A stretch of 64,000 nt of DNA, from contig JBAZRH010000001.1 of the NCBI GenBank assembly GCA_041663045.1, forward strand, positions 1,817-65,816, read 5' to 3'. Position 1 is the stretch's first letter, and each line of letters starts with the position of its first letter. The position numbers and the translations under genes are program-made. This document shows positions 1 to 64,000 of this stretch, piece by piece. Below the pieces are notes generated by a model that ran no database searches, was not told the origin of the DNA, and worked only from the letters and a program-made list of their open reading frames with translations. This DNA is from Minisyncoccota bacterium. GTDB taxonomy: Bacteria > Patescibacteriota > Minisyncoccia > Phycocordibacterales > GWA1-40-21.

Positions 1-61
1 TCTGCTCGCAATCGTCATCTTCGCAATCATAGTGATGGCAATAATGTATCACAAAAGCTGA
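1..61 (+). CDS. 3' end of an upstream CDS (hydrophobic C-terminus), partial
   Basis: Frame 2 reads ...LLAIVIFAIIVMAIMYHKS* to TGA at 59-61, followed by a small hairpin and a T-run. Confidence 0.25.
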   Translation, partial: LLAIVIFAIIVMAIMYHKS

Positions 62-138
62 CCTATGGAGGTCGGCTTTTTATTGTATTAATTCATTTTT
101 TCTGCTATATTTTCTCGTGAAAGGATGATGCCCTGCGT

Positions 139-208
139 GGGCGTATAGCTCAGGTGGTTGAGCGGACAATCCTTGCGAATCTCGGATTGTCCTAATAAGA
201 CGAGGTCC
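139..208 (+). pseudogene. partial tRNA-Ile-like copy (5' two-thirds only)
   Basis: Acceptor 5' strand and D-arm identical to the intact tRNA-Ile at 235. The anticodon region is replaced by a perfect hairpin (ggacaatcc...ggattgtcc). No T-arm or 3' acceptor strand. Confidence 0.5.
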
Positions 209-234
209 TTTAAAATTCATTTGGTATTCAAAGT

Positions 235-308
235 GGGCGTATAGCTCAGGTGGTTAGAGCGCGTCACTGATAATGACGAGGTCCCAAGTTCGAGTCTTGG
301 TACGCCCA
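235..308 (+). tRNA. tRNA-Ile (anticodon GAT)
   Basis: Cloverleaf readable by eye. Acceptor gggcgta/tacgccc, D-arm tagctcaggtggttagagc, anticodon loop ctGATaa, T-arm ccaagttcgagtcttgg. No encoded CCA. Confidence 0.9.
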
Positions 309-316
309 CATTTTTA

Positions 317-360
317 AAATTCAAAGGCGGTTTTGCGAAGCAAAACCGCCTTTGAATTTT
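317..360 (+). terminator. rho-independent terminator
   Basis: Perfect 19-bp stem (aaaattcaaaggcggttttgc / gcaaaaccgcctttgaatttt) ending in a T-run. Confidence 0.7.
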
Positions 361-388
361 ACCCATACTAATGTAATATTTACTTTAT

Positions 389-426
389 GGGCGCGTGGCG
401 AAATTGGCAGACGCATACGCGACAGG
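389..426 (+). pseudogene. 5' half of a tRNA-Leu-like gene (acceptor and D-arm only)
   Basis: gggcgcg + tggcgaaattggcagacgc. The D-arm is 19/19 identical to the intact tRNA-Leu at 553. No matching 3' anticodon stem follows. Its acceptor strand is exactly complementary to the 3' fragment at 662-668. Confidence 0.5.
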
Positions 427-552
427 TTTGTTAGCTTATTAAAAAGCTAACAAAAGACGGAATAAAATTATTAGCAAATAATTTTATGAGTCGGGGTCGC
501 GACCGAATTTTGCGACGGCAAAATGAGAGTTGTGACCGTGATGATTTTTAGT

Positions 553-636
553 GCCGCGGTGGCGAAATTGGCAGACGCGCTACGTTCAGGTCGTAGTTCT
601 CGCAAGAGAATGGGAGTTCAAGTCTCCCCCGCGGCA
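553..636 (+). tRNA. tRNA-Leu (anticodon CAG), type II with long variable arm
   Basis: Acceptor gccgcgg/ccgcggc, anticodon stem ctacg/cgtag with loop ttCAGgt, long variable arm, T-arm gggagttcaagtctccc. Confidence 0.9.
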
Positions 637-644
637 CATTATTT

Positions 645-669
645 GGAGGTTCAAGTCTCCCCGCGCCCA
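645..669 (+). pseudogene. 3' tRNA fragment (T-arm and acceptor 3' strand)
   Basis: ggaggttcaagtctccc + cgcgccc + a. The acceptor strand is the exact reverse complement of gggcgcg at 389-395. It lies 8 nt downstream of the intact tRNA-Leu. Confidence 0.5.
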
Positions 670-680
670 CAAAGTAAACT

Positions 681-2018
681 ATGAAAAATTACAAAGAATA
701 TTTTAAAGATAAAAAGGTGGTGATAATGGGTTTGGGGTTATTGGGCGGGGCGCTTAATGACGCTATCTTTTTGGCTGGCTGTGGCGCAGAGTTAACTATC
801 ACTGATTTGAAATCAAAATCAGAACTTGCACCATCGCTTAAAAAGCTTTCTAAATTCAAGAATATTAAATATGTTTTAGGTCACCATGATTTAGAAGATT
901 TTAAAAAAGCCGATTTCATACTTCAGCCTGGGAATGTGCCAGTAGATTCCCCATATCTGGCAGAGGCTAAAAAAAATAATATTCCAATTCACGAAAGTGA
1001 GTCATTATTTATGGAATATGCAGAAAATATAAAAGTCGTCGGAGTGACAGGTACTAGAGGGAAGACCACCACCACTTGCTTGATCTATGAAATATCAAAA
1101 TCTGTTTTTGGTAGGAAAGTTCATCTAGGTGGAAATGTGAAGGGTAAGTCTACTTTATCTCTACTAAAAGATATTCGGGAGGGCGACCTTGTTGTATTAG
1201 AACTAGACTCTTGGTGTTTACACGGTTTTGGCGATATCGGAAAGAGTCCGCATATTTCTGTCTTCACAAATCTGATGTCTGACCATCTGAACTATTATTT
1301 AAAAGGCAGTAAAGATGAAAAAGAAGCGGAGCAGAAATATTTTAGTGATAAGGCGCAAGTATATTTAAATCAAAAGAAAGAAGATTTTCTAATATGTGGA
1401 GAAAAAATTGCTAAGAGAATCGGCAGGGTAGAAAGTCAGAAGATTATTGTCGGCAAAGAGAATGTCTCCAAAGACTGGAAGCTGAAAATAAAAGGCGAGC
1501 ATAACCTTGAAAATATTTCTTGTGCTGTGAAGGTCGCAGAAATTCTTGATGTACCGATGAATAAAATAAAAAAAGCGGTAGAAAAGTTCTCTGGTGTAGA
1601 AGGGAGGCAAGAATTTTTGCGAGAATACAGAGGTGTGAAAATTTATAATGACACGACTGCTACAACACCCGATGCGACAATCGTTGCTCTAAAATCGCTA
1701 GGGGATTTGAAGCAGAAGAATATTATCTTAATAATGGGTGGAGCGGATAAAAATCTTGATATGTCGGGATTTATAAATGAGGTGCCAAAATACTGCAAAA
1801 AAGTGATTTTATTGGCCGGAACAGGCACGGAAAAACTGGGAGGTAAGATAGACGGGGTAGTGGTAAAAAGCCTCAAGGAAGGGCTTTTAGAGGCCTTAAA
1901 AGGGGCGAAAAAAGGGGATATTTTGCTATTCAGTCCGGCTTTTGCCTCCCTCGGTATGTTTACCAACGAATTTGATAGGGGAGAACAATTTGTACGGCTA
2001 ATTAAAGCCTTGAAATAG
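681..2018 (+). CDS. murD: UDP-N-acetylmuramoylalanine--D-glutamate ligase (Mur ligase family)
   Basis: N-terminal Rossmann motif VVIMGLGLLGG and Mur ligase P-loop GVTGTRGKTTTT. Length 445 aa. Adjacent to murC. Confidence 0.8.
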   Translation: MKNYKEYFKDKKVVIMGLGLLGGALNDAIFLAGCGAELTITDLKSKSELAPSLKKLSKFKNIKYVLGHHDLEDFKKADFILQPGNVPVDSPYLAEAKKNNIPIHESESLFMEYAENIKVVGVTGTRGKTTTTCLIYEISKSVFGRKVHLGGNVKGKSTLSLLKDIREGDLVVLELDSWCLHGFGDIGKSPHISVFTNLMSDHLNYYLKGSKDEKEAEQKYFSDKAQVYLNQKKEDFLICGEKIAKRIGRVESQKIIVGKENVSKDWKLKIKGEHNLENISCAVKVAEILDVPMNKIKKAVEKFSGVEGRQEFLREYRGVKIYNDTTATTPDATIVALKSLGDLKQKNIILIMGGADKNLDMSGFINEVPKYCKKVILLAGTGTEKLGGKIDGVVVKSLKEGLLEALKGAKKGDILLFSPAFASLGMFTNEFDRGEQFVRLIKALK

Positions 2019-2230
2019 GAAATCTGAATAGACAAAAAGGGGCTGTTTTGGGCGAATGTCAAGAATAGCCCTTTTCTAGCTATATTTTTACGACCTTGGT
2101 TATAAGTGATATTTATTACTTGACTTTATAGTTATATTGTGCTAGACTTATAATTGAATATCAATATTCGAATCATGGCATGCGCTATGGGGAATGTTGA
2201 TAGGAAATGCAGGCAAACGGAGAGTGAAAG

Positions 2231-3139
2231 ATGGAAAAGCAAGAAAAGTTCGTTGTAATGGATAGTGGTGCGTGGACATGGTACAACAATCACGTGGTTC
2301 TCGACGAAGGCAAACGGACACGTCCCCGCAATATGTTGCCCCTATCCGCACTCGCTGAAGTGACCATGGCCCTTGGCCGGCCACTGACGCAATCCGACCT
2401 GAGTGTTTTGGTCGGCAAGGATGGTTCGAAGGCCAAGTGCGGAATTTGCGGCGAGGAATTTCAGCCTGTGCGTTTTGCCATCATTGATGACGATGCGCTC
2501 ATGTTGATCTCCGAAAGCAAAGCCGTCCTCGAGGATATGTTCCTCTACGGTGGAAGCTTCATGGAACATCAGGAGCGGATTTATCCGCTTTGTGGTGGCC
2601 TCTGGCTCTTCGACCCGACCAGGAAGGATTCCCATGGCGAGTGGTATAGCCTTAACCCACAGACTTGTCTGGGTCAGAAACTCGACGAGTTCGGTAGGGA
2701 CAAGAGCGGGGCAATTCGTCCGACACTCACTCTCGCGGATGTCGAAGAAATTCGCGAAAAGGAACGTGAGGCGCGGGCGAAGAAGACCACTAAGATTGAG
2801 GGTGGCACGGTCATCGAGCTCGTCGGCGACTGCGGTGGCATGGTGAAATTCGTGCAAGGAGGTGTGGTGAAGGGAAATGAGTCCTGTACCATCTACCTCG
2901 GTACCCGTCGTCATCTCACTTTTGATCAAAATGGCATTCGTTTTGCCGAAAAGGTCAAGGAGAGACATCCCAAGGGTATATCCCGCGGGATGAATATTGT
3001 GTACGAACGCAATCGAGTCGGTGACAAAAGTGAAGCGTTCGGTTGGGCCCCGGCACACGAATACGATGAAGTCCTCAAGAAGTATCAGCAGGCCTTCTCG
3101 AAATCCGAGCCGAAGCCGCAGGTAGTTGTAGCAGCCTAA
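2231..3139 (+). CDS. hypothetical protein encoded on a high-GC island
   Basis: Intact 302-aa ORF with GGAGAG RBS. GC is markedly higher than the flanks. Own AT-rich promoter region and two downstream terminators. No recognisable motifs. Confidence 0.6.
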   Translation: MEKQEKFVVMDSGAWTWYNNHVVLDEGKRTRPRNMLPLSALAEVTMALGRPLTQSDLSVLVGKDGSKAKCGICGEEFQPVRFAIIDDDALMLISESKAVLEDMFLYGGSFMEHQERIYPLCGGLWLFDPTRKDSHGEWYSLNPQTCLGQKLDEFGRDKSGAIRPTLTLADVEEIREKEREARAKKTTKIEGGTVIELVGDCGGMVKFVQGGVVKGNESCTIYLGTRRHLTFDQNGIRFAEKVKERHPKGISRGMNIVYERNRVGDKSEAFGWAPAHEYDEVLKKYQQAFSKSEPKPQVVVAA

Positions 3140-3161
3140 TTCCGAAAAGAGTGTAGGCAAC

Positions 3162-3245
3162 CCGGTAGCAAGAAGTTTCAAAACCTTCTTTGCTACCGGT
3201 TTTTTTATTGGCGGGATTTTCGCGGAGCGAAAATCCCGCCTTTAT
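3162..3245 (+). terminator. tandem rho-independent terminators
   Basis: Hairpin ccggtagcaagaag...cttctttgctaccgg + T7, then ggcgggattttcgc...gcgaaaatcccgcc + T-run. Confidence 0.75.
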
Positions 3246-3275
3246 CTTTTTATTTATGCTAGAATATTTTTATAT

Positions 3276-4586
3276 ATGAGGAGTATTTTAAACACATCAA
3301 AAAATATCCATTTTATTGGTATCGGTGGTATCGGTATCTCTGCTATAGCAAGGATGATGCTTGCAGACGGCAAAAAAGTTAGCGGTTCGGATGCCTCTGG
3401 TTCTGAAATCATAGATTCACTAAAGAAGCTTGGTGCGGAAATTAAAATTGGACACAATACAGAAAATTTACCGAAGGATACTGACTTGGTAATCTATACA
3501 GTCGCAATTTCAAAAGAAAATCCAGAATTTATTGAAGCCGGAAAGAGAAAAATAAAAATGCTTACTTACGCCGAAGCACTTCACGAAATTTCAAAAGACA
3601 AATTTACTATCGCTGTTTCTGGTACGCACGGTAAGACGACTACGACCGCTATGATTGCGAAAGTCTTGATAGACGCAGGACTTGATCCTACCGTGATAGT
3701 CGGTTCACTTATAAAATCAGATGAGAAATCTGGTTTTGCTACGAATTTTATTGCGGGCAGAAGCAAATATTTTGTAGTAGAGGCTTGTGAATATAAGAGA
3801 TCGTTTTTAAACATAGAGCCCACTATCGTAGCTATTACAAATATAGATAACGATCATTTAGACTATTATAAAGATATAAAAGATATACAATCAGCTTTTA
3901 ATAAATTCGCAAAGAAAGCTCCAGAAAAAGGTTTTGTGATTTGTAATATTAAAGACAAAAATATAAGCGGGGCGACTGCTGGCATATCAGCAAAAATCGT
4001 AAATTGGGCGGATTTTAAGGCGGATAAATTGAGGCTGAAGGTGCCGGGTGAGCATAATAAAAAAGATGCAAGTGTCGCTCTCGCTGTGGCACATTTGCTG
4101 GGGATTGATAAAAAGAAAGCGGAGAAATCCTTGGAAGGTTTTGTCGGTACTTGGAGAAGATTTGAATATAAAGGGGAGACAAAGAGTGGTGTTATTGTTT
4201 ATGAAGATTATGCGCACCACCCCACGGAGATAAAAGCAACACTGAAAGGAGCGAGAGAGATGTTTCCTAAACAGAAAATCGTAGTTGTATTTCAACCACA
4301 TCTTTTTTCAAGGACAAAATTACTTTTGAGAGATTTCGGAAAAGCTTTTTCAGATGCGGATGAGATCTTACTTGCCCCGATATATCCTGCGCGTGAAGCT
4401 TTTGACCCGACCATATCTTCTGAAATCTTGGCTGAAGAAATAAATAAAAATAAGAAAACCGCTCAATCTTTTACCAGTTTTGAAGATATAGAAAAAGAAT
4501 TAATAAATAAGTTGAAAAAAGGCGATATTTTGATTACAATGGGAGCTGGTGAAGCTTATAAGATTGGTGAAGAAATAATAAAATGA
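3276..4586 (+). CDS. murC: UDP-N-acetylmuramate--L-alanine ligase
   Basis: HFIGIGGIGISAIA N-terminal motif and Mur ligase P-loop AVSGTHGKTTTTAMIA. Length 436 aa. Confidence 0.85.
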   Translation: MRSILNTSKNIHFIGIGGIGISAIARMMLADGKKVSGSDASGSEIIDSLKKLGAEIKIGHNTENLPKDTDLVIYTVAISKENPEFIEAGKRKIKMLTYAEALHEISKDKFTIAVSGTHGKTTTTAMIAKVLIDAGLDPTVIVGSLIKSDEKSGFATNFIAGRSKYFVVEACEYKRSFLNIEPTIVAITNIDNDHLDYYKDIKDIQSAFNKFAKKAPEKGFVICNIKDKNISGATAGISAKIVNWADFKADKLRLKVPGEHNKKDASVALAVAHLLGIDKKKAEKSLEGFVGTWRRFEYKGETKSGVIVYEDYAHHPTEIKATLKGAREMFPKQKIVVVFQPHLFSRTKLLLRDFGKAFSDADEILLAPIYPAREAFDPTISSEILAEEINKNKKTAQSFTSFEDIEKELINKLKKGDILITMGAGEAYKIGEEIIK

Positions 4587-5329
4587 AATCAAGCACGGAA
4601 AAAATAGTCTTTGAATCGCCGGAGAAAAAACATTTTGAAAGCATGGTTGATGATCATGAGGGACTTCTTCTTTCTATGGTTTTAAATCTACTCAAAGAAT
4701 CTAATCCTGAAGCGATAGAAAGCAAGCTCGGAGAAGGGAGGCTTGCAAAAGTCTTCGAGATTGGCCATATATTTAATTGTTGTGTGAAAATCTTGAAAAC
4801 AGAAAGAGACGAATCTGTGATACAAAGTCAATCTTTGACTTCAGAAGTTGAAATGCAAGACAAAATGTCTGGAATAGGTCGCTCCGGTGTAAAAGTTCCT
4901 CAACCATATGTTTGGGTTAGAATGAGACCGGAAGCAGATGATAATCTCAAAGAGAGTGTAGTTGAGTTTTTCTTTATGGAGAAAATAAAAGGCGCGAGTC
5001 TCGAAGATGTATTCAAAGGTATAAAGCCCTTACCGGATAAATTTGATTTTGAATCTTTTTTCAAAAAAATATCAGATTTTGTGACAGAGATGAACGAAAG
5101 ACATATTTTCCACAGAGACCTCCATAAGGGGAATGTAATGATAGATGAAGAAGGCAATCCTTGTGTCATTGATTTCGGTACAACGGTAAGTGTGTGGGGA
5201 GACGACGATAATGAAATCTATAGGGATCGAAAACCGGATGGCGGTGTTATTATGTATCCGAAAGATCCGGTATCTGTGAAAAAATTAAGAGCAGAGATGA
5301 GAGAGTGGTTGACAAATCATAATAAATAA
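4583..5329 (+). CDS. minimal eukaryotic-like protein kinase domain protein
   Basis: Gly-rich loop LGEGRLAKV, VKILK lysine, catalytic loop HRDLHKGN and DFG motif. Start overlaps the murC stop (ATGA). Confidence 0.6.
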   Translation: MKSSTEKIVFESPEKKHFESMVDDHEGLLLSMVLNLLKESNPEAIESKLGEGRLAKVFEIGHIFNCCVKILKTERDESVIQSQSLTSEVEMQDKMSGIGRSGVKVPQPYVWVRMRPEADDNLKESVVEFFFMEKIKGASLEDVFKGIKPLPDKFDFESFFKKISDFVTEMNERHIFHRDLHKGNVMIDEEGNPCVIDFGTTVSVWGDDDNEIYRDRKPDGGVIMYPKDPVSVKKLRAEMREWLTNHNK

Positions 5330-5375
5330 TATAGTATACGATATGGAAAATATGAATAAACAACAGGAGGGGACA

Positions 5376-5600
5376 ATGAAAGTGGAAAGGGGTTTTGCAC
5401 GGAGTTTTGAGGCCCAGATAGACCTTTCTTTGCAGGAAATGCTTGTTGCAGGTCTTAATGAGATTCAGATCCCCGGAAAAACAGGAATGTTTATCATGAC
5501 AAAAGAAAATCGTGATATGGCTGTTGCCAAAGGTGCAACCGTCCTTTCTCCGATCAAAAGTCATGAAAAGACTTTCTGGGTCGTTCAGCTTGTTCGATAA
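5376..5600 (+). CDS. hypothetical small protein (74 aa)
   Basis: GGAGG RBS 5 nt upstream of the ATG at 5376. Followed by a hairpin terminator. The 6-frame ORF begins at 5343 but has no RBS there. Confidence 0.45.
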   Translation: MKVERGFARSFEAQIDLSLQEMLVAGLNEIQIPGKTGMFIMTKENRDMAVAKGATVLSPIKSHEKTFWVVQLVR

Positions 5601-5637
5601 GAGGCTTCTCGCATCTGCGTTTAGCCTCTTTTATTTT
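5599..5637 (+). terminator. rho-independent terminator
   Basis: aagaggcttctcgcatctgcgtttagcctctt followed by ttattttat. Confidence 0.6.
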
Positions 5638-5645
5638 ATCTCTTT

Positions 5646-6338
5646 ATGAATAAATTTTATGTAATCGGAACGCCAATAGGAAATCTAGAGGACATCTCAT
5701 ACAGAGCGGTGAGGATTTTGAATGAAGTCGATTTAGTGCTTTGTGAAGATACTAGAGTGACAATAAATCTTTTGAATAAATACAGTATAAATAAGCCGAC
5801 AATGAGTTATCATTCTCAAAGTAAGCTCTCAAAGGTGGATAAGATTTTGGAAATGATAGCTGAGGGCAAAACACTTGCTCTTGTCTCTGATGCCGGAACA
5901 CCGACCATTTCTGACCCTGGCTCAATGCTTATTTCAAAGATTCGCGCAGCGTTTTCCGAAATAGAAATAATTGCTATACCAGGTCCCTCGGCGCTTGTAT
6001 CCGCACTTTCGATTTCCGGTCTTCCTGCTTCTGAATTTGCTTTTCTTGGATTTCTGCCACATAAAAAAGGTAGAGAAACTCTTTTTAAAGAAATAGCCTC
6101 TGCAGAGAGGACCGTCGTCTTTTATGAATCTCCCCATAGGATTCTGAAAGCACTTGAATCGCTTAAAGATCACTTGGCTCTGCCAGAGCCAAGTAGTAGG
6201 AAGATTGTCGTCGCTCGGGAGCTTACAAAAGTTTTTGAACAAATCGTATCAGGCACAGCCGAAGAAATTCTTAAATATTTTGCCGATAATCCCGACAAAG
6301 TGAGGGGAGAATTTGTAGTAATGGTTTCAGCTAAATAA
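5646..6338 (+). CDS. rsmI: 16S rRNA 2'-O-methyltransferase RsmI (tetrapyrrole methylase fold)
   Basis: YVIGTPIGNLEDISYRAVRILNEVDLVLCEDTR matches the RsmI N-terminal signature. Confidence 0.8.
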   Translation: MNKFYVIGTPIGNLEDISYRAVRILNEVDLVLCEDTRVTINLLNKYSINKPTMSYHSQSKLSKVDKILEMIAEGKTLALVSDAGTPTISDPGSMLISKIRAAFSEIEIIAIPGPSALVSALSISGLPASEFAFLGFLPHKKGRETLFKEIASAERTVVFYESPHRILKALESLKDHLALPEPSSRKIVVARELTKVFEQIVSGTAEEILKYFADNPDKVRGEFVVMVSAK

Positions 6339-6390
6339 CAGGGTTGATTTTTGCCAGGATCCCGAGAAAATCAACCCTGTTATTATTTTG
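6337..6390 (+). terminator. rho-independent terminator
   Basis: aacagggttgattt...aaatcaaccctgtt (14-bp stem) followed by attattttg. Confidence 0.65.
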
Positions 6391-6437
6391 CTATCTAGCT
6401 GGTCTATGTTATATTACTAGTAATTAATCACAAAGAT

Positions 6438-6686
6438 ATGATAAAAATTTCATCAATATTTATTCTTGGTATCATTATTGCGATCGTTCCGTTTACTGGC
6501 TTCCCTAAGACAGTAAAGGATTTCACTTATATATTCGGTGGCCTTATTGTCACAGGACTCTCTTTACTTATCAGAAGAGAATTACATGAGGTTTTGAGGT
6601 CTCTTCACAATGATCATATAAAGACTGATACATTTTCTCAGAATTCTCCAGATCAAAAATCTAGTGAAGATAAAATAAATGGCTAA
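6438..6686 (+). CDS. small membrane protein (2 predicted TM helices)
   Basis: Hydrophobic N-terminal half. Stop overlaps the start of the next gene. Confidence 0.4.
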   Translation: MIKISSIFILGIIIAIVPFTGFPKTVKDFTYIFGGLIVTGLSLLIRRELHEVLRSLHNDHIKTDTFSQNSPDQKSSEDKING

Positions 6687-7881
6687 AGTAGCAAAGAGCA
6701 AAAGATTTATATTTTTTCTTTTTACTATTTTGGTCGTTGTTGTTTTTTATTTTCTTCTTCCAACACTATTTCCAATAATATCTGAAAATAGAGAATTGAC
6801 TACAAATACCTCTACATCGACAGATATTGTAATTCACATGAACACTCCCAAACCCCTAAAGGCTATTTACATGACGGCTTGTGTCGCCGGTACTCCAAGC
6901 TTTCGTGAAAAACTGAAAATAATTGCTGAAACTACAGAGATAAATGCAATAGTTATAGATATAAAAGATTATACCGGTACTATTACTTTTAAATCTGATA
7001 ATCCGCTCTTTAAAGAAAATAGTCCTAAAGACAACAAAGGCCAAGGCTGCCAAGTAGATGATCTGAAGATTTTTATATCAGAGCTTCATAGAAGCGGTGT
7101 TTATGTAATAGCGAGAATTTCTACATTTCAAGATAAATATCTTGTAAGTAAAAGGCCAGACCTTGCTGTAAAAAGAAAGACAGACGGTGCAATATGGAAA
7201 GACCACAAGGGTGTAAGCTGGCTTGATGCAGGATCAAAAGAAGTTTGGAGTTATATTTCAACACTTGGTAGGGAAGCCTATAGTATTGGTTTTGATGAAT
7301 TGAACTTTGATTATATAAGATTTCCTTCGGATGGGGATATGAAAAATATTGCTTACACTTTTAGTGATGGAAGACCGAAAGCAGAAGTGATGAAAGACTT
7401 CTTTGTTTATATTTCTTCTGTATTTAAGCCACTCAATGTCCCGATTTCTGCAGACTTATTTGGTATGACGACGACGAACAAAGATGATTTAAATATTGGG
7501 CAACTTCTTGAGGATGCTTTATTGTATTTTGACTATGTTGCGCCTATGGTTTATCCGTCGCATTATCCCCCGACATTTTTGAATTTTACAAATCCGGCCG
7601 AGCATCCTTATGAAGTTGTCAGTTATTCTATGAAATCTGCTGTTGAAAGAGCAAATTTAGCAAGCACCACTCCTTATAAGCTTCGCCCGTGGCTTCAGGA
7701 TTTCGATCTCGGTGCTACTTATACGCCGGGAATGATCCGTGCACAGATAAAAGCTACATATGATGTAGGTTTGGATTCATGGATGCTTTGGGACGCTGGC
7801 AATACCTACACAGTGAAGGCTCTCTGGCCGAAAGGATTCTCTGAAAAAGATGCCATGGCCTCAAGTACAATTTCAATATAG
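6679..7881 (+). CDS. membrane-anchored putative glycoside-hydrolase-like TIM-barrel protein (DUF4015-like)
   Basis: N-terminal TM helix. Motif ELNFDYIRFPSDGD resembles the GH-like DUF4015 family. Assignment by motif only. Confidence 0.45.
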   Translation: MAKVAKSKRFIFFLFTILVVVVFYFLLPTLFPIISENRELTTNTSTSTDIVIHMNTPKPLKAIYMTACVAGTPSFREKLKIIAETTEINAIVIDIKDYTGTITFKSDNPLFKENSPKDNKGQGCQVDDLKIFISELHRSGVYVIARISTFQDKYLVSKRPDLAVKRKTDGAIWKDHKGVSWLDAGSKEVWSYISTLGREAYSIGFDELNFDYIRFPSDGDMKNIAYTFSDGRPKAEVMKDFFVYISSVFKPLNVPISADLFGMTTTNKDDLNIGQLLEDALLYFDYVAPMVYPSHYPPTFLNFTNPAEHPYEVVSYSMKSAVERANLASTTPYKLRPWLQDFDLGATYTPGMIRAQIKATYDVGLDSWMLWDAGNTYTVKALWPKGFSEKDAMASSTISI

Positions 7882-7914
7882 TTTTGTTTTTAAAAAATGG
7901 TATAATTTTATCAA

Positions 7915-9837
7915 ATGGATCCTGAAAGAATCACATATTTTGGAGAGACAGATTCTAGAAGCAAACGTGTTAAATTTGGCATTAAAGCGAAAGACAGAAC
8001 TCGTCATGTTTATGTTATAGGTAAAACAGGTATGGGTAAGTCTACTTTACTTGAAAATATGGCAATTCAGGATTTGAAAAACGGCGAGGGTATGGCTTTT
8101 ATGGATCCGCATGGTAAAACAGCTGAGCTTCTGCTTGATTATATTCCTCCAGAGAGAATAAAAGATATTGTTTACTTTGCTCCCTTTGATACTAATTATC
8201 CGATATCTTTCAATGTGCTTGAAGATGTCGGTTATGATAAACGACACTTGGTAGTTTCTGGGCTGATGAGTACATTCAAGAAGATTTGGGTGGACGCTTG
8301 GTCTGCTAGGATGGAGTATATTCTTACAAACACCCTTCTTGCACTTATTGAATATCCAGACGCAACACTTCTTGGTGTAAACAGAATGCTTGCAGATAAA
8401 GAATATAGAAAGAAAGTGGTGGATAATGTAAAAGATCCCTCGGTCAAATCTTTTTGGGTTGATGAGTTTGCAAAGTATACAGATAAATTTGCTGCTGAAG
8501 CCACTCCCGCTATTCAGAATAAGGTTGGTCAATTTACTTCAAACCCATTGATAAGAAATATCGTCGGTCAACCTAAATCCACCATCGATATTCGAAAGAT
8601 GATGGATGAGAAGAAGATTTTAATTATAAACCTTTCCAAAGGAAAAGTGGGGGAGGCGAATGCGAATCTTCTCGGCTCGATGCTTATTACGAAGATCTAT
8701 CTTGCAGCCATGTCTCGTGCAGATGTGCCGGAGAAAAAACTTAAACTATTACCAAATTTTTATCTTTATGTAGATGAATTTCAGTCTTTTGCTAACGAAT
8801 CTTTTGCAGACATTCTTTCAGAGGCAAGGAAATATAAACTCAATCTTACTATTGCTCATCAATACATTGAACAAATGTCAGATGAAGTACGGGCCGCCGT
8901 CTTTGGAAACGTCGGAACATTTATAACCTTTAGAGTGGGTGCTATAGATGCAGAAGTCCTTGAAAAAGAATTTGCTCCTCAGTTTACAGCAGAAGATCTT
9001 GTAAACCTTGGTATCTTTCAGATGTATTTAAAACTCATGATAGACGGGGTAAGCTCTGTGCCATTTTCGGCATCTTCATTACCACCAATTCCCGAACCCG
9101 TTATCTCATACAAGTCAGAGATTGTAGAAAGCTCCAGAAGACAATTTGCACAACCAAGAGCTGGTGTGGAGCAGGCTATCAATAATTGGCATGAGGAAGG
9201 AAAGGGTCCAACAGAATGGCAAAAGAAACAGGAAAAAGTTGGGAAGATACCTCAACAACCAAGATCTTTTAATGCACCCCCTAACCCTTTTGGATTTAAT
9301 GGTGGGGCGAATACTAGTAGAGAAAAAAGTTACTCAAATGATAATTATAAACAGCGACCGACTCAAGCTCGACCCGTTGTGATGCCAGTAGTGAATCCTG
9401 AAGTCGTTGAGCAACCCAAAGACGAAGTTATAAGACGAGATACGCAAACGAAGAAGTCAGAAACAAAGCCTACTAGAGTAGAGATTTTTGATAAAGATAT
9501 AAGTGACGACTTTGTTCCACTCAAAGCTGTGGCTCCCCAAATAATTGCACAGGAGAAAAAGGTTGAGCAGGCTATGAATAGGAATCCGGTAGTGGAGAAT
9601 AATAAAAATATTGTCAAAAAAGACGGGAAGATAATGAGTAGAGAAAATCTATCGGCTTTGCAGTTGGCGCTTCAGCAAGCTCTGAAAAGTAATACTTTAC
9701 ATACGGATAAGAAAGCAGAAAAGGGCGTGTCGGAGAGAGAAAAAAGTTCTGGCGTACCCACTACTCCATCTCCAAAATCAGAATCCATCCACAAACCATC
9801 CGCCGAAGAGCTTAAGAAAGTTCTCGGAGTAGAATAA
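7915..9837 (+). CDS. VirD4/TraG/TraD-like P-loop ATPase with ~230-aa low-complexity K/E/P/Q-rich C-terminal tail
   Basis: Walker A VIGKTGMGKST, MAFMDPHG, Walker B YLYVDEF, SEARKYKLNLTIAHQ (TraG-D_C-like). No TM segments. Confidence 0.5.
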   Translation: MDPERITYFGETDSRSKRVKFGIKAKDRTRHVYVIGKTGMGKSTLLENMAIQDLKNGEGMAFMDPHGKTAELLLDYIPPERIKDIVYFAPFDTNYPISFNVLEDVGYDKRHLVVSGLMSTFKKIWVDAWSARMEYILTNTLLALIEYPDATLLGVNRMLADKEYRKKVVDNVKDPSVKSFWVDEFAKYTDKFAAEATPAIQNKVGQFTSNPLIRNIVGQPKSTIDIRKMMDEKKILIINLSKGKVGEANANLLGSMLITKIYLAAMSRADVPEKKLKLLPNFYLYVDEFQSFANESFADILSEARKYKLNLTIAHQYIEQMSDEVRAAVFGNVGTFITFRVGAIDAEVLEKEFAPQFTAEDLVNLGIFQMYLKLMIDGVSSVPFSASSLPPIPEPVISYKSEIVESSRRQFAQPRAGVEQAINNWHEEGKGPTEWQKKQEKVGKIPQQPRSFNAPPNPFGFNGGANTSREKSYSNDNYKQRPTQARPVVMPVVNPEVVEQPKDEVIRRDTQTKKSETKPTRVEIFDKDISDDFVPLKAVAPQIIAQEKKVEQAMNRNPVVENNKNIVKKDGKIMSRENLSALQLALQQALKSNTLHTDKKAEKGVSEREKSSGVPTTPSPKSESIHKPSAEELKKVLGVE

Positions 9838-9841
9838 TCTA

Positions 9842-9985
9842 ATGATAGATAAATGGATTTTAATCTTATTTTTATTTATAGTACTCTGCTCTGTATCAGC
9901 AATTCTTGCCCGCAGGCAAGGTATGAAAAAAAACGAACAGTCTGACACGAATCTTTCCGCAGATGATTTTAAGATCTTAGAGTAA
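9842..9985 (+). CDS. possible small membrane peptide (47 aa)
   Basis: ATG ORF MIDKWILILFLFIVLCSVSAILARRQG... in the intergenic gap. Below the ORF-track size cutoff. Overlaps the next gene's end by 9 nt. Confidence 0.2.
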   Translation: MIDKWILILFLFIVLCSVSAILARRQGMKKNEQSDTNLSADDFKILE

Positions 9986-10735
9986 ACTCTTTAGAAGTCT
10001 CAATTTTGCCCAAAACATAGCAGTAAACCAATTTGGATATTTCCCAAAATTCTTTAATACTATTGTTAAGTGATTCCATGCCATATCTATTTTTCTTTCT
10101 TGAGAGAAACTTTGAGAGTGTTTGGTGTAAGAAGTGGTAATATCTTTTAGATTTTTCATTTTACCAAATCGTCCCAATCTTAAAAATAAATCCAAATCTT
10201 CATCACAAGATAACCTCTCATTATAACCATTAATCTTTTCTACAGTATCTTTTTTATACATCACACTAGAGTGGGGGATTTGATTAGATTTTAATATTTT
10301 TTTTCTTATTTCAACATCTTCTGTTTCAAAATCAGTATTTTTTATAAAATTTTCTTTTTCGTCTATTATTTTTATATTTGAACCAATTAAAATATAATCT
10401 AGATTATTTTCTAGAAAATCAACTTGTTTTCGTAGTTTGTTATTATCAATCCAAAAATCATCACTATCTAGTATGGCTATATATTTACCTTGGGCTGTAT
10501 TAAGAGCTTTATTTCTATTTTTTGATATTCCGAGATTTGTGTCGTTTTTGAAATATTTTATCTTTGCATTGTCTTGTATCAAATCCCTTACTATTTTTTC
10601 TGTATTGTCCGAAGACGCATCATCCATGACAATGATCTCAAAGTCAGAAAAACTCTGTGCGAGAGCGCTTCTTATTGCTCTCTCTATAAATTTCTCTCTG
10701 TTATATGTGCAAATTATTACTGATATTCTGGGCAT
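9977..10735 (-). CDS. glycosyltransferase family 2
   Basis: ISVIICTYNREKFIERAIRSALAQSF..IIVMDDASSDNT (GT-A DxD region). Confidence 0.8.
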   Translation of the reverse strand: MPRISVIICTYNREKFIERAIRSALAQSFSDFEIIVMDDASSDNTEKIVRDLIQDNAKIKYFKNDTNLGISKNRNKALNTAQGKYIAILDSDDFWIDNNKLRKQVDFLENNLDYILIGSNIKIIDEKENFIKNTDFETEDVEIRKKILKSNQIPHSSVMYKKDTVEKINGYNERLSCDEDLDLFLRLGRFGKMKNLKDITTSYTKHSQSFSQERKIDMAWNHLTIVLKNFGKYPNWFTAMFWAKLRLLKSLL

Positions 10736-10737
10736 AA

Positions 10738-11595
10738 TTATATTTTTATCCAGTCTGGTGGAAGTAAATCCTTATATTCTTTTTGATATCTATTATTCCA
10801 TTTCTTTGGTGCAATGACAATTTTTCCCGGATTTTGATTCAGCCATGCGCCCCACCAAGAAAAAGAAGAGTTGGCGATGATGTTGTGTTTGCAGAGGCTC
10901 ATAAGGATTATCTCCTCTTCGTCTTTTTCTACGATAGTTGGTTTGATAATAAAAGTGGTAGTGGAGTTTGTCTTTATATTTTCTTTGGCCCACTCTATAT
11001 CGTCGGAAAATACAAAAAAGATTGGATCTTGTATCTTTTCTTTAATTATTTGTATTGCCTTTTCATAATATTCTAAGCCAAAGGTAAAGTGAGCAGATTT
11101 TGTTCTTTGGTCGTTTACATAATCGCCACGGCGAATATGTATTGATACGGAATTTGTATTGCGGATCTGTGTCAGTAGGGCAGAATATTTAGCCTCTATC
11201 GTTTGTTTAAGTGTAATCTCTTTAAGCAGTTCATTTTTTATAGGCTCCAAATATTTGTAACTTTGCCAAAAACCATCAAAATATTTTTCACTGGCATTTA
11301 AGATATTTGGTATATATCCAATATTATGAATCCTTAATATCTTGGATTTAAATATTCTGATGAATTTTGAGAATATACCCAAAGGATATTTAACCTTTAG
11401 TATTTCACTAGGAGTAGCAATCTCGGCATTTATATTAAAATTATTTAGGGTAAATTCTCTGACCGTATCTTTGCCGGAGGTCTCGCTATCAGTATCCAGT
11501 TTCAAGATATCTTTTTGATTGATGGAAATATACCTCCCAAAAGCATATTGGAATAATTGATTACCCAGGCCACCTTTTATCTTAGTTATTATCAT
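10738..11595 (-). CDS. glycosyltransferase family 11 (alpha-1,2-fucosyltransferase-like)
   Basis: N-terminal GGLGNQLFQYAFG signature of GT11. C-terminal SSFSWWGAWLN. Confidence 0.75.
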   Translation of the reverse strand: MIITKIKGGLGNQLFQYAFGRYISINQKDILKLDTDSETSGKDTVREFTLNNFNINAEIATPSEILKVKYPLGIFSKFIRIFKSKILRIHNIGYIPNILNASEKYFDGFWQSYKYLEPIKNELLKEITLKQTIEAKYSALLTQIRNTNSVSIHIRRGDYVNDQRTKSAHFTFGLEYYEKAIQIIKEKIQDPIFFVFSDDIEWAKENIKTNSTTTFIIKPTIVEKDEEEIILMSLCKHNIIANSSFSWWGAWLNQNPGKIVIAPKKWNNRYQKEYKDLLPPDWIKI

Positions 11596-12355
11596 CTCTC
11601 TTAAAGAAAAAGATTAGACTTTCATTGTCCCTTAAAAGTTTTTCCTGTTTATTGTTGTCTCTGCACATATAATAATCACCGCTTCCTTTAGTAAGAAGCC
11701 TATTCAAACCGCATCTATTGGCAATTAAATTTATTTCCCAATACGGGATTGGGTTAATATGATAATCAAAACAGTCAGGAGTGAACCATTTAAAATATCC
11801 TCTAAAGAAGAACATGAGTCTGCTTTGCAAGGAGACAATGTTGGGTGTTGTAATAATTAAAATACCATCATCTTTTAAGAGTTTTTTTGCCTCGCGAACC
11901 ATTTTCCATGGATTTTCAACATGCTCGATAATTTCTTGGCAAATAACTACGTCAAACGTTTTATTCGGAAATGGAATAGGTATTGTCTGATTTAAATCAA
12001 ATTTAATATTTTTACTATCCGATGTAGGCAGATCAATATCAAGATTATATACATCAAATCCTAGACTTTTATAAATAGATGAAACTTGGCCTGTTCCGCC
12101 ACCCATATTTAGAATTTTATTACCGCTTGTTTTTTTTGCCCTAAGAATGTCTGATAATTCTATTGAAATCGTTTCAATTACTCCAGGGGAGGCATGACAA
12201 TACAAGCAATCGACTAGACGTTTAATTCCAGAATAGACAAAACTTCTCTCATTGTGTGTAAAAGTCTCTTTCAACTTCTCAATTAATTCCGAATCATTTG
12301 GTTTAATGACTATTATATTAAGAAAACGTAAAATATTTTTTAATATCTTTTTCAT
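11582..12355 (-). CDS. class I SAM-dependent methyltransferase
   Basis: ILNMGGGTGQ motif I, acidic residue after beta2 (YNLDID), ITTPN. Confidence 0.65.
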   Translation of the reverse strand: MKKILKNILRFLNIIVIKPNDSELIEKLKETFTHNERSFVYSGIKRLVDCLYCHASPGVIETISIELSDILRAKKTSGNKILNMGGGTGQVSSIYKSLGFDVYNLDIDLPTSDSKNIKFDLNQTIPIPFPNKTFDVVICQEIIEHVENPWKMVREAKKLLKDDGILIITTPNIVSLQSRLMFFFRGYFKWFTPDCFDYHINPIPYWEINLIANRCGLNRLLTKGSGDYYMCRDNNKQEKLLRDNESLIFFFKRDDNN

Positions 12356-12382
12356 GATATGTAATATCTATTTTAGCACAAA

Positions 12383-13315
12383 TTATATGCTATTTCGTAA
12401 TTCTCTGATTATTTCAAGATATCTTTTAGTAGAGGCCTCGTCTGATAAGCTTTTTTGGCAATATCCTCTTGGGGAATAGGAGCCAAGGTTCTTCATCATT
12501 TCTTCTATTTTAATCTTAAAATCATTAAAATCCTTGAAGAATTGGCCACTTTCATTTGTAAGATATGGTGCAGATATTTGTCCGTAAGCGATTTTTCCAT
12601 CAGGGTAAGTATAGGATTTCCTCTCCAATACTAAGGTTGGGACGTTCTTGGCCCAGGCTTCCTGTAGTGCTATGCCCTGACTTTCAACTATTTGCAGATA
12701 GATCATTAGTTTACTCTTATTTAGTAATGAAAAATACTCTGCTTGTTTATAATTACTATACCTGATTATTTCAAACTTATATTTTTTTGTTTGTAGATAA
12801 TTCTGAACCGCATTCGCAAGTTCTAAATCTACATTTTTTATAAAAAGTAAGATATTATCTCTTATTATAGGCGTATCTTGCGATATTGGAATATCGGTTC
12901 CGGCCGGCCATATTGATATTTTTGCTGACTGTTCTTTTGTCATATTTTGGCTATAGAAGTCAGCAACCCATTGTGAGGGGACTAGTATAGTGTCAATATT
13001 TTTGTCTAGAAGTATCCCATCCTGGTCATTTGGGCTTATTATCAGGTTCGGTCCAGCAATAATTCTTTTGATCACTCCGTTGCTTTTAAGTTTTATTGTA
13101 TCTTTAAGGGCTTTTACACCACTAAGCACGTGAACTGACTCGAATTTAGGAATCTTCGGGTTTATCTCATAATCTATTTGTGATTTATTTAAACCTCGAA
13201 TGAGGCTTTCAAGAACAGCTTCAGGACCGCTTTTTTTATTGATTATCTTTCTAACGAGCCACTTAAGATACTCCTTAGAAAATATGTTATTAGTTCTAGT
13301 ATAAATAGAAATCAT
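12383..13315 (-). CDS. hypothetical protein in glycan locus (possibly GT-B-like)
   Basis: Intact 310-aa ORF inside the glycosylation cluster. No motif recognised. Confidence 0.4.
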   Translation of the reverse strand: MISIYTRTNNIFSKEYLKWLVRKIINKKSGPEAVLESLIRGLNKSQIDYEINPKIPKFESVHVLSGVKALKDTIKLKSNGVIKRIIAGPNLIISPNDQDGILLDKNIDTILVPSQWVADFYSQNMTKEQSAKISIWPAGTDIPISQDTPIIRDNILLFIKNVDLELANAVQNYLQTKKYKFEIIRYSNYKQAEYFSLLNKSKLMIYLQIVESQGIALQEAWAKNVPTLVLERKSYTYPDGKIAYGQISAPYLTNESGQFFKDFNDFKIKIEEMMKNLGSYSPRGYCQKSLSDEASTKRYLEIIRELRNSI

Positions 13316-13992
13316 TAGATTCTTATTAATTTATCATTAAATGAATCGTGCCATATTACATTTAAATATGGAACTTCTTTATACGAAAGTCTATTATTTA
13401 TAATAAACTTATATAAATCTCTCTCAATGCTGATTTTCATCATCAACATCCATTTTATAGATACATTATCAACATATTTTTTTAATTCAAGACTTTCTAT
13501 TGCTACTAACCCAGTCATAATTTGAACTAATCTAAAAGTAAATATTTTGTATTTTCTTACTAGGACTCTTTCAACTCTAAAGTAATTATTAGGGTCGCTA
13601 AGGAATCTTTCGAAAAAAATGAAATTCTCCAATTTCTGCCTTGGCTCAAAACTAATTATGTATTTATATCTTTCACCAATTACTGATAATATTTTTTGCC
13701 ACTGTATTATCAGTCCTGCACCTTTATTTTTTCTTCCCGCCTCATTATTTAGAAAAAAACAAGTCTTTAAATTTGGTATTTTGGATAAAACATTTTTGAT
13801 TTTATCATCGATTACGGAAGGATCTGCCAGTGTGCTATCTACCAAATAAAAATCAAAATCCATTGGGTGTTTCCTAGCTAAGACAATCATTTGCTCTAAG
13901 CCCCCAGCATATTGATCAATACGGTTTTTACTATCAGTGTTGCTGTTTGTTGTTGTAATAAACGCGGTTGGTAGAATTATAGCTGTTTTCAT
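13315..13992 (-). CDS. hypothetical protein in glycan locus
   Basis: Intact 225-aa ORF, 1-nt overlap with the upstream gene. Confidence 0.4.
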   Translation of the reverse strand: MKTAIILPTAFITTTNSNTDSKNRIDQYAGGLEQMIVLARKHPMDFDFYLVDSTLADPSVIDDKIKNVLSKIPNLKTCFFLNNEAGRKNKGAGLIIQWQKILSVIGERYKYIISFEPRQKLENFIFFERFLSDPNNYFRVERVLVRKYKIFTFRLVQIMTGLVAIESLELKKYVDNVSIKWMLMMKISIERDLYKFIINNRLSYKEVPYLNVIWHDSFNDKLIRI

Positions 13993-14955
13993 ATGATTCT
14001 TGTTAAGAAGATTATTTTGGTATATAATGAAAAAATGATTAAGAATAACCCTAAAATTTTAATAACTGGTGGTCTTGGCTTTATATTTTCGCATGTTACT
14101 GAGTACTTTGTCAATAAAGACTGGAACGTTGTTGTGATTGACAATGAGTCAGACGGTTCGCATCCAGAAATAATAAATGGGACATTTAAGTATTATAAAA
14201 TGGATGTCTCTGATCATAACATCATAAATATTATTTTAAAAGAAAGTCCCGAGTATGTTTTACATGCTGCAGCGATATCAGATGTAGATTTCTCTATTAA
14301 AAACTCTTTTAAAACCATGAGCAGTAATATATTGGGTAATTTACATGTGTTTGAAGCTAGTAAAAAACTCCCCAATTTAGTTAGGTTGTTGTATGTGTCT
14401 ACCGATGAGATATATGGAGAGTGTGGGCATAAAAAGAAAGAAACAGAAATAATCTTTCCGAAGAATCCGTATTCTTGTTCAAAGGCAGTTGGATCATTGT
14501 TAAGGATCGCCTATGACAACTCTTTTAAAGAACTTTTTGATAAAACCTCTGAAACCAGGTTTTGTAACGTTTTTGGGCCAAGACAGGATAAAAGAAAAAT
14601 ATTACCAGCAATAAAGGAAAGTTTAGATGGAAAATATTCTATACCATTGCATGATGGAGGGACAGGGTACAGAGAATATATTTATGTAAAAAATATACCA
14701 CCTGTAATTGATTTGATACTGAATTCAGATAAGGGAAACAGAGTATTCAATGTGACATTGAATAATGGTTATACCGTGCAAGAGTTGATAGAAAAAGCCG
14801 AGGAAATTACTGGTAAGAAATGCTTAACCCATCCAAGTCATAGGGAAGGCATGGACTTAAAATATCAAATGAATGCGACGAGGTTGAAGAGATTAGGTTG
14901 GAAACCACTTTATACATTTAAGCAAGGTTTAAAGGAATATTTATTAGATAAGTAA
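13993..14955 (+). CDS. NAD-dependent sugar epimerase/dehydratase (extended SDR)
   Basis: ILITGGLGFIFSH Rossmann motif, YVSTDEIYGE, YxxxK region. The true start may be the ATG at 14035. Confidence 0.75.
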   Translation: MILVKKIILVYNEKMIKNNPKILITGGLGFIFSHVTEYFVNKDWNVVVIDNESDGSHPEIINGTFKYYKMDVSDHNIINIILKESPEYVLHAAAISDVDFSIKNSFKTMSSNILGNLHVFEASKKLPNLVRLLYVSTDEIYGECGHKKKETEIIFPKNPYSCSKAVGSLLRIAYDNSFKELFDKTSETRFCNVFGPRQDKRKILPAIKESLDGKYSIPLHDGGTGYREYIYVKNIPPVIDLILNSDKGNRVFNVTLNNGYTVQELIEKAEEITGKKCLTHPSHREGMDLKYQMNATRLKRLGWKPLYTFKQGLKEYLLDK

Positions 14956-14968
14956 TAAATCATTAATT

Positions 14969-15991
14969 ATGAAAAAAGTAAAACTTTTTAAGCCGTTTGT
15001 TTCATGGAGAGCTATTGTAAACGTGGTGCGTGTTTTGCTCTCTGATCAGCTAGCGGAGGGTCCACAAGTAAAGAGATTCGAAAAGGAATTTTCCGAAAAA
15101 TTCGGACTTAAGAATGTTGTAGCTGTTAACTCCGGTACTACAGCGTTAGAGCTTGCTTACGAATTAGCTAAGATTGAGAAAGGGGACGAAGTAATTACAA
15201 CAGTATTTACATGCACAGCAACCAATATACCTCTCATTCGTCGCGGAGCGAAAATTGTCTTTGCTGATATAGACAAAGATTTAAACATTAATATTGAAGA
15301 CGTGAAAAATAAAGTTACTCCGAATACCAAAGCTATCGTATTTGTTCATTTCGGCGGGAACAATAGGGGACTTAAAGAATTAATAGAATTTTGTCGGGCT
15401 CGCTCAATAAAGTTAATCGAAGATGCAGCTCAAGCCGTTGGGAGTGATTTTTGGGGTAAAGCAGATTTCGCTTGTGTTTCTCTGCAGGCGATTAAAACAC
15501 TTTCTAGTGGTGATGGAGGGTTTCTTATTTGTAAGAGTGATGAAGATTATAAAAAAGCTCGCAGACTTAGATGGTTTGGTTATGATAGAGACGAGAAACA
15601 GAAAAAAGGTGATATAGATCTTACTGAAGCGGGATATAAATATCATATGAATGATATCACAGCAGCAATCGGTCTTGGGAACCTATCTGTTATTGATAAA
15701 GTTATTAATCACAGAAAAAAGCTTATGAATATTTATTCAGAAGCTGGGCTGAACAGTCATATCTGGATGACTGCTGTGCTTGGTCGTGATTACGCTTCTT
15801 TATCAAAGAGGCTTAAGGAACACGGTTTTGAGACGGGTCAACATCATTATCGTAATGATAAGTATACTCTTTTCGGAGGCAGACAAAAACTTCCAGTTAT
15901 GGATTCTATAGAAGATAATTATTTTTTTATTCCTATGCACCACGCTGTTTCAGTTAAGCAAGCGAAAAAGATAGTTTCTTTACTTCAATAA
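14969..15991 (+). CDS. DegT/DnrJ/EryC1/StrS-family PLP-dependent sugar aminotransferase
   Basis: VNSGTTALELA, GDEVITTVFTCTAT and lysine-region context typical of the family. Confidence 0.7.
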   Translation: MKKVKLFKPFVSWRAIVNVVRVLLSDQLAEGPQVKRFEKEFSEKFGLKNVVAVNSGTTALELAYELAKIEKGDEVITTVFTCTATNIPLIRRGAKIVFADIDKDLNINIEDVKNKVTPNTKAIVFVHFGGNNRGLKELIEFCRARSIKLIEDAAQAVGSDFWGKADFACVSLQAIKTLSSGDGGFLICKSDEDYKKARRLRWFGYDRDEKQKKGDIDLTEAGYKYHMNDITAAIGLGNLSVIDKVINHRKKLMNIYSEAGLNSHIWMTAVLGRDYASLSKRLKEHGFETGQHHYRNDKYTLFGGRQKLPVMDSIEDNYFFIPMHHAVSVKQAKKIVSLLQ

Positions 15992-16017
15992 TCTCTTAAT
16001 TATATATTATCTAAAAG

Positions 16018-17715
16018 ATGAAGACGGAAATCGAAAAAGAATATGGGGAACAAGAATATGTTCGCCATACAGCGCCATACAAAGCATATCTTCAAGCATT
16101 AGAAGCGGTATTTGATTGGACGATCGTCGATAGTTTTATAGACCTTGGTTGTAATAATGGCTGTTTGATCGAAGTTTTGCATAGAAAGTATCCACATATC
16201 GATATTTTAGGATTAGATTATTTTGAATGGGCGAAAAAGCACGCAGACGAATCCATTCGCGAAAATATTAAAAAGGCCGATTTGGGCTTACCATACAGTT
16301 TTGGAAAACAATATAGTATTGTTAATTGTTCAGAAGTTGGTGAGCACCTTCCGCCGAAGGTGGAGGACGTATTGATAGAAAATATAACCAAAGCGTCTAA
16401 AGATATAATTATATTGACATGGTCTAATGTTAAGATCAACTCTACCAGTAATAATCAACATGTTAATCCGCATTCCAGAAAATATGTAATATCGAAGCTT
16501 AAGCTTAAAGGATTTGGATATTGGGAGGAAGCTACAGATAAGATTATAAATATTTTAAGATTATCACTCGATGGAATTGGACATATGTGGTGGGCAGACA
16601 ATATTATGGTATTTAAGAAGATTGTCTTTTTCCCTATTAAGTCGCGATACTTTATTCAGGGTATTAATACAAATAATGAATCCCATAAGAAAGACTTGTC
16701 ACCAAACAGATTCTCTTCTTATGGAAGTAAGACATTGCAATTCGAATTAAAAGAGCTTACCGACAAGATCAGATATTGTGTTGCAAATAGAATAAAACTT
16801 AGTATTTTACGTGCAAGTGATGGTGATTATTTTTTCTTAAAAAAAATACCTATAGGAAGTGCTAGTCCTGGAAGAAGGGCGCTTACTATTGCTTATGAAG
16901 ATATAAATATAGACTTGTTTAGGTCTTCATTTTGGCATAATGATGTCATTACCTTTAATCTTGGACCAGGAACGATTACCTCATGGAGGAGTTTTATAAT
17001 GACAGAGTTACCCGTAAAGATTCTTGGTAAGATTTTTAAGAGGGGATTTCATTTATTAAATAATAAGAAGATAAGATACGGTTTAAATCTAATATCAAGA
17101 TATCTTACTTTTCTTAATATTCTACCTATAATCTCTGTCTGGCTGTATTCTTTCAAGAGGGGTTATGACTATTTTAGAAAAGCCTTCAGGCTTACCCTAG
17201 GCGATACTCCATCCTGCGAATCTGTCTATGCTCTCGTCACGACGAAATGGCTTTTTAATAATTTCAAAGATGAAATAGGTATAATTGCTGGTGACGAGAA
17301 ATTGGAGCTTATAAAAGAACTAGCTAGTAGAAAAGCGTATTGCGAATATATAGGAATAGAATCCTTTTGTGATTATATTCCTGTCCCGCAAAAAGGCGCG
17401 GCTAATAATGTAGAGGCATTGGCTAAGTCGATGTCTGAAAAGGTTAGTAAGAGTAAAGCAAAGATATTTTTAGTCGGAGCGGGAAGTAGTAAAGTCGCTC
17501 TTATCCCTCTTTTACAGACTTATAGTGATGCCGTCTTTATAGATGTCGGAGCCGGCATAGATGCTTTAGCCGGAATTGTGTGCCAAGATCGTCCTTATTT
17601 TGCAGATTGGATAAATTACCGCATAAAAGACAGAGATTATTCAAAGATCGATTTTATGGATAAGGGCAATCCAGCATGGAATAATCCTGTTTACAAAGTG
17701 GTGACCATATCTTGA
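16018..17715 (+). CDS. two-domain protein: N-terminal SAM-methyltransferase-like domain plus unknown C-terminal Rossmann-like domain
   Basis: FIDLGCNNGCLIEVL (motif I-like) at the N-terminus. C-terminal IFLVGAGSSK..DVGAG. Length 565 aa. Confidence 0.45.
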   Translation: MKTEIEKEYGEQEYVRHTAPYKAYLQALEAVFDWTIVDSFIDLGCNNGCLIEVLHRKYPHIDILGLDYFEWAKKHADESIRENIKKADLGLPYSFGKQYSIVNCSEVGEHLPPKVEDVLIENITKASKDIIILTWSNVKINSTSNNQHVNPHSRKYVISKLKLKGFGYWEEATDKIINILRLSLDGIGHMWWADNIMVFKKIVFFPIKSRYFIQGINTNNESHKKDLSPNRFSSYGSKTLQFELKELTDKIRYCVANRIKLSILRASDGDYFFLKKIPIGSASPGRRALTIAYEDINIDLFRSSFWHNDVITFNLGPGTITSWRSFIMTELPVKILGKIFKRGFHLLNNKKIRYGLNLISRYLTFLNILPIISVWLYSFKRGYDYFRKAFRLTLGDTPSCESVYALVTTKWLFNNFKDEIGIIAGDEKLELIKELASRKAYCEYIGIESFCDYIPVPQKGAANNVEALAKSMSEKVSKSKAKIFLVGAGSSKVALIPLLQTYSDAVFIDVGAGIDALAGIVCQDRPYFADWINYRIKDRDYSKIDFMDKGNPAWNNPVYKVVTIS

Positions 17716-17734
17716 TTTTATTGATAGATCTTTT

Positions 17735-18658
17735 TTAGTTTATTTTCTTTAGTATACAGATATGTAAATCTCCAACGAACCACCCCTTCTCAATTAAGAA
17801 ATCATCCATCTTTTGAACCACGTCTTTTATTATTCTTGGCGACTTACTCCAACTGTTTTGCAATCCCGGTAATGCAGCAAAGTTTCTGAAGTATAATATC
17901 TCTAAATCTTTTCTGTCATACAACTCTTTATAATCGTCTGCAGAAGATATAGATTCAAACGGGGAGGTATTGTGAGAATGAGCAACTGATTCTGCGAATT
18001 TCATACTGAATAAAATACATGGAATTCTATAGAATAGTATTTTTAATAATTCTTTGATATTTAATTTAAATATTGCATGAGGTAGTCTGTTTAGGATTGA
18101 ATATAGGAAGGCGTTTGTTTTTAATTGTATAGCTTGATGAACCCAGGTGTCATTGATTATAATAACCCCCTTTTCTTTTAGTAGATTATCAATACAGTAT
18201 CTTAAGGTATTAAGCGGATCTACCAAGTGGTGTAAGGTGCCTTGAGTGATTATACAATCAAATTTTTGATAGAATTTGATTCTGTCTATTTTATTCAAAT
18301 CTCCCCGTAATACTATGCTTTTATGGTTGTATCTTTTCTCTAAATTATCATTTAATGATATATCTATTGAGGTTATGTCTTTTACTCCACTTAGATTTAT
18401 AATTTCATTGGTTAACCAGCCATCAGCGCTTCCTAATTCCAAAACACTTATATTATTTCCACATTTCCTAATATATTCCAACATGAGTTCAGTCGTGCCT
18501 CTTCTATAAGTTTGGTAAGGGGCCGACTCTTTTCTCTCTTTAAAACCGCTTCCATCTTCTGAACCTTTATACCTACTCCAGATTTCTATCTCTTTTTTAA
18601 GTAAGTCATCATACTCCTTGGAGTTTACCGTCATCTTGTCTTTATTATATCTTTCCAT
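17735..18658 (-). CDS. class I SAM-dependent methyltransferase
   Basis: VLELGSADGWLT motif I, DCIITQGTLHHL, GVIIINDT. Confidence 0.65.
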   Translation of the reverse strand: MERYNKDKMTVNSKEYDDLLKKEIEIWSRYKGSEDGSGFKERKESAPYQTYRRGTTELMLEYIRKCGNNISVLELGSADGWLTNEIINLSGVKDITSIDISLNDNLEKRYNHKSIVLRGDLNKIDRIKFYQKFDCIITQGTLHHLVDPLNTLRYCIDNLLKEKGVIIINDTWVHQAIQLKTNAFLYSILNRLPHAIFKLNIKELLKILFYRIPCILFSMKFAESVAHSHNTSPFESISSADDYKELYDRKDLEILYFRNFAALPGLQNSWSKSPRIIKDVVQKMDDFLIEKGWFVGDLHICILKKIN

Positions 18659-19541
18659 ATTTTCTATTACTTAAAAATCCAGATTCTATTTTAATCCAAT
18701 CTACAGGAGTAATATCTGCTTCCTTGTGTTTATTATGCCAAACCTTCGGACAGACAACAGTCTTCCCTTGATTTTGATTAAGCCAAGCACCCCACCAACT
18801 AAATGAACTATTGGCAATAATGTTATTTCTGCTTTTCGACATTAATAACAAATCTATAAATGGTTTATTAATATTTGAATGAATCACAGTATATTTAAGG
18901 TCTTTTGGTAGTATTTTTTTTGCATAGTCTTCATCTTCACAAAATACAAAAAAGTTTGGACTCATTATTTTTTCTTTGATTATAGACACCGCTTTCGAGT
19001 AGTATTCACCATTACAGATATCTCTGACTTCAGGTATTTTTAAATAATCACCAGCTCTTACGTGAATTGAAACAGACTCCCCTAGAGACATCTTTTGCTC
19101 AATGGATAGGGAATAGTCATCAAGCGTTTCTTTTGGCTGGAATTCCTTTAAAAGTATATCTCTGATATCATCAAAATAATTGAGGTTTTGCCAGTAGCCG
19201 TCAAAATATAAACTTCTATTGATCTCGAAGACATTTTTCTCAAAAGCGAAAGATTTTACCTCTTGGATATAGTTATTAGAAAACCTCCAAACACCTTTAA
19301 AAATAGAAGCTATTTTCTTCAGTAATATATTTCTGGGAAATAGCGTATTAATGATCTCATCTTTTGTAGCAGTATCTATATTAGTCAGATAATTTATTAT
19401 CTCCAATTTTCTGTGATTTTGTTTATCGAAAAAACTTATATCAAACTTTAATTTTCGTCCAGTTTTAATGGAGACACTTTTACCGAAAGCATATTGGAAC
19501 ATTTGATTTCCCAAACCTCCAGAAAGTCTAACAATAATCAT
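18645..19541 (-). CDS. glycosyltransferase family 11 (alpha-1,2-fucosyltransferase-like), second copy
   Basis: SGGLGNQMFQYAFG signature. Paralogous to 10738-11595 (shared SSFSWWGAWLNQN). Confidence 0.75.
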   Translation of the reverse strand: MIIVRLSGGLGNQMFQYAFGKSVSIKTGRKLKFDISFFDKQNHRKLEIINYLTNIDTATKDEIINTLFPRNILLKKIASIFKGVWRFSNNYIQEVKSFAFEKNVFEINRSLYFDGYWQNLNYFDDIRDILLKEFQPKETLDDYSLSIEQKMSLGESVSIHVRAGDYLKIPEVRDICNGEYYSKAVSIIKEKIMSPNFFVFCEDEDYAKKILPKDLKYTVIHSNINKPFIDLLLMSKSRNNIIANSSFSWWGAWLNQNQGKTVVCPKVWHNKHKEADITPVDWIKIESGFLSNRKYGKI

Positions 19542-20421
19542 CTTTATATTTTCTTATCTGTTCTACCCAGTAATCCATCCGTAGCGCAGGACAGGCTGTC
19601 TTAGAAGATAGTTCAACGAAGATTTGTTCGAATTCCTTTTCTGTCACATCTTTTAATTTATCCCATTTTTCAATCACCATAAGCGGTATTCCGATACTTT
19701 TCCAATATTCAGTTGGTATAGAGGCTTCAACTATCGGTATAGATTTAAGATATATGGTTTCCCATGTTCTATGACAATCGAGCCCATTTCCTGGGGGTGA
19801 TATGATGAATTTATATTTTGATATCTTTTTTAAATAGTCTTCTTTTGAAATAGTCTCTTTTTCGATTTCTGATAAGGTATCAGCAAGATTTATTTTTTTT
19901 ACTTCCTCTAATATAGGTATTCTTTTTTTAAAGTTTGTCCTAACCCAGAAACTGTAAAACAGTCTGGTGATTTTGTTTTTTTCATCAGAATATTTTTTAA
20001 TAGAATTTATAATTATGTTTTTCTTATCGCCAATACGGCTATCGATTCCTATTGGTATCGGAGTTATCTTTTTGTGCTCAAACAATAAGTTTTCTGCAAA
20101 CCAGTGTATTACCTTGTTATCATCTGCCAGTGATTTCATCTCTTCACTTACACCCATATCTTCATTGTGGGAGATAAGTATGTACGGATTATCAATCAGG
20201 GGATTAATCTTTGATGAAAATTCTTTTAGGAAGTTTGTCCTTACAAAAATAATGTCACCCCTGCTTACATCTTTAGGGTCAAAGTCCATCGATTCATCGA
20301 AAATATGTTGCGCTAGATTACGAAAAGAATCTCCGGATATATATGGATAACTGGTTGGTCTTTGTGTTTTTAACGCTTTGTTTAAATATCTCCTTACTTT
20401 TGTTTTTAATTCTAATAGCAT
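19528..20421 (-). CDS. hypothetical protein in glycan locus (possible glycosyltransferase)
   Basis: Intact 297-aa ORF overlapping the neighbouring genes on both sides. Confidence 0.4.
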   Translation of the reverse strand: MLLELKTKVRRYLNKALKTQRPTSYPYISGDSFRNLAQHIFDESMDFDPKDVSRGDIIFVRTNFLKEFSSKINPLIDNPYILISHNEDMGVSEEMKSLADDNKVIHWFAENLLFEHKKITPIPIGIDSRIGDKKNIIINSIKKYSDEKNKITRLFYSFWVRTNFKKRIPILEEVKKINLADTLSEIEKETISKEDYLKKISKYKFIISPPGNGLDCHRTWETIYLKSIPIVEASIPTEYWKSIGIPLMVIEKWDKLKDVTEKEFEQIFVELSSKTACPALRMDYWVEQIRKYKDDYC

Positions 20422-21692
20422 AAGATTTTTTTAATTTTAGAAGTCGTAAAGATAAAAGCAAAAGGGATTGAATATGATATAAAAGTAGCGAATGCTGCTC
20501 CTGCCATACCATATTTTGGTATGAGGAATATATTTAGTATGACATTTATTGACATACCAAGAAAGGATGAGAAAAATAGAGTCTTTTTGTAATTTTCTGC
20601 CACAAGATAATAGTTGGCAAGCATATTTAAAGATGTGGAAATATTACTCCAAATATATATTTGAAGTATCAATACTGCTCCGATAAATGCCGGACCGAAG
20701 ATTATCTTTATTATTAATTCAGCTAGTAGTGTAGTCGGTATGGCAATTATTATAGAAAGAATTAATAATATCAGACCCAGCTTTTTAATTCTCCTATAAT
20801 AAATTTCTTCAGATATTTTCTTGGCATTTATAATCGCCGGAAACATCGAAGAGACTATTATATTTGGCACGAGATACCAGACTTCAGATAGTCTAACTGC
20901 GGCATCATATAGACCGACGGATTTTGCATCCATCATATTTTTTATCATAATCTGGTCAATTCTAGAATATATTAAAGCAAAGGCAGATGAAAAGATGAGT
21001 GGCCAAGAATCATGAAGTATTTTCTTTGCCACTTCTTTACTAAAGGACCACTCTGAAATCATTTTATAGAGTTTTGTTCGATAGTATAGAAGCCCGACAG
21101 CATAAAAGATTGATTCTAAAAGTAGAACAAATGCCAGATATATAACTCCTTTTCCAAAGACCAAAACTAATATCTTTAATATGTTCAGAATTATTGTTAC
21201 ATATAAAGATAGGAGTGAAGGATATTTTGATTGAACGTTTGCTTGAAATTCATTACTAATTATATTAAAAGAATTGAAAATGAAACTAATACTTAGTAAA
21301 AATATTAGAAATAAGGAGACATCTTTAGGAGAAAACCACAGAGCAAATGTCGAGCAGAGGATTATAGCTAGGATAGATGCTCCCAACCTAAGCCCCAAAG
21401 CTGAACCCATGTATAAATTCCTTTTTTCTGGATATTGAATTAAATCTCTGTATAGTACCTGATCGATTCCAAGGACGGCGATAAAAGAGAATATGGACAC
21501 AAAACTAACTGCATAGCTTAACTCTCCATAGTTTGTTGGACCCAAATGTCTTGCGATATAGATAGTGGCTAAAAGGGAGACAGCCATACTTCCTATTTTT
21601 GCTAGAAACATCCAGCTCATATTTTTGAAATATTTCTGAAATCCAACGTGTTTCCATTTCTCTACTATGTAATTCCAAGAAAGAGTCTGCAT
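20412..21692 (-). CDS. polysaccharide biosynthesis protein, Wzx-like flippase (MOP superfamily)
   Basis: ~12 predicted TM helices. N-terminal FLAKIGSMAVSLLATIYIARHLGPTNYGELS typical of Wzx/RfbX. Confidence 0.65.
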   Translation of the reverse strand: MQTLSWNYIVEKWKHVGFQKYFKNMSWMFLAKIGSMAVSLLATIYIARHLGPTNYGELSYAVSFVSIFSFIAVLGIDQVLYRDLIQYPEKRNLYMGSALGLRLGASILAIILCSTFALWFSPKDVSLFLIFLLSISFIFNSFNIISNEFQANVQSKYPSLLSLYVTIILNILKILVLVFGKGVIYLAFVLLLESIFYAVGLLYYRTKLYKMISEWSFSKEVAKKILHDSWPLIFSSAFALIYSRIDQIMIKNMMDAKSVGLYDAAVRLSEVWYLVPNIIVSSMFPAIINAKKISEEIYYRRIKKLGLILLILSIIIAIPTTLLAELIIKIIFGPAFIGAVLILQIYIWSNISTSLNMLANYYLVAENYKKTLFFSSFLGMSINVILNIFLIPKYGMAGAAFATFISYSIPFAFIFTTSKIKKILCY

Positions 21693-21887
21693 AAATTTGA
21701 TTAGGTAAATATTACCATTTTTGTGCTATAATGCCACTTGCGAAAATTTATTTTTTATTAATAATAAAAATACTTGTCCTGTTATAAAATACGGACAAAC
21801 GTTGGTAAGCTTAATGTGGCAGGTAATTTATTATAGTGTATCATTAGAATAGTAAAATAATTAATAGCTTTAAATTTTATAACTGGG

Positions 21888-24023
21888 ATGACAAATACGA
21901 ATATAAATAATATTGTTAAGTATGCGATTTTCACGGGCCTCTGGGCTGTGCTTTTGATACCATTTTATGTGGCGAATACAATGTTTTTTCCTTATATCGT
22001 TGGAAAAAACTTTGCTTTCAGAATAATCATTGAAATAATTTTCGCTCTCTGGGTATATCTTGCCTTTATTGACGTGAAATACAGACCGAAATGTTCAATA
22101 GTTTTGAGGACGACAATAATCTTTACAGCGATAATGTTTCTAGCAGATATTCTTGCCGTCGCGCCGGTAAAAGCTTTCTGGAGCAACTTTGAGAGAATGG
22201 ACGGATGGATTACTTTGATACATTTACTTATGTATCTATTAGTCTTTGGTTCTGTAATGAAAACAGAAAAGCTTTGGTTGTGGTTCTTCAGATCGTCTTT
22301 GGCTATGAGTGTTGTTATGATTTTGTTTGTTACAAAAGAATGGCTTTCAACTGGAGCAACTAGAGTCTCCGTAACTCTCGGCAATCCAATCTATGTTGCT
22401 ATTTTATTTCTCTTCAATTTTTTCTTTGCACTGATTCTGCTTTATAAAGACGTAATCATTTTAAAGACAAATAGTTTAAGACCATGGTTAGAGATTTTTA
22501 AATCCTGGCTGACATATGTATATCTTATAATTGCATTTCTCTGTGTTTTCGGTATCTGGAGAACAAGCACTAGGGGTGTAATACTCGGTCTCCTTGGGGG
22601 ACTCTTTGTTTCGGCTTTGATGATTGCGATCTTTGAGAAAAAAGACAAAATAATGAGGAAAGTTGCAATCGGAGGGGTTGTTGCCATTGTCGTCATTATT
22701 GTTGGATTCTTTGCTATTAAGAATACTGAATTTGTTAAAAATAATGCAACACTAAGTAGGCTTGCAGCGATTTCTTGGCAAAATGTAAACGGGCAAGGAC
22801 AAGCAAGACAATATGTCTGGCCAATGGCATTCCAGGGTGTAAAAGAAAAGCCCATTTTAGGTTGGGGACAAGACGGGTTTAATTATGTTTTTAACAAATA
22901 TTATGATCCTAGAATGTATGCCCAAGAACAATGGTTTGATAGGGCTCATAATATGCCGATTGACATACTCGTGGCTGGTGGAATACTTGGTCTTATCTCT
23001 TATCTCAGCATTTTTGTCGCAGCACTTTGGTTGATTTGGAAGAGGAGAGAAAGGCTTGGTATTACAGACGCAGCACTTCTGGTCGGAGTCTTGGCTGGGT
23101 ATTTTTTTCAAAATCTTTTCGTCTTTGATAATTTAATTAGTTATATCTTGTTTTTTGTAGTACTAGCGTATTTACATTCAAGTGATACAGAAAATGATAC
23201 AGAGAAAGATAATGGAAAAAACTACCATATTAATCAGGAATTAATAAACTATATTGTTGCTCCTTTGTTGGTGGTCATCCTCGGTGTTTCATTTTGGTAT
23301 CTAAATTATAAACCGATTTCTGCAAACTTAAATTTGATACGAGCATTACAACCTTTAGAAGGAGGGCTTTCTGTAAATCTAGATCTTTTTAAGAAAATCT
23401 TGTCCTCCGAATCAGTCGGTACACCTGAGATCAGAGAGCAACTCCTAAGTGTCGTTCCGAGAATTGTCTCCATAAACGTGGATCAGAAGATTAAGCAAGA
23501 TTTTGTTGAATTAGCATACAATGAAATACAAAAACAAGTGGCCGAAACTCCAAACGATGCAAGGTATCAATTCTTTGCAGGACAGTTTTTGGCGAATCTA
23601 GGACAGTATCAAGAATCTTTACAATATTTTCAAAAAGCAGTTGAACTTTCACCCACAAAGCTAACCATGTTATCTGATTTATCCAAGACATTGGCTTACG
23701 TTGGAGATAAAAAGCAAGCGCTAGAAGTAGCAAAGAGGGCTTATGATCTGATGCCAGAATATGTTGATGTGAAAATAGGTTATATTTTTGCTCTTATAAT
23801 AAATGGGGATGAAAAGGCGGCAAAAGATTTGTTGGGTGCTACAACCACAACAGATGAGAGGATAGTCAGGGCATATCTTATAAATGCCTCGGATTACCTA
23901 AGAAAAGGAGATAAATGGAGTGCTGTGGCGGAAGTAGAGAAGGCGATTAAGATATCCCCCAATTTTGAAGCACAGGGAAGGGGTGTGATAGATGGCATTT
24001 GGAAAGGGGAGATCAAGGAATAA
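21888..24023 (+). CDS. O-antigen ligase (Wzy_C)-like membrane protein with C-terminal TPR repeats
   Basis: Multi-TM N-terminal part with WFDRAHNMPIDILVAGGILGL (Wzy_C motif). TPR-like repeats after residue ~520. Confidence 0.65.
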   Translation: MTNTNINNIVKYAIFTGLWAVLLIPFYVANTMFFPYIVGKNFAFRIIIEIIFALWVYLAFIDVKYRPKCSIVLRTTIIFTAIMFLADILAVAPVKAFWSNFERMDGWITLIHLLMYLLVFGSVMKTEKLWLWFFRSSLAMSVVMILFVTKEWLSTGATRVSVTLGNPIYVAILFLFNFFFALILLYKDVIILKTNSLRPWLEIFKSWLTYVYLIIAFLCVFGIWRTSTRGVILGLLGGLFVSALMIAIFEKKDKIMRKVAIGGVVAIVVIIVGFFAIKNTEFVKNNATLSRLAAISWQNVNGQGQARQYVWPMAFQGVKEKPILGWGQDGFNYVFNKYYDPRMYAQEQWFDRAHNMPIDILVAGGILGLISYLSIFVAALWLIWKRRERLGITDAALLVGVLAGYFFQNLFVFDNLISYILFFVVLAYLHSSDTENDTEKDNGKNYHINQELINYIVAPLLVVILGVSFWYLNYKPISANLNLIRALQPLEGGLSVNLDLFKKILSSESVGTPEIREQLLSVVPRIVSINVDQKIKQDFVELAYNEIQKQVAETPNDARYQFFAGQFLANLGQYQESLQYFQKAVELSPTKLTMLSDLSKTLAYVGDKKQALEVAKRAYDLMPEYVDVKIGYIFALIINGDEKAAKDLLGATTTTDERIVRAYLINASDYLRKGDKWSAVAEVEKAIKISPNFEAQGRGVIDGIWKGEIKE

Positions 24024-24044
24024 AGTATAGGAGAAAGATTTTTA

Positions 24045-24086
24045 AAAAGCGGAACGGTGGCTATTTCTAGCCGTAGTTCCGCTTTT
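24045..24086 (+). terminator. rho-independent terminator
   Basis: aaaagcggaac...gttccgctttt (11-bp stem) with a T-run. Confidence 0.65.
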
Positions 24087-24220
24087 CCTTTTAAATTTGC
24101 TTTATTTCTTATAATATGCTATACTTCCCACTGTGAGTGCTAGCATCAGCGATGGCGCTGGCTCGAACGAATGTCTGCGTATGACCCCACTTTGTGGGGT
24201 TTTACGTTGTCCCAAAAAGC

Positions 24221-24340
24221 TCGCTCGGGCGTGCCTTTATGAGGGTACGGATTTTTTGAAGCTTAAAAAATCCTGAAGTTTTCGCGCCAGTCGCGCTCAA
24301 AACCCCCTCATAAAGGCACGCCCTCGCTCACCCACGAACG
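24221..24340. repeat. imperfect palindromic intergenic element R1 (family with 32563-32705 and 41186-41332)
   Basis: Outer arms gggcgtgcctttatgaggg / ccctcataaaggcacgccc (19/19). Central mini-palindrome ggattttttgaagcttaaaaaatcc. Shares the cgcgcc[ag]tcgcgctc core with R3. Confidence 0.6.
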
Positions 24341-24481
24341 AAATCAAGCTGGAATGAAAGGTGTGAGTTTGATATAATAACAGAGGATTGTTCCCAGTCA
24401 CGACCGGCGGTTGCACTCATATAAGACATTAGTTTTGGAGTTAGCCCCCGCCGGTCTTGAGTCGGAGCAATCTTTTTCCCC

Positions 24482-25492
24482 ATGGAAATTAAAAAGTTTG
24501 TAAATCTTTCAAAATATTCTACTTTCAAGATCGGCGGAGACGCGCGGTTTTTTTGTGAAGTTTCAAATGAAGCTGAGCTTAAAGAAGCTTTGGCTTTTGC
24601 AGAAAAAGAAAATCTACGTTTTTTTATTCTAGGCAATGGTTCCAATCTTTTGATATCAGATTTAGGTTTTGATGGATTTATTATAAAAAATAATATTAAA
24701 AGTTTGAATATTGAATCGGAGAATTCCGATGAAGTGGTTATTTCCGCCGGTGCAGGGGAGGACTGGGCCGACTTTGTAAAATACTCTATAAATGAAAATC
24801 TTTCGGGCGTAGAAAATCTTTCGGGAATACCAAGTTCTGTCGGAGCTTCGGCGGTGCAGAATATTGGTGCCTACGGTGTGGAAGCAAAAGATATTATAGC
24901 TTGTGTGGAGGGTTTAGATGCAAATAACGGAGAGAGCTTTTTATTGAAAAATAGAGAATGCAATTTTAACTATCGCGATAGTATTTTTAAGAAAAACAAG
25001 AATTTGATAATTACAAAAGTCTATTTCAATCTAGGAAGAAAGTTTATGCCGAAAATAGAATATCCGGATTTAAAAAAGGTTTTTGAAGGAGAGAAAAAAC
25101 TTACACCCAAAATGATTGGCGAAGCTATAATCAAAATCCGCAAAGAAAAACTTCCAGATTTGGAAAAATACGGCACAGCCGGCTCGTATTTCAAAAATCC
25201 AGTAATTACTGAAGAAAAATATTTAGAAATTGCAAAAAAATATCCGGAATTACCCAAATTTCCATCAGGAGAAGGCTTTGCAAAAATTCCACTTGGATAT
25301 GTGCTCGATAAAATCTGCGGTCTCAAAGGTTTTCGACAAGGCAACGCCGGATTTTATGAAAAACAGGCTCTGATTCTTGTGAATTTTGATGGAGCAAAGA
25401 GCATCGATATTATTGCTCTTGAAAATCTTGCAAAAAAGATGGTAAAAGCAAAACTCGGTATTGATATAGAAGCAGAGGTGGAGAAAATCTAA
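24482..25492 (+). CDS. murB: UDP-N-acetylenolpyruvoylglucosamine reductase
   Basis: LSKYSTFKIGGDARFF and GNGSNLLISD FAD-binding motifs. Length 336 aa. Confidence 0.8.
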   Translation: MEIKKFVNLSKYSTFKIGGDARFFCEVSNEAELKEALAFAEKENLRFFILGNGSNLLISDLGFDGFIIKNNIKSLNIESENSDEVVISAGAGEDWADFVKYSINENLSGVENLSGIPSSVGASAVQNIGAYGVEAKDIIACVEGLDANNGESFLLKNRECNFNYRDSIFKKNKNLIITKVYFNLGRKFMPKIEYPDLKKVFEGEKKLTPKMIGEAIIKIRKEKLPDLEKYGTAGSYFKNPVITEEKYLEIAKKYPELPKFPSGEGFAKIPLGYVLDKICGLKGFRQGNAGFYEKQALILVNFDGAKSIDIIALENLAKKMVKAKLGIDIEAEVEKI

Positions 25493-25506
25493 AGTAAATT
25501 GTTCTA

Positions 25507-25534
25507 TTGACAGATATTTATTTTCGTGTATAAA
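25507..25534 (+). promoter_or_regulatory. sigma70-like promoter (TTGACA-16-TGtATAAA)
   Basis: -35 TTGACA at 25507, extended -10 TGTATAAA at 25527-34. Confidence 0.5.
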
Positions 25535-25612
25535 GATATACAGAAGTGAGGTCAAAAAGAGCTCATAAAAACCGTGGCAAAAGCCACACTGTTCTTAGAC
25601 AAGGAGAAAATA

Positions 25613-27022
25613 ATGCAAACGAATAATGCAGTTGAGAACGTTCGATGTATGAAAATTATCTTCAATGAAGGCAAGCCAGAAATCGACGGTGCCACACTGA
25701 AGGTTCAGTGGCTTTTCGGCAAAGAAACTGCCGAAAAAGTGCCGACGCATATTTTGGCAATGGATCTTAAGCCCTATGCCATCTTAAACATCAAGTCCGA
25801 TGGTTATGCATGGGATTCATATTCACCGAGAAAGGTCTTTAAGATCGCTGACACGATGGGCTTCTGGCAATTCAACCGTCCTGGAAAACACAAGATTTTA
25901 TTTGTGGCCTTGAGGGTGGAAGATTGCCAAAAAGAAGACTTCTCTTTGAAAGTCTTGTCATGCTCGGACGGCGGAAATTATGGTAACCCGCTGTTTGTGG
26001 ATGAGAAGAATGGCGAAATCGCAATTCGGCGAGTTCAAGAAAATCTCCCGGCAACAGTGATTTGTTGCCTTAATATGGAGATAGATATTCCAGAAGTGTT
26101 TTTTGCCAAGAAGCCGACATCGGCTATCGGTAAAGCTTTTTGGAATTATTCTGTTCCTCGTGAACGTGGTGGTGATCCAGATGATGAATGCGAATATAGG
26201 GGTTATTGGTTTAAGCGTCTTATACCCAAACTCGTATTCCATGTACCGACACGCATACTGATTGGGCTTTTCATCACAAGTCTTCTCACCTTGGTAAGGT
26301 TTAGTGCTTTCTTTTTTGGCTGGCGCCCATGTCTTTTGAGTGGACTCGGAGAACTCTGGAACTTCAATAGCAGAATCCTTGGCATAAAATTTGGTAAGGA
26401 TGACTTCAGGATTTTATTTCTGGAGGAGTGCGACCATGACAGACCTAGATGCAAGAGGTATATGGATTTACTTGAACGATACCGTGTCTGGAGTGTGAAG
26501 GAAAATCCAAAAGACGAAAGTGAAGTGGTCCTTGTAAAGATGCCTTTTGCCCCATGGCATTTGGCCGTCTTTGGTCTTATCGTGTGGGCATTTTGGGGTA
26601 GTAGCGATAAGATCGGGATTACAAATCTGTTGAAGATCAGTGTCTTTTGGAGTTCTCTGCTTGTTGGGTGGATACTGTTGATGGTTTTCTTTGCCCGTTT
26701 GGTCCCAGCACTTCTCGGCAAAGAGAGCAAGATCTATCCAAAATTATCCGAAAGGATGAAAGGGTATTGGTCTCGTCGGCGAGCTGAAAGGCAGAAAGCC
26801 CGCGCAGAAGCAGGACAAAAGCGGAAGGAAGCTGAAGCTATTGTTTCCATGAACAGGCATAAGCAGTATGCGTTGTGGTTGAAGAATAATCTATTGGTAG
26901 GTAAAACCTCGCCAGTGGGGAATTCTACATCAACGCCGTTCTCGAATAAGGGTGTTGTGAAGTTGAAAGCAAGCTTCTGGGCACTCAAGGCTCGTGTTTG
27001 CAAGCCGTATCCGAAGGGGTAA
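25613..27022 (+). CDS. hypothetical membrane protein on a moderately high-GC island
   Basis: AAGGAG RBS before the ATG at 25613 (the ORF track starts at a GTG at 25574). Soluble N-terminal half, ~5 TM segments, basic/coiled C-terminal tail. GC above the flanks. Confidence 0.55.
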   Translation: MQTNNAVENVRCMKIIFNEGKPEIDGATLKVQWLFGKETAEKVPTHILAMDLKPYAILNIKSDGYAWDSYSPRKVFKIADTMGFWQFNRPGKHKILFVALRVEDCQKEDFSLKVLSCSDGGNYGNPLFVDEKNGEIAIRRVQENLPATVICCLNMEIDIPEVFFAKKPTSAIGKAFWNYSVPRERGGDPDDECEYRGYWFKRLIPKLVFHVPTRILIGLFITSLLTLVRFSAFFFGWRPCLLSGLGELWNFNSRILGIKFGKDDFRILFLEECDHDRPRCKRYMDLLERYRVWSVKENPKDESEVVLVKMPFAPWHLAVFGLIVWAFWGSSDKIGITNLLKISVFWSSLLVGWILLMVFFARLVPALLGKESKIYPKLSERMKGYWSRRRAERQKARAEAGQKRKEAEAIVSMNRHKQYALWLKNNLLVGKTSPVGNSTSTPFSNKGVVKLKASFWALKARVCKPYPKG

Positions 27023-27035
27023 GGTTGTCGGTTCA

Positions 27036-27078
27036 GGGCTCCGCAGAGCGACATGTGTCGCCCGCGGAGCCCTTTTTC
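27036..27078 (+). terminator. rho-independent terminator
   Basis: gggctccgc...gcggagccc + TTTTT. Confidence 0.75.
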
Positions 27079-27113
27079 TTAGTTTTTTTTCTAAATTATG
27101 CTATTATGCATTC

Positions 27114-29585
27114 ATGTTTCTATCAAAGATTTTTGGTGACAGACATACACGATATATAAAGACACTTCAGCCGATTGTTGAGAAAATCGGTTCTTTTGAG
27201 CTATCACTGAAAGCTCTTTCGGATGAGGCTCTGAAAGCCAAGACTTTAGAATTCAGATCAAGAATTGAGAAAGGCGAGACGCTCGATGATATTTTGCCGG
27301 AAGCTTTTGCCTGCGTACGAGAAGCGGCGGTAAGAACTCTCAAACAAAGACATTTTGATGTTCAGCTTGTCGGAGGAATTATCTTACATAGAGGAAATAT
27401 AGCCGAAATGAAGACAGGAGAAGGTAAAACTCTCGTGGCGACTTTACCAGTTTATCTGAATGCACTTTCGGGAAAAGGCGTGCATGTTGTGACTGTAAAC
27501 GACTATCTTTCAAGAAGAGATGCTGTTTGGATGGGACAGATTTACAATGCACTCGGACTTTCTGTCGGTGTTATAAATCACGAGGCATCGTATCTTTATG
27601 ATCCGGCTCACAAAGAGCTTGATGAAAAAAGAGATGAGCTCGGCGCATTCAAAGTTATGCACGAATTCTTGAGACCTTGCACGAGAAAAGAATCATACAA
27701 TGCGGATATTACTTATGGTACGAACAATGAATTTGGTTTTGATTATTTACGAGACAATATTGAATATAATTTGGCGGATTTAAGGCAAAGAGATTACAAT
27801 TTTGCGATTGTAGACGAGGTAGACTCTATTTTAATAGATGAGGCGAGAACCCCTCTTATTATTTCCGCACCAACAGCGGAATCGGGGGACTTTTATGGTC
27901 TGTTTGCGAGAATTGTTCGTGATTTTGTAAAAGACGTGGATTTTACTGTAGAAGAAAAACATAAGGCAATACAACTTACAGATGCGGGTATTAACAAAGC
28001 AGAGAAAGCACTCAATGTAGATAATATTTATACAGACGGAGGTATAAAATATGTGCATCACCTTGAAACTGCCGTGAGAGCTAAGGCACTCTTTGAATTA
28101 AATAAAGACTATGTCATTCGGGAAGAGGAGGTAGTAATAGTGGATGAATTCACAGGAAGACTTCAACCAGGTAGAAGATGGTCAGAAGGTTTGCATCAGG
28201 CGATTGAAGCAAAAGAAAATGTAAAAGTACAGAAAGAATCGCGTACATTTGCGTCTATTACATTCCAAAATTATTTCAGAATGTATAAGAAACTTTCCGG
28301 TATGACAGGCACCGCCATCACTTCTTCCGAAGAATTTTTCAAGGTATATCACATGGATACTATTCCCGTACCGACAAATAAATTAGTTGATAGAAAAGAT
28401 TTGAATGACTTTATCTTTCAAACAGAGAATGGAAAATTTAAGGCTCTTGCAAGAAAAGTAAAAGAGCTGAATAGACTTGGTCAGCCAGTGCTTATCGGAA
28501 CTGTTTCAATAGAAAAAAATGAAGTCCTTTCGGAATATTTGAAGAAAGAAGGGGTTCCACACAATGTATTGAATGCCAAAAATCACGAAAAGGAAGGTGA
28601 AATAGTGGCACAAGCAGGAAAACTCGGTGCGGTAACTGTCGCTACTAATATGGCAGGAAGAGGTGTGGACATAAAGCTCGGTGGTGTGCCGTTTGATCAA
28701 TCTACTTATGAGAAAGTAAAATCTCTCGGTGGGCTTTACGTAATAGGTACGGAAAGACATGAAGCGAGGAGAATAGATAATCAACTTCGAGGGAGATCTG
28801 GAAGGCAGGGCGATCCCGGTACAACCCAATTTTTCGTATCGATGGAGGATTCTTTGATGAGAATTTTTGCTTCGGATACCGTGAAGAAAATGATGGGAAG
28901 ATTTGGAATACCCGAAGACGAACCGATTGAGAATTATCTCATCACAAAATCGCTTGAAAATGCACAAGAAAAAATCGAAGGTTTTAACTTTGATTCTAGA
29001 AAGCATGTCTTGGAATATGACGATGTTTTGAATTTCCAGAGAAAGACTGTCTATGAAAGAAGAAGGAAAATTCTTGTGGGAGGTATTGATGCTGTGAAAG
29101 AAAAGCTGGCAGAGATTGCAACTGATGAAGAATCAGAGAAGATTATCAATGAAAAGATAAAACAATTCGGCGAAGCGGAATTCTACAGAGTGATGAGAGT
29201 GATAATGCTTCAGGCCATAGATATGTTTTGGGTGGATCATTTGGAAATGATGGACTATTTGCGTGGAAGCGTGAATCTTCGCGCTTATGGTCAGAGAGAT
29301 CCTCTCGTAGAATATAAGAAAGACGGCTTGCGACTTTTCAAAGAAATGCAAATAGCTATAAATGAGCAAGTATTGAAACTTCTACCACATGTCGGAGCAG
29401 GAGCATTCCAAGCTGAAGAAGAAAAACTGAAAGAAACTCAAAAGCATATGAAGGTCGCGGGTGCGGAAGGTAAGACAGATAGTATAGCTGCGCCAGTTCG
29501 TTCCGGAGATAAAGTCGGAAGAAATGATCCATGTCCTTGTGGAAGTGGGAAGAAATATAAACATTGTCATGGAAAAGATAAATAA
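27114..29585 (+). CDS. secA: preprotein translocase ATPase SecA
   Basis: MFLSKIFGD..RYIK start. DEAD motor motifs (KTGEGKTLVATLP, VDEVDSILIDEARTPLIIS). C-terminal zinc motif CPCGSGKKYKHCHG. The ORF-track start at 26994 overlaps the upstream terminator and is rejected. Confidence 0.9.
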   Translation: MFLSKIFGDRHTRYIKTLQPIVEKIGSFELSLKALSDEALKAKTLEFRSRIEKGETLDDILPEAFACVREAAVRTLKQRHFDVQLVGGIILHRGNIAEMKTGEGKTLVATLPVYLNALSGKGVHVVTVNDYLSRRDAVWMGQIYNALGLSVGVINHEASYLYDPAHKELDEKRDELGAFKVMHEFLRPCTRKESYNADITYGTNNEFGFDYLRDNIEYNLADLRQRDYNFAIVDEVDSILIDEARTPLIISAPTAESGDFYGLFARIVRDFVKDVDFTVEEKHKAIQLTDAGINKAEKALNVDNIYTDGGIKYVHHLETAVRAKALFELNKDYVIREEEVVIVDEFTGRLQPGRRWSEGLHQAIEAKENVKVQKESRTFASITFQNYFRMYKKLSGMTGTAITSSEEFFKVYHMDTIPVPTNKLVDRKDLNDFIFQTENGKFKALARKVKELNRLGQPVLIGTVSIEKNEVLSEYLKKEGVPHNVLNAKNHEKEGEIVAQAGKLGAVTVATNMAGRGVDIKLGGVPFDQSTYEKVKSLGGLYVIGTERHEARRIDNQLRGRSGRQGDPGTTQFFVSMEDSLMRIFASDTVKKMMGRFGIPEDEPIENYLITKSLENAQEKIEGFNFDSRKHVLEYDDVLNFQRKTVYERRRKILVGGIDAVKEKLAEIATDEESEKIINEKIKQFGEAEFYRVMRVIMLQAIDMFWVDHLEMMDYLRGSVNLRAYGQRDPLVEYKKDGLRLFKEMQIAINEQVLKLLPHVGAGAFQAEEEKLKETQKHMKVAGAEGKTDSIAAPVRSGDKVGRNDPCPCGSGKKYKHCHGKDK

Positions 29586-29627
29586 AAAAGGGTATAATCA
29601 TTATATTAAAAGCGAAGATTAAATTTT

Positions 29628-30041
29628 ATGATAAGAATAGTAGTTAGATTTTTTGATAGGTTAGAAGACAGGGTGAGAGGTAGACTCAGCCACAGGTCTA
29701 TTATTTATGGCTTTATCGGTGGTATGTCTCTTGTGCTTTTCTGGCGCGGGGTTTGGCACACTGGAGATATTCTTATGGAAAAGGGAGGTATTTTGGGTTG
29801 GCTTTTCTATGAGCCACACACTATTGTCTGGACATCTATCATTCTCCTTATGACCGGGCTTTTTGTTTCCCTTACTATCGGAGATAGGATTATTCTTTCC
29901 GGTATAAAGCACGAGAAGAAAGTCGAAGAGAAAACAGAATCAGAGATAAAGGGCGAGGAAAGTGAAATACAACAACTCAATAAAAAAGTTGAAGGTCTTT
30001 ATAGAGAGATTTCCGAAATAAAAGATTTACTCAAAAAATAA
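29628..30041 (+). CDS. hypothetical membrane protein with C-terminal coiled coil
   Basis: Two hydrophobic helices, then a charged EEKTESEIKGEESEIQQLNKKVEGL tail. Confidence 0.4.
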   Translation: MIRIVVRFFDRLEDRVRGRLSHRSIIYGFIGGMSLVLFWRGVWHTGDILMEKGGILGWLFYEPHTIVWTSIILLMTGLFVSLTIGDRIILSGIKHEKKVEEKTESEIKGEESEIQQLNKKVEGLYREISEIKDLLKK

Positions 30042-30940
30042 TGTTTTGGAATAAAAAAGTAACAATAGCTACTCATAGTGGTAATTTTCACCCTGACGAT
30101 GTCTTTTCTGTCGCGGTCCTTTCGATGATTTACAAGGGGAGAATAAAAGTTATAAGATCGAGAGATCCTGAAGTGTATTCAAAAGCAGATTTTGTTATAG
30201 ATATTGGTTTTGAGCACAATCCTGATACAAATAGATTTGATCACCACCAAGAAGGTGGCCCGGGAGCCAGACCAAACGGCATAAAATATTCTTCCATCGG
30301 CCTTCTATGGAAAAAATACGGTGTGCAAGTCTGCGGGAGCGAAAGAATAGCAAAAATCTTAGATGAGAGATTGATACAGCTTATAGATGCTGAAGATGAG
30401 AAAGTTGATTTATATGATTTCAAAATAAAAGGTGTAAAACCATTCCCCCTTATCAATTTTATTTATGATCTTACGCCGACATGGAAAGACAAAATCTCTC
30501 TAGATGAGGCCTTTATGAAAGCTGTTGATTTTGCAAAGGAGGTCTTAGAAAGGGAGATAAAATTACAGAAAGACGAAGAAGAGGCGAGATGTATAGTAGA
30601 AAAAGCTTACTTAAATTCCTCGGATAAAAGGATAATAATATTGGAAAACCCATATATGCCGAAAAGTATATTGATGGAGTATCCTGAACCCCTTTTTGTT
30701 ATAAGACCGGAAAAGGATGGTCCATATTGGAGAGTGGGGACACTGGATATCGAGAAAAATTCTTATGATCACGGAGTTAGGAAAAACTTTCCTCAAAACT
30801 GGTGGGGCAAAAAGAGAGAAGAGCTGGTAGAGATCACTGGTGTGGAAGATATAGTATTTTGTAGAAATGGCGGAATTTTTGCTGGAGCACAAAGCAAAGA
30901 AGGTGCTATCAAAATGGCACAGTTGGCTTTGGAAAAATAG
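30041..30940 (+). CDS. MYG1/UPF0160-family metal-dependent hydrolase
   Basis: THSGNFHPDDVFSVAVL and DHHQ motifs characteristic of UPF0160. Confidence 0.65.
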   Translation: MFWNKKVTIATHSGNFHPDDVFSVAVLSMIYKGRIKVIRSRDPEVYSKADFVIDIGFEHNPDTNRFDHHQEGGPGARPNGIKYSSIGLLWKKYGVQVCGSERIAKILDERLIQLIDAEDEKVDLYDFKIKGVKPFPLINFIYDLTPTWKDKISLDEAFMKAVDFAKEVLEREIKLQKDEEEARCIVEKAYLNSSDKRIIILENPYMPKSILMEYPEPLFVIRPEKDGPYWRVGTLDIEKNSYDHGVRKNFPQNWWGKKREELVEITGVEDIVFCRNGGIFAGAQSKEGAIKMAQLALEK

Positions 30941-30978
30941 GGGCGATTTTCGGTATTACGAATAGTCCACTTTTTGCC

Positions 30979-31006
30979 TTGACACTCTTTTTTGTGGTGG
31001 TATTAT
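30979..31006 (+). promoter_or_regulatory. sigma70-like promoter (TTGACA-16-TATTAT)
   Basis: Near-consensus hexamers. AGGAG RBS 6 nt before the ATG at 31086. Confidence 0.55.
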
Positions 31007-31085
31007 GGACGCTTCCGTTTCTTTCTGTGTAGAAAGGGCGGGATTTGTTCTTTCGTAAGTAGTGGCCAAATAACAAGGAGATAGC

Positions 31086-31466
31086 ATGGCTACAGCAGTG
31101 CAAGAGAGTGAAGTGGAAGTGTTGCCGAAGTTTATAATGGATATCGATCCAGAAAAATTTCGGGGGCGCTTGGCGTTTGTGATGGCGTCTGGTCGGATTA
31201 ATGATTTTGGGATAGCCTCCCACGATACTGGTCAGACTTTGCACGTCGTCGTCCTCGATGCTGAAAGCAACGGTGGAACGATTCATCCGTCTGTGCGCGG
31301 ATGGCAACTCAAGGACCGTAATTCGTCTGCGGTGTGGGTGTTTAAACACCGACTCCGCCCTCTCACCACGAGGGAGAAAGTGGCTCTGAAAAACGTCCAT
31401 GAAAAACTGGAGCAAGGAATTGTCCCAGAAATTCATGAATTGCCCTCATGGCTACTCTCTCAATAA
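31086..31466 (+). CDS. hypothetical protein on a small high-GC island
   Basis: Intact 126-aa ORF with consensus promoter, strong RBS and downstream terminator. GC above the flanks. Confidence 0.55.
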   Translation: MATAVQESEVEVLPKFIMDIDPEKFRGRLAFVMASGRINDFGIASHDTGQTLHVVVLDAESNGGTIHPSVRGWQLKDRNSSAVWVFKHRLRPLTTREKVALKNVHEKLEQGIVPEIHELPSWLLSQ

Positions 31467-31500
31467 ACGTACACGAGAAATCATGTACAAACGCCCTGAC

Positions 31501-31537
31501 CATTTTCGTACGGTCAGGGCGTGTTTTAATATATTTT
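31501..31537 (+). terminator. rho-independent terminator
   Basis: cgccctgacc...ggtcagggcg + GTTTT. Confidence 0.7.
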
Positions 31538-31587
31538 TCTGTATTTTTCTCCCTTTTTATGTTAAAGTCATTAAATAATTTAAGCGT

Positions 31588-32562
31588 ATGGCATTTGTAG
31601 ACGAATTAAAACTTCATATTAAAGCAGGTCATGGGGGAGATGGCGTGGTGCGTTGGCGACATGAAAAGGGTCGCGAATTTGCTGGTGCTTCCGGTGGCAA
31701 TGGTGGAAAGGGCGGAGATATCTATATTAGAGCTGTCCGTGATATTGGCATACTTGCAAGATATAAAAACTCAAAAGAATTTTTGGCGCAAAACGGTGCT
31801 TCTGGGCAAAGAGATAGTATGCACGGCAGAGATGGCGATGATCTTACTATAAACTTACCGATTGGCTCTGTAATTACAAACTTGGAAACAAGAGAGAAAT
31901 TTAATCTTGATACTGATGAGCAGATTATAAAAATTTTGAATGGTGGAAAGGGCGGGCTTGGCAATGAATATTTCAAATCTTCCACAAATGTTTCTCCAGA
32001 ACAGCAGACGGATGGCAAAAGGGGAGAAGAAGCGGATTTTGAAATAGAAGTAGAGCTTGTTGCAGACGCTGGCTTTATCGGCCTTCCAAATGCAGGGAAA
32101 TCAAGCTTACTCAATGAGCTTACAAATGCACATTCCAAAGTCGGAGCGTATCAATTTACAACACTTGAACCGGCACTTGGCGCAATGCGTGGTTTTGTGC
32201 TTGCCGATATTCCTGGGCTTATAGAGGGTGCTTCAGAGGGTAGGGGTTTGGGTCATAAATTTCTTAGACATATAAAAAGGACAAAGATTTTGCTTCACTG
32301 CCTTTCGCTTGAAGATGAAGTTCTGGTGAAGAATTATAAAGTTATAAGAAAGGAGCTCAAAGATTATAGTGAGGAGCTTGCGGAGAAGAAAGAGATTGTG
32401 ATTTTGACAAAGACTGATTTGGTAGATGCCAAAAAGCTTTCTGCAGCAAAAAAGAAAATAGAAAAATTAAATAAAAATATTTTGACCGTTACCGTTTACG
32501 ATAATGATTCTATAAAAGAGTTGGGGGATAAATTGATTAAGATTCTTAGGGCAGAGAAATAG
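31588..32562 (+). CDS. obg: GTPase Obg (short form, no C-terminal extension)
   Basis: Gly-rich Obg fold (GGDGVVRW.., GGNGGKGGDIY) and GTPase G1 GLPNAGKSS. Length 324 aa. Confidence 0.85.
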   Translation: MAFVDELKLHIKAGHGGDGVVRWRHEKGREFAGASGGNGGKGGDIYIRAVRDIGILARYKNSKEFLAQNGASGQRDSMHGRDGDDLTINLPIGSVITNLETREKFNLDTDEQIIKILNGGKGGLGNEYFKSSTNVSPEQQTDGKRGEEADFEIEVELVADAGFIGLPNAGKSSLLNELTNAHSKVGAYQFTTLEPALGAMRGFVLADIPGLIEGASEGRGLGHKFLRHIKRTKILLHCLSLEDEVLVKNYKVIRKELKDYSEELAEKKEIVILTKTDLVDAKKLSAAKKKIEKLNKNILTVTVYDNDSIKELGDKLIKILRAEK

Positions 32563-32705
32563 GGCGGTTTTGCACGGGGTCCTGGTACCTTATACTTTTT
32601 GAAAACCGCGCATAAAATCCTGCTGGCTTTTTGCTATGCTCGGCTCGCCAGCCTGTGCAATGATTTTCAAAAAGCATAAGGTGCCACCCCTAACACAAAA
32701 CCGCT
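32563..32705. repeat. imperfect palindromic intergenic element R2 (same family as R1 and R3)
   Basis: Outer arms ggcggttttg / caaaaccgc. Inner arms ggtaccttatactttttgaaaa / ttttcaaaaagcataaggtgcc. Shares cacggggtcctg and gccacccctaaca with R3. Confidence 0.6.
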
Positions 32706-32724
32706 TTTGTGATATATTATAGAT

Positions 32725-33237
32725 ATGGAAATATATGTGATAAGACACGGACAGACAAAGCTCAATAAAGAAAATAAATTTAATGGAAGAATTGATGAAC
32801 CGCTTACAGATGAGGGGTTTGTTCAAGCTCGAAAAGTTTCTCTAAATTTACCAGACGATATAAATCATATCTGCTCTTCCTCGATGATTCGTGCAAAACA
32901 GACAGCAGAGACTATAAACAAAAAGTTTAATATTCCGATTACTCTCTACAAAGAAATAATCGAAGTAGACGCAGGTATCAATAACGGCACTGTCTGGGAC
33001 ACTGCATTAAAAGAGAAATACAGACTGATGGACTACGATTTTAAACCGAAAGGGGAATCTTTTTTAGAAGTCAAGGATAGAGTTAGTAGATTTCTGAAAG
33101 ATATAAAAGACAACTATGCTGACAGAAAAGTCTTAATTGTAACTCACGGCGGTATTATCCGTATGATAAATTATCTTGCAAAGGGTTCACCTTTAGGTGA
33201 CATTAAGAATGTATCGTTTTATACTTTTAATATATAA
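32725..33237 (+). CDS. histidine phosphatase family protein (phosphoglycerate-mutase-like)
   Basis: RHGQT catalytic motif at the N-terminus, THGG near the C-terminus. Confidence 0.65.
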   Translation: MEIYVIRHGQTKLNKENKFNGRIDEPLTDEGFVQARKVSLNLPDDINHICSSSMIRAKQTAETINKKFNIPITLYKEIIEVDAGINNGTVWDTALKEKYRLMDYDFKPKGESFLEVKDRVSRFLKDIKDNYADRKVLIVTHGGIIRMINYLAKGSPLGDIKNVSFYTFNI

Positions 33238-33246
33238 TACTTAAGT

Positions 33247-34665
33247 ATGGAAAAGAAATGCGAATATAGAACAACAGTTGGGCTTGAAATTCACGCCGAA
33301 CTCAAGACAAAGACAAAGATGTTTTGTCAGTGTAAAAACGACCCCGATGAAGAAAAACCAAATGTAAATGTTTGTCCGGTGTGTATGGGACACCCTGGTA
33401 CTTTGCCGGTTTTGAATAAAGAAGCGATAAGGAAAGTCTTACAGGTAGGGCTTGCTTGTGGTTCAGAAATCGCCGACTTTACCGAATGGGACAGGAAAAA
33501 TTATTTCTATCCCGATATTCCGAAGGGCTATCAGATAAGCCAATACAAATATCCGCTTGTTATCGGTGGCTATTTAAAAGGTGTACGACTCACAAGAATT
33601 CATTTGGAAGAAGATACTGCGAAGTCTTCGCACGACCAAGGTGATTTTTCTCTTGTAGATTTCAATCGTGGAGGAGTGCCACTTATGGAGCTTGTGACAG
33701 AGCCGGTGATTCACTCTGGCAAAGAAGCATCGGATTTTGCCAAAGAGCTTCAATTGCTTTTACAATATCTAGGTGCCGGCGATGCAAATATGGAAAAAGG
33801 TGAGATGAGAGTGGAAGCGAATATTTCTGTCAGTGATTGCGAGGACAAGCTCGGTACAAAAGTGGAGGTGAAAAATCTCAACTCATTCCGTGCAGTGGAG
33901 AGGGCTATCGCTTATGAGACGGAAAGGCATATTTCAGCACTAGAAAGAGGTGAAAAAATAGTGCAGGAAACACGCGGTTGGGATGATGCAAAACAGCAAA
34001 CATATTCACAGAGAATAAAAGAAGATTCGCACGACTATCGTTATTTCCCAGATCCAGATTTACCAAAACTCATGGTTTCTGAAGTCTTTGATTTGAAAAA
34101 GATGAAAGGAGAATTGCCGGAGCTTCCGTGGCAGAGGAGAGAAAGATATCTGAAAGTCTTTGGAATAAAAGAACAGGATGCGGAAGCTTATGTAAACAAC
34201 TTTGCACTCGGAGAATTTTTTGAGAAAGTCATAAAGGATTTTGGAGAAAATAAAGATTTGGTTAAACTTGCTTCAAATTATATTTCATCCGACCTTGTCG
34301 GGCTTCTTGCAAAAGATGAAAGTTTGAAATACCCGGACGATAAAAGTCTTGCAAAAATTATTCAGATGGTTTCTGAAGGTGCATTGTCTTCAAGGAGCGC
34401 AAAGGATTTGCTTCTTAAAATAGTAAAAGATGGCGGAAATCCAGAAGAAATCGCTAAAAAAGAGGGAATGCTACAGTCAAACGACGAAGGCCCTATAAAA
34501 GCAATTATCGAAAAGCTTATTACGGAAAATCCCAAAGTTGTAGCAGATTATAAAGCCGGAAAGGAAGCATCTTTGCAATTCTTCATCGGGCAAACCATAA
34601 AAGCCACAAAGGGTTCGGCAAATCCACAAATTATAAAAAAGGTTCTTTTATCTGCTTTAAAATAG
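33247..34665 (+). CDS. gatB: Asp-tRNA(Asn)/Glu-tRNA(Gln) amidotransferase subunit B
   Basis: TTVGLEIHAELKTKTKMFC, zinc-site cysteines, GatB/YqeY C-terminal region. Length 472 aa. Confidence 0.85.
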   Translation: MEKKCEYRTTVGLEIHAELKTKTKMFCQCKNDPDEEKPNVNVCPVCMGHPGTLPVLNKEAIRKVLQVGLACGSEIADFTEWDRKNYFYPDIPKGYQISQYKYPLVIGGYLKGVRLTRIHLEEDTAKSSHDQGDFSLVDFNRGGVPLMELVTEPVIHSGKEASDFAKELQLLLQYLGAGDANMEKGEMRVEANISVSDCEDKLGTKVEVKNLNSFRAVERAIAYETERHISALERGEKIVQETRGWDDAKQQTYSQRIKEDSHDYRYFPDPDLPKLMVSEVFDLKKMKGELPELPWQRRERYLKVFGIKEQDAEAYVNNFALGEFFEKVIKDFGENKDLVKLASNYISSDLVGLLAKDESLKYPDDKSLAKIIQMVSEGALSSRSAKDLLLKIVKDGGNPEEIAKKEGMLQSNDEGPIKAIIEKLITENPKVVADYKAGKEASLQFFIGQTIKATKGSANPQIIKKVLLSALK

Positions 34666-34680
34666 TAGTATAATACCGCT

Positions 34681-35193
34681 ATGGCAGAACCTATAATAAA
34701 GAAAGTCTATATTGGTACAGATCATGCCGGTTTTGTGATGAAAGAAAAATTAAAACCTTTTATAGAAAAACTCGGATACAAGGTGGTTGATTGTGGAGCC
34801 TTCAGATATGATGACCTAGATGATTATCCCGATTTTATCGCTCCTGTGGCTAAAGCCGTTTCTCTTAATCCAGAACATATACGCGGAATAATTCTCGGCG
34901 GTTCTGGGCAGGGTGAGGCAATTGTAGCAAACAGATTTCCAAATGTTCGGGCAATAGTTTTCTATGGTAGAGGTGGAATTTTGAAAGATGCAATGGCAGC
35001 GATTGAGCTTGGTCGTGGACACAACGATTCAAATGTTCTTTCTCTGGGTGCGAGGATGATACGCTTATCGGCCGCTAAAAAGGCAGTTACTCTTTGGCTC
35101 AAGATGAATTTTTCAAATAAAGAAAGGCATATTCGAAGAATAAAAAAAATAGAGACTATCACTAAGATGATAAGAAATAGTTTGGAATATTAA
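34681..35193 (+). CDS. rpiB: ribose-5-phosphate isomerase B
   Basis: KVYIGTDHAGFVMKEKL, GILGGSGQGEAIVANR. Confidence 0.75.
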   Translation: MAEPIIKKVYIGTDHAGFVMKEKLKPFIEKLGYKVVDCGAFRYDDLDDYPDFIAPVAKAVSLNPEHIRGIILGGSGQGEAIVANRFPNVRAIVFYGRGGILKDAMAAIELGRGHNDSNVLSLGARMIRLSAAKKAVTLWLKMNFSNKERHIRRIKKIETITKMIRNSLEY

Positions 35194-35194
35194 A

Positions 35195-35914
35195 ATGGTA
35201 GATGTAATACCAGCAATAATACCGGAATCTTTTGAAGATCTTCAGGATAAGATGTCTCTTGTAAATGGTCTCACTAAAATGGTACAGATAGATGTTTGTG
35301 ATGGCAAATTTGTTCCGTCAAAATGTTGGCCGTATACAAATGATCACGATGGAGATTTTAGAAATATTACCGAAGAGGAGGCGGGCTTTCCATTTTGGGA
35401 TTCTCTTGATTTTGAGGTAGATCTTATGGTGGCTCATCCAGAAAATGTCGTTGAAGACTGGATTCGCGCTGGAGCGAAAAGAATCGTCTTACATATTGAA
35501 TCTGCACCACATATCAAAGATCTGATAAAAGATTTGCGTGTAAAGTATGGTTGGTATGGAGAATCACTACTTACCATTGAAATAGGTATTGCTCTAAATT
35601 CAAACACCTCAAATGAAAAGATTTTTGAATATCTTGATCCAAATACCGAAGGTAGATCTCTTATAGATTTTGTACAGTTTATGGGTATTAGAGAGATCGG
35701 ATATCAGGGTCAACTTTTTGATGAGAGAGTCTTTGGTAAAATACGCACCTTGAGGCAGTCCTACCCTGACACTATTATTAGCGTAGATGGAGGTGTTACA
35801 ATGGAAAATGCTCATGACCTCGTAGAGGCCGGTGTAAACAGGCTCGTCTCCGGCTCGGCGATTTATGGGAGTGGAGATATAAAAGAAGCGATAGAGGAAT
35901 TAAGGAAATTATAA
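35195..35914 (+). CDS. rpe: ribulose-phosphate 3-epimerase family protein (divergent)
   Basis: IPAIIPESF...QIDVCDGKFVPS matches the Rpe hlDvMDGhFVPN region. Pentose-phosphate context (rpiB upstream, fba downstream). Confidence 0.55.
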   Translation: MVDVIPAIIPESFEDLQDKMSLVNGLTKMVQIDVCDGKFVPSKCWPYTNDHDGDFRNITEEEAGFPFWDSLDFEVDLMVAHPENVVEDWIRAGAKRIVLHIESAPHIKDLIKDLRVKYGWYGESLLTIEIGIALNSNTSNEKIFEYLDPNTEGRSLIDFVQFMGIREIGYQGQLFDERVFGKIRTLRQSYPDTIISVDGGVTMENAHDLVEAGVNRLVSGSAIYGSGDIKEAIEELRKL

Positions 35915-35916
35915 AT

Positions 35917-36783
35917 ATGAAAACACTTAGAGAATATGTAAAAGAGGCACAGGAAAATGGAGTGGCAATCGGTCATTTTAATATCTCAAACCTTGAAACT
36001 TTGCGAGGGATTTTTAATTCAGCGAGAAAATTAAATCTGCCGGTGATTATTGGCACTGCGGAAGGGGAGAGGAAATTCATCGGCACGAAGCAAGCGGTGG
36101 CTTTGGTAAAGAGCTTGCGCGAAGAATACAATTATCCGATTTTCCTAAATGCTGATCATACTTATACAGTAGAGGGGGTAAAAGAATGCATAGATGCTGG
36201 ATATGATGCCGTTATTTTTGATGCGGCAAATGTGAGCTATGAAGAAAATGTAAAGCTTACAAAAGAATGTGTGGAGTATGCCAAAAAATGCGGGCGAGAT
36301 GTGCTTGTGGAAGCAGAACTTGGCTTTATAGGGCAGGCCTCACAGATTTTGGACAAGATTCCGGAAGGGGTGAGAATAAGCGAAGAATTTTTGACCACGC
36401 CGGAGCTCGCACAAAAATTTGTAAAAGATACCGGCATAGATATGCTCGCTCCTGCGGTGGGAAATATTCACGGCATGCTAAAGGGTGGTAAAGATCCAGC
36501 ATTGAATATAAAAAGAGTAGGGGAGATAAATACTGTTGCGGGTGTTCCGCTGGTGCTTCATGGCGCGTCTGGAAATTCTGCCGAAGAAATAAAAGAAGCG
36601 ATAAAATCCGGAATGGCGATAGTGCACATAAATACAGAAATCCGCTCGGCTTTCAGAAAAACCCTCGAAAAAGAGCTAGCCGAAAAGCCAAACGAAGTGG
36701 CGCCTTATAAATATATGGATGGTGCAGTTTCTGCTGTGGAAGAAATTGTGACGGAGAAATTGAAGATTTTTAATAATTTTTAA
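35917..36783 (+). CDS. fba: class II fructose/tagatose-bisphosphate aldolase
   Basis: GHFNISNLE, DHTY, LHGASG metal- and substrate-site motifs. Confidence 0.7.
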   Translation: MKTLREYVKEAQENGVAIGHFNISNLETLRGIFNSARKLNLPVIIGTAEGERKFIGTKQAVALVKSLREEYNYPIFLNADHTYTVEGVKECIDAGYDAVIFDAANVSYEENVKLTKECVEYAKKCGRDVLVEAELGFIGQASQILDKIPEGVRISEEFLTTPELAQKFVKDTGIDMLAPAVGNIHGMLKGGKDPALNIKRVGEINTVAGVPLVLHGASGNSAEEIKEAIKSGMAIVHINTEIRSAFRKTLEKELAEKPNEVAPYKYMDGAVSAVEEIVTEKLKIFNNF

Positions 36784-36802
36784 ACTGACAAGAATTTATA
36801 CC

Positions 36803-37603
36803 ATGCTTCATCCTGTGATACAGTCGATACTTAATAGACGTGGTCTAAGTGTTCCGATAAATGATGGCAAAAAGATTACTCTGGTTTTGTATGGTGGAGT
36901 AATGGCTGGAGTGGCTGGAGGAGCATCTGTTATTGCACTTGAAGAACTCGGTTTATCCGGAGTCTTTGATAATATCTTTGTAGTGTCTGCCGGTTTACCC
37001 AATGCTTCATATTTTTTATCTAAACAGACGAAGCTTGGTACAAGTATTTACTACGAGGATTTAAATGATAGGAAATTTATTAACTTTTGGAGATTCTGGA
37101 ATCCGATTAATACAGATAAAGTAGTAAATGCTATTCGCTATCTTAAACCTTTAGATGTTAAGAATGTCCTTTCGTCAAAGACTAAGATTTTTGTACGTTT
37201 ATTCAATATTGGTACCGACAAAGCTGAGTATTTAAGACTAAATGAATATTGCAAGACTAATGACGATTATTTTTCGGTTTTAAAGACAGCGATAACATTT
37301 TCTACTATTTATAATTCCTATAAAATTGACGGGAGAAGATATGTCGATGGAGCTATGCGGAACAAGGGATATATTCTTGATCACTTTAAATGTGCATGCA
37401 AAGAAGAGTTTACAGATATGTTGATAATATATAATAAAGGCACGTATAATTTGAATATTAGTTCTGATAAAATATGCGAAATAGTTTTACCAACAGAGAT
37501 GTCTAATTTTGAGACTAAAGATGTGATTCTTAGGCAAGAGAGTATAAAAGCTGGTTTGTATGTCAAACAAGCCTTTGGTGTTAATGAACAGATAACTCTG
37601 TAG
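36803..37603 (+). CDS. patatin-like phospholipase family protein (tentative)
   Basis: Gly-rich LVLYGGVMAGVAGG, GxSxG-like VVSAG, DGA in YVDGAMRN. Confidence 0.4.
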   Translation: MLHPVIQSILNRRGLSVPINDGKKITLVLYGGVMAGVAGGASVIALEELGLSGVFDNIFVVSAGLPNASYFLSKQTKLGTSIYYEDLNDRKFINFWRFWNPINTDKVVNAIRYLKPLDVKNVLSSKTKIFVRLFNIGTDKAEYLRLNEYCKTNDDYFSVLKTAITFSTIYNSYKIDGRRYVDGAMRNKGYILDHFKCACKEEFTDMLIIYNKGTYNLNISSDKICEIVLPTEMSNFETKDVILRQESIKAGLYVKQAFGVNEQITL

Positions 37604-37624
37604 TTATAGACCCTAAAAACTGTC

Positions 37625-37652
37625 TTGCTAAAAAGACTTTTTCATGTATAAT
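37625..37652 (+). promoter_or_regulatory. sigma70-like promoter with extended -10 (TTGCTA-16-TGtATAAT)
   Basis: Hexamers at 37625-30 and 37647-52. rplY starts at 37662. Confidence 0.5.
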
Positions 37653-37661
37653 GTCTGAACT

Positions 37662-38348
37662 ATGTTAACATTGAATGTTGAAAAGAGAGATGAGAAGGCT
37701 AGTTTGGCTTCTATAAGAAAGGCAGGCAAAATGCCGGCTATTTTCTATGGAAAAAAGGAGAAATCCACTTCCATCATGCTTCCTTATGCTATTTTTGAAA
37801 AAACTCTAAAAGATGCTGGTGAATCTACGATTCTCCACCTTTCTGGAGAGGGAATAGATGTAGATGTTTTGATAAAAGATGTAGATTTGGATCCTGTTAC
37901 CGACAATCCAAGACATGCTGATTTTTATGTTATTGAAAAGGGCAAGAAACTTGAGATTAAAGTACCGATAGAATTCGTGGGTGTCGCTCCAGCAGTCAAG
38001 GATTTGGCGGGTGTGCTTGTCAAAGTTATGCATGAAATAGAGATTGAAGCTTTGCCAAAAGATTTACCACATAAGATTGAGATTGATATTTCATCACTCG
38101 TCGCTTTTGACAGTGTTGTTACAGTTAAGGATATTAAAATCCCAGCAGGTGTAGAGATCAAGGCTAAGCTTGAAGATGTTGTCGCCTCTGTCTATGAACC
38201 AAAAGAAGAAGTTGTGGAAGTGGCTCCAGTAGATCTTTCTACAATAGAAGTTGAAAAGAAAGGTAAGGAAGCCAAAGAAGGCGAAGCTCCTGCCGAAGGT
38301 GCCGAAGCTCCGAAGAAAGAAGAAAAGAAAGAGGAGAAGAAAAAATAA
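37662..38348 (+). CDS. rplY: 50S ribosomal protein L25/general stress protein Ctc
   Basis: L25 beta-barrel N-terminal domain (KAGKMPAIFYGKK), Ctc C-terminal domain, K/E-rich tail. Confidence 0.8.
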   Translation: MLTLNVEKRDEKASLASIRKAGKMPAIFYGKKEKSTSIMLPYAIFEKTLKDAGESTILHLSGEGIDVDVLIKDVDLDPVTDNPRHADFYVIEKGKKLEIKVPIEFVGVAPAVKDLAGVLVKVMHEIEIEALPKDLPHKIEIDISSLVAFDSVVTVKDIKIPAGVEIKAKLEDVVASVYEPKEEVVEVAPVDLSTIEVEKKGKEAKEGEAPAEGAEAPKKEEKKEEKKK

Positions 38349-38357
38349 CTTAAGCAT

Positions 38358-38396
38358 AAAAGAAGAGCGGCGCCCGGAGGGCGCCGCTCTTCTTTT
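38358..38396 (+). terminator. rho-independent terminator
   Basis: aaaagaagagcggcgccc...gggcgccgctcttctttt. Confidence 0.8.
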
Positions 38397-38451
38397 ATGT
38401 CTTTAATATGATAAAATTAATAGATGGGAGGCATTTGTCGCCTTTTGATTT

Positions 38452-39813
38452 ATGATTAAAAAATCGTTCATTTATTTTTTGATAATAGTCTTTTTTACTT
38501 TTGGGGGAACTACCAAGACTATTTTTGCACAGAGTGCTGTTGCTATCACAGAAAATGCAGCAAGAAAAGCTGAACTTCAAGCCCAACTTAATCAGATAGA
38601 AGCCGATATAGCAGCTCAACAAAAGATATTAGATGACCAGAAAAACCGTTCAGACTCTTTGGCTAAAGAGATCGCTATCTTGGATGCAACTATAAAAAAA
38701 TACAAACTTGATATAAAAGCTAGAGAAATTGCCATAAAGGAACTCACTGAAAATATCGGAGATAAGCAGACCACTATCGATAAACTTTCAGATAAGATGC
38801 AGAGGGAAAGAGATTCACTGGCGGAGATAATCAGGAGGACCTCAGAAATCGATTCTATTTCAATTATAGGGGCGTTACTTTCAAAAGAAAGCATCTCCGG
38901 AGTTTTTGAGGATTTAGATTTATTTGATTCTATAAAAGCTGAAATGCAGAAATCTTTTACCGAGATTACAGATACAAAGGAAAAGACAGCCAACGAAAAA
39001 GCAGATCTTGAAAGTAAACGAGATGATGAAATGGAGCTAAAAGCTCTTCAAGAGCTTCAGCAAAAGAGAATTCAAGAGCAGGAGAAACAGAAGAGTGATA
39101 TATTAAAAGCGTCCAAGGGTCTTGAGGCTGGATATCAAAAGGTCATAAAAGATAAAGTTTTAACAGCAGGAGAGATTAGAAATCAACTTTTTTCTTTACA
39201 AGGTTCAGCACAAATCTCTTTTCCAAAAGCTGTTGAGTACGCGACTTTCGTCGGTGCAAAAACAAATATCAGGCCAGCTTTTATTCTCGGTATAATTGCT
39301 GAAGAATCAAACCTTGGTCAAAATGTCGGTACGGGCAATTGGCTTGTGGATATGAAAGCGCCGAGAGATACCGAGCCGTTTCTGGCTATATGTAGAAATC
39401 TTGGAATAGATCCAAATAAGGCCCCTGTTTCAAAGAAAGCATGGTATGGATACGGTGGAGCTATGGGTCCAGCGCAGTTTATCCCTTCCACATGGGTGCT
39501 TTACGGAGGATTTAAAAAAGATGGAAACGGTAATTGGCATTATGATGCAGGTTTGGATAAAATAAGAAAAGCACTTGGCACCGCGCGACCTTCTGACCCA
39601 TGGAACCCACTTGATGCGTTTATGGCTTCAGCTATTTTATCCAAAGAAAATGGCGCTAAAAATGGAGACTTCGCTTCAGAAAGGTTGGCAGCTTTGAGAT
39701 ATTTGGCAGGCTGGACCAATGCCACAAAGAAAGCCTATGCCTTCTATGGAGATGATGTTATGAACTTAGCTGCGAAATACCAGGCACAAATAGATGTGTT
39801 GAATGGAAAATAA
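38452..39813 (+). CDS. secreted coiled-coil protein with C-terminal lytic transglycosylase (SLT/lysozyme-like) domain
   Basis: Signal/TM at the N-terminus, ~230 aa coiled coil, then IIAEESNLGQN...GAMGPAQFIPSTW (SLT catalytic Glu and GxMQ-like region). Confidence 0.6.
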   Translation: MIKKSFIYFLIIVFFTFGGTTKTIFAQSAVAITENAARKAELQAQLNQIEADIAAQQKILDDQKNRSDSLAKEIAILDATIKKYKLDIKAREIAIKELTENIGDKQTTIDKLSDKMQRERDSLAEIIRRTSEIDSISIIGALLSKESISGVFEDLDLFDSIKAEMQKSFTEITDTKEKTANEKADLESKRDDEMELKALQELQQKRIQEQEKQKSDILKASKGLEAGYQKVIKDKVLTAGEIRNQLFSLQGSAQISFPKAVEYATFVGAKTNIRPAFILGIIAEESNLGQNVGTGNWLVDMKAPRDTEPFLAICRNLGIDPNKAPVSKKAWYGYGGAMGPAQFIPSTWVLYGGFKKDGNGNWHYDAGLDKIRKALGTARPSDPWNPLDAFMASAILSKENGAKNGDFASERLAALRYLAGWTNATKKAYAFYGDDVMNLAAKYQAQIDVLNGK

Positions 39814-39874
39814 AAGCTTGCTCGCTGTAGACGGGGAGTTGCATTTTTTGTGAAATCTGATACTATACACAGCT

Positions 39875-40114
39875 ATGAAAAAGGATATACATCCAAAATA
39901 CAATGATAAAGCCAAGACAACCTGCGCATGCGGAGGTACTTATGATTTTGGTTCCACAAAAGAGGAAATACATGTAGAAATCTGTGCCAATTGCCACCCA
40001 TTTTATACTGGCAATGAAAAGGTACTAGATACTGCCGGAAGAGTTGAAAAATTCAAGGCAAGAAAAGCTGCAGGAACTGCAAAATCTTCAGCGAAGAAAT
40101 CTACAAAAAAATAA
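39875..40114 (+). CDS. rpmE: 50S ribosomal protein L31
   Basis: MKKDIHPKY..Cx[11 protein letters not shown] zinc ribbon. Confidence 0.85.
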
Positions 40115-40126
40115 CAAAGTCAAAGA

Positions 40127-40160
40127 AAAATCCGTGCTCTTTCCGAGTTCGGATTTTTTC
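40127..40160 (+). terminator. rho-independent terminator
   Basis: aaaaatccg...cggattttt with a T-run. Confidence 0.65.
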
Positions 40161-40188
40161 TTTTCCCGATAAGTGTTAAAATAAAACC

Positions 40189-41181
40189 ATGCCAGATTTA
40201 ATAGAAGAATTCAGAAAAAATAAAAAGACCACATTTCTCGCCGAAGAATACACTCGGCTTGAAAATGAAGAAGAGTCTATAAAGAAAATGGCCGAGAAAG
40301 ACCAAGCACTTTTTGCTTTGGCTGAGGAAGAATTGAAGAATCTGAAATCTCAAAAAGATAATCTTCTCGAACAGATGAAAAATATTATAGCAGGGGATGA
40401 AGAGGAAGAAAAGTTTCCCAATGAAGCGATTATGGAAATCCGTGCTGGAGTGGGTGGGGAAGAGGCGGCGATTTTTGCCGAAGATTTGGCAAAGATGTAT
40501 AAAAGAGTAGCTACTTTGAAAAACTGGGCATTTAGCGTAGTAAGTGAGTCAAAAAGTGCGCTCGGAGGCTATAAAGAAGTTGTATTTGAGCTTCGTGGCA
40601 AAGATGTCTATAAAGGTTTGAGATTTGAAACGGGAGTTCATAGGGTTCAGAGAGTTCCAGATACGGAAAAGTCCGGAAGGGTTCATACCTCTACCGCATC
40701 GGTAGCCGTTTTGCCGATTAGGAAGAAGTCGAAGATAGAGATTAAGTCTTCAGATCTTCAAGTTGAATTTTCAAGGTCTGGTGGGGCTGGAGGTCAAAAT
40801 GTAAACAAGGTTGAGACAGCCGTGAGGATAGTCCATATACCGACAGGTATAGATGTCCGCTCTACTGCAGAGAGAAGCCAGTTGAAAAATAGAGAAAAAG
40901 CTATGGGCATTCTTACTGCCAAGCTTGAAATACTGAAAGAGGAAGAGGAGGCTAAAAAGTTTGCAAGCGACAGGAAAGAACAGATTGGTACGGCAGATAG
41001 ATCAGAGAAAATTCGCACTTACAATATTTTGCAGGATAGAGTTACGGACCATAGAGTCAAACACTCTTGGTTCAATATTGAAAATATCTTTGCCGGCGAC
41101 GGGCTTGTCGATGTTGTAGATTATATTGTGAAAAACGATTGTAAACCGCAGGCAGGGGATTCAGAAGCTGACGCGGAATAA
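40189..41181 (+). CDS. prfA: peptide chain release factor 1
   Basis: GGQ motif (SGGAGGQNVNKVETAVRIVHIPTG) and RF1-type PxT motif (RVQRVPDTE). Confidence 0.85.
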   Translation: MPDLIEEFRKNKKTTFLAEEYTRLENEEESIKKMAEKDQALFALAEEELKNLKSQKDNLLEQMKNIIAGDEEEEKFPNEAIMEIRAGVGGEEAAIFAEDLAKMYKRVATLKNWAFSVVSESKSALGGYKEVVFELRGKDVYKGLRFETGVHRVQRVPDTEKSGRVHTSTASVAVLPIRKKSKIEIKSSDLQVEFSRSGGAGGQNVNKVETAVRIVHIPTGIDVRSTAERSQLKNREKAMGILTAKLEILKEEEEAKKFASDRKEQIGTADRSEKIRTYNILQDRVTDHRVKHSWFNIENIFAGDGLVDVVDYIVKNDCKPQAGDSEADAE

Positions 41182-41185
41182 TATT

Positions 41186-41332
41186 GCCTGAAATTTTCAC
41201 GGGGTCCTGTCGACCTGCCCCTTTTGAAATGCACGGATATTTTCTTGCTAGAAAATTCCTCGTGCTCGCGCCGTCGCGCTCCCAAGGCATTTCAAAAGGG
41301 GCAGGCTCGCCACCCCTAACAAAATTTCAGGC
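41186..41332. repeat. imperfect palindromic intergenic element R3 (same family as R1 and R2)
   Basis: Outer arms gcctgaaatttt / aaaatttcaggc. Inner arms cctgccccttttgaaatgc / gcatttcaaaaggggcagg. Core gtgctcgcgccgtcgcgctccc. Confidence 0.6.
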
Positions 41333-41334
41333 AG

Positions 41335-42084
41335 TTGCATTTTAGCCATATTCTGATATACTTTCTGCCACTTATGATAGAACAAAAGAAAACAGCAAAT
41401 AACGAGAAAATCGAGGCGATGTTTAAGGCAGGCGCCCATTTTGGCTATGCCAAATCAAAGAGAAATGCTTCCACAGCACCTTTTATATTTGGTACCAAGA
41501 ATAAAACTGAAATAATTGACTTAGAAAAAACCAATGAAATGCTTGATAAGGCTATTGAGTTTGTTACTTCACTTGCGAAGGCAGGTAAGATAATCCTTTT
41601 TGCTTCAAGCAAGAGTGAAGCCAAGGGTGCTATCAAAGAAGGAGCAATGTCTATCGATATGCCATATGTTTCGGGAAGATGGATTGGTGGAACTATTACA
41701 AATTTTGTTGAAATAAAAAAGAGACTTGCTAAATATGAAGATCTCACAAAACAAAAAGAAAAAGGAGAACTTTCAAAATATACAAAGAAAGAAAGAGCAC
41801 TTATAGACAAAGAGATATCGAATCTCGAGAAAATGTTCTCAGGAATTGTCGGTTTGAAGGACAATCCAAAAGCGCTTTTTGTTGTTGATCCTAAAGAAGA
41901 GATAAACGCCGTTATGGAAGCGAAGAGGGCAGGAATACCTGTGATAGCAATAGCAAATACAGATTGTGATATTAAAATAGTTGATCACCCGATAGTTGCA
42001 AACGATTCTTCGGTTTCAAGCATCGCTTTTATAGTTTCAGAAATCATAAAAGCTTATAAGGATGGTAAGGTCGCGAAAGCTTAA
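41335..42084 (+). CDS. rpsB: 30S ribosomal protein S2
   Basis: EAMFKAGAHFGY.., GIPVIAIANTDCD. The true start may be the internal ATG at 41374. Confidence 0.8.
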   Translation: MHFSHILIYFLPLMIEQKKTANNEKIEAMFKAGAHFGYAKSKRNASTAPFIFGTKNKTEIIDLEKTNEMLDKAIEFVTSLAKAGKIILFASSKSEAKGAIKEGAMSIDMPYVSGRWIGGTITNFVEIKKRLAKYEDLTKQKEKGELSKYTKKERALIDKEISNLEKMFSGIVGLKDNPKALFVVDPKEEINAVMEAKRAGIPVIAIANTDCDIKIVDHPIVANDSSVSSIAFIVSEIIKAYKDGKVAKA

Positions 42085-42160
42085 AAGATTCTTCCATTCA
42101 GTTCCACTTTTAAAGCGAAGCTTGTTTTTTCGTTTAATAAAATTTATAATATAAATATAT

Positions 42161-42748
42161 ATGGCAATAACAACAGAACAAATTAAAGAATTAAGAGAAA
42201 AGACAGGCATATCTGTGATGCAATGTAGGAAAGTGCTTGAAGAAGCAGGCGGAGATATGGGGAAGGCCGTTATTCTTTTAAAGAAGAGAGGGGCCGAAGC
42301 TGCTGCCAAGAAATCCGAAAGGACGCTCAAGGCCGGAAGAATCGCTGCTTATATACACGGTGTCGGCTCTGTGGGTGCTATGGTAGAACTCTGTAGTGAA
42401 ACAGACTTCGTATCTAAAAATGAAGAATTTCAGAAACTTGCTTATGAGATAGCTATGCAAATAGCTGCCACAAATCCTGTGTATTTGAGAAAGGAAGATA
42501 TTTCCGAGGAGGAAAAACAGAAAGTCCTTAGTGCTTTTCTCGATGAAGTGAAAGGTAAGCCAGAAAACATGAAAGAGAAAATCTTGCAAGGCAAACTGGA
42601 TGCATTTTTCAAAGAGAGGATTTTACTTGAACAGGATTACATAAAAGATCCAAGCGTTACTATTACAAGTCTTATTCAGAATGCCATTCAAAAATTTGGT
42701 GAGAAAATAGAAATAGCTAGGTTCGTGAGGTTCAATGTCAGTAAATAA
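42161..42748 (+). CDS. tsf: elongation factor Ts (short form)
   Basis: ITTEQIKELREKTGISVMQCRKVLEEAGGDMGKAVILL (UBA-like N-terminus) and dimerisation domain. Confidence 0.8.
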   Translation: MAITTEQIKELREKTGISVMQCRKVLEEAGGDMGKAVILLKKRGAEAAAKKSERTLKAGRIAAYIHGVGSVGAMVELCSETDFVSKNEEFQKLAYEIAMQIAATNPVYLRKEDISEEEKQKVLSAFLDEVKGKPENMKEKILQGKLDAFFKERILLEQDYIKDPSVTITSLIQNAIQKFGEKIEIARFVRFNVSK

Positions 42749-42750
42749 TT

Positions 42751-43131
42751 ATGGCAATTGCTTTATTTTATATCTCCCTGATACTTTTAGTCGGATTTAT
42801 AACGATTAAGTCGCTTGAGATTTATTATGATAGAAAACATGTACTCTCACAAGTTATCTGCAGGGGGGATGATTACTGTCATGAATTAGTTGGAAAGACG
42901 CGACATGTTATTTCAAAGATAAAATTCAAGAATTTTCACAGGCTCGTAGTGTTAATAGCGGAATTTATAAAAAGAGAGACTATTATATTAAAGAGAAAAT
43001 TTGATAGTAAACAACCAAAATTTTTCTTGAAGACCGTATCTTACAAGCCCGATTCTAGTAAAAAAGGCTCAGTATCTTTTTTCTTGAAAAATGTTTCAGA
43101 TTACAAGAATTCACTGAAGAGTAAGGAGTAG
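42751..43131 (+). CDS. hypothetical small membrane protein
   Basis: 126-aa ORF with an N-terminal TM helix, immediately after tsf. Confidence 0.35.
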   Translation: MAIALFYISLILLVGFITIKSLEIYYDRKHVLSQVICRGDDYCHELVGKTRHVISKIKFKNFHRLVVLIAEFIKRETIILKRKFDSKQPKFFLKTVSYKPDSSKKGSVSFFLKNVSDYKNSLKSKE

Positions 43132-43238
43132 TTTGTAATTTTCTTTATTTTTTGCTATATTTCTCGGTAGGTCATAAGCCTAAAACATTTTATTCTGATA
43201 AAATGTTCGGCCGATCAATTTTGAATAAATTGATATAG

Positions 43239-43311
43239 GCCACCTTAGCTCAGTTGGTAGAGCAGCGCTTTTGTAAAGCGAAGGTCCCCAGTTCAAATCT
43301 GGGAGGTGGCT
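43239..43311 (+). tRNA. tRNA-Thr (anticodon TGT, tentative isotype)
   Basis: Acceptor gccacct/aggtggc (7/7), D-arm tagctcagttggtagagc, anticodon loop ttTGTaa, T-arm cccagttcaaatctggg, discriminator T. Confidence 0.8.
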
Positions 43312-43427
43312 CAATAAATAAACCCGAGAGGGCTTTTTTATGTTTCTTTTGCTGTAAGCGGGCGAGTATCACTATTTTTCATCACTGCTGAGAACCCCAA
43401 GTAAAACCAGAACACTTCTCGGTATCT

Positions 43428-43610
43428 GCAAGTCTACGACCGAGTATCACCACTTTTCTGTGTCCGCAGGCGAGTTTGCCGGTACGGTGTGGTGTAATTT
43501 TGCGGAGTGTATTCACGGAGCAAAAGTATACCACGACGGAAACCGCCGAGGATTAGGAGAATTTCCGCTGGGAAATTCTCCGCACAGAAAAATGGTGATG
43601 CGAGGGAGTC
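43428..43610 (+). mobile_element. MITE-like element copy A (~180 bp with ~19-bp terminal inverted repeats)
   Basis: Ends gagtatcaccacttttctgtg ... cacagaaaaatggtgatgcg are inverted repeats. Aligns near-identically over ~150 bp with the reverse complement of 51402-51597. Confidence 0.6.
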
Positions 43611-43611
43611 T

Positions 43612-44283
43612 TTATTTCTTAGTCGTAGTCGCTGTGCTTGTCGCTGTCTCTTTAAGTTCCGGTATGAGCTTCTCCAAAGCATCTTTCTCTTGAAAACCAG
43701 TAAATGCCTTACCTTTAACTATAATAACAGGGAAGTCTGATTTTACTTTATATATTGAGGCAAGGGTTTTCACTGCTGGGCTGTCGAGATCATAGTCAAA
43801 AGAATACACCCTGAGCTTAGGATAATTCTCTCGAAGATATGTAAGTACATAGCCTTGTTTCCTGCAATCCGAACAGTCATTTGTATAAAAATATATCAAA
43901 GAAACCGGTTTGATATCGCATTTGTCGGCGATTTTTTCCATAAGTAGATAATCTTTGATTTCAAGTAGGGAGTAGTACTTTTTTAAATATAATAATTCCG
44001 GATCGTTCTGGCTCATCTGGTCTTCCATATAAGAGAGCTTTTCGGCAATACTGTTCATCTCTTTTGAGAATTCAGAATCAGCGACATTTTTGCAGGCAGC
44101 TCCTTCAAGGAGGGCGAATTGAGTTTCAGAAGACAAGACATCGAGAGATATCTTTTCTCCCATAGATTTGATCTGCGCGGTTTTTTTATTATCAATATAG
44201 TTACTTAAAGATATGGCGGTAATGAATATCGCAAGTGTGATAATAAATGCATATAGATATATTTTCCAGTCAGTTTTCTTCAT
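43612..44283 (-). CDS. membrane-anchored thioredoxin-fold protein (CxxC)
   Basis: N-terminal TM helix, CSDC active-site-like motif in a thioredoxin-like region, T-rich C-terminal tail. Confidence 0.5.
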   Translation of the reverse strand: MKKTDWKIYLYAFIITLAIFITAISLSNYIDNKKTAQIKSMGEKISLDVLSSETQFALLEGAACKNVADSEFSKEMNSIAEKLSYMEDQMSQNDPELLYLKKYYSLLEIKDYLLMEKIADKCDIKPVSLIYFYTNDCSDCRKQGYVLTYLRENYPKLRVYSFDYDLDSPAVKTLASIYKVKSDFPVIIVKGKAFTGFQEKDALEKLIPELKETATSTATTTKK

Positions 44284-44398
44284 CCCAATTATAAATTTTA
44301 AGCTAATAAATTTTTATCTGCTTCTACTAAATATCTTTTAACTAAAATATTATTTATCATATTATATTTGTTCGTATTTATAATGGGACAAGTATTTT

Positions 44399-45673
44399 TT
44401 ACCTCCACTTAACCTGTCTTGATAAAGCGGCCTTGTAGATTGCGGATGTCATCCAAATAGGCGATATAAAACCGTATAAGAATACAAAATAAAATATTTC
44501 TTTTTTAAATCGCAATTTTCCTGTGGCTATTTTTACGGCAACCAAGATGAGTATAAGTGATATTAAGAGCAATGAAATGACCATCAAGACAGATGTACTT
44601 GTCTTTATCGAAAAAGGATCAAAAGCCGTTGCGGTGAAATCAAGACCCAAACCACTTATTCTCAAGAAGGTATCATGTGCTCCGGAGAATACAGATTTGC
44701 CTATATTGAATACCGCGATAAGCACTGAGTAAGCAATTATAAATGAGAAAGGCAAGACAAACATGCCATAATTGCCGTATTTTTTATTGAAGAACATTTC
44801 TTTGTAATCCACAGCATTTTTGATAAAGCCGAAATTCCACCTTAATCTTTGTTTGTACAAAGTCTTAATGGTTTTGGGTGCTGTGGTATAGACTATAGAT
44901 TTATGGGAATTCCTGATTTTTAGATTTCTCCTATGCAACCTCAAAGTGATTTCCATATCTTCCGTCTGATGTGCTTTTTTATAATTGCCGACCATTTTAA
45001 ATACATTTTTCCTAAACATAGAAAATGGTCCCGGCATGACAAGCACGGCATCTGCATAAGAAAAGAGCTTCGCTATCAAAATGCCGAGGGTGTATTCAGA
45101 CCACTGCATTCTCTGAAGCAAATTTCTTGGATTGAAGACCCTTACGGATGGGGTGACTGCCATAGTTTTCTTATCTTTGAAATAAGCCATCATATTCATA
45201 AGTGCGGACTTTTCCACAAAAGAATCTGCATCAAGACAGCCGATTATCTCACCTTTCGTTTTTGTAATACCAAAATTCAGAGCTGTATGTTTACCACCGT
45301 TTATTTTTTTATAAATTCTAATTTGCGGATTCTTTTTGTACTTCTGTATATGTTTCCATGTGCCGTCTGTACTGCCGTCATCTATTATTAAAATCTCAAG
45401 TTTATCTTTTGGATAATCTAGAGCAAGTAAGGAATCTATTGTGCCGTCTACAGTTTCTTCCTCATTGAAGCAAGGGACAATTACACTTGTATACAAGGTT
45501 TCGCTACCGAGTGCTTGTGACGGCGAAGTCTCTGATTTTATTTCTCTTCTATGTCTGATATACAGAATGAGCAAAAAGACCTCAAAATAAAGAGATATAA
45601 ACAGAAATACAAGGTTGATTACCTCTATCGTTTTCATCAATATTATAATATCAGAAAAAGTGGCAGATTTCAA
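44399..45673 (-). CDS. membrane-integrated processive family-2 glycosyltransferase (cellulose/chitin-synthase-like)
   Basis: VIVPCFNEEETV..DDGSTDGT, DAD, QRLRWNFG (QxxRW) and flanking TM helices. Confidence 0.75.
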   Translation of the reverse strand: MKSATFSDIIILMKTIEVINLVFLFISLYFEVFLLILYIRHRREIKSETSPSQALGSETLYTSVIVPCFNEEETVDGTIDSLLALDYPKDKLEILIIDDGSTDGTWKHIQKYKKNPQIRIYKKINGGKHTALNFGITKTKGEIIGCLDADSFVEKSALMNMMAYFKDKKTMAVTPSVRVFNPRNLLQRMQWSEYTLGILIAKLFSYADAVLVMPGPFSMFRKNVFKMVGNYKKAHQTEDMEITLRLHRRNLKIRNSHKSIVYTTAPKTIKTLYKQRLRWNFGFIKNAVDYKEMFFNKKYGNYGMFVLPFSFIIAYSVLIAVFNIGKSVFSGAHDTFLRISGLGLDFTATAFDPFSIKTSTSVLMVISLLLISLILILVAVKIATGKLRFKKEIFYFVFLYGFISPIWMTSAIYKAALSRQVKWR

Positions 45674-45720
45674 TCATTTTTGTGTTGAAATATGTGCCTT
45701 TTACTGTATAATTTATCAAT

Positions 45721-46479
45721 ATGCAAAAACCAGAGGAAAATAGAGGACATCTACATCCGATAACCTTAGTATTTAATGATATGGTTAAGATTTTTTCCGA
45801 TATGGGTTTTGTATTAACCGATGGTCCAGAACTTGAAACAGAATATTATAACTTTGATGCCTTGAATTTTCCCAAAGATCATCCAGCTCGCGATATGCAG
45901 GATACTTTTTGGCTTAAACCAAATAAAAATATACCTGGTGTTGAAAACAAGCTTTTGAGACCTCAGACGAGTGCAATGCAGATTCACTATATGGAAGACA
46001 ATAAACCGCCACTTGCTATTATTTGTCCGGGTAAAGTTTATAGAAATGAAGCGACAGATGCGGGTCATGAAGCACAATTTCATCAGATAGAAGGATTACT
46101 GGTAGATAAAAAGATTTCTCTTGCTGATCTCAAGTCAACTCTGAATATCTTTTTTGATAAATTCTTTAAGAAAGATGTTGAGGTGAGATTTCGTCCAAGT
46201 TTTTTCCCTTTTGTTGAACCGGGTGTAGAAATAGACGTCTCTTGTTTCAAATGTAAAGGTGAAGGAAGTTGTCCAGTTTGCAAAGGCACCGGTTGGATAG
46301 AGATAATGGGAGCCGGGGCTGTTCATCCAAAAGTGTTGAATATTATCGGAATAAATCCAAATGAATTTACCGGTTTTGCCTTCGGTATGGGTGTGGATAG
46401 AATAGCGATGCTCAAATACGGCATTGATGATATTAGGTTGCTTTATTCCGGAGATTTGAGATTAGTTAATCAATTTTAA
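45721..46479 (+). CDS. pheS: phenylalanine--tRNA ligase alpha subunit (N-terminally short, 252 aa)
   Basis: Class II motifs: [46 protein letters not shown]. Lacks the usual ~90-aa N-terminal helical arm. Confidence 0.85.
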
Positions 46480-46480
46480 A

Positions 46481-48853
46481 ATGAAAGTATCATATAAATG
46501 GTTAAATGAATTCTTGGGAGGCAAAGCGCTAAAGGTTGGAAAATTTGCAGAGCTTTTGACTATGAATTCGGTGGAGATAGAGAGTATTGAAAAAGCTGGA
46601 GGTGATTTTGTACTTGATGCAAAAACTACGCCAAATTTGAATCATCATTTGCTTTGCCATAGAGGAATCGCTAGAGAAGCCGGCGTTCTTGCCGATATAA
46701 AAGTATCTCAATATTCAAGGGAATTTGCTAACTTGGAAGCCAGGCTTCCAAGTGAGAGAAAGCTTAAGGTAAATATTGTAGACGGGAAATTGTGTAGAAG
46801 ATATACCGGAAGAATTGTGGAAAATGTCAAAGTCGGTCCATCGCCGAAGTGGCTTGCGGAAAAACTTGAAATTCTCGGTCAAAGGTCAATAAATAATATT
46901 GTCGATGCCACAAACTTTCTTATGCTTGAGCTCGGCCAGCCGATGCATGCTTTTGATGCTGATAAATTGGCGAAAAGCGGGGAAGTCATTATATCCGTGC
47001 AAAATGCAAAAAAGGGCGACAAGATAGTCACTTTAGACAAAAAAGATATTGAATTGGACGAAAGTGTTCTTCTTATCACCGATGGTAAAAATCCTCTTGC
47101 TATTGCCGGAGTAAAAGGAGGAACATTTGCAGAGCTTGATGAAAATACGACAAATGTTGTATTGGAATCTGCCAATTTTGCACCAACTCTTATAAGAAAG
47201 ACATCCCAAAAATTTAAAATTCAAACTGACGCCTCAAAGAGATATGAAAATGATTTGACCCCTGAATTATGCGGAGAAGCTATGGATATTCTTACAAAAT
47301 TGATTGTTGAAATTGCCGGCACAAAAGATACAAAAGTCGGCGAAGTCGTGGACAATTATCCGCGACCTGCCGGAAAATACAAGCTCGGAATTTCTGCTGA
47401 AGAAGCAAGTGATATTATCGGTGTAAAAATAAGTGACAAAGAAATCGCAAAGATTTTTGACAGATTTGGATTTGAATATAAAAAAGTGAAGCCGATAGAT
47501 GAGGTGTTGAAGATGGCACCGACTTTTGTGGGAATACCGTACAAATACGGAGCAAGTGTTTCCTATGATGCGCCGAGGACTTTTGATTGTTCAGGGTTCA
47601 TTTGCTACCTTTTCCGAGAAACTGGCGTGGGGATACCAAGGACATCTATAGATCAATATGTTTTCGGTAAGCCGATTTCAGAAAAAGATTTGAGACTGGG
47701 GGATGAAGTATTTTCTAACACAAAAGAGGGCAAAATACATTATGAGACAAAAGAATTTTTGCCAGGTACAAAAGTGCCAGAAGGCGTGGATCATTGCGGT
47801 TTATATCTTGGAGATGGGAAGATAATCCATGCTACAGGCCTATTTGGCAAAGTAGTTATTGAAGATTTGAATAAATCGGATAGATTCAAAAATATTGTCG
47901 GCTATAGAAGAATGGCGGAAAACACAGAGAGATTTGTCATTACTGTGCCGGATGAGAGGTTAGACTTGAGAATCAAAGAAGATCTGGCAGAAGAAATCGG
48001 TAGAATTTATGGATATGACAAAATAAAAGATGTAAAAATATCAAATAATTCTGGGAAGACGATTTCAGATAAAGCGTATTTCTATAAAACAGAAGTCAGA
48101 AAAGTTCTTGTCTCTCTTGGTTTTTCCGAAATCATAAATTATACATTTAGAGAAAAAGGCGAGGTTGAATTGGCGAATACTATGTCTCCGGAAAAAAGAT
48201 TCTTGAGGACCAATCTTTCGGATGGATTAAAAGAAGCTTTAGAATTCAACGCCAGATATTCTGACTTTATCGATATGTCGCAGATAAAGATTTTTGAATT
48301 CGGACATATCTTTACAAAGAAAGGGGAGTTTGACCATTTTGCTATAGGTGCGAAGAATTCTTCTGGAGTGAAAAAGCCAAAAGAAATTGAAACTTTGGAT
48401 ATTGCGATAAAATCTATAGAAGAAAAGACCGGTCTTGTATTGAATAGAGGAAAAGAAGAAGTGGTGATAGAAGTAGATTTTTCTGATGCGATAAGAGATT
48501 TACCAGAAGCAAAAGAATATGATTTTACCGGTATTGAAAGTAAAGATATGAGATTCAGTAAAATATCGCAGTATCCATTTATGGTGCGAGATGTCGCCGT
48601 GTTTACTCCTGAAGGCACAAAACCGAAGGAGGTCTTTGAAATTATAGAAAAATGGGCAGGTATATTGATGGTCAAAAATAAACTCTTTGATGTATTTACC
48701 AAGAAGTTTCCGGACGGCACGAGCAAGATATCCTATGCTTATAGATTAGTATTTCAGTCTTATGAAAGGACACTTACGGATGACGAAGTAAATAAGATAA
48801 TGGAGAAAATCACTTCAGAATTAAATTCTCAAAAAGGCTGGCAGGTGAGATAA
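46481..48853 (+). CDS. pheT: phenylalanine--tRNA ligase beta subunit with inserted NlpC/P60 domain
   Basis: B3/4 (TPNLNHHLLCHRGIAREA..), B5 (DNYPRPAGKYKLGISAEE..FGFEY), core (VPDERLDLRIKEDLAEEIGRIYGYD) and FDX-ACB C-terminus. Residues ~345-470 are an NlpC/P60 domain (DCSGF, HCGLYLGDGKIIHA). Confidence 0.85.
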   Translation: MKVSYKWLNEFLGGKALKVGKFAELLTMNSVEIESIEKAGGDFVLDAKTTPNLNHHLLCHRGIAREAGVLADIKVSQYSREFANLEARLPSERKLKVNIVDGKLCRRYTGRIVENVKVGPSPKWLAEKLEILGQRSINNIVDATNFLMLELGQPMHAFDADKLAKSGEVIISVQNAKKGDKIVTLDKKDIELDESVLLITDGKNPLAIAGVKGGTFAELDENTTNVVLESANFAPTLIRKTSQKFKIQTDASKRYENDLTPELCGEAMDILTKLIVEIAGTKDTKVGEVVDNYPRPAGKYKLGISAEEASDIIGVKISDKEIAKIFDRFGFEYKKVKPIDEVLKMAPTFVGIPYKYGASVSYDAPRTFDCSGFICYLFRETGVGIPRTSIDQYVFGKPISEKDLRLGDEVFSNTKEGKIHYETKEFLPGTKVPEGVDHCGLYLGDGKIIHATGLFGKVVIEDLNKSDRFKNIVGYRRMAENTERFVITVPDERLDLRIKEDLAEEIGRIYGYDKIKDVKISNNSGKTISDKAYFYKTEVRKVLVSLGFSEIINYTFREKGEVELANTMSPEKRFLRTNLSDGLKEALEFNARYSDFIDMSQIKIFEFGHIFTKKGEFDHFAIGAKNSSGVKKPKEIETLDIAIKSIEEKTGLVLNRGKEEVVIEVDFSDAIRDLPEAKEYDFTGIESKDMRFSKISQYPFMVRDVAVFTPEGTKPKEVFEIIEKWAGILMVKNKLFDVFTKKFPDGTSKISYAYRLVFQSYERTLTDDEVNKIMEKITSELNSQKGWQVR

Positions 48854-48903
48854 GTCTAGAGTTTTAAAGATACGACTTCAACGAGTTTTTAAAACAAAAA
48901 AAT

Positions 48904-48928
48904 ACCGCCGAACACTTGGTTCGGCGGT
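48904..48928 (-). terminator. terminator hairpin (T-run on the minus strand; serves 48947-49150)
   Basis: accgccgaacacttggttcggcggt with A8 on the plus side (T-run on minus). Confidence 0.55.
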
Positions 48929-48946
48929 GGACAATATTCACACAAA

Positions 48947-49150
48947 TTAGGTAGGAGACGCGTTCTGATACCACATACGATACAGTATCGTGTTGGCGGT
49001 AAAGGCATCAATGTCGCATCTTTGTGCGAGGTCGGCTAACACTAAACTGTTGACTGCCCATGCACTCTTACCCCCATTTTTCTTGGTTATCATAACCATT
49101 TGATATACACCCTCAATGAACTCGTTCGTCTTATCATCAGTCGCAACCAT
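48947..49150 (-). CDS. hypothetical small protein (67 aa)
   Basis: AAAGGAG RBS 7 nt before the ATG at 49150 (minus). Terminator downstream on the minus strand. GC slightly elevated. The ORF track extends it to a TTG at 49189. Confidence 0.4.
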   Translation of the reverse strand: MVATDDKTNEFIEGVYQMVMITKKNGGKSAWAVNSLVLADLAQRCDIDAFTANTILYRMWYQNASPT

Positions 49151-49329
49151 GATGGACTCCTTTCTTCTGTTGTTTAGTCCAGTGTGCAATACTACTATAT
49201 CAGTGCCTGTGTGTCAACATGACAAAATATCCACATTTTTATGCCTATTTTGTGGTAGTTTTTCCTTTCATTTTTGCTTCAAAATATGCTATAATTGAGA
49301 GGTAAAAAGCCTATAGCTGTTTTAATTTT

Positions 49330-51405
49330 ATGTCAAAAAACAAAGACGAGAAAGTCAAAAAAGAAGGTCATTATGATGCAAGTTCTATACAGGTTCTTGA
49401 GGGTTTGGAGCCGGTCAGAAAGCGCCCCGGAATGTATATCGGTACCACTGGCCCCGATGGGCTTCATCACCTTATAACAGAGATCTTTGACAACTCTCGT
49501 GACGAAGCGATGGGCGGCTTTTCTGATCACATTGAAGTTGCACTTCTACCAAACAATAGAGTGAGAATTACAGACAATGGCCGAGGTATTCCCGTAGATA
49601 TTCACAAACAGACAAAAGTTTCTGCACTTGAAACTATCATGACAGTCCTTCATGCCGGAGGAAAATTCGGTGGAGAAGATACAGGATACAAAGTTTCCGG
49701 TGGGCTTCATGGAGTCGGAGCATCTGTTGTAAACGCCCTCTCTGTTTATATGAAAGTAATCGTGCACAAAGACGGTTATGCCTACATGCAAGAATATTCA
49801 AAAGGAAAAGTAAAAGCTCCTGTCAAAAAAATCGGCAAATCGGACAATCACGGAACGGTAGTCAATTTTGAGCCAGATCCTGAGATTTTCAAAGAAGGGA
49901 TAGTATTTGATTTTAGCAGAGTTGTTTCTCATATGCGCCAGCAAGCATATCTTGTAAAAGGTTTGAGAATCACTGCCATAGATGCAAGAGGACTCACTGA
50001 GAAGATTGAGAGCAATAAAGAAATGTTTTATTTTGCCGAGCTTGGTTTAGAAGCTCCATCTCAATCATTTTGCTTTGAAGGCGGGCTTTTATCGCTTGTC
50101 AAATTTTACAATCAATTTCAAAAGCCGATTCACAAAAATGTTTTTTATATTGAGAAAAAATCCGAGGGTGTGGAATCGGTAGAAGTTTCTTTGCAATATG
50201 TAGACGACATCTCTGCGAGAATAATGGCTTTTGCCAACAACATTTACAATCCGGAGGGCGGAACACATATCACAGGTTTCAAAGCCGCACTTACAAGAGC
50301 GTTGAATGCCTATGCCAAGAAGAATAATCTGGTAAAAGATAGCGAAGACAATTTTACCGGAGACGACGCGCTTGAGGGGCTTACGGCTGTCATTTCTGTA
50401 AAGATACGCAATATTCAGTTTGAGGGTCAGACAAAGGCCAAACTCGGCTCTGTGGAGGCTAGGGGGGCTGTGGAGGAGGTCTTTGGCGACGCATTTAACA
50501 TGTTTCTTGAGGAAAACCCAGATGATGCGAGATCCATCATTTCCAAGGTTATTCTTGCCCTAAAAGCCAGAAAAGCTGCCAAAGCCGCCAAGGATTCTAT
50601 ATTGAGAAAAGGTGCTCTTGAGGGTATGACTTTGCCAGGGAAGCTCGCAGACTGTCAGAGTAAGGAAGCTTCCGAATCTGAAATATTTATTGTTGAGGGA
50701 GATTCTGCAGGAGGCACGGCCAAAATGGGACGCGACAGACGCACCCAAGCCATCTTGCCTTTGCGAGGAAAGATTTTGAATATTGAAAGAGCAAGACTTG
50801 ATAGAATGCTCGGATCAGAGCAGATTAAAAACCTTGTCGTTGCACTCGGTACGGCTATCGGTGATACTTTTGATATTGAAAAGTTGAGATATCACAAGAT
50901 AATCATCGCCACAGATGCCGATGTAGACGGAGCGCATATTCGCACCTTGCTTCTCACACTCTTTTACAGATATTTTAAACCGCTTATAGACGGAGGATAT
51001 ATTTGCATTGCCCAGCCACCGCTTTATAAAGTGAAAGTTGGAAAAGAAGTGCATTATTTTTACACAGAAGAGGAAAAAACATTTTTCTTCAAGAAATCAA
51101 AAATCTCTGATACGGAAGTTGAGGAAGTTGAAAGCGCGGAAGAAGCTCCCGCGGAAGCGGAGGTTGAAACAGAAGGGAAGAAAAGTGCAAAAGTCCATGT
51201 CCAAAGATATAAGGGTCTTGGAGAAATGAATGCCGAAGAGCTCTGGGAGACGACCATGGATCCGACAAAACGTATGATGAAAAGAGTTTCTGTAAATGAT
51301 GCCGCCGAAGCCGACAAAATCTTTGATATGCTTATGGGCACCGATGTCCCCGCTAGAAAGGCGTTTATACAGTCAAATGCGAAGTTGGCTAACATAGATA
51401 TTTAG
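49330..51405 (+). CDS. gyrB: DNA gyrase subunit B (or topoisomerase IV ParE; single type IIA B subunit in window)
   Basis: GHKL ATPase (LEGLEPVRKRPGMYIGTT, GLHGVGASVVNALS), Toprim EGDSAGG, PLRGKILN, C-terminal tail. Extended-10 promoter TGCTATAAT at ~49285. Confidence 0.85.
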   Translation: MSKNKDEKVKKEGHYDASSIQVLEGLEPVRKRPGMYIGTTGPDGLHHLITEIFDNSRDEAMGGFSDHIEVALLPNNRVRITDNGRGIPVDIHKQTKVSALETIMTVLHAGGKFGGEDTGYKVSGGLHGVGASVVNALSVYMKVIVHKDGYAYMQEYSKGKVKAPVKKIGKSDNHGTVVNFEPDPEIFKEGIVFDFSRVVSHMRQQAYLVKGLRITAIDARGLTEKIESNKEMFYFAELGLEAPSQSFCFEGGLLSLVKFYNQFQKPIHKNVFYIEKKSEGVESVEVSLQYVDDISARIMAFANNIYNPEGGTHITGFKAALTRALNAYAKKNNLVKDSEDNFTGDDALEGLTAVISVKIRNIQFEGQTKAKLGSVEARGAVEEVFGDAFNMFLEENPDDARSIISKVILALKARKAAKAAKDSILRKGALEGMTLPGKLADCQSKEASESEIFIVEGDSAGGTAKMGRDRRTQAILPLRGKILNIERARLDRMLGSEQIKNLVVALGTAIGDTFDIEKLRYHKIIIATDADVDGAHIRTLLLTLFYRYFKPLIDGGYICIAQPPLYKVKVGKEVHYFYTEEEKTFFFKKSKISDTEVEEVESAEEAPAEAEVETEGKKSAKVHVQRYKGLGEMNAEELWETTMDPTKRMMKRVSVNDAAEADKIFDMLMGTDVPARKAFIQSNAKLANIDI

Positions 51406-51597
51406 TCCACTCATACCAGTATTTTTCTGTGCGGAAATTTTCCCCAGCCGGAAAATTTCCTAATCCTCGGCGGCTTGCGCTGTGGTATACTTTTGCTCCG
51501 TGAATACACTCCGCAAAATTACACCACATCGCACCATGCAAGCTTGCCTGCGGACACAGAAAAATACTGGTATTCGTTCGTTGACTACTTAGACTTC
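51402..51597 (-). mobile_element. MITE-like element copy B (inverted relative to copy A)
   Basis: TIRs ataccagtatttttctgtg (51411-51429) and its inverse at 51556-51574. Internal core gtgtaattttgcggagtgtattcacggagcaaaagtataccac is identical to copy A in reverse complement. Confidence 0.6.
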
Positions 51598-51624
51598 TTA
51601 TTTTTTATTTGATATCATCTTGTT

Positions 51625-52218
51625 ATGGAGTTACTTATTGAGGCTTTTCTTTTAGGTTTAGTTGGCGGAGCAGTTCCTGGTCCAATACTGACCGGTACTT
51701 TTACCGAAATTCTTAGTGACGGCTTTATTAAAGGATGTAGGGTGATTATCTGGGCACTAATTGCAGAGACCATAGGAGCCATTATAGCCCTTTATGTCTT
51801 ATACACTTTGGGTCTTTCAAAAATAGTCATTCAAATTATTTCAATTGGTGGTGCCTTAGTACTTTTCTGGCTTGCCTCTAGTGTTTGGAGAATAAGGGAG
51901 ATTAATATTGAAGCCAAACAGATTTTATCTTTTCCAAAGATTATACTTTTGACAGCTCTTAACAGTGGTTACTGGATATTCTGGATAACTGTCGGTATTC
52001 CCAAGGCACTTTCGTTGGATCAAATATTAACCGATGGTAAGTTTTTGTTTCTATTTTTCTTTGAGCTAGCTTGGCTGATAATAACTTTTGTCTTAGCCTT
52101 TATATTCTTCAAATTTCGCCCTCTTTTACAAAGAAAGAATCTGGTAGGCGTGACTTTTAAGGTCTTAGCTTCCGTATTAATCTTGTTAGGTATTAAGACT
52201 TTAATTGGCGTTTTTTAA
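51625..52218 (+). CDS. LysE/RhtB-family amino-acid exporter-like membrane protein
   Basis: ~6 TM helices, N-terminal GLVGGAVPGPILT motif typical of the LysE superfamily. Confidence 0.55.
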   Translation: MELLIEAFLLGLVGGAVPGPILTGTFTEILSDGFIKGCRVIIWALIAETIGAIIALYVLYTLGLSKIVIQIISIGGALVLFWLASSVWRIREINIEAKQILSFPKIILLTALNSGYWIFWITVGIPKALSLDQILTDGKFLFLFFFELAWLIITFVLAFIFFKFRPLLQRKNLVGVTFKVLASVLILLGIKTLIGVF

Positions 52219-52259
52219 ATACAAAAGGCGGGGCGCGAAGCGCCCCGCCTTTTGTATTT
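52218..52259. terminator. bidirectional rho-independent terminator
   Basis: aaatacaaaaggcggggcgc...gcgccccgccttttgtattt between convergent genes. Confidence 0.8.
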
Positions 52260-52266
52260 AATTTAA

Positions 52267-53808
52267 TTAGTAAACCTGTATCGTCGCACTTACAGAATTG
52301 TTAGCACTATTTGTATCGTTTGTATTTGGTGTTATTTGAACACTAAATGAATTTGTGCCGGTAATCTGCGGATTGCCAAATATTATTGTATAGTCTGCGC
52401 TTGCACCAGAGGTCAAAGATGACTGATTGTCTTGTCTGTATGTGTAGCCGGCAAGGGAAGGAGACATACTGCCTGTTATGCTCCAAGTGCCTGAATATGA
52501 AGCGCCGATATTTGTCACTCTCACTTTTATCGCTGCATTTCCACCTCTTCCAACCTGGCTAGCAGAAACAAACTGTCCGTATGAGTCTATTGTCCCTACT
52601 CCGATAAGACTGATTGACAAGTCTGCGCCGGAAACATTGTTGTACGAACAACTTTCTTCCCAAGTTCTCAAGCATTTATTTCTTATTTCACACCAAGAAT
52701 ATCCAGCGCTTCCAAGACATCCGTGGATATCGGTATTTCCGCCGATAATATTTACATTATCGATTATATTTACGCTACCACATTGTTTTGTAATATTTGT
52801 GCCATTTGAAGTAATAGTGACAGAAGCTGTCTTTGTACCAGCAGTAGAGTATGTTTTTGTTGGACTTTTATCTGTACTAAACAAGGCATCAGTTCCATTC
52901 CAAGAATATGAATAGTATCCATTACCGCCATTTGCACTAGCAGTCCAGACTACTGCTTGGCCCGTGTATGCTGTCGCAGGGCTTGCTTGGCAACTCCCCG
53001 AAAGAGATGTCCAAGTATATGTTGTTCCGCCATTGTAGTTATAAGTGTTTGCACCATTATTGTATCCGTAGTTGTATGTATAACCATTACCAGGCACTAT
53101 CCCATAAGGGTAATTAGTGTTTGTATAATTATAATTTGTCGAACCAATTACCGATATTGGTATAGTCAAAAAGTTATTACTTGTGTTTGAATCAGTCGAA
53201 TAGTTAAGTGGATTTATTGTTATATATACACTGTTTGCTCCTGTATTTGTTGGGTTATCGAAACCTAGAACATATTGTACTCGATCCCCAGGATTTAGAG
53301 AAACTTGATTATCGGATTGATAATTTGGAGTTGTCATGGAAGGAAGGGTAGCCTTGAAAGACCATACTCCAGAAGCACTATCTCCAATATTTACGATTTC
53401 GAATTTAATGCCGATTTCATCTGTGGTATTTGTGTATTGGGTTTGGCTAAATTGTTTTGTATATCTGTCTATTACTCCGACAGCAATAAGCTTTACCGCG
53501 AGATCCGGTTTGCCACTTATATTTACTATGGATTTGTTTGCTGAAGCAGAAGACGTCGCATAGTTGTAACTGTTGTATGTATTGTAGACATTTGTTGTAC
53601 CACTCTGTTTTGTTTCAGTGCTTGTCGCTTGATTTGGTATAAAAGTTGATGTAAGGGAGGTGGCTATATAATTTGAGCCACTTGAAAAGAGTTTTGGTAT
53701 AAGTTTAAGAGGTACCCACACCAACAAGACGATAACAAGAATAAGCACTATCGCTGTAAATGCAGTGTAAAAAGACTCTTTCATTTTTGTCCAGATTGTA
53801 TTTATCAT
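52267..53808 (-). CDS. N-terminally anchored S/T/N/Y-rich surface protein with two CARDB-like domains and a Cys-bracketed Ig-like domain
   Basis: N-terminal TM helix, low-complexity linker, CARDB-like segments (DLAVKLIAVGVID.., DLSISLIGVGTID..). Domain C..P..G..VVWTASANGGNGYYSYSWNGTD is shared with the 54746 protein. Confidence 0.6.
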   Translation of the reverse strand: MINTIWTKMKESFYTAFTAIVLILVIVLLVWVPLKLIPKLFSSGSNYIATSLTSTFIPNQATSTETKQSGTTNVYNTYNSYNYATSSASANKSIVNISGKPDLAVKLIAVGVIDRYTKQFSQTQYTNTTDEIGIKFEIVNIGDSASGVWSFKATLPSMTTPNYQSDNQVSLNPGDRVQYVLGFDNPTNTGANSVYITINPLNYSTDSNTSNNFLTIPISVIGSTNYNYTNTNYPYGIVPGNGYTYNYGYNNGANTYNYNGGTTYTWTSLSGSCQASPATAYTGQAVVWTASANGGNGYYSYSWNGTDALFSTDKSPTKTYSTAGTKTASVTITSNGTNITKQCGSVNIIDNVNIIGGNTDIHGCLGSAGYSWCEIRNKCLRTWEESCSYNNVSGADLSISLIGVGTIDSYGQFVSASQVGRGGNAAIKVRVTNIGASYSGTWSITGSMSPSLAGYTYRQDNQSSLTSGASADYTIIFGNPQITGTNSFSVQITPNTNDTNSANNSVSATIQVY

Positions 53809-53923
53809 AATAATGTTATAATTAACCTATTAAAGTTTGGGAGAGAGAACTGCTAAACTTATTCCAGTGCATTATACCCCTATTGACTTTTTTTGTCAAG
53901 CGAGTAAAATAGGATCAAATATT

Positions 53924-54562
53924 ATGATAATTGAAACATTAAAAAAGGAAAACCCTATAAATTTCATAAAGCATAGAAAATGGCCATTTTTACTAGACTT
54001 TTTTATTGTTTGTTTTATTACTTTTGGCTTCTTATATATGTTTGGTTGGGTTCCAGATGAACTCAAGATGACGTTTGGAAGATACCCTGCGAAAGAAATT
54101 CTTAATAGGGAAAATGCAGAAGTCCCACTTTCTATAAGAATTCCCGTAATTGATGTCGATGCTCAAGTTTATAATCCGCAAAGTACAAGTACAGAAGTCC
54201 TGGATAGTTTTTTGGCAAGAGGAGCGGTAAGATACCCAGGGTCTGGACTTCTAGGTTATGGAAATATTTTTATCTTTGGACATAATTCACGCCTTGCGGT
54301 AGTGAATAATCAAGCGTATAAGACATTTAATAATCTTAGAGATCTAAAAACGGGTGATCTGATTTATATTGACTCAGACAAAAATGAATTTATTTTTAAA
54401 GTTTCTTCATTAAAGATGGAAGGGGCAGATAAAGCGTTGGTGACATTTGATACAAAGGTTCACAGACTTACTCTCGTAACTTGTAATACTTTTGGTGCAA
54501 AATCTGATAGATATGTCTTAGAAGCTGAGTTTGTAAGTAAACATCCACTTTCAGCCAAATAG
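53924..54562 (+). CDS. sortase (transpeptidase)
   Basis: N-terminal TM anchor, catalytic His in FIFGHNS, TLVTC cysteine motif. A TTGACT promoter at 53884 favours the ATG at 53924 over the ORF-track start at 53837. Confidence 0.75.
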   Translation: MIIETLKKENPINFIKHRKWPFLLDFFIVCFITFGFLYMFGWVPDELKMTFGRYPAKEILNRENAEVPLSIRIPVIDVDAQVYNPQSTSTEVLDSFLARGAVRYPGSGLLGYGNIFIFGHNSRLAVVNNQAYKTFNNLRDLKTGDLIYIDSDKNEFIFKVSSLKMEGADKALVTFDTKVHRLTLVTCNTFGAKSDRYVLEAEFVSKHPLSAK

Positions 54563-54687
54563 TAGGTTTGTTATTAAAAATCCGTCGATGTTCTTTATAT
54601 CTTTTGTAGGTATTTTTTCTCTTAAACCTTTTTACGCCTTATTTACTAGGTTTTTATAGGAATATATCAATGAAATTCATTATGAGC

Positions 54688-54716
54688 TTGACTTTTATAT
54701 TCATATACTATATAAT
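54688..54716 (+). promoter_or_regulatory. consensus sigma70-like promoter (TTGACT-17-TATAAT)
   Basis: Hexamers at 54688-93 and 54711-16 upstream of the 54746 gene. Confidence 0.55.
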
Positions 54717-54745
54717 TATGGGGAAATCATAAATAATAGAAATCT

Positions 54746-56632
54746 ATGGAAAATTTTATAAATACAAATAAACACGCTTTGTTCTTGGGAATTGTCTCCA
54801 TCTTTGCGTCTTTTGTGTTTCTCACTCCTTCATATGCTCATGCAGGGAACTTTTTTGGTGATCTTTGGGGCGATATAACAAATGGTGCCGGAGATGTAGC
54901 ACAAGGTGTTGCTGATGTTGCAGGCGATGTTTGGAAAGGTGGCGGACAAGTACTTACGCAAGTCGGCCAGACGACTGGTGATGTCTGGAATGCTGGCAGT
55001 AATATTGCTGGCGATGTCTGGAAGGGTTCTGGTCAGGCCATCACTCAAGTCGGCTCATGGGGAGGCGATGTTTGGAATGGTGCTGGGCAGGTAGCAACCC
55101 AAGTTGGTAACTGGGGAGGCGATGTCTGGAAGGGTTCTGGTCAGGCCATCACTCAAGTCGGCTCATGGGGAGGCGATGTTTGGAATGGTGCTGGGCAAGT
55201 AGTCACCCAAGTCGGGTCTTTTGGTGGTGATGTATGGAATGCTGGCAGTAATTTTTTCGGTGACTTAACCAATTGGGGCGGAGGAAGTTCTCAAGTAGCC
55301 ACAGCCGGTTGGACAAATACAAATACAAGTTCATATTCTAATTCAAACTCTAACGGTTCAAATTATCAAAATAATTCAAATGGCACTTGTGCCAACGGTA
55401 CTTTGTCTGCAGATGAGGCAGTCAGCGCTTTTCAGAGTGGCACTATTACCGTATCTTTCAATAAAATAAATAGTTCACAAGCAGAGACGACTATTACAAA
55501 CAATACCGGATGTCAGTTGCCTGCGGTTGTCTGGTCTTTCAAAGTTTACGACAATGTAACCTTTGATACTCAAAGACAATTTAATAATAGCGGTACAATA
55601 ATAGTTGCACCGCACTCTTCTCGTACTGTCGTGACTCCTCTTGCTCCTTGTCTTACTCAAGTAGACGCCCTTTATGATTCCGGAAATGTCGGTACAAGTA
55701 GGTTATTTAAAGGAATTATATTTGGTACCGACGGTAGATCCTTCAATTCAATACCTTCAGCTCAAGGACAGTTTTGTACGGATGTACCTCCTCCACCACC
55801 AACTCCAAATCCTCTATACATTTCTTGTTCTGCAAACCCAAGCAGTGTTCAAATTGGTAATACTATAAATTGGTCCGCAAATGCTTCGGGCGGAAGTGGT
55901 AATTATACATACTCATGGTCAGGTACTGATGGACTTTCTGGTAGTTCACAGGCTATTTCAAAAAACTATTCGAATGTCGGTAGTAAAAATGCTAGCGTGA
56001 CGGTGACTTCTGGTACACAATCTGCTACTGCAAATTGTTACGGAAATGTATATCAAGTTCAAGATTATAATTATTACTATGGCGGTGGTTATAATACTTA
56101 CTACTATCCTTACAATTATAATTATAACTATTCATACAACGAAGCCCTCTCCGGTTCTTGTTCTGCTGGGGTATCAAATACTTCTATAGGAAGTACAGTT
56201 ACCTGGACAGCAACTGCTATGGGTGGAAATGGATTTTTTACCTATTATTGGTATGGAGATGAAAATCTTTCAAGTAATAGCCAGTATGTACCCAAGGTCT
56301 ATTCTTATGGTGGAACAAAAAACGCTACATTAACAATAACTTCAAATGGACAGAGTATTACAAGAACATGTTCTGTAAATGTTGGTCAGGTACTTGCATA
56401 TTCCGAGACTAATCCTCTAGTATCATCTGTTTACTTGAGCCAGATCCCTTATACGGGCGCTGGAGATATCTTGAAAGTCTTGTTGTTTATCACAGCTTTG
56501 ACTCTTTGGAGTGGATTGATTGCATATTCTTCCTTGAAGAGGAGAGAAAAACACCATCAGATGTATCCTACAGGAGACACTAAACATGAAGATAATAGTA
56601 AAATCATAACCGACATAGAGATGAAGGATTAG
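54746..56632 (+). CDS. sortase-substrate surface protein with N-terminal GDVW tandem repeats and C-terminal IPYTG sorting signal
   Basis: Signal peptide, ~8 repeats of GDVWxGxGQxxTQVGxxG, two Cys-bracketed Ig-like domains (..W.A.A.GG.G.Y.YSW.GTD..), IPYTGAG + TM + KRREKHH tail. Confidence 0.7.
   Translation: MENFINTNKHALFLGIVSIFASFVFLTPSYAHAGNFFGDLWGDITNGAGDVAQGVADVAGDVWKGGGQVLTQVGQTTGDVWNAGSNIAGDVWKGSGQAITQVGSWGGDVWNGAGQVATQVGNWGGDVWKGSGQAITQVGSWGGDVWNGAGQVVTQVGSFGGDVWNAGSNFFGDLTNWGGGSSQVATAGWTNTNTSSYSNSNSNGSNYQNNSNGTCANGTLSADEAVSAFQSGTITVSFNKINSSQAETTITNNTGCQLPAVVWSFKVYDNVTFDTQRQFNNSGTIIVAPHSSRTVVTPLAPCLTQVDALYDSGNVGTSRLFKGIIFGTDGRSFNSIPSAQGQFCTDVPPPPPTPNPLYISCSANPSSVQIGNTINWSANASGGSGNYTYSWSGTDGLSGSSQAISKNYSNVGSKNASVTVTSGTQSATANCYGNVYQVQDYNYYYGGGYNTYYYPYNYNYNYSYNEALSGSCSAGVSNTSIGSTVTWTATAMGGNGFFTYYWYGDENLSSNSQYVPKVYSYGGTKNATLTITSNGQSITRTCSVNVGQVLAYSETNPLVSSVYLSQIPYTGAGDILKVLLFITALTLWSGLIAYSSLKRREKHHQMYPTGDTKHEDNSKIITDIEMKD
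54890..55270 (+). repeat. in-frame coding tandem repeat (18-aa units; two identical 79-bp blocks at 108-bp period)
   Basis: 55011-55089 and 55119-55197 are identical nucleotide-for-nucleotide. The surrounding units are diverged. Confidence 0.8.
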
Positions 56633-56717
56633 ACGGGGATGTATTTACCGAGTTTTGTCTTTTCTCTTGACTCGATTTTATATTAGTAGTACTATTTAAT
56701 ACAGAAAGGAGGTGCCT

Positions 56718-56933
56718 ATGAAAGCATCTCAAGAAGGAAAAGCTCCGGATCTCTCCGAATATGATCAAGTCTGCCATTGCGCATGCCACAGTGGTGAAGT
56801 GCGACGGGAAGATCTACATCCCTCACCATGTTGCATTCAATGTCCGTATTGTAGTTTGATGATTGTCAGTATTCTCTACAATATGCACATGACATCTTGT
56901 GGCAAACCGAATCAACATTCGGAACAAAAATAA
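56718..56933 (+). CDS. small cysteine-rich protein (71 aa; 9 Cys, CHCACH...CCIQCPYC)
   Basis: Strong RBS AAGGAGG 6 nt upstream of the ATG. Hairpin terminator immediately downstream. Confidence 0.5.
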   Translation: MKASQEGKAPDLSEYDQVCHCACHSGEVRREDLHPSPCCIQCPYCSLMIVSILYNMHMTSCGKPNQHSEQK

Positions 56934-56972
56934 AAAGCTTTGCGTGGCTCCGTGCCTCAGCAAAGCTTTTTT
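56931..56972 (+). terminator. rho-independent terminator
   Basis: aaaaagctttgc...gcaaagctttttt. Confidence 0.7.
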
Positions 56973-56980
56973 ACATAAAA

Positions 56981-57008
56981 TAAAAGCCCCGTGCAACTTT
57001 GCACGGGG
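56981..57008 (-). terminator. terminator for the minus-strand gene 57034-57843
   Basis: cccgtgcaactttgcacggg, with the T-run on the minus strand. Confidence 0.5.
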
Positions 57009-57033
57009 GTGTCTCTTCAAAGGATAACCAAAA

Positions 57034-57843
57034 CTATTTGAAGTAGTGTGAGTATCCAAGGAAGAATGTTGGGCTGGAGAATGCGATGTCTGCCTGTTCA
57101 CCCATGTCGGTTTTTGATCCAGGTTCAAACTCCAATCCAAGTGTTAGGGCGCTTGTCTTTTTCTCGCCGAACATCATTGTGGCGTATGTTCTAACTGGGA
57201 ATGTATGCATTAGGACATAATTTTTCCGTACCTCGCTGTCATTGTTGCGGTCCCAACCGGACTGTGCAACATATGCACAATAACTTCCGCTTACGCCGAG
57301 CCACAAATTATCAAACGGCCCATCGAATGGAGCGACTTCAAGTGTAACCCTGGGTGTCCAATTTAGGAAAAGATCCACGAAAGGATAACCAGTAGATGGA
57401 ATAACGCCGACCTGTCTTAAATCGACATAAGTCAACGCCGCTCCCTCGCCACGCGTATCAGACCCTGGACTGTTCATATAGTTTCTCTCGGCCTCATTCA
57501 TGCCTATCCAGGGCAATATCATCCAATCGGCGCCGATATTCAATTTGACTCTCGGCCACTCGTTTACGCACATAAACGACAAATCGATCTTGTAATTTAT
57601 GTCATATTCCTTTTGTTCGATCGGACCTTGATTTCGCTCATACCCGGTATCGTCCCTGTGGTTCGGGATATTGCGGATTTCAAGTGGCATATTGTTTACA
57701 TGAAAGCCGAGATAGGTAAGATTGATACCGATAGCGGATTCTTGTAATTCTGCCGGCGATGTATTGTCCACCGCGAAGCTTATGCCTACGATCGAAAAAC
57801 AGAATACTAACACCAAGAATAATTTTCCGAATATTGTCTTCAT
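57034..57843 (-). CDS. hypothetical secreted protein (signal peptide; aromatic-rich, possibly beta-rich)
   Basis: N-terminal MKTIFGKLFLVLVFCFSIVGISFA signal-like sequence. Intact 269-aa ORF. Confidence 0.45.
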   Translation of the reverse strand: MKTIFGKLFLVLVFCFSIVGISFAVDNTSPAELQESAIGINLTYLGFHVNNMPLEIRNIPNHRDDTGYERNQGPIEQKEYDINYKIDLSFMCVNEWPRVKLNIGADWMILPWIGMNEAERNYMNSPGSDTRGEGAALTYVDLRQVGVIPSTGYPFVDLFLNWTPRVTLEVAPFDGPFDNLWLGVSGSYCAYVAQSGWDRNNDSEVRKNYVLMHTFPVRTYATMMFGEKKTSALTLGLEFEPGSKTDMGEQADIAFSSPTFFLGYSHYFK

Positions 57844-57993
57844 TTTGCACCAAACCTTTCAAACAACTGCGTTTTATACCGGGAACGGCCCGCATATTTT
57901 GCAAGCTATAACATTCCTGATACTCTATTTTTTATACTAAAGCTTCCGATTATTTTGTCAAGTTTTTCAAAAAGCCCAGTTGTTCTTGGTTAG

Positions 57994-59739
57994 TTATACT
58001 TTTTCTTCCCTTTCTTTTTTAACTTTCTCAATAAATTCTTTCAAATCCATTTGTCCTAGTGCCCCTTTATCTCTATTCTCCACAGTGATTTTGTTGGCAG
58101 AAATATCTTTGTCACCGACGATTATTGTGTAGGGGACTTTATTATTTTTTGCATCACGAACTTTTCCTCCCATGTTTCCTTCTTTTGTATCACAATCTAC
58201 TCTAAAGCCGGCGGTTTTTAGTTCGGCAGAAATCTTTTCCGCATATTCATTATGATTTTCTCTCACTGGCACGATTTTTACTTGCACAGGCGCAAGCCAA
58301 AGAGGGAAGGCACCGGCGTAGTGTTCAATAAGAATACCCATAAATCTTTCTGGGGAACCAATGATTGCTCTGTGAATCATAACTGGTGTTTTCTCTTTCC
58401 CATCTTTATCTGAATAGGTGAGTTTGAATCTTTCTGGCATTATAAGGTCGAGTTGAATTGTAGAGATCTGCCATTCTCTACCTAGAGAATCTTTTGTCAT
58501 AATGTCCATCTTTGGACCATATATTGCGGCTTCTCCAACAGCGACAATGTGCTCGATTTTATTTTCCTCAAGAAGCTCTCGGAGCAATTTCTGTGCTCTT
58601 TCCCAAACTTTTGCATCCCCAAGATATTTTTCTGGTTTTGCCGGATCCCAAAGAGAAAGGCGGATTTTATAATCCATCTTATAAGTGACAAGGGCTTTTT
58701 TGATAATGCCCAAAACATTTATAAATTCCTCCTTTATCTGATCTTCACGACAGAAAGCGTGTGCGTCATCTTGGCAGAAACATCGGAGTCTCGCTAGCCC
58801 GTTTAGTTCACCAGGTCTTTCATCTCTATATAAATTTGCAAAGTCCGCAATCCTTATCGGCAAATCTCTATAACTTCTAGATTGTGAAGCGTAGATTTGG
58901 GTGTGTTGAGGGCAGTTCATAGGCTTCAAAAAATATTCCTCCTTTGAATAGTTGGACATAACTTTTATCATATCTTCCTTGTATTTTTCATAATGTCCGG
59001 AGACCTTGAAGAGTTCAGCCTTATTTATGTTTGGCGTGTGAACCTCTTGATACCCGATACTTTGTTGAAGTTCGTTTGAATAATTTATTATTTCTTTTCT
59101 TATTGAAGCTCCTTTGAAAGTGTACATTGGAAGACCTGGCCCAACCAAATCTGAAAATACAAAAAGACCAAGTTCTTTACCGAGTTTCTTGTGATCACGA
59201 GCCCTCGCTTCTTCTTGCTGTTTTTCATAAGCAACAAGTTCATCTTTCGATGCAAAAGCTAGACCGTAAATGCGGGTGAGCATTTTATTTTTTTCGTCGC
59301 CTTTCCAATATGCACCGGCGATTCTCTCAAGCTTGAATGCATCTTTTGGAATATCTTTTATATCATTCACGTGAGGGCCAGCGCAGAGGTCGGTGAATTC
59401 GCCGGAAGTGTATGTGGTGAGCACCTGGCCGTCTTTTGTATAGTCGCCGATGAGTTCAAGCTTGTAAGGATTGCCGGCAAAAAGTTTTTTCGCATCTTTT
59501 TCGGAAATCTCAGTTTTTTCAAAACTCTCCCATTTCTTTAGAAGCTCATGCATTTTCTGCTCAACTTTTCCGAGATCTTTGTCGCTTATCGGGGCAGGGA
59601 ATTCAAAGTCATAATAAAACCCATTGTCTATCGCAGGCCCGGTAGCTATTTTCGCCTCCGGCCAAATATTTAAAACCGCAGCACCCAAAAGATGGGCTAG
59701 GGAATGTCTGATTTTATATAGTTTGTCTTCGTTATTCAT
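57994..59739 (-). CDS. thrS: threonine--tRNA ligase (lacks N-terminal TGS domain)
   Basis: Editing/second-domain HSLAHLLGAA, class II core (PMNCPQHTQIY, RDERPGELNGLARLRCFCQDDAH), anticodon-binding domain. Length 581 aa. Confidence 0.85.
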   Translation of the reverse strand: MNNEDKLYKIRHSLAHLLGAAVLNIWPEAKIATGPAIDNGFYYDFEFPAPISDKDLGKVEQKMHELLKKWESFEKTEISEKDAKKLFAGNPYKLELIGDYTKDGQVLTTYTSGEFTDLCAGPHVNDIKDIPKDAFKLERIAGAYWKGDEKNKMLTRIYGLAFASKDELVAYEKQQEEARARDHKKLGKELGLFVFSDLVGPGLPMYTFKGASIRKEIINYSNELQQSIGYQEVHTPNINKAELFKVSGHYEKYKEDMIKVMSNYSKEEYFLKPMNCPQHTQIYASQSRSYRDLPIRIADFANLYRDERPGELNGLARLRCFCQDDAHAFCREDQIKEEFINVLGIIKKALVTYKMDYKIRLSLWDPAKPEKYLGDAKVWERAQKLLRELLEENKIEHIVAVGEAAIYGPKMDIMTKDSLGREWQISTIQLDLIMPERFKLTYSDKDGKEKTPVMIHRAIIGSPERFMGILIEHYAGAFPLWLAPVQVKIVPVRENHNEYAEKISAELKTAGFRVDCDTKEGNMGGKVRDAKNNKVPYTIIVGDKDISANKITVENRDKGALGQMDLKEFIEKVKKEREEKV

Positions 59740-59744
59740 ATTAT

Positions 59745-59960
59745 TAAATTAATTAAATAAAATCGCCCCGATAAAAAACGAAAATTCGTTTTTTATCGGG
59801 GCGACTCAAATTCGCGGTTCCACCCGACTTTCTCGCCCGAACAAATTCTTATTTGTTTTAGGGTTACTCTTTTGGACAGAAATTGTTTTTCCTTGTGGTT
59901 GGTAGCCACAACAATCTCTGCTTCTCTTATATAATAGCAACTAGCTTTTGGATGTCAAAT
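59745..59960 (-). promoter_or_regulatory. thrS leader with T-box riboswitch (promoter, T-box sequence, terminator/antiterminator)
   Basis: Minus strand: TTGACA-16-TATTAT promoter (59959-59931), then leader containing AAAGUCGGGUGGAACCGCG (T-box consensus AGGGUGGNACCGCG, plus coords 59813-59825). Terminator hairpin 59764-59803 + U-run just before the thrS ATG. Confidence 0.7.
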
Positions 59961-60003
59961 ATACTCTTTACGACCATATTTGCTACCGTCGTGTTCCGTA
60001 GCT

Positions 60004-60555
60004 CTAAATATCAAATTGTCTGACAGTGCTATTACCCGGAGTATTTATAATATTTCTTAGAAGTAATAGATTCATTATTTTCATAATACCGCCATGAGCT
60101 ATTATTAGGACTTTTTTGTCAGAATATTGACTTTTGAGTTCTTCGATAAATCTCAATACTCTCTCTTTTACGTCTTCAACAGATTCTCCGCCATATGGTC
60201 TATAATTATATTTCTGTTCCAAGTCGGTCATCTTAAAATTGACATTGACTTCTTTAATGGCGCTATCCATTTCTTCCCAACTCTTTCCTGACATACTTCC
60301 AAAATCTCTTTCTGATATTTCCTTTTTCTCTATAATAGGTATCTTTATTTTTGCTGCGATAATCTCCGCAGTCTCACGGGCTCTTTTCAGAGGGGATGTA
60401 AATATAACATCAAAGTCGTTAATGTTAATATTTTTTATTAATTCTTGTATCTGTCTAACTCCTTCTATGTTTAACGATTCATCAACAAGTTGCCCCATTA
60501 GTTTGTGAGCTTTATTTGAATCTGTCTCTCCGTGTCTAACGACAAATATTTTCAT
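60004..60555 (-). CDS. histidine phosphatase family protein (second copy)
   Basis: RHGETDSN motif at the N-terminus, AHGG near the C-terminus. Paralog of 32725-33237. Confidence 0.65.
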   Translation of the reverse strand: MKIFVVRHGETDSNKAHKLMGQLVDESLNIEGVRQIQELIKNININDFDVIFTSPLKRARETAEIIAAKIKIPIIEKKEISERDFGSMSGKSWEEMDSAIKEVNVNFKMTDLEQKYNYRPYGGESVEDVKERVLRFIEELKSQYSDKKVLIIAHGGIMKIMNLLLLRNIINTPGNSTVRQFDI

Positions 60556-60560
60556 ATATT

Positions 60561-63500
60561 TTATTGTAAGATCTTCAATCTCTCAACTATCAAACTTACT
60601 TCTCCATTTCTGTCGGAAACCTTTGCTATGAAGGCGATGCATTTTTCTGGGAGTATTGAATCTTTGAATTGTCTGTAAGTCTTTGGGAAGACTACAGCTT
60701 CTATGGTGCCTGTGAGATCGGCGATTTTTACAAATGCCATCGGCTCATTGTTTTTTGTCATTATCACACGCACCTCTTCTATTAGTCCGCCGATTGGCTT
60801 GCCTCCGTCTATGGCTTTGCGGACGGCTTCTGTTTCTTCGCGGATTTTCTTAATACTTATCTGTTGCTTTTCAAAAATATGTTTGTATTTATCGAGCGGA
60901 TGGCCGGAAATATAAAGTCCGAGCAAGTCCTTTTCCCAAGCGAGTTTTTCTGTCTGGGTTGCGGGTGGTGCCGGGTCAAGCTTAAAGGATTGGTGTACCA
61001 GCCCTACTCCGCCCAAGGCGGACTCTCCATCAAACATTCCAAACAATGAATCTTGATTCTCATCTTTTTTACTCGCTTCTTTATTATATTTCAAAAGATT
61101 TTCAATATTCGCAAGCATTTGACCTCTTTCGCCGAAGTCGTCCAGGGCGCCCGTCTTTATAAGAGCTTCGAGAGACTTTTTATTCATATTTCTGTCAACA
61201 ATTCTTTCCAAGAAATCCGCGAGTGATTTGAATTTGCCTTTTTTCTTTCTGTCGTGGACGATTATCTGTGCGATATTTTCTCCGAAGTTTTTTATGGATG
61301 TGAGACCGAAGCGAATCCTCTGTGGCTCGCCTTCGGTTTTAACAACAGTAAACGGAGCGAAACTTTCGTTCACGCTTGGCGGAAGAACGGGGATTTTCAT
61401 CTTATTACATTCAGCAATAAATTCCCCAATTTTTTCTACATCACCGGAGTCGGCCGTAAGCACAGCAGACATATAAATGGCGGGATAGTTTGCTTTTAAA
61501 TATGCCGTCTGATATGACACGCGACCATAGCTTGCGGCGTGAGCTTTGTTGAAACCGTACGCGGCAAAAGGTTCGATAAGTTTCCAAAGAGTCTCAGCTT
61601 TCTTTTCTGTAAGCCCCCCTTCAATGAAACCTTTCAAAAGCTTTTCTTTCTGTGCCTGCATTTCTCTTGGAATTTTCTTTCCCATGGCTTTTCGCAACTT
61701 ATCCGCTTCAAGCCAAGTGTATCCAGCGAGCTTTATAGCCGTGAGCATAACATCGTCTTGATAGGTGATAACTCCGTAAGATTGATCCAAAATATCTTTG
61801 AGTCTCGGGTCCAAATATTTGATGAGTTTTGGATCGTGTTTTCTCTCTATATATTGGGGAATAGATTCAATAGGGCCGGGGCGATAAAGAGCTACCATAG
61901 CATTTATATCGTGTATTGTAGTGGGCTTGAGGTCTTTAAGATATTTTGTCATTCCGGAACCATTGAGTTGAAATAGGCCCATTGTCTCACCCCTGGCGAG
62001 CATTTCAAAAGTCTTTTTGTCGTCCAGTGGGATGGCTTCGATATCTATTTTTACCCCCTCAATCTTTTCTACTCTGTCCACAGCATCAGCGAGTATAGAA
62101 AGATTCTTAATTCCGAGAAAATCGAATTTTAAAAGCCCGACACCGTCTTCTCCGACGGCGTGCATATCGTATTGAGTGATGATCTTCCCTTCTCCTTTTG
62201 GATCGTATTGGAGGGGGACATAGTTTGTGAGATTATCTGGAGCTATCACAACACCGGCGGCGTGCACGGAAATGTGGCGGGCGCAACCTTCGATTTTCTG
62301 TGCCATATCAATGATAGTTTTTGAATCCTTGTCTTCATTGTACATCTTTTTAAGTTCGGGGACTTCTTTCATCGCACGCTCGATTGTCATGGGAAAACCT
62401 TGCGCGCCCATAGGAATGAGCTTGGCGATTTTGTCGGCGAGAGGAAGTGGGAAGCCCATAGCACGGGCGACATCTCGGCAGGCGCCTCGAGCCATCATTG
62501 TCCCAAAAGTACCTATTTGTGCGACATTTTCTTTGCCGTATTTTTGACGAGTGTATTCAATAACATCATCGCGTCTATTGTCGGCATAGTCCATATCAAT
62601 ATCGGGGGCAGACGGTCTTTCCGGATTTAGAAATCTTTCAAATGGAAGTTTGTATTCGAGCGGATTTACTTTTGTAATACCTGTAACATAAGTGACGAGC
62701 GAGCCTGCGACAGAACCTCTGATATTTGTATAAATATTGTTTTCACTTGCAAAACGAAGAAGGTCGGATACAACGAGAAAATATTGCGCGTATCCTTTAT
62801 TTTTAATTACAAGAAGCTCGTATTCAAGCCTGTCAATAACCTCTTTTGTATGTTTGAGTCCTCTTTTTTCCAAGCCTTCGTACGCGATTCTTTTGAGTTC
62901 GTCGTCGTGGGAAAGACCGCTTTCAACAATATATTTTGGAAATTTCCATTTACCGAGCTCGATTTCCAGATTGCACATATCAGCAATCTTCTGTGTATTT
63001 TCGAGTGCTTCGGGTGTATCTCTGAAATATTCTTCTGCCTTTTCGGTGGAGATGAAAGAAAAATCATCCGCGCTTTCTCTTTGTTCTCTATCGCTGAAAT
63101 CCGAATGCGAATTGACGGCGACGAGAGTGTCGCGAGCTTGTTTATCTTCGGGATTTAGATAGTAAACATCATGTGCAGCGACAAGTTGTGAGTCAGTTTC
63201 TTTTGCGAGTTTTATTATTCTTTCTTTTATTTCAAGCTGACCCTCTATTTCAGGATGGTGGGTGATTTCTAAAAAGAAATTTTCTGCGCCATAAACTTTT
63301 TTGTACCAATCTGTAAGTTTTTTTGCTTTTTCTTGATCGCCATTTTTGAGCGCGTTTGTGGTCTCGCCAGAAAAGTGAGGCATAATACAGACAAGGCCTT
63401 CTTTATATTTTTCTATAAGTTCGTGATCGATTCTTGGTTTATAATAAAAGCCTTCAAAATATGAATCGGTGACAAGCTTCATAAGATTGTGATAGCCGAT

Positions 63501-63791
63501 ATCGTCTTTTGCAAGAAGTACAAGACGATATCGGCGATTGTCCACTCCGCTTTGTTTGTCATTTCTTGTGCGAGTCGCAACGTAGAAATCTACACCGATT
63601 ATCGGTTTTATTTCTTCTTTTTTACAAACTTGATAAAATTCAATTACGCCATACATATTGCCAGCATCGGTAAGTGCAAGTGCTGGCATTGCCATACTTT
63701 TCGCTGTTTTAACAAGCTCTTTGATTTTCGGCAGGGCATTTAAAAGGGAATAGTGGGAATGTGTATGAAGGTGGATAAATTTTGATGACAT
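60561..63791 (-). CDS. dnaE: DNA polymerase III alpha subunit
   Basis: N-terminal PHP domain (FIHLHTHSHYSLLNA), polymerase core (..GIKNLS.., FNKAHAASY), OB fold. Length 1076 aa. Confidence 0.9.
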   Translation of the reverse strand: MSSKFIHLHTHSHYSLLNALPKIKELVKTAKSMAMPALALTDAGNMYGVIEFYQVCKKEEIKPIIGVDFYVATRTRNDKQSGVDNRRYRLVLLAKDDIGYHNLMKLVTDSYFEGFYYKPRIDHELIEKYKEGLVCIMPHFSGETTNALKNGDQEKAKKLTDWYKKVYGAENFFLEITHHPEIEGQLEIKERIIKLAKETDSQLVAAHDVYYLNPEDKQARDTLVAVNSHSDFSDREQRESADDFSFISTEKAEEYFRDTPEALENTQKIADMCNLEIELGKWKFPKYIVESGLSHDDELKRIAYEGLEKRGLKHTKEVIDRLEYELLVIKNKGYAQYFLVVSDLLRFASENNIYTNIRGSVAGSLVTYVTGITKVNPLEYKLPFERFLNPERPSAPDIDMDYADNRRDDVIEYTRQKYGKENVAQIGTFGTMMARGACRDVARAMGFPLPLADKIAKLIPMGAQGFPMTIERAMKEVPELKKMYNEDKDSKTIIDMAQKIEGCARHISVHAAGVVIAPDNLTNYVPLQYDPKGEGKIITQYDMHAVGEDGVGLLKFDFLGIKNLSILADAVDRVEKIEGVKIDIEAIPLDDKKTFEMLARGETMGLFQLNGSGMTKYLKDLKPTTIHDINAMVALYRPGPIESIPQYIERKHDPKLIKYLDPRLKDILDQSYGVITYQDDVMLTAIKLAGYTWLEADKLRKAMGKKIPREMQAQKEKLLKGFIEGGLTEKKAETLWKLIEPFAAYGFNKAHAASYGRVSYQTAYLKANYPAIYMSAVLTADSGDVEKIGEFIAECNKMKIPVLPPSVNESFAPFTVVKTEGEPQRIRFGLTSIKNFGENIAQIIVHDRKKKGKFKSLADFLERIVDRNMNKKSLEALIKTGALDDFGERGQMLANIENLLKYNKEASKKDENQDSLFGMFDGESALGGVGLVHQSFKLDPAPPATQTEKLAWEKDLLGLYISGHPLDKYKHIFEKQQISIKKIREETEAVRKAIDGGKPIGGLIEEVRVIMTKNNEPMAFVKIADLTGTIEAVVFPKTYRQFKDSILPEKCIAFIAKVSDRNGEVSLIVERLKILQ

Positions 63792-63886
63792 ATTTGTATA
63801 TTATAGCTTTTATTTGGAAAATCAAAAAGCTGGAATTCTATCCTGTCTGGTTTGGTCATTATCTTAACAAACCGATTAAATAGATA

Positions 63887-63929
63887 AAAACGTAAATAAG
63901 AACGCGACCGCGCTCTTATTTACGTTTTT
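63887..63929. terminator. hairpin with flanking A/T runs (possible bidirectional terminator)
   Basis: aaaaacgtaaataagaacgcg...cgctcttatttacgttttt. Confidence 0.4.
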
Positions 63930-64000
63930 ATATTAGTGTAGAATTCTGTTTTTGTTATAATAAACACATGGGTGTGTTAGAGAAAGAAATAAAAATCAAG

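What the first reader, a model, noticed from the sequence alone, without database searches (positions are those of the whole stretch)
139..669. tRNA cluster with partial tRNA copies, including a split tRNA-Leu-like gene whose cognate halves flank an intact tRNA-Leu(CAG)
Upstream of the intact tRNA-Ile (235-308) sits a 5' two-thirds copy (139-208) with the same acceptor and D-arm, its anticodon region replaced by a perfect hairpin. At 389-426 there is a tRNA 5' half (gggcgcg + a D-arm 19/19 identical to tRNA-Leu). At 645-669 there is a T-arm plus 3' acceptor strand cgcgccc, the exact complement of that 5' half and not of the inner tRNA. The two halves look like one gene interrupted by a 218-bp segment (427-644) that carries a complete, different tRNA-Leu(CAG) and a 10-bp hairpin (ttgttagctt/aagctaacaa). 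I could not reconstruct a mature cloverleaf by simple splicing, because the anticodon 3' strand and variable arm are missing. So this is either a decayed tandem duplication, a scar from an integration or excision event at a tRNA hotspot, or a noncanonical intron-containing or split tRNA of the kind reported in reduced genomes.
Basis: seen in the sequence. Interest (0 to 1): 0.6.

Follow-up and report, generated by a model that had tools for sequence, protein, structure and literature searches.

The report
Broken tRNA genes around replacement copies
In this small-genome (Patescibacteria) bacterium, the resident tRNA-Leu gene was split by a 217-bp insert that carries a complete replacement tRNA-Leu plus a conserved folded element seen beside broken tRNA copies in related genomes, so this is a gene-replacement scar and not a working split tRNA.

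Summary
A 5' part of tRNA-Ile (139-208) lies upstream of the intact tRNA-Ile(GAU). The two ends of a tRNA-Leu (389-426 and 644-669) flank an intact but different tRNA-Leu(CAG) at 553-637.

The outer halves are remnants of the resident tRNA-Leu(CAG). Relatives carry that gene intact at the same spot, directly 5' of murD with the same trailer. Nineteen nucleotides are missing (anticodon-stem 3' strand and variable arm), U33 is lost, and ARAGORN in intron mode finds no outer tRNA. It is therefore not a split or intron-containing tRNA.

It is also not plain decay. The same architecture occurs in L159 (murD 86% nt identity) and partly in L087 (71%). The 5' half (38/38) and an ~85-nt hairpin module (80/86) are far better conserved than neutral sites (68%).

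The module has no Rfam match, and one helix is supported by covariation. Members lie next to partial tRNA-Leu, tRNA-Ile and one other tRNA copy in at least 11 related loci, four times inside the T loop of a duplicated tRNA 3' end.

Best reading: in-situ replacement of tRNA genes linked to a small structured element. Whether that element is mobile DNA or a processed RNA is unresolved.

The parts
103..111 (+). Extended -10-like promoter element TGCTATATT upstream of the tRNA-Ile unit
   Evidence: Read. The same TTGCTATATTTT motif lies upstream of tRNA-Ile, or of its outermost 5' relic, in L085, L137, L157, L089, L162 and L165/L166. Promoter function is inferred, not tested.
139..208 (+). Partial tRNA-Ile copy: acceptor 5' strand, D arm, hairpin X, then CTAATAA-GACGAGGTCC. 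There is no T arm and no 3' acceptor strand.
   Evidence: Exact repeats 137-159 = 233-255 and 199-208 = 275-284. It is not called as a tRNA by ARAGORN or Rfam.
164..192 (+). Hairpin X (GGACAATCC-TTGCGAATCTC-GGATTGTCC), which replaces the 5' strand of the anticodon stem
   Evidence: 9-bp perfect inverted repeat. Homologous hairpins sit at the same place in tRNA-Ile-like copies of L089 and L082. The loop TTSCGARTCTC is conserved, and 3 of 7 stem pairs are changed on both sides.
235..309 (+). Intact tRNA-Ile(GAU)
   Evidence: ARAGORN; Rfam tRNA 71.3 bits.
315..361 (+). Perfect 22-bp hairpin after tRNA-Ile (terminator-like or processing stem)
   Evidence: Inverted repeat I1, 100% complementary. 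Relatives also have a hairpin of different sequence right after the intact tRNA.
372..379 (+). -10-like TGTAATAT upstream of the tRNA-Leu 5' half
   Evidence: TGTAATAT is in the window and L159; TGTAGTAT is in L087 and L083 at the same distance. Homology between the window and L159 begins at 369. Function is inferred.
389..426 (+). 5' part of the resident ('type A') tRNA-Leu(CAG): acceptor 5' strand, D arm, anticodon-stem 5' strand, then GACAGG
   Evidence: 96.9% identical over 32 nt to the intact tRNA-Leu of L137, with alignments. It is 38/38 identical to L159, against 68% identity at neutral sites.
427..454 (+). Hairpin H1 at the break point
   Evidence: Inverted repeat I3. Two compensatory pairs relative to L159, and a longer unrelated hairpin at the same place in L087.
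455..540 (+). Conserved structured module: hairpin H2 (462-487), helix H3 (495-503 with 529-537), and hairpin H4 (507-524, GACG loop) enclosed by H3
   Evidence: 93% identical to L159 and 94% to L087, against 86% and 71% for murD DNA. H3: 98.5% of cells paired, 4 of 9 pairs changed on both sides, 0 of 500 shuffles reach the score. Covariance model R1 scores 68.3 bits at 485-540, the only copy in the window. No Rfam family matches.
553..637 (+). Intact ('type B') tRNA-Leu(CAG), the functional gene
   Evidence: ARAGORN and Rfam 50.8 bits. It is the same type as the sole tRNA-Leu(CAG) directly 5' of murD in L001/L081 and L083. It is 85/85 identical to L159.
644..669 (+). 3' remnant of the resident type A tRNA-Leu: T arm, 3' acceptor strand and discriminator
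   Evidence: Matches the 3' end and the CACAAA trailer of intact type A genes in L157, L137, L082 and L175. It is 22/26 identical to L159. The 13 nt TTCAAGTCTCCCC are shared with the inner tRNA, which suggests gene conversion.
681..2018 (+). murD-like Mur ligase gene, used as the synteny anchor
   Evidence: Mur_ligase_M and Mur_ligase_C domains on the identical protein P0001. Relatives were retrieved with it.

Best explanation
The region is one tRNA transcription area in which two functional genes, tRNA-Ile(GAU) at 235-309 and tRNA-Leu(CAG) at 553-637, sit among pieces of older copies of themselves.

For tRNA-Leu, the resident gene was broken after its anticodon region by a 217-bp insert (427-643). 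That resident gene is 'type A', with acceptor GGGCGCG/CGCGCCC, and it lies directly 5' of murD. The insert carries hairpin H1, an ~85-nt conserved hairpin module and a complete, differently built 'type B' tRNA-Leu(CAG). About 19 nt of the old gene were lost.

Only the inner tRNA can be a tRNA. It is probably transcribed from the old gene's promoter (-10-like box at 372-379). That would make the old 5' half, H1 and the module a 164-nt structured 5' leader, cut off by RNase P at 552/553.

The module belongs to a family of structured elements found in related Paceibacteria. They lie inside or beside disabled tRNA copies, next to an intact copy. I infer that this element family is tied to the way tRNA genes are replaced in place in these genomes, either as a small non-autonomous insertion element or as an RNA co-processed with tRNAs.

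Shown:
- the anatomy and the homology of the outer halves to intact orthologues;
- conservation of the arrangement in relatives;
- covariation in the module, and the family's association with partial tRNA copies.

Inferred:
- the promoter and RNase P processing;
- the order of events;
- the nature of the module.
For: 1. Outer halves are the resident gene. The 5' half is 31/32 identical to L137's intact tRNA-Leu(CAG). The 3' fragment plus its trailer CGCGCCCACAAA matches intact type A genes that lie 4-12 nt from the murD ATG in L157, L082 and L175.

2. The inner gene is a different lineage of the same isoacceptor. It is the same type as the sole tRNA-Leu(CAG) directly 5' of murD in L001/L081 and L083.

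3. The outer gene cannot fold. ARAGORN in intron mode is negative, and the anticodon-stem 3' strand and variable arm are missing.

4. The arrangement is inherited. L159 has the whole architecture, and L087 has the 5' half, a hairpin, the module and the tRNA.

5. The leader is under constraint. Against L159, the 5' half is 38/38, the module 80/86 and the inner tRNA 85/85, versus 68% at murD fourfold sites and 8/14 in the upstream leader.

6. The module is structured.
- In H3, 98.5% of cells are paired, 4 of 9 pairs have double changes, and 0 of 500 shuffles reach the score. Slid controls give 26-47% paired.
- An invariant G-U pair points to the sense strand.
- There are compensatory changes in H1 and H4.
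- Model R1 finds an instance that was not used to build it, L175, at 47.7 bits and E = 3e-11.

7. Family context.
- In L175, L085, L082 and L165 the module sits in a three-way junction. That junction is closed by an extended T stem of a duplicated tRNA 3' end (15-21-nt direct repeats), downstream of an intact tRNA and a hairpin.
- In L094 the module sits after position 21 of a tRNA-Ile 5' relic.
- L165 and L166, which are 99.65% identical, lose homology exactly at the end of such a relic.
Against: - No recombinase, transposase or other ORF lies in or near the insert. None was found among 10 window ORFs checked.
- There are no terminal inverted repeats or target duplication at the window's junctions, so a mobility mechanism is not shown.
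- Only three genomes have the window-type arrangement, and one of them (L087) lacks the 3' remnant.
- The 5' half is too well conserved for a mere scar, which hints at an RNA-level role that this explanation leaves open.
- Promoter, transcript and processing are inferred from sequence only.
- Covariation evidence comes from 8-9 sequences.
- The order of events (a single cassette insertion versus several steps) cannot be resolved.
Confidence: 0.6

Rival explanations
1. Functional composite precursor ('Russian-doll' tRNA scaffold). In this reading the outer acceptor strand, D arm and T arm are kept because they fold into a tRNA-like scaffold. RNase P and 3' processing enzymes recognise it and release a defined ~164-nt structured RNA (5' half + H1 + module) together with the nested tRNA-Leu. 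The outer pieces would then be exapted processing signals, and the module would be a non-coding RNA.
For: - The 5' half is 38/38 identical to L159, although neutral sites are 68% identical. The 18 nt not shared with the inner tRNA are also unchanged.
- The outer acceptor strands stay 7/7 complementary in the window and L159. They close the predicted fold, with z-scores of -6.6 and -5.5.
- In L087 the 5' half has the acceptor strand of its own inner tRNA (10/10), although about 10 of the remaining 29 nt differ. It can therefore pair with that tRNA's 3' strand.
- The invariant G-U pair in H3 indicates a sense-strand structure.
Against: - The 3' remnant is not conserved as a T arm. The window has an A-C mismatch that was apparently introduced by gene conversion from the inner tRNA, and L087 has no 3' remnant.
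- There is no covariation in the outer acceptor, because it is identical in the two informative genomes.
- There are no expression data.
- Family members in other loci have different flanks: only a T-stem closure, or GTGC.
Confidence: 0.2
2. Classical integrase-mediated integration scars. In this reading prophages or integrative islands integrated into tRNA-Leu and tRNA-Ile and were later deleted, leaving attL/attR-type tRNA fragments and a short remainder of the element.
For: - Relatives show the textbook signature: an intact tRNA followed by a direct repeat of its 3' end starting in the T loop. The repeat is 21 nt in L175, 20 nt in L165 and L085, and 15 nt in L005.
- There is a strain-level breakpoint exactly at such a repeat.
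- tRNA fragments left by integrated elements are well documented (PMC9897764), as is T-loop integration by phage Ms6 (PMC1762012).
Against: - In all ~12 instances the DNA between the repeats is only 90-220 bp, has no integrase, and contains the same conserved, covarying module. Independent random deletions would not leave that.
- In the window the intact tRNA is not a chimaera of native 5' and element 3' parts. It is wholly different from the remnants, 19 nt of the target are lost, and a 5' half is displaced.
- The module was not found in IMG/VR or in GenBank phages.
Confidence: 0.12
3. Decayed local tandem duplications. In this reading each tRNA gene was duplicated in place and one copy is rotting, with the hairpins and module being ordinary spacer sequence.
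For: - The tRNA-Ile partial copy shares 23/23 and 10/10 nt with the intact gene 96 bp away. It also repeats the 11-nt TTTAAAATTCA that follows the gene.
- Repeated segments show signs of gene conversion.
Against: - tRNA-Leu is nested, not tandem.
- Inner and outer copies differ at 5 of 7 acceptor positions, in the anticodon stem and throughout the variable arm. Each type is the only copy in other relatives.
- The spacer is more conserved than the coding gene and has covariation.
- Hairpin X of the tRNA-Ile copy is shared with L089 and L082 despite about 60% MurD identity, so the copy is old and yet its 5' end still matches the local gene.
Confidence: 0.06
4. A genuine split or intron-containing tRNA-Leu. 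In this reading the outer halves are joined after removal of a 218-nt intervening sequence that happens to contain another tRNA.
For: - The acceptor strands are perfectly complementary, and L159 has an intact outer T arm.
- Introns in tRNA genes are common in Patescibacteria (PMC13011429).
- Rfam negatives are weak here, because Rfam also fails on the interrupted tRNA in L166.
Against: - The joined product would lack the anticodon-stem 3' strand and the variable arm. It would have GA at positions 32-33.
- ARAGORN in intron mode is negative.
- The non-tRNA part of the insert is only 126 nt. By my own knowledge the smallest group I introns are about 200 nt.
- L087 lacks the 3' half.
- A fully functional tRNA-Leu(CAG) is already present inside the insert.
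Confidence: 0.02

Closest known systems
Partial tRNA genes left at attachment sites of integrative elements (prophages, ICEs, genomic islands). Examples are T-loop integration by mycobacteriophage Ms6 (PMC1762012) and the tRNA-fragment survey in PMC9897764. The sublocation classes of Williams 2002 are cited from my own knowledge.
   Same: - Fragments of a tRNA gene lie next to an intact copy.
- In relatives the fragment is a 15-21-nt direct repeat of the tRNA 3' end that starts in the T loop.
- A strain-level breakpoint lies at the repeat.
   Different: - There is no integrase, and the insert is only 90-220 bp.
- The content is a conserved, covarying hairpin module.
- In the window a 5' half is displaced, the replacement tRNA is complete and foreign rather than chimaeric, and target sequence was deleted.
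[quoted passage not shown]
   Same: - Same phylum.
- A structured RNA-like insert interrupts a tRNA gene near the anticodon loop.
- Standard annotation tools miss such genes.
   Different: - Those introns lie within the anticodon loop (33/34 to 36/37), the exons make a complete tRNA, and splicing was shown.
- Here the exons are incomplete and the insert has no recognisable group I core.
- Here the insert contains a whole tRNA, and an intact copy of the same isoacceptor is present.
Archaeal split, tri-split and permuted tRNA genes (Nanoarchaeum equitans, Caldivirga, Cyanidioschyzon); from my own knowledge
   Same: The 5' and 3' tRNA parts are encoded apart, and their acceptor strands are complementary.
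   Different: - Archaeal halves are complete and are joined at a bulge-helix-bulge motif by the splicing endonuclease.
- Here 19 nt are missing, no such motif is evident, the organism is a bacterium, and the halves flank a working gene.
tRNA-like elements used as RNA processing signals or mimics (MALAT1/mascRNA, mitochondrial tRNA punctuation, bacterial YrlA Y-RNA-like RNAs); from my own knowledge
   Same: - A tRNA-like fold (acceptor, D arm, T arm) is attached to another structured RNA.
- A flanking tRNA would define the ends through RNase P.
   Different: - No processing data exist here.
- There was no match to any Rfam family at E up to 10, so no known tRNA-like RNA family was recognised.
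- The tRNA-like parts are demonstrably derived from a disrupted resident gene.
Intervening sequences in rRNA genes of candidate-phyla-radiation bacteria (Brown et al. 2015, from my own knowledge)
   Same: Structured insertions sit in loops of essential structural RNA genes in the same group of organisms.
   Different: Those insertions sit in the only functional rRNA copy and are removed from the transcript. Here the interrupted tRNA copies are incomplete and have an intact copy alongside.

Membership tests
Intron-containing bacterial tRNA (group I intron) | The two exons together encode a complete cloverleaf | tested here: not met
   Compared with intact type A genes, GCGTA and the ~14-nt variable arm are absent, and positions 32-33 are GA. 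ARAGORN with introns of 0-400 nt and a relaxed threshold finds only the two intact tRNAs.
Intron-containing bacterial tRNA (group I intron) | The intervening sequence has a group I catalytic core | tested here: inconclusive
   Rfam gives no hit at E up to 10, and the non-tRNA part is only 126 nt. However, Rfam also misses the ~200-nt intervening sequence of an interrupted tRNA in L166, so a negative result is weak.
Intron-containing bacterial tRNA (group I intron) | Insertion within the anticodon loop (33/34 to 36/37 in Patescibacteria, PMC13011429) | tested here: not met
   Homology to intact genes ends at position 31 or 38 on the 5' side and resumes at about position 48 on the 3' side.
Split tRNA (archaeal type) | Two complete halves that pair through leader/trailer sequences at a bulge-helix-bulge motif | tested here: not met
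   The halves are incomplete. The 8-bp leader/trailer pairing in the window (379-386 with 671-678) is absent in L159.
Split tRNA (archaeal type) | Presence of a tRNA splicing endonuclease | not tested
   Only 64 kb of the genome is available. No search was made.
attL/attR tRNA fragment from integrase-mediated integration | The fragment is a direct repeat of the part of the intact tRNA beyond the crossover | tested here: not met
   In the window the 3' fragment (…CGCGCCCA) differs from the intact gene's 3' end (…CCGCGGCA) and shares only 13 nt with it. The feature is met in relatives L175, L165, L085 and L005.
attL/attR tRNA fragment from integrase-mediated integration | An integrase or other element genes lie between the repeats | tested here: not met
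   The inserts are 90-220 bp. The only ORF (21 aa) is interrupted in L087. No recombinase domain was found in 10 window ORFs. The module is absent from viral and phage collections.
tRNA pseudogene from local tandem duplication | The copy and the intact gene share lineage-specific positions (acceptor, variable arm) | tested here: not met
   For tRNA-Leu, 5 of 7 acceptor positions, the anticodon stem and the variable arm differ. For tRNA-Ile the feature is met: 23/23 and 10/10 identical.
Any described RNA family (Rfam 15) for the 455-540 module | Match to a curated covariance model | tested here: not met
   Nothing apart from tRNAs was found: at E up to 10 in 1-1000, at gathering score in the whole window, or at E up to 0.5 in eight related loci.

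The most novel reading that the evidence does not exclude
The ~85-nt module (with its partner hairpin) may be a previously undescribed small structured element of Paceibacteria. On this reading it enters loops of tRNA genes or transcripts: the D loop in L094, the anticodon region in the window, and the T loop in L175, L085, L082 and L165. It would drive in-place replacement of tRNA genes. In the window lineage the broken gene would have been exapted as a tRNA-like scaffold that delivers the element as a processed non-coding RNA together with a nested tRNA.
Probability: 0.25. Interest if true: 0.75.

Novelty: new variant of a known kind. Interest (0 to 1): 0.5.

Why it matters
- tRNA genes in these very small genomes are usually single-copy and essential. 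This locus shows them being replaced in place by foreign copies of the same isoacceptor, with layered remnants left behind. That is a concrete mechanism for tRNA gene turnover in Patescibacteria.
- The associated module is a conserved structured element with covariation support and no Rfam match. It is tied to tRNA loops, so it is a candidate new mobile element or non-coding RNA class.
- On the practical side, such remnants can mislead tRNA annotation and break short-read assemblies.

Tried and rejected
- Group I intron or another known RNA. Rfam finds only the tRNAs at E up to 10 on 1-1000 and at gathering score on the whole window.
- Outer tRNA with an intron. ARAGORN in intron mode is negative.
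- A peptide gene in the insert. The 21-codon ORF from the ATG at 486 is kept in L159 but has a TGA at codon 10 in L087. The same two substitutions are a compensatory pair in hairpin H4, and there is no ribosome-binding site. I rejected it.
- Leader/trailer pairing of the outer gene (tttacttt/aaagtaaa). It is not conserved in L159, so I treat it as lineage-specific or chance.
- A phage or plasmid origin for the module. Two pattern scans of IMG/VR gave only unrelated hits in a 55% GC phage family, or nothing. blastn against GenBank phages matched only tRNA-Leu genes.
- More relatives with the window-type arrangement. Seven further look-ups did not add a window-type locus. Of two later look-ups, one returned no DNA and one gave L175. 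A second protein search with L087's MurD found nothing closer than 75%.
- An integrase near the tRNAs. None was found among 10 ORFs checked.
- Reading the interrupted tRNA in L166 as a group I intron. Rfam does not confirm it.
- A fuzzy-regex scan of all loci timed out. I replaced it with blastn, nhmmer and a covariance model.
Full report
**Observation.** The window is a low-GC chromosome piece of a Patescibacteria (Paceibacteria-like) bacterium. The closest MurD relatives are MAGs labelled Paceibacteria, Parcubacteria and Saccharibacteria.

- ARAGORN and Rfam find tRNA-Ile(GAU) at 235-309 and tRNA-Leu(CAG) at 553-637.
- The partial copies are real: 137-159 = 233-255 (23/23), 199-208 = 275-284 (10/10), and 395-414 = 559-578 (20/20).
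- GGGCGCG at 389-395 is the exact complement of CGCGCCC at 662-668. Both differ from the inner gene's GCCGCGG/CCGCGGC.
- The hairpins at 164-192 and 427-454 are as described.
- In this window the T stem of the 3' fragment has one mismatch.

**What the outer tRNA-Leu halves are.** I used the adjacent murD-like gene (681-2018) as a synteny anchor and fetched related loci.

- In many relatives a single tRNA-Leu(CAG) lies 4-12 nt upstream of the murD start codon.
- There are two builds of this gene.
  - Type A has acceptor GGGCGCG…CGCGCCC, anticodon stem TACGC/GCGTA, variable arm CGRGRGTAAYYTCA and trailer CACAAA. It occurs in L157, L092, L137, L094 and L082, and L175 carries a close variant.
  - Type B has acceptor GCCRCGG…CCGCGGC, anticodon stem CTACG/CGTAG and variable arm TTCTCGCAAGRGA. 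It occurs in L001/L081, L083 and L085.
- The window's outer pieces are type A. The 5' piece is 31/32 identical to L137, and the 3' piece with its trailer CGCGCCCACAAA matches the type A genes.
- The inner gene is type B.
- The resident type A gene was therefore interrupted. Homology stops at position 31 or 38 and resumes at about position 48. The 19 nt GCGTA plus variable arm are gone, and positions 32-33 read GA.
- ARAGORN allowing 0-400-nt introns at a relaxed threshold finds no outer tRNA.
- A functional split or intron-containing tRNA is therefore excluded by the sequence itself.

**The arrangement is inherited, not a one-off.**

- L159 is a Logan contig from another sample, with murD DNA 85.6% identical. 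It has the same order: 5' half, hairpin, module, type B tRNA, a 5-nt junction, 3' fragment, murD. Its outer T arm is perfect.
- L087 (murD DNA 71% identical) has a 5' half, a longer hairpin, the module and the tRNA, but no 3' fragment.
- A neighbour-joining MurD tree puts these three in one clade together with loci that have simple arrangements.

**The insert is constrained.**

- Between the window and L159, fourfold-degenerate murD sites are 68% identical (n = 149), and the 14 nt upstream of the 5' half are 8/14 identical.
- Against that, the 5' half is 38/38, H1 is 22/28 with compensatory changes, the module is 80/86, the inner tRNA is 85/85 and the 3' fragment is 22/26.
- Under neutrality, 38 unchanged positions have a probability of about 4e-7. 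The 18 positions not shared with the inner tRNA alone give about 1e-3 (my calculation).
- The 5' half is therefore not a freely decaying scar.
- The 3' fragment is less protected. The window's version carries TTCAAGTCTCCCC, which is identical to the inner gene and breaks its own T stem. This looks like gene conversion.

**The module is a structured element without a known family.**

- It folds into hairpin H2 (462-487) and a long helix H3 (495-503 with 529-537) that encloses hairpin H4 (507-524, GACG loop). The fold has z = -6.0.
- In an alignment of eight homologues from eight loci, H3 is 98.5% paired. Four of its nine pairs are changed on both sides, no shuffle of 500 reaches the covariation score, and slid controls drop to 26-47% paired.
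- One G-U pair is invariant, which points to a sense-strand structure.
- A covariance model built from these sequences found only the known copies in 334 kb of related sequence, and one copy in the 64-kb window.
- The model later recognised L175, which had not been used to build it, at 47.7 bits and E = 3e-11.
- Rfam has no match.
- A 21-codon ORF across the module is interrupted in L087 by one member of a compensatory pair, so it is not coding.

**Family context.** The module and a more divergent variant always lie next to tRNA genes and partial tRNA copies.

- L175: intact type A tRNA-Leu, a terminator-like hairpin, AGGATTT, the module, then a 21-nt repeat of the tRNA's T-loop-to-trailer segment right before murD.
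- L085: the same layout for a type B tRNA-Leu with a 20-nt repeat, followed by a further mini-remnant of another type.
- L165/L166: the variant module follows tRNA-Ile with a 20-nt repeat. A second copy in L166 follows another, interrupted tRNA.
- L082: the module follows a tRNA-Ile-like copy.
- L157 and L089: it follows tRNA-Ile.
- L094: it sits after position 21 of a tRNA-Ile 5' relic, upstream of the intact gene.
- In L175, L085, L082 and L165 the predicted fold is a three-way junction. It is closed by a helix made of a remnant T-stem 5' strand and the repeated T-stem 3' strand, extended by 1-4 pairs into former T-loop nucleotides (reading). In effect the module occupies the T loop of a duplicated tRNA 3' end.
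- L165 and L166 are 99.65% identical over 2.6 kb and lose all homology exactly at the end of such a remnant. These sites are therefore recombination breakpoints between close strains.

**The tRNA-Ile part.**

- The copy at 139-208 follows a conserved extended -10-like motif (TGCTATATT, 103-111). In relatives this motif precedes tRNA-Ile or its outermost remnant.
- Its hairpin X is shared with tRNA-Ile-like copies in L089 and L082. The 11-nt loop TTSCGARTCTC is conserved, 3 of 7 stem pairs are changed on both sides, and the following CTRATAA is the same.
- In L089 and L082 the intact tRNA-Ile, flanked by roughly 30-nt mutually complementary leader and trailer, lies inside such a copy. L082 holds several generations of copies with different acceptor stems.
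- The 5' ends of the remnants match the local intact gene in each lineage, which implies gene conversion or repeated re-creation.
- In several relatives the 16S rRNA gene is nearby, so tRNA-Ile is probably the usual rRNA-spacer tRNA.

**Interpretation.**

- The best-supported account is in-place replacement of tRNA genes. A complete copy of the same isoacceptor, of a different lineage, comes to lie within or beside the resident gene together with a small structured element. The resident gene's pieces remain.
- In the window the old promoter region (TGTAATAT at 372-379, conserved in L159 and similar in L087 and L083) is followed by the old 5' half.
- The functional tRNA is therefore probably made from a precursor whose 164-nt leader is removed by RNase P. 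This step is inferred from general knowledge of bacterial tRNA processing.
- The data cannot say whether the module is a non-autonomous mobile element, the core of a processed non-coding RNA, or both.
- For mobility:
  - it occurs with three tRNA identities and at three positions within tRNA copies;
  - direct repeats of the target are present;
  - two paralogous copies lie within 900 nt in L166;
  - a strain-level breakpoint lies at one remnant.
- For an RNA role:
  - sequence conservation is as strong as in tRNAs;
  - one wobble pair is invariant;
  - the closing helices are maintained;
  - the 5' half is conserved, and its acceptor strand always has a 7-nt partner downstream. That partner is the 3' fragment in the window and L159, and the tRNA's own 3' strand in L087.
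- Against classical integrase scars:
  - there are no recombinase genes;
  - the insert is tiny but constant in content;
  - the inner tRNA is not chimaeric;
  - nothing was found in viral or phage collections.

**Comparison with known systems.**

- tRNA fragments at integration sites are common knowledge (PMC9897764, PMC1762012).
- This locus shares features with both but fails defining tests for each (see the membership table).
- I found no description of the module or of nested tRNA replacement in the papers searched. That search covers only open-access text.

**Verdict.** The 'split tRNA' reading is refuted. The locus is a conserved scar of tRNA gene replacement that contains an undescribed structured element. 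Interest is moderate. It would rise if the element proves to be mobile, or if the leader proves to be a processed RNA.

Noticed in passing
L166 minus strand, about 515-255: A tRNA (Asn/Asp-like: GCCAAGATAGCTCAGCTGGTAGAGCACGTCATTG … AATGACGAGGTCCCGGGTTCAAACCCCGGTCTTGGCTCCA) is interrupted in its anticodon loop by about 200 nt. The position fits the group I introns reported for Patescibacteria (PMC13011429). However, neither ARAGORN nor Rfam (E up to 0.01) recognises the tRNA or an intron.
   Followed up: partly
L092 662-1874 and L160: Two murD-like genes face away from each other about 500 nt apart. One of them is preceded by a type A tRNA-Leu(CAG). Some relatives may therefore carry two MurD paralogues, each linked to this tRNA region.
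   Followed up: no
L165 768 / L166 644: Two assemblies encode an identical MurD protein and are 99.65% identical over 2.6 kb. They become unrelated exactly at the 3' end of a tRNA-Ile remnant, which is a strain-level rearrangement or insertion breakpoint.
   Followed up: partly
window 379-386 and 671-678: The 8 nt before the tRNA-Leu 5' half (tttacttt) are complementary to the 8 nt after the 3' fragment (aaagtaaa), which extends the outer acceptor helix. The upstream arm is not conserved in L159.
   Followed up: yes
L159 336-363: The hairpin that corresponds to H1 contains GCTCTTTAAC. This resembles the boxA antitermination element of rRNA operons (TGCTCTTTAACAA in E. coli, from my own knowledge). 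The window's version (GCTTATTAAAA) is less similar.
   Followed up: no
L082 1952-3503; L085 1-947; L094 1-264; L165 1-185: A 16S rRNA gene lies within 0.7-1.2 kb of the tRNA-Ile region in several relatives, in varying orientation. tRNA-Ile itself is inverted relative to murD in L081, L082, L077 and L165. The region is rearrangement-prone.
   Followed up: partly
L005 2888-3076 (complete genome CP174359.1): tRNA-Ile is followed by a hairpin, a 130-nt GC-rich structured segment and a 15-nt repeat of the tRNA 3' end. The layout is analogous to the module loci, but the sequence is not recognisably related.
   Followed up: no
window 2231-3139 and 43612-44283: ORFs of 302 aa and 223 aa have no Pfam match. 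The first is conserved in position next to murD in L158 and L159.
   Followed up: no
window 7915-9837: A 640-aa ORF has a weak precomputed hit to TrwB_AAD_bind, the type IV coupling-protein family (annotation of L158).
   Followed up: no

What the first reader, a model, noticed from the sequence alone, without database searches (positions are those of the whole stretch)
24100..24480. Family of ~140-bp imperfect palindromic intergenic elements (24221-24340, 32563-32705, 41186-41332) inside an unusually long, structured murB upstream region
Three intergenic elements share the same architecture: long complementary outer arms, an AT-rich central mini-palindrome and shared sequence blocks. The blocks are cacggggtcctg and gccacccctaaca (R2, R3) and cgcgcc[ag]tcgcgctc (R1, R3). 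Each sits between unrelated genes: O-antigen ligase/murB, obg/phosphatase, prfA/rpsB. This resembles REP/BIME- or MITE-like structured repeats, not gene-specific leaders. The murB upstream region (460 bp, long for this compact genome) also holds further hairpins (gaccccactttgtggggtttt; gaccggcgg…ccgccggtc). The whole region could be an unannotated structured RNA.
Basis: seen in the sequence. Interest (0 to 1): 0.55.

Follow-up and report, generated by a model that had tools for sequence, protein, structure and literature searches.

The report
Nested palindromic intergenic repeats in Paceibacterota
The three elements are real copies of an undescribed family of nested-hairpin, MITE/REPIN-like repeat DNA that comes and goes between genes in a small clade of candidate-phyla-radiation bacteria. 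The copy upstream of murB is an insertion sitting between two conserved small-RNA-like modules, not part of a murB leader.

Summary
R1 (24220-24329), R2 (32563-32705) and R3 (41185-41333) belong to one family. A covariance model built only from copies in other genomes finds exactly these three in the window (E 8e-12, 3e-29, 1e-41). I found about 15 copies in at least 6 assemblies of Candidatus Paceibacterota. None turned up in Rfam, viral contigs, phages or plasmids.

The architecture is a long stem closing a three-way junction with two small hairpins. Loops and junctions are conserved; the stems differ completely between copies yet stay paired (95.5% of cells paired, 40 of 50 pairs with double changes). 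Pairing is almost pure Watson-Crick, with no strand bias (G.T 13, A.C 9). Copies occur in both orientations and are present or absent among close relatives. Near-identical copies carry unrelated, perfectly complementary flanks.

I read this as DNA-level palindromic repeat DNA, non-autonomous and mobile, inserted into or extending palindromic terminators. It is not an RNA gene. No transposase was found.

R1 is a short-form copy in a hypervariable spacer between two conserved, wobble-rich RNA-like modules (24131-24208 and 24383-24477). These modules are the real "structured murB upstream region". Interest is moderate to low: a new member of a known kind.

The parts
24220..24329 (+). R1: short-form copy. 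Direct CTCGCTC at 24220-24226 and 24323-24329. 19-bp perfect arms at 24227-24245 and 24305-24323. Core hairpin 1 at 24249-24273 (GGATTTTTT..AAAAAATCC). Core hairpin 2 within 24283-24298 (CGCGCCAGTCGCGCTC).
   Evidence: (50.6 bits, E 8e-12, model positions 30-122)
32563..32705 (+). R2: long-form copy that starts right after the obg stop codon (32560-32562). Outer stem GGCGGTTTTG/CAAAACCGC. Blocks CACGGGGTCCTG (32573-32584) and GCCACCCCTAACA (32683-32695). Inner 23-bp stem at 32583-32605 and 32664-32686. Diverged core.
   Evidence: 113.6 bits, E 3e-29
41185..41333 (+). R3: long-form copy between prfA (ends 41181) and the rpsB promoter. Outer stem at 41186-41197 and 41321-41332. Blocks at 41198-41209 and 41309-41321. 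Inner 19-bp perfect stem at 41214-41232 and 41287-41305. Core with hairpins GGATATTTTC..GAAAATTCC and GCGCCGTCGCGC.
   Evidence: 158.4 bits, E 1e-41; 87% identical to the bin-744 copies
6334..6384 (-). Possible remnant or footprint: an 18-bp perfect palindrome whose 16-nt loop reads CTCGGGATCCTGGCAA on the minus strand. This is 11 of 12 matches to the CTCGGGGTCCTG block variant.
   Evidence: I16; 20.3 bits, E 0.002; the link to the family is inferred, not shown
24117..24208 (+). Module b. It is not part of the repeat family but flanks R1. It has an extended -10 TGCTATACT (24117-24125), a GCTAGC hairpin, an invariant single-stranded CTCGAACGAATGTCTGCGTAT, and a terminator hairpin (24183-24203) followed by TTTT.
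   Evidence: 7 genomes; covarying terminator stem; many G.U pairs
24370..24481 (+). Module d. It is not part of the repeat family but flanks R1. It has an extended -10 TGATATAAT (24370-24378), an 87-nt hairpin (24386-24472) with an invariant apical region, a U-run, and then the murB ATG at 24482.
   Evidence: (I8); present without murB in L012

Best explanation
R1-R3 are copies of a lineage-restricted family of non-autonomous, nested palindromic repeat DNA. It is MITE/REPIN-like and either mobile now or recently mobile.

The conserved unit is a core of about 55 nt: CACG, an A/T hairpin with a TTGCT loop, CTCGTGCTC, a G/C hairpin with a C(A)GTC loop, then CCCAAG. It is bounded by short inverted ends, CTTTTGAAA and TTTCAAAAG. 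Long forms carry a second layer, C(A/T)CGGGGTCCTG ... G(C/T)CACCCCTAACA.

Copies lie between genes, typically right after a stop codon. They sit at the centre of long, perfectly complementary flanks that are unrelated between copies.

I infer two things. First, the element inserts into the loop of the long perfect-palindrome terminators typical of these genomes, and/or its arms are homogenised and extended by hairpin template switching. Second, the covariation reflects these DNA-level processes, plus any need for a hairpin during mobilisation, not selection on an RNA.

Once in place, the element probably acts incidentally as a terminator or 3'-end hairpin for the upstream gene. The enzyme that moves it is unknown.
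For: SHOWN.
(1) Family membership. An independent covariance model finds exactly R1-R3 in the window. About 15 copies exist: in Loclat_bin-14315; MJ130729B_bin-744 (5 copies plus 1 fragment on 3 contigs); a JGI contig from a relative with 94% Obg identity; ENA scaffolds; and JGI Ga0247841.
(2) Only the elements are similar between these loci. Their surroundings are unrelated.
(3) Presence varies. L008 has a full copy after fba, where the window has a 20-nt gap. The 85% and 81% relatives have no copy in 20 kb of syntenic DNA, and their prfA-rpsB and obg-gatB gaps hold only plain terminators. At the R1 site, L008 keeps the left arm and hairpin 1 of R1 but has a different short-form copy in place of the rest. 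L015, L020, L021, L022 and L012 have other or no fillings.
(4) Orientation is mixed: 7 copies are co-directional with the flanking genes and 3 are antisense.
(5) Pairing is 95.5% of cells, with 40 of 50 pairs showing double changes, 0 of 500 shuffles as good, and slid controls at or below 0.143 against 0.514. It is almost purely Watson-Crick: 619 W-C, 13 G.T, 9 A.C, so no strand asymmetry. The neighbouring modules b and d are different, with G.U in about 10-15% of cells: my hand tally from the pair tables is 47 G.U against 4 A.C.
(6) In bin-744, copies about 95% identical inside have unrelated 11-30 bp complementary flanks. Gradual compensatory change cannot produce that.
(7) Plain terminators here are 14-22 bp perfect palindromes with GAA/GGA loops. 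A 94% relative has such a terminator, GGGGCATTTTGC-ttc-GCAAAATGCCCC, where the window has GGGCGGTTTTG-[R2]-CAAAACCGC.
(8) Nesting occurs. L004b carries an extra 85-nt hairpin insert flanked by TAA..TAA inside core hairpin 1.

FROM THE LITERATURE. REPINs show common compensatory changes in their hairpin (PMC3116915). IS elements target REP palindromes (PMC1525189). Template switching homogenises and expands inverted-repeat arms (PMC8604942, PMC13100816).
Against: No transposase, RAYT or integrase was found. 31 window ORFs were scanned, and there were no widely spaced end pairs in 256 kb of held sequence.

No clean empty-site/filled-site pair from near-identical strains was obtained, so insertion is inferred and not observed. 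No conventional target-site duplication is visible. Short forms are instead bracketed by the same direct CTCGCTC(G) at independent loci, which a simple MITE model does not explain.

Strong conservation of loop and junction sequences across genomes would also fit a functional RNA or a protein-binding site. An exact 37-mer is shared by R3, L001b and L008a.

Copy number seen per genome is low: 3 in 64 kb here. The pair counts were made on a model-fitted alignment, which leans towards pairing.
Confidence: 0.65

Rival explanations
1. The family is a functional structured RNA: a 3'-UTR terminator or stabiliser module, or a small RNA. Its helices covary because the RNA fold is selected. Its conserved loops bind a protein or another RNA.
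For: Covariation is very strong and the loops and junctions are conserved. 7 of 10 oriented copies are co-directional with the upstream gene and start right after its stop codon. Folding is very stable, with z from -7 to -10. R2 and L004b are followed by T-runs.
Against: Three copies are antisense to both neighbours. There is almost no wobble and no G.T versus A.C asymmetry, unlike the true RNA-like modules next door. Both strands fold equally well. No promoter is conserved. The element is absent from syntenic sites in close relatives, and R1 is half-replaced in L008. Unrelated perfect flanks on near-identical copies are not explained. There is no Rfam match.
Confidence: 0.2
2. The elements are structure-specific recombination sites, analogous to attC or IS200/IS605 ends. 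A hairpin-recognising recombinase or HUH enzyme encoded elsewhere in the genome uses them.
For: Structure is conserved while stem sequence is not, as with attC. The conserved unpaired bases could be recognition bases. The same direct CTCGCTC(G) brackets short forms at independent loci, like a core site. The remnant-like loop at 6334-6384 could be a footprint.
Against: There is no cassette array and no integrase or Y1/HUH gene in the sequence held. The attC core sites RYYYAAC...GTTRRRY are not present in the right order: only ...CCCTAAC at the 3' end and no GTTRRRY partner. Flanking genes are housekeeping genes in conserved synteny.
Confidence: 0.08
3. R1 is part of a murB-specific regulatory leader, and its resemblance to R2 and R3 is incidental.
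For: R1 lies inside the long murB upstream region, between two conserved modules.
Against: R1 scores E 8e-12 with a model built from foreign copies. The spacer that holds it differs in sequence and length, leaving about 55-220 nt between the modules, in all 7 genomes compared. R1 is intact only in the window.
Confidence: 0.02

Closest known systems
REPINs (REP doublets forming hairpins) mobilised by RAYT/TnpA-REP
   Same: Both are about 100-150 nt intergenic long hairpins with conserved end regions and a less conserved middle that keeps pairing through compensatory changes (PMC3116915). Both are non-coding, multi-copy and variable between strains.
   Different: There is no GTAG-type REP motif and no RAYT gene in the sequence held. 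Here the loops and junctions are conserved and the stems vary, the reverse of REPINs, where the ends are conserved. The architecture is a three-way junction with nested layers. Copy number seen is far lower. The host is a CPR lineage.
Bacterial MITEs with stable folds (Correia/NEMIS, ERIC, RUP, Bacillus bcr1); comparison from my own knowledge
   Same: Both are 100-160 bp with inverted ends, sit between genes, vary in presence between relatives, can be nested, and can act as terminators or mRNA-stability elements.
   Different: Classical MITEs have sequence-conserved terminal inverted repeats, a direct target-site duplication and a related autonomous IS. Here the flanks are inverted complements rather than direct duplications, and no parent IS is known.
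IS elements that insert into REP or palindrome loops (IS1397, ISKpn1, ISPpu9/10)
   Same: Both involve insertion at the centre of a pre-existing extragenic palindrome, which leaves the element flanked by complementary host arms (PMC1525189).
   Different: Those are protein-coding IS elements with known transposases. Here the inserted unit is a 55-125 nt non-coding hairpin, and insertion is inferred rather than observed.
Quasipalindrome template-switch homogenisation and expansion of inverted repeats
   Same: It explains perfectly complementary arms that differ between copies, double 'compensatory' changes arising in one event, and arm growth (PMC7202029, PMC8604942, PMC13100816).
   Different: It is a mutational process and not an element family. 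On its own it does not explain the spread of the conserved core to unrelated loci and genomes.
Integron attC sites
   Same: Both are imperfect palindromes of 60-140 bp that are conserved in structure and not in sequence.
   Different: The R''/R' core sites, the cassette array and the integrase are all absent. The elements sit between syntenic housekeeping genes.

Membership tests
Any Rfam 15 RNA family | Match to a curated covariance model at or near its gathering score | tested here: not met
   At the gathering threshold, the whole window gives only 3 tRNAs. E-value scans of 24000-24500, 41150-41370, 51395-51595 and L012 1400-1780 give only far-sub-threshold hairpin (miRNA-type) hits.
REP/BIME and REPIN | Conserved REP unit (20-40 nt imperfect palindrome, 5' GTAG-type motif) present as inverted doublets | tested here: not met
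   Conserved sequence lies in loops and junctions and in the CACGGGGTCCTG/GCCACCCCTAACA blocks. There is no GTAG-type REP unit, and the stems are not sequence-conserved.
REP/BIME and REPIN | Cognate RAYT (Y1 HUH transposase) gene in the genome, usually flanked by REPs | tested here: inconclusive
   None appeared among the 31 window ORFs scanned against Pfam. About 10 window ORFs (11582-21692) and the rest of the 428-kb contig were not available or not scanned.
REP/BIME and REPIN | Hairpin kept by compensatory changes; intergenic; multi-copy | tested here: met
   40 of 50 pairs show double changes and 95.5% of cells are paired. All copies are intergenic. There are up to 5 copies plus a fragment in the held parts of one MAG.
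MITE | Terminal inverted repeats conserved in sequence among copies | tested here: met
   CTTTTGAAA/TTTCAAAAG bounds the core in nearly all copies. The GGGGT/ACCCC-containing blocks bound the long forms.
MITE | Direct target-site duplication that differs from site to site | tested here: not met
   Flanks are inverted complements. The only direct repeats are the same CTCGCTC(G) at several loci, and TAA..TAA around the nested insert of L004b.
MITE | Related autonomous IS with the same ends | tested here: inconclusive
   No widely spaced end pairs were found in 256 kb held. No hits were found in viral contigs, plasmids or phages. Whole genomes could not be scanned.
MITE | Insertion polymorphism between related genomes | tested here: met
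   A copy is present after fba in L008 but not in the window. Copies are absent in the 85% and 81% relatives. The R1 site is variable.
Integron attC | R'' (RYYYAAC) ... R' (GTTRRRY) core sites, a cassette array and intI | tested here: not met
   Only CCCTAAC is present, at the 3' end, with no GTTRRRY partner in the right order. Neighbours are syntenic housekeeping genes.
Cis-regulatory leader of murB | Conserved upstream of murB in orthologous loci | tested here: not met
   This applies to R1. The spacer between modules b and d varies in all 7 genomes. Modules b and d themselves are conserved.

The most novel reading that the evidence does not exclude
These may be a new class of self-propagating hairpin DNA in ultra-small CPR genomes. 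On this reading it specifically targets, or builds, the long perfect-palindrome terminators of its host. A hairpin-recognising enzyme unrelated to known transposases would mobilise it, reading the conserved loop and junction bases (TTGCT, C(A)GTC, CACG, CCCAAG, CTCGCTCG). Family B (51413-51573 and 43446-43599) and a third palindrome family in relatives would be sister lineages. Separately, modules b and d around R1 may be a new sRNA/leader pair that controls murB.
Probability: 0.15. Interest if true: 0.6.

Novelty: new member of a known kind. Interest (0 to 1): 0.36.

Why it matters
CPR/Patescibacteria genomes are usually described as streamlined and poor in repeats. A dynamic family of nested palindromic elements, at least two families in this window alone, shows that selfish or structural repeat DNA does shape their intergenic space. 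It probably also explains why assemblies of relatives break at these spots.

The case carries a methodological warning. Spectacular "covariation" (40 of 50 pairs) can arise at the DNA level, through insertion into palindromes or template switching. The lack of G.U pairs and of strand asymmetry is what separates it from a true structured RNA. The contrast with the neighbouring wobble-rich modules b and d makes this concrete.

If the mobilising enzyme were found, it could be a new hairpin-specific DNA enzyme.

Tried and rejected
- **Known RNA families.** I ran Rfam at the gathering threshold on the whole window and four E-value scans. There was no family match.
- **attC-like reading.** I rejected it on motif order and genomic context.
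- **Exact-block scans.** The first JGI metagenome scan found nothing. A relaxed second scan gave 2 true hits and 1 chance hit. The genome scan gave 5 true hits and 1 chance hit, the latter in a high-GC Thermoanaerobaculia contig, L006.
- **Viral contigs, plasmids and phages.** No matches.
- **Transposase or RAYT.** None turned up among 31 window ORFs, the 102-aa ORF next to the L013 copy has no Pfam hit, and no distant end pairs were found.
- **Clean empty site.** Relatives were too diverged, or their loci were rearranged. Examples are a DGR-like cassette after obg in L008 and different gene content after fba. I have only suggestive evidence: the L009 terminator at the R2 position.
- **Extending the window.** An exact-protein look-up of DnaE failed.
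- **Strand test for RNA.** G.T versus A.C counts showed no asymmetry.
- **b:d duplex energy.** It is only marginal against shuffles, p about 0.05.
- **Literature.** Searches for CPR MITEs or palindromic repeats found nothing specific.

Full report
**Observation**

I read the three regions directly.
- R1 has 19-bp perfect arms at 24227-24245 and 24305-24323.
- R3 has 19-bp perfect arms at 41214-41232 and 41287-41305.
- R2 has 23-bp arms, 91% complementary, at 32583-32605 and 32664-32686.
- The 12-mer CACGGGGTCCTG and the 13-mer GCCACCCCTAACA occur exactly, and only, in R2 and R3. Their spacing is 98 versus 99 nt.
- R1 and R3 share the central domain.

Each element folds into a long stem closing a three-way junction with two small hairpins. 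The z-scores are -7 to -10, and both strands fold equally well.

**Is it a family?**

A scan of one genome per GTDB species for the two blocks gave five true copies. One is in Loclat_bin-14315 and four are in MJ130729B_bin-744. One further hit was a chance match in a high-GC contig. A covariance model then found further copies:
- A copy with an 85-nt nested insert and a 30-bp outer stem (L004 2638-2873).
- Short forms that lack the block layer (L001 2643-2740, L008 3732-3830, and L013 1919-2044, which is the same as L014).
- A full copy in a relative with 94% Obg identity (L008 18342-18492).
- A core-only fragment (L004 666-718).

A relaxed JGI metagenome scan added two more copies, L016 and L017.

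The decisive control was a second model built only from eight non-window copies. I searched it over the whole window with filters off. It finds R3 (158 bits, E 1e-41), R2 (114 bits, E 3e-29) and R1 (51 bits, E 8e-12, model positions 30-122). Everything else it hits is a plain hairpin. R1 is a short form.

The organism is a Candidatus Paceibacterota (CPR) MAG on a 428,695-bp contig.

**What is known does not match**

Rfam gives nothing. Viral contigs, plasmids and phages give nothing. Literature searches found no description of such elements in CPR bacteria.

**Anatomy**

- The core of about 55 nt is conserved. R3, L001b and L008a share an exact 37-mer.
- Its layout is CACG, an A/T hairpin with a TTGCT loop, CTCGTGCTC, a G/C hairpin with a C(A)GTC loop, and CCCAAG.
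- CTTTTGAAA and TTTCAAAAG bound the core.
- Outside that boundary comes a stem that differs completely between copies.
- Long forms then have the C(A/T)CGGGGTCCTG / G(C/T)CACCCCTAACA layer, followed by another variable stem.

On a 14-copy alignment, 95.5% of cells pair and 40 of 50 pairs show changes on both sides. No shuffle out of 500 reaches this. Sliding the partners drops the covariation score from 0.514 to 0.143 or less. The alignment is model-fitted, which favours pairing, but the margin is large.

**RNA or DNA?**

Several results point to DNA-level palindromy.
1. Pairs are almost purely Watson-Crick: 619 W-C, 13 G.T and 9 A.C. There is very little wobble and no strand asymmetry. The two conserved modules next to R1 look different. 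G.U makes up about 10-15% of their cells: my hand tally from the pair tables is 47 G.U against 4 A.C. That is the expected signature of a transcribed RNA.
2. Copies occur in both orientations relative to their neighbours: 7 co-directional and 3 antisense.
3. In bin-744, copies about 95% identical inside carry unrelated flanks of 11-30 bp that are nevertheless complementary. Stepwise compensatory evolution cannot do that. Either the flanks were already palindromes, or the arms were extended by copying.
4. Plain terminators in this genome are 14-22 bp perfect palindromes with GAA/GGA loops. There are 11 in the window against about 0.3 in shuffles. At the R2 position, a 94% relative has GGGGCATTTTGC-ttc-GCAAAATGCCCC, where the window has GGGCGGTTTTG-[R2]-CAAAACCGC.
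5. A hairpin at 6334-6384 carries CTCGGGATCCTGGCAA in its loop, which looks like a remnant of the block layer.

The literature supports both routes. IS elements insert into REP palindromes (PMC1525189). Template switching homogenises and expands inverted-repeat arms (PMC8604942, PMC13100816, PMC7202029). REPINs also show frequent compensatory changes (PMC3116915).

**Mobility**

- Only the elements, and not their surroundings, are similar between loci.
- L008 has a full copy after fba, where the window has a 20-nt gap.
- Relatives with 85% and 81% Obg identity have none in 20 kb of conserved synteny. Their prfA-rpsB gaps are 102 and 50 nt. Their obg-gatB gaps are 73 nt and 2 nt, and where a gap exists it holds an ordinary palindromic terminator.
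- At the R1 site, L008 keeps R1's left arm and first hairpin, but a different short-form copy replaces the rest.
- L015, L020, L021, L022 and L012 hold other palindromes or only short AT-rich DNA at that site.

I did not obtain a clean empty/filled pair from near-identical strains. No transposase was found. Mobility is therefore a strong inference and not an observation.

Some features are unexplained. The same direct CTCGCTC(G) brackets short forms at independent loci (R1, L013, the nested insert of L004b, and the left side of L008a). The two hairpins appear in swapped order in L013.

**The murB upstream region**

It is a mosaic.
- The Wzy-like gene's terminator lies at 24045-24086.
- Module b has an extended -10, TGCTATACT, at 24117-24125. 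It also has a GCTAGC hairpin, an invariant single-stranded stretch CTCGAACGAATGTCTGCGTAT, and a terminator at 24183-24203.
- A spacer follows, which holds R1 in this genome.
- Module d has an extended -10, TGATATAAT, at 24370-24378. It also has an 87-nt hairpin at 24386-24472 with an invariant apex, followed by a U-run.
- The murB ATG is at 24482.

Modules b and d are conserved in seven genomes, down to 64-69% identity of the Wzy-like protein. Their stems covary and are rich in wobble pairs. Neither matches Rfam.

In L012, murB is absent from the locus, yet b and d remain, and d is followed by its own large terminator. In L023 all three are absent.

The invariant stretch of b is complementary to the apex of d. 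Two correlated changes support an interaction. In L012 and L022, b G->A goes with d A->U. In L022, b U->C goes with d A->G. The duplex energy is only marginal against shuffles, p about 0.05. I treat b and d as a candidate sRNA/leader pair. It was noticed, not established.

**Verdict**

- The REP/MITE-like reading is supported.
- The "one structured RNA" idea is only partly right.
- The best explanation is a new, lineage-restricted family of nested palindromic repeat DNA that rides in or builds palindromic terminators (confidence 0.65). A functional-RNA reading is the main rival (0.2).
- This is a new member of a known kind. Interest is moderate to low, raised a little by the unusual flank behaviour, the CPR host and the neighbouring conserved RNA modules.

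Noticed in passing
window 51413-51573 (+) and 43446-43599 (-): A second nested-palindrome family (B), about 160 nt. The two cores are 89% identical, with conserved ends TTTTTCTGTG/CACAGAAAAA. The complementary flanks differ (ATACCAGTA/TACTGGTAT versus ATCACCA/TGGTGAT), and there are internal compensatory changes. Each copy lies just after the stop codon of a co-directional gene (gyrB; a 223-aa gene). There is no Rfam match and no copies in the other loci held. Its first hairpin and the following CCTCGGC resemble family A.
   Followed up: partly
window 24117-24208 (module b) and 24370-24481 (module d): Two conserved small-RNA-like units, each with an extended -10, present in 7 genomes. Their stems are wobble-rich and covary. 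The invariant single strand of b is complementary to the apex of d, with two correlated changes in L012 and L022. Module d persists without murB in L012. They are a candidate sRNA/murB-leader pair and are not in Rfam.
   Followed up: partly
L015 about 176-292 and L020 about 5440-5565: A third palindromic insertion family in relatives, with arms CCCGTTAAAAGTCT/AGACTTTTAATGGG. One copy lies in the b-d spacer and one lies between module d and murB.
   Followed up: no
window 315-361, 3210-3240, 38355-38399, 52215-52261, 59763-59804, 63884-63931: Gene-end terminators are unusually long perfect or near-perfect palindromes, 14-23 bp, mostly with GAA/GGA trinucleotide loops. The window has 11 perfect palindromes of at least 11 bp, against about 0.3 in shuffles.
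   Followed up: partly
L008 11345-14675; L009 3089-3260: In a 94% relative, a cassette with bAvd, GIY-YIG and RVT_1 genes (DGR-like) sits between obg and gatB. A duplicated obg 3' end is left behind as a remnant. The window has a His_Phos_1 phosphatase gene at that position instead.
   Followed up: no
L008 18505-18545; L013 2065-2105 (same as L014 2590-2630): Another shared repeat, CTCTGTCATTCC..GGAATCCAGGAATC, directly follows family A copies at two different loci in relatives. It is absent from the window.
   Followed up: no
L004 560-800: A core-only fragment of family A lies between a tRNA 3' end (minus strand of this locus view) and a partial direct duplicate of that tRNA end (TTTGTGACTCTACGCGGA). 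This looks like the scar of an integration at a tRNA gene.
   Followed up: no
L007 start (window 24422); L019 end; L008 end; L009 end: Short-read contigs of this and related genomes often break inside or right next to these hairpin-rich intergenic regions. This suggests the repeats and hairpins fragment assemblies.
   Followed up: no
window 46481-48853: The PheT (phenylalanyl-tRNA synthetase beta) ORF carries an NlpC/P60 Pfam hit at residues 351-420 (E 2.8e-17). That is an unexpected domain inside this protein.
   Followed up: no
window 25574-27022: A 482-aa ORF with no Pfam hit lies between murB and secA. It is absent or replaced by small ORFs at that position in relatives.
   Followed up: no

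What the first reader, a model, noticed from the sequence alone, without database searches (positions are those of the whole stretch)
25560..27085. Second compositionally atypical single-gene island (membrane protein) between murB and secA
A 469-aa ORF sits between two core genes. GC is moderately higher than the flanks. It has its own TTGACA-16-TGtATAAA promoter, an AAGGAG RBS at 25613 and a strong GC-rich terminator. It encodes a soluble N-terminal domain, ~5 TM helices and a basic coiled tail (RRRAERQKARAEAGQKRKEAEAI). Together with islands 2175-3245 and 30945-31540, this makes three independently inserted one-gene cassettes, each with its own promoter and terminator and no mobility genes. 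That pattern suggests repeated acquisition of foreign genes into permissive intergenic sites.
Basis: partly seen in the sequence, partly recalled or inferred. Interest (0 to 1): 0.5.

Follow-up and report, generated by a model that had tools for sequence, protein, structure and literature searches.

The report
Acquired membrane-protein gene between murB and secA
A real, GC-rich, self-contained gene sits between two housekeeping genes of an ultra-small (Candidatus Paceibacterota) bacterium; it belongs to an uncharacterised, fast-evolving membrane-protein family, was most likely acquired horizontally, and its function is unknown.

Summary
A 469-codon ORF (25613-27022, +) lies between murB and secA, with a TTGACA-16-TATAAA promoter-like site, an AAGGAG ribosome-binding site and a -32 kcal/mol terminator. 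Its GC3 is 0.476, against 0.335 +/- 0.07 for window genes. No 470-codon stretch of the other 48 genes reaches that value.

It is not an orphan. A word-indexed search found only itself, but an exhaustive HMMER search found about 200 homologue clusters at 22-35% identity. They are full length and have no Pfam, NCBIfam, PADLOC, consistent PHROG or PDB sequence match.

AlphaFold2 with the family alignment (pLDDT 86) gives these parts:
- an N-terminal FN3/Ig-like beta-sandwich;
- three hydrophobic helices;
- a long basic helix;
- a conserved C-terminal motif, FW..K.K[VI]C[KR]P[YF].

Every homologue examined is a stand-alone gene with its own terminator, each in a different core-gene neighbourhood. 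One lies in a GC-rich block that ends at the 3' end of the tmRNA gene. Six relatives have murB next to secA without this gene.

Horizontal acquisition is therefore supported for this gene. The "three independent insertions" idea is not. Island 2231 is syntenic and equally GC-rich in a relative, and the site of island 31086 also holds a GC-rich ORF there. Function remains inferred only.

The parts
25507..25534 (+). Promoter-like site: TTGACA (25507-25512), 16-nt spacer, TATAAA (25529-25534). It starts 15 nt after the murB stop codon.
   Evidence: Read directly from the sequence. It is an 11/12 match to the consensus. The scan did not list it only because that scan requires T at hexamer position 6. 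Function not tested.
25574..25587 (+). Small GC hairpin (GTGGCAAAAGCCAC) in the predicted 5' leader. It also holds the alternative GTG start used in the JGI gene call.
   Evidence: Role unknown.
25601..25606 (+). Shine-Dalgarno sequence AAGGAG, 6 nt upstream of the ATG.
   Evidence: Homologues align from query residue about 12-13 and lack the GTG extension, which favours the ATG at 25613 as the start.
25613..27022 (+). Coding sequence, 469 aa. It is a member of an uncharacterised membrane-protein family found, where taxonomy is known, in Candidatus Paceibacterota.
   Evidence: The search found 200 homologue clusters with E<=1e-3 and 136 with E<=1e-10. The AlphaFold2 model has pLDDT 86.4.
25649..26092 (+). 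N-terminal soluble domain (aa 13-160): an FN3/Ig-like beta-sandwich with two inserted helices. Conserved residues are N18, G19, G20, A27, T28, P30, P44, R73, G91, H93 and P160.
26177..26200 (+). Juxtamembrane motif P-x-D-E-C-x-Y-R (aa 189-196). C193 is invariant; D191 and R196 are at least 90% conserved.
26234..26317 (+). Hydrophobic helix 1 (aa about 208-235), followed by the conserved F-x-G-x-R-P motif.
   Evidence: Hydropathy and AlphaFold2 helix 192-234.
26318..26542 (+). Variable loop (aa 236-310). This protein has an extra insertion of about 40 aa that most homologues lack. The loop ends with the conserved YR-x-W and MP-x-TP motifs.
   Evidence: Alignment occupancy falls to 0-0.4 across aa 258-288. 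AlphaFold2 pLDDT is 62-65 here.
26543..26716 (+). Hydrophobic helices 2 (aa 311-331, Trp-rich) and 3 (aa 336-368).
   Evidence: Whether helix 2 spans the membrane or lies at the interface is unresolved.
26741..26890 (+). Long, highly charged basic helix (aa 377-426), which includes RRRAERQKARAEAGQKRKEAEAI. Its sequence and length vary across the family.
   Evidence: AlphaFold2 helix 377-426 with pLDDT 82-94. K+R fraction is 0.23-0.32 across the family.
26948..27010 (+). Conserved C-terminal amphipathic helix and motif F-W-x-x-K-x-[KR]-[VI]-C-[KR]-P-[YF] (aa 446-466). W456, K459, C463 and P465 are at least 90% conserved.
27035..27090 (+). Intrinsic terminator: an imperfect 16-bp GC-rich stem-loop (27035-27073) followed by TTTTTCTTAGTTTTTTTT. 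The secA ATG follows at 27114.
   Evidence: RNAfold gives -32 kcal/mol. All ten family members examined have an equivalent terminator directly after the stop codon.

Best explanation
**What is shown.** The island is a genuine, monocistronic protein-coding gene. It belongs to an uncharacterised, fast-evolving family of stand-alone membrane proteins. Where taxonomy is known, the family is in Candidatus Paceibacterota (Patescibacteria/CPR).

**What is inferred about its origin.** The gene was most likely acquired horizontally, probably from another Patescibacterium with a higher GC content. It entered the murB-secA intergenic region, which in relatives is empty or holds only a tiny Lys-rich ORF. 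It has not yet drifted to the host's AT-rich codon usage.

**Protein architecture (predicted).**
- An N-terminal FN3/Ig-like beta-sandwich, inferred to be cytoplasmic.
- A membrane anchor of three hydrophobic helices around a variable loop that is probably external.
- A long basic helix.
- A conserved C-terminal amphipathic helix.

**Working mechanism (low confidence, about 0.2).**
- Both termini face the cytoplasm, with helix 2 lying at the membrane interface.
- The conserved polar residues H93, D191 and C193 come together with the C-terminal C463 to form a metal-binding or thiol-based site at the inner membrane face.
- The variable loop is exposed to the outside.
- This makes it a membrane-tethered sensor or adaptor of the accessory (envelope or conflict) gene pool, not a housekeeping enzyme.
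For: **Real gene.**
- A 469-codon open frame in 44.6% GC DNA.
- 200 homologue clusters with full-length alignments.
- A confident AlphaFold2 model once the family alignment is supplied: pLDDT 86.4 and pTM 0.73, against pLDDT 43.8 without it.

**Uncharacterised family.**
- No Pfam, NCBIfam or PADLOC match, and no consistent PHROG match, for the protein or for the 106 aligned members.
- No sequence relative in the PDB.
- Only generic FN3-type fold matches.

**Taxonomy.** The window genome and homologue P0035 are both named Candidatus Paceibacterota by NCBI.

**Stand-alone unit.**
- Ten different gene neighbourhoods: holB, recA, smpB/tmRNA, polA/tsaE, rpsI/prfA, gltX/murG, a VirD4-like gene and others.
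- Each member is followed by its own terminator.

**Acquisition.**
- GC3, codon usage and sliding-window tests all mark the gene as atypical.
- murB and secA are adjacent or nearly so, without this gene, in six relatives.
- The nearest homologue anywhere is 31-33% identical. Flanking proteins of a sampled close relative are 83-94% identical, and that relative's proteins are in the same database.
- In L087 the homologue lies at the end of a GC-rich block of seven genes (GC3 0.38-0.70, all but one above 0.5, against a core of about 0.44). The block is bounded by a tRNA-Ala gene and the 3' end of the tmRNA gene.
- In L083 the homologue lies next to a tRNA-Gln gene and has a GC3 z-score of +5.3.
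- A published survey reports that most individual gene transfers detected in Patescibacteria are between Patescibacteria (PMC12455944).

**Cytoplasmic N-terminal domain.** No signal peptide or N-terminal TM segment occurs in any member; N-terminal extensions are Lys-rich; and a K/R-rich YRKR motif precedes helix 1.
Against: - The murB-secA junction of the closest sampled relative (contig Ga0486075_000275, positions 12,466-23,597) could not be fetched. Absence there rests on the protein searches and on an interval that is 3.6 kb shorter.
- There are no integrase or transposase genes and no flanking repeats. No donor was identified.
- High GC3 is not a reliable sign of recent arrival in this lineage, because island 2231 has kept it across near-saturated synonymous divergence.
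- Family members are much GC-richer than their neighbours in 4 of 10 genomes and never much GC-poorer. This could mean that the GC excess is intrinsic to the gene.
- Topology is unresolved. If all three helices span the membrane and the N-terminus is inside, the very basic tail would be outside, against the positive-inside rule.
- Function is not supported by any conserved neighbour gene or any known homologue.
Confidence: 0.6

Rival explanations
1. The gene is native and vertically inherited. It is ancestral to this Paceibacterota lineage and was lost from relatives. Its GC-richness is a property kept by the gene itself, for example by selection on codons or mRNA, as appears to be the case for island 2231. 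It is not a trace of recent transfer.
For: - Orthologues of island 2231 keep GC at four-fold degenerate sites of 0.64 and 0.63 in both genomes. Flanking genes have 0.25-0.40, and third-base identity at these sites between the genomes is only about 0.4-0.5.
- The MYG1-obg slot holds a GC-rich ORF in both genomes.
- Family members tend to have higher GC3 than their neighbours. The z-scores are +5.6, +5.3, +3.5, +2.0, +1.1, +0.5, +0.4, -0.6 and -1.05.
Against: - No protein more than 33% identical exists in about 15 billion proteins, although the close relative's gene calls are in that collection.
- Six relatives lack the gene at this junction. Two of them share a different small ORF there, which suggests that was the ancestral state.
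- The ten homologues sit in ten unrelated neighbourhoods.
Confidence: 0.2
2. The gene is cargo left by a phage or an integrative/conjugative element, for example a superinfection-exclusion or abortive-infection membrane protein, or another anti-phage defence gene. The rest of the element has since been lost.
For: - It has the general look of conflict genes: patchy distribution, stand-alone, own promoter and terminator, fast-evolving, and compositionally atypical.
- One homologue lies at the end of a GC-rich block at the 3' end of the tmRNA gene.
- One homologue lies directly downstream of a VirD4/TraG-like coupling ATPase gene.
- There are weak hits of five members to PHROG 944 ('membrane protein') and of single members to SieB or SLATT-type models.
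Against: - tblastn found no match in 50,697 phage or 72,556 plasmid records.
- No relative was found on IMG/VR viral contigs, either with the protein or with a C-terminal motif pattern.
- No PADLOC model is hit by more than one of the 106 members.
- No integrase or phage gene is nearby, and there are no flanking repeats.
Confidence: 0.15
3. This is not a protein gene. It is either a GC-rich structured non-coding RNA, as is often seen in AT-rich genomes, or a chance ORF.
For: It is a GC-rich patch in an AT-rich genome. The word-indexed protein search found only the protein itself.
Against: - There is no Rfam hit anywhere in the island.
- A chance open frame of 469 codons at this composition has a probability of about 1e-12 (own estimate from base composition).
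- There are 200 protein-level homologue clusters with conserved motifs.
- The AlphaFold2 model is confident.
Confidence: 0.01

Closest known systems
Single-gene horizontally transferred 'islets' in Patescibacteria (individually transferred genes and genomic islands described in PMC12455944)
   Same: It is one gene with atypical GC and codon usage. It sits between core genes, is absent at that site in relatives, and has homologues in other Patescibacteria in unrelated contexts. One homologue lies in a block abutting the tmRNA gene.
   Different: There are no integrase genes, no att repeats and no identifiable donor. The nearest homologue is only 31-33% identical. The neighbouring GC-rich 'islets' in the same window turn out to be conserved in position, so GC-richness alone does not mark recent transfer here.
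CPR-enriched protein families of unknown function with transmembrane helices (Meheust et al. 2019, PMC6744442: 106 CPR-enriched families, 76 with at least one TM helix, most poorly annotated)
   Same: It is an unannotated membrane-protein family seen in CPR/Paceibacterota genomes, possibly tied to the envelope or to cell-cell interaction.
   Different: Those families are widespread in CPR. This one is sparse (about 200 clusters at 50% identity) and patchy. I could not check whether it is one of the published families.
FN3 / Ig-like beta-sandwich domains (for example NCAM2 FN3, PDB 2jll; PKD domain, PDB 4l9d)
   Different: Sequence identity is 5-12%, and no Pfam FN3, PKD or Big model matches. 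Known bacterial FN3/Ig domains are mostly extracellular, whereas this one has no signal sequence and is inferred to be cytoplasmic. It also carries conserved polar residues (H93, R73, D191, C193) that are not typical of FN3 spacer domains.
SoxY-type Ig-like carrier proteins with a C-terminal cysteine arm (PDB 2ox5, a weak Foldseek hit)
   Same: An Ig-like sandwich together with a conserved cysteine a few residues from the C-terminus.
   Different: The Foldseek E-value is only 0.04. The motif differs: VC[KR]P[YF] here, against GGCGG in SoxY (the SoxY motif is from my own knowledge). SoxY is periplasmic and soluble, and there are no sox genes nearby. This is a lead only.

Membership tests
Uncharacterised Paceibacterota membrane-protein family (alignment A1, defined here) | Full-length sequence homology to other members | tested here: met
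   The exhaustive phmmer search found 200 hits with E<=1e-3 and 136 with E<=1e-10, many aligning across residues 1-469. A profile HMM of A1 scores the window ORF at E=1.9e-94 and finds no paralogue in the window.
Uncharacterised Paceibacterota membrane-protein family (alignment A1, defined here) | Conserved motifs: NGG, PG-x-H, P-x-DEC-x-YR before helix 1, F-x-G-x-RP after it, and the C-terminal FW..K.K[VI]C[KR]P[YF] | tested here: met
   All are present in the window protein: N18-G20, G91/H93, P189-R196, G236-P239 and F455...C463-K-P-Y466.
Uncharacterised Paceibacterota membrane-protein family (alignment A1, defined here) | Stand-alone gene followed by its own intrinsic terminator | tested here: met
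   This holds in 10 of the 10 loci examined. No neighbour gene is conserved across contexts.
Horizontally acquired genomic islet | Composition and codon usage outside the host's range | tested here: met
   GC3 is 0.476 against 0.335 +/- 0.07. The codon-usage z-score is -2.07. None of 53 control windows reaches this GC3.
Horizontally acquired genomic islet | Absent from the syntenic site in related genomes | tested here: met
   In L002, L004, L005, L007, L011 and L082, murB and secA are 44-1,090 nt apart with no family member between them. The junction in the closest relative, Ga0486075_000275, could not be fetched. Absence there is inferred.
Horizontally acquired genomic islet | Mobility machinery or insertion scars (integrase, transposase, direct repeats, tRNA target) | tested here: not met
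   There are no flanking repeats beyond chance, no adjacent tRNA and no mobility gene. Homologues in L087 and L083 do lie next to a tmRNA or tRNA gene.
Horizontally acquired genomic islet | Identifiable donor lineage or a close xenologue | tested here: not met
   The best non-self hit is 31-33% identical.
FN3 / Ig-like beta-sandwich fold | Structural superposition with FN3/Ig domains | tested here: met
FN3 / Ig-like beta-sandwich fold | Match to a curated sequence model (Pfam fn3, PKD, Big_x) | tested here: not met
   No such Pfam hit for the protein or for the 106 members.
Known anti-phage defence system component | Match to a PADLOC model, or a location in a defence island | tested here: not met
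   The window protein has no hits. Four different models are each hit by a single member, at E>0.002. The neighbours are housekeeping genes.
Phage or plasmid gene | Homologues on phage, plasmid or viral contigs | tested here: not met
   Searches found none. PHROG hits are weak and inconsistent. The viral-contig test was limited to close relatives and one motif pattern.
Structured non-coding RNA (GC-rich island in an AT-rich genome) | Rfam match, or no coding signal | tested here: not met
   No Rfam family reaches its gathering score in the island. The coding evidence is strong.

The most novel reading that the evidence does not exclude
Paceibacterota genomes may contain fixed 'slots' between core genes (murD|murC, MYG1|obg, murB|secA). 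These slots would hold fast-evolving, stand-alone genes that stay much GC-richer than the host genome. The cause would be a gene-specific force, or repeated replacement from a shared gene pool taken up by transformation, and not one-off insertions. On this reading, the 469-aa family is one such roving gene. It would encode a new type of membrane-anchored cytoplasmic Cys/His/Asp module used in host-symbiont or phage conflict.
Probability: 0.15. Interest if true: 0.65.

Novelty: new variant of a known kind. Interest (0 to 1): 0.35.

Why it matters
- **A new structured family in microbial 'dark matter'.** The work turns an apparent orphan into a roughly 200-cluster, confidently modelled but entirely uncharacterised membrane-protein family in Patescibacteria. 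It has invariant Cys, His, Asp and Arg positions and a distinctive C-terminal motif that can be tested by mutagenesis.
- **A caution about method.** In this lineage, GC-rich single-gene 'islands' are not automatically recent insertions. One of them keeps its GC excess in the same position across near-saturated synonymous divergence. That observation is itself unexplained and bears on how horizontal transfer is called in reduced, AT-rich genomes.
- **A caution about search tools.** The word-indexed search reported 'no homologues', yet an exhaustive HMM scan found 200.

Tried and rejected
- **Curated family libraries.** Single-protein Pfam, NCBIfam and PADLOC scans found nothing, and PHROGs gave only one weak hit (phrog_726, E=0.0072). 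Scanning all 106 members gave only scattered chance hits in the TM region.
- **Word-indexed homologue search.** It found only the protein itself. With the family profile it found only two more members.
- **AlphaFold2 without an alignment.** pLDDT was 44 and the model was unusable.
- **PDB searches.** The sequence profile gave only spurious TM matches. Foldseek against the PDB and BFVD gave nothing below E=1e-3 apart from one low-TM-score podovirus protein. The afdb50 library was unavailable.
- **Mobile-element collections.** Viral, phage and plasmid searches were negative. The family alignment was too divergent for a viral-contig scan. A back-translated C-terminal motif gave two chance hits.
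- **Relatedness among the four GC-rich ORFs of the window.** None was found.
- **Insertion scars.** A search for flanking direct or inverted repeats found only chance-level matches.
- **The closest relative's murB-secA junction.** I tried to reach it through RpiB, but a retroelement-like insertion (bAvd, RVT_1, GIY-YIG) in that relative pushed the junction just outside the 10-kb flank.
- **Non-coding RNA hypothesis.** Rejected.
- **Sortase-like or papain-like catalytic readings of H93, C193 and R196.** Considered, but dropped because no fold search supports them.
Full report

Yes. The window holds an uninterrupted ORF from ATG 25613 to TAA 27022, 469 aa. An in-frame GTG at 25574 gives the 482-aa JGI gene call. 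The upstream gene is MurB (FAD_binding_4 plus MurB_C). The downstream gene is SecA, whose true ATG is at 27114.

Expression signals, read from the sequence:
- TTGACA at 25507-25512, a 16-nt spacer, then TATAAA at 25529-25534. This starts 15 nt after the murB stop.
- AAGGAG at 25601-25606.
- After the stop, an imperfect 16-bp GC-rich hairpin (27035-27073) with a long T-run, -32 kcal/mol.

Composition:
- GC is 0.446 and GC3 is 0.476. The 52 long ORFs of the window average GC3 0.335 +/- 0.070.
- The synonymous-codon likelihood is third lowest (z = -2.07).
- None of 53 sliding 470-codon windows taken from the other 48 genes reaches this GC3; the maximum is 0.438.
- GC3 is raised along the whole gene except for residues 151-200.

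The four ORFs with the most atypical codon usage are this one, 2231-3139, 31086-31466 and 57034-57843. None has a Pfam, NCBIfam or PADLOC match and only this one has even a weak PHROG hit. They are unrelated to one another.

**2. What is the gene?**

It is a protein gene, not an RNA and not a chance ORF. Rfam finds nothing in the island.

The word-indexed search of 5.8 billion protein clusters returned only the protein itself, so it looked like an orphan. The exhaustive HMMER scan of 1.84 billion representatives changed that. It found 200 homologue clusters at E<=1e-3 and 136 at E<=1e-10. They are 22-35% identical, 400-550 aa long, and many align from end to end.

An alignment of 106 members (A1) shows these conserved positions:
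- Invariant: R73, P160 and C193.
- At least 90% conserved: N18, G19, G20, A27, T28, P30, P44, G91, H93, F164, A165, P189, D191, R196, G236, W456, K459, C463 and P465.

These fall into four motifs:
- NGG and PG-x-H in the N-terminal domain.
- P-x-DEC-x-YR[KR]R just before the first hydrophobic helix.
- F-x-G-x-RP just after that helix.
- F-W-x-x-K-x-[KR]-[VI]-C-[KR]-P-[YF], three to six residues from the C-terminus.

No curated library covers the family. Pfam, PADLOC and PHROGs scans of all 106 members gave only scattered chance hits to the TM region, and NCBIfam found nothing for the window protein. A PDB sequence-profile search likewise gave only spurious TM matches.

**3. Predicted structure.**

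Without an alignment, AlphaFold2 fails (pLDDT 44). With A1 it is confident (pLDDT 86.4, pTM 0.73). The model has these parts:
- A beta-sandwich with two inserted helices (residues about 13-160).
- A 43-residue helix (192-234) whose C-terminal part is hydrophobic.
- A poorly conserved loop (236-310). This protein has about 40 extra residues here.
- Two further hydrophobic helices (314-331 and 336-368).
- A final amphipathic helix (446-462) carrying the conserved C-terminal motif.

There are therefore three hydrophobic helices, not about five.

None of the 106 members has a signal peptide or an N-terminal TM segment. Their N-terminal extensions are Lys-rich, and a K/R-rich segment precedes helix 1. 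I therefore infer that the sandwich domain is cytoplasmic.

The tail after helix 3 is also very basic. That clashes with a simple three-span topology. One way to reconcile this, which I have not tested, is that the Trp-rich helix 2 lies at the membrane interface. Both termini would then be cytoplasmic, and C193 and C463 could come together with H93 and D191.

**4. Genomic context and origin.**

Source:
- The window comes from JGI contig Ga0376277_0000148 (428,695 bp).
- NCBI names the genome a Candidatus Paceibacterota MAG, with locus tags beginning WC631_.

Relatives found through SecA and MurB:
- murB lies directly upstream of secA in L002 (SecA 78% identical), L004, L005, L007, L011 and L082.
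- The gaps between the two genes are 44-1,090 nt, with no family member present.
- In L002 and L082 the gap holds only a tiny Lys-rich ORF (MAKKKAKKVAKKGKKK-like) with its own terminator.

A closer relative:
- Contig Ga0486075_000275 has SecA 83%, Obg 94%, RpiB 96% and MurC 85% identical.
- Its murB-secA junction fell between the two stretches I could fetch.
- The matching interval is 3.6 kb shorter than in the window. That fits absence of the gene but does not prove it.
- The gene calls of that contig are in the protein collections searched. Even so, no protein more than 33% identical to the 469-aa product exists there.

Homologues elsewhere:
- They sit in ten unrelated neighbourhoods: next to holB, recA/ftsK, an RHH gene, polA/tsaE, rpsI/prfA, gltX/murG, a VirD4-like ATPase gene and others.
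- Each is followed by an intrinsic terminator.
- In L087 the homologue (GC3 0.645 against a core of about 0.44) ends a GC-rich block of small hypothetical genes. The block is bounded by a tRNA-Ala gene and the 3' end of the tmRNA gene, which is a classic island integration site.
- In L083 the homologue lies next to a tRNA-Gln gene and is also GC-rich for its host.
- In five other genomes its composition is native (z between -1.05 and +1.1), and in L090 it is GC-rich (z = +3.5).

No relatives were found in phage, plasmid or viral-contig collections. The window island has no flanking repeats.

The best reading is a stand-alone accessory gene that moves between Patescibacteria and arrived here after the split from the sampled relatives. 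This agrees with a published survey reporting that most individual gene transfers detected in Patescibacteria are between Patescibacteria (PMC12455944).

**5. The wider 'three islands' claim does not hold as stated.**

Island 2231-3139 lies between murD and murC.
- It has a 62-64% identical orthologue in the same slot of the relative.
- That orthologue is just as GC-rich: GC 0.523 and GC3 0.609, against 0.23-0.36 for its neighbours.
- At four-fold degenerate sites under identical amino acids, third-base identity between the two genomes is only 0.38-0.65, so these sites are largely saturated.
- The orthologue pair still keeps GC at those sites of 0.64 and 0.63. Nearly all other genes compared have 0.25-0.41.
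- The GC excess is therefore being maintained. It is not the leftover of a recent insertion.

Island 31086 lies between the MYG1 gene and obg.
- These two genes are adjacent in L005 and L006.
- In the close relative the slot holds a different 146-aa GC-rich ORF (GC 0.51). It resembles the window ORF only marginally, at the C-terminus (pairwise E=0.014).

These observations weaken GC content as stand-alone evidence. They keep alive the rival view that the 469-aa gene's GC excess is intrinsic to the gene.

**6. Mechanism, with confidence levels.**

Shown:
- It is a real gene.
- It belongs to a new, uncharacterised family.
- It is a stand-alone transcription unit.
- It is lineage-specific at this site.
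- Its composition is atypical.

Inferred at moderate confidence (about 0.6): horizontal acquisition.

Inferred at low confidence (about 0.2):
- The protein is a membrane-tethered protein with a cytoplasmic FN3-like domain.
- The conserved residues H93, D191, C193 and R196, together with the C-terminal Cys helix, form a metal or thiol site at the inner face of the membrane.
- The variable loop faces outward.
- It acts as an accessory sensor or adaptor in envelope or conflict biology.

No conserved neighbour gene, known homologue or specific fold match supports any particular biochemical activity.

**7. Comparison with what is known, and novelty.**

The phenomenon, a single-gene transferred islet, is known. 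CPR genomes are already known to hold many unannotated membrane-protein families (PMC6744442). The family itself has no curated model or characterised relative in any library searched.

The architecture is unusual. It combines a cytoplasmic FN3-like domain, a TM anchor, a basic helix and a conserved C-terminal Cys motif. I therefore rate it a new variant of a known kind, of modest interest (0.35).

The more surprising by-product is the GC-rich genes that keep both their position and their GC excess.

Noticed in passing
window 2231-3139 (+); L098 10001-10906: A 302-aa GC-rich ORF (GC 0.53, GC3 0.60) lies between murD and murC. It has a 62-64% identical orthologue in the same slot of a relative. 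That orthologue is equally GC-rich (GC at four-fold degenerate sites is 0.64 and 0.63, against 0.25-0.40 in the flanks), although synonymous sites between the genomes are near saturation. What maintains the GC excess is unexplained.
   Followed up: partly
window 31086-31466 (+); L100 3284-3724: The slot between the MYG1 gene and obg holds a GC-rich small ORF in both the window (126 aa) and the close relative (146 aa, GC 0.51). The two ORFs share only marginal similarity at the C-terminus (E=0.014). The slot is empty in L005 and L006. The window copy has the best promoter-like match in the region (TTGACA-16-TATTAT at 30979).
   Followed up: partly
L002 1724-1774; L082 2022-2083: Relatives carry a tiny Lys-rich ORF (MAKKKAKKVAKKGKKK and MAKKKVAKKAKKVAKKKGKK) with its own strong terminator between murB and secA, preceded by conserved upstream sequence. 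No such ORF was found in the window. The alternative GTG start of the window gene (GTGGCAAAAGCC) resembles its first codons and could be a remnant.
   Followed up: partly
L100 5171-8501: The close relative has a cassette resembling a diversity-generating retroelement between obg and gatB. It consists of a 314-aa GC-rich ORF, a bAvd-like gene, a GIY-YIG gene and an RVT_1 reverse transcriptase gene. The window has only a His_Phos_1 gene there.
   Followed up: no
window 57034-57843 (-): A fourth GC-rich ORF (269 aa, GC3 0.50) has no family match. It has an N-terminal hydrophobic, signal-like segment and ends in ...FFLGYSHYFK. It lies near two PKD-domain proteins (52267-53808 and 54746-56632).
   Followed up: no
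window 9977-21692: A low-GC block (0.28-0.33) of glycosyltransferase, methyltransferase and polysaccharide-synthesis genes, followed by a Wzy-type O-antigen ligase-TPR protein at 21888-24023. It is a compositional outlier in the opposite direction and differs in part from the relative's cluster.
   Followed up: no
window 6679-9837; L091 6503-11230: A DUF4015/DUF8128-like gene plus a VirD4/TraG-like coupling ATPase gene form a pair that is conserved in relatives (82-83% identical in L098; the ATPase is 64% identical in L091). In L091 a member of the 469-aa family lies directly downstream of this pair.
   Followed up: no
L088 5892-5965 (-): ARAGORN calls a tRNA with anticodon TTA, which would read the UAA stop codon, in a genome that carries a family member. 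It could be a suppressor tRNA or a miscall.
   Followed up: no
window 24024-24481: A 458-nt gap with no gene call lies between the O-antigen ligase-TPR gene and murB. It contains a terminator-like hairpin at 24230-24249. There is no Rfam hit.
   Followed up: no
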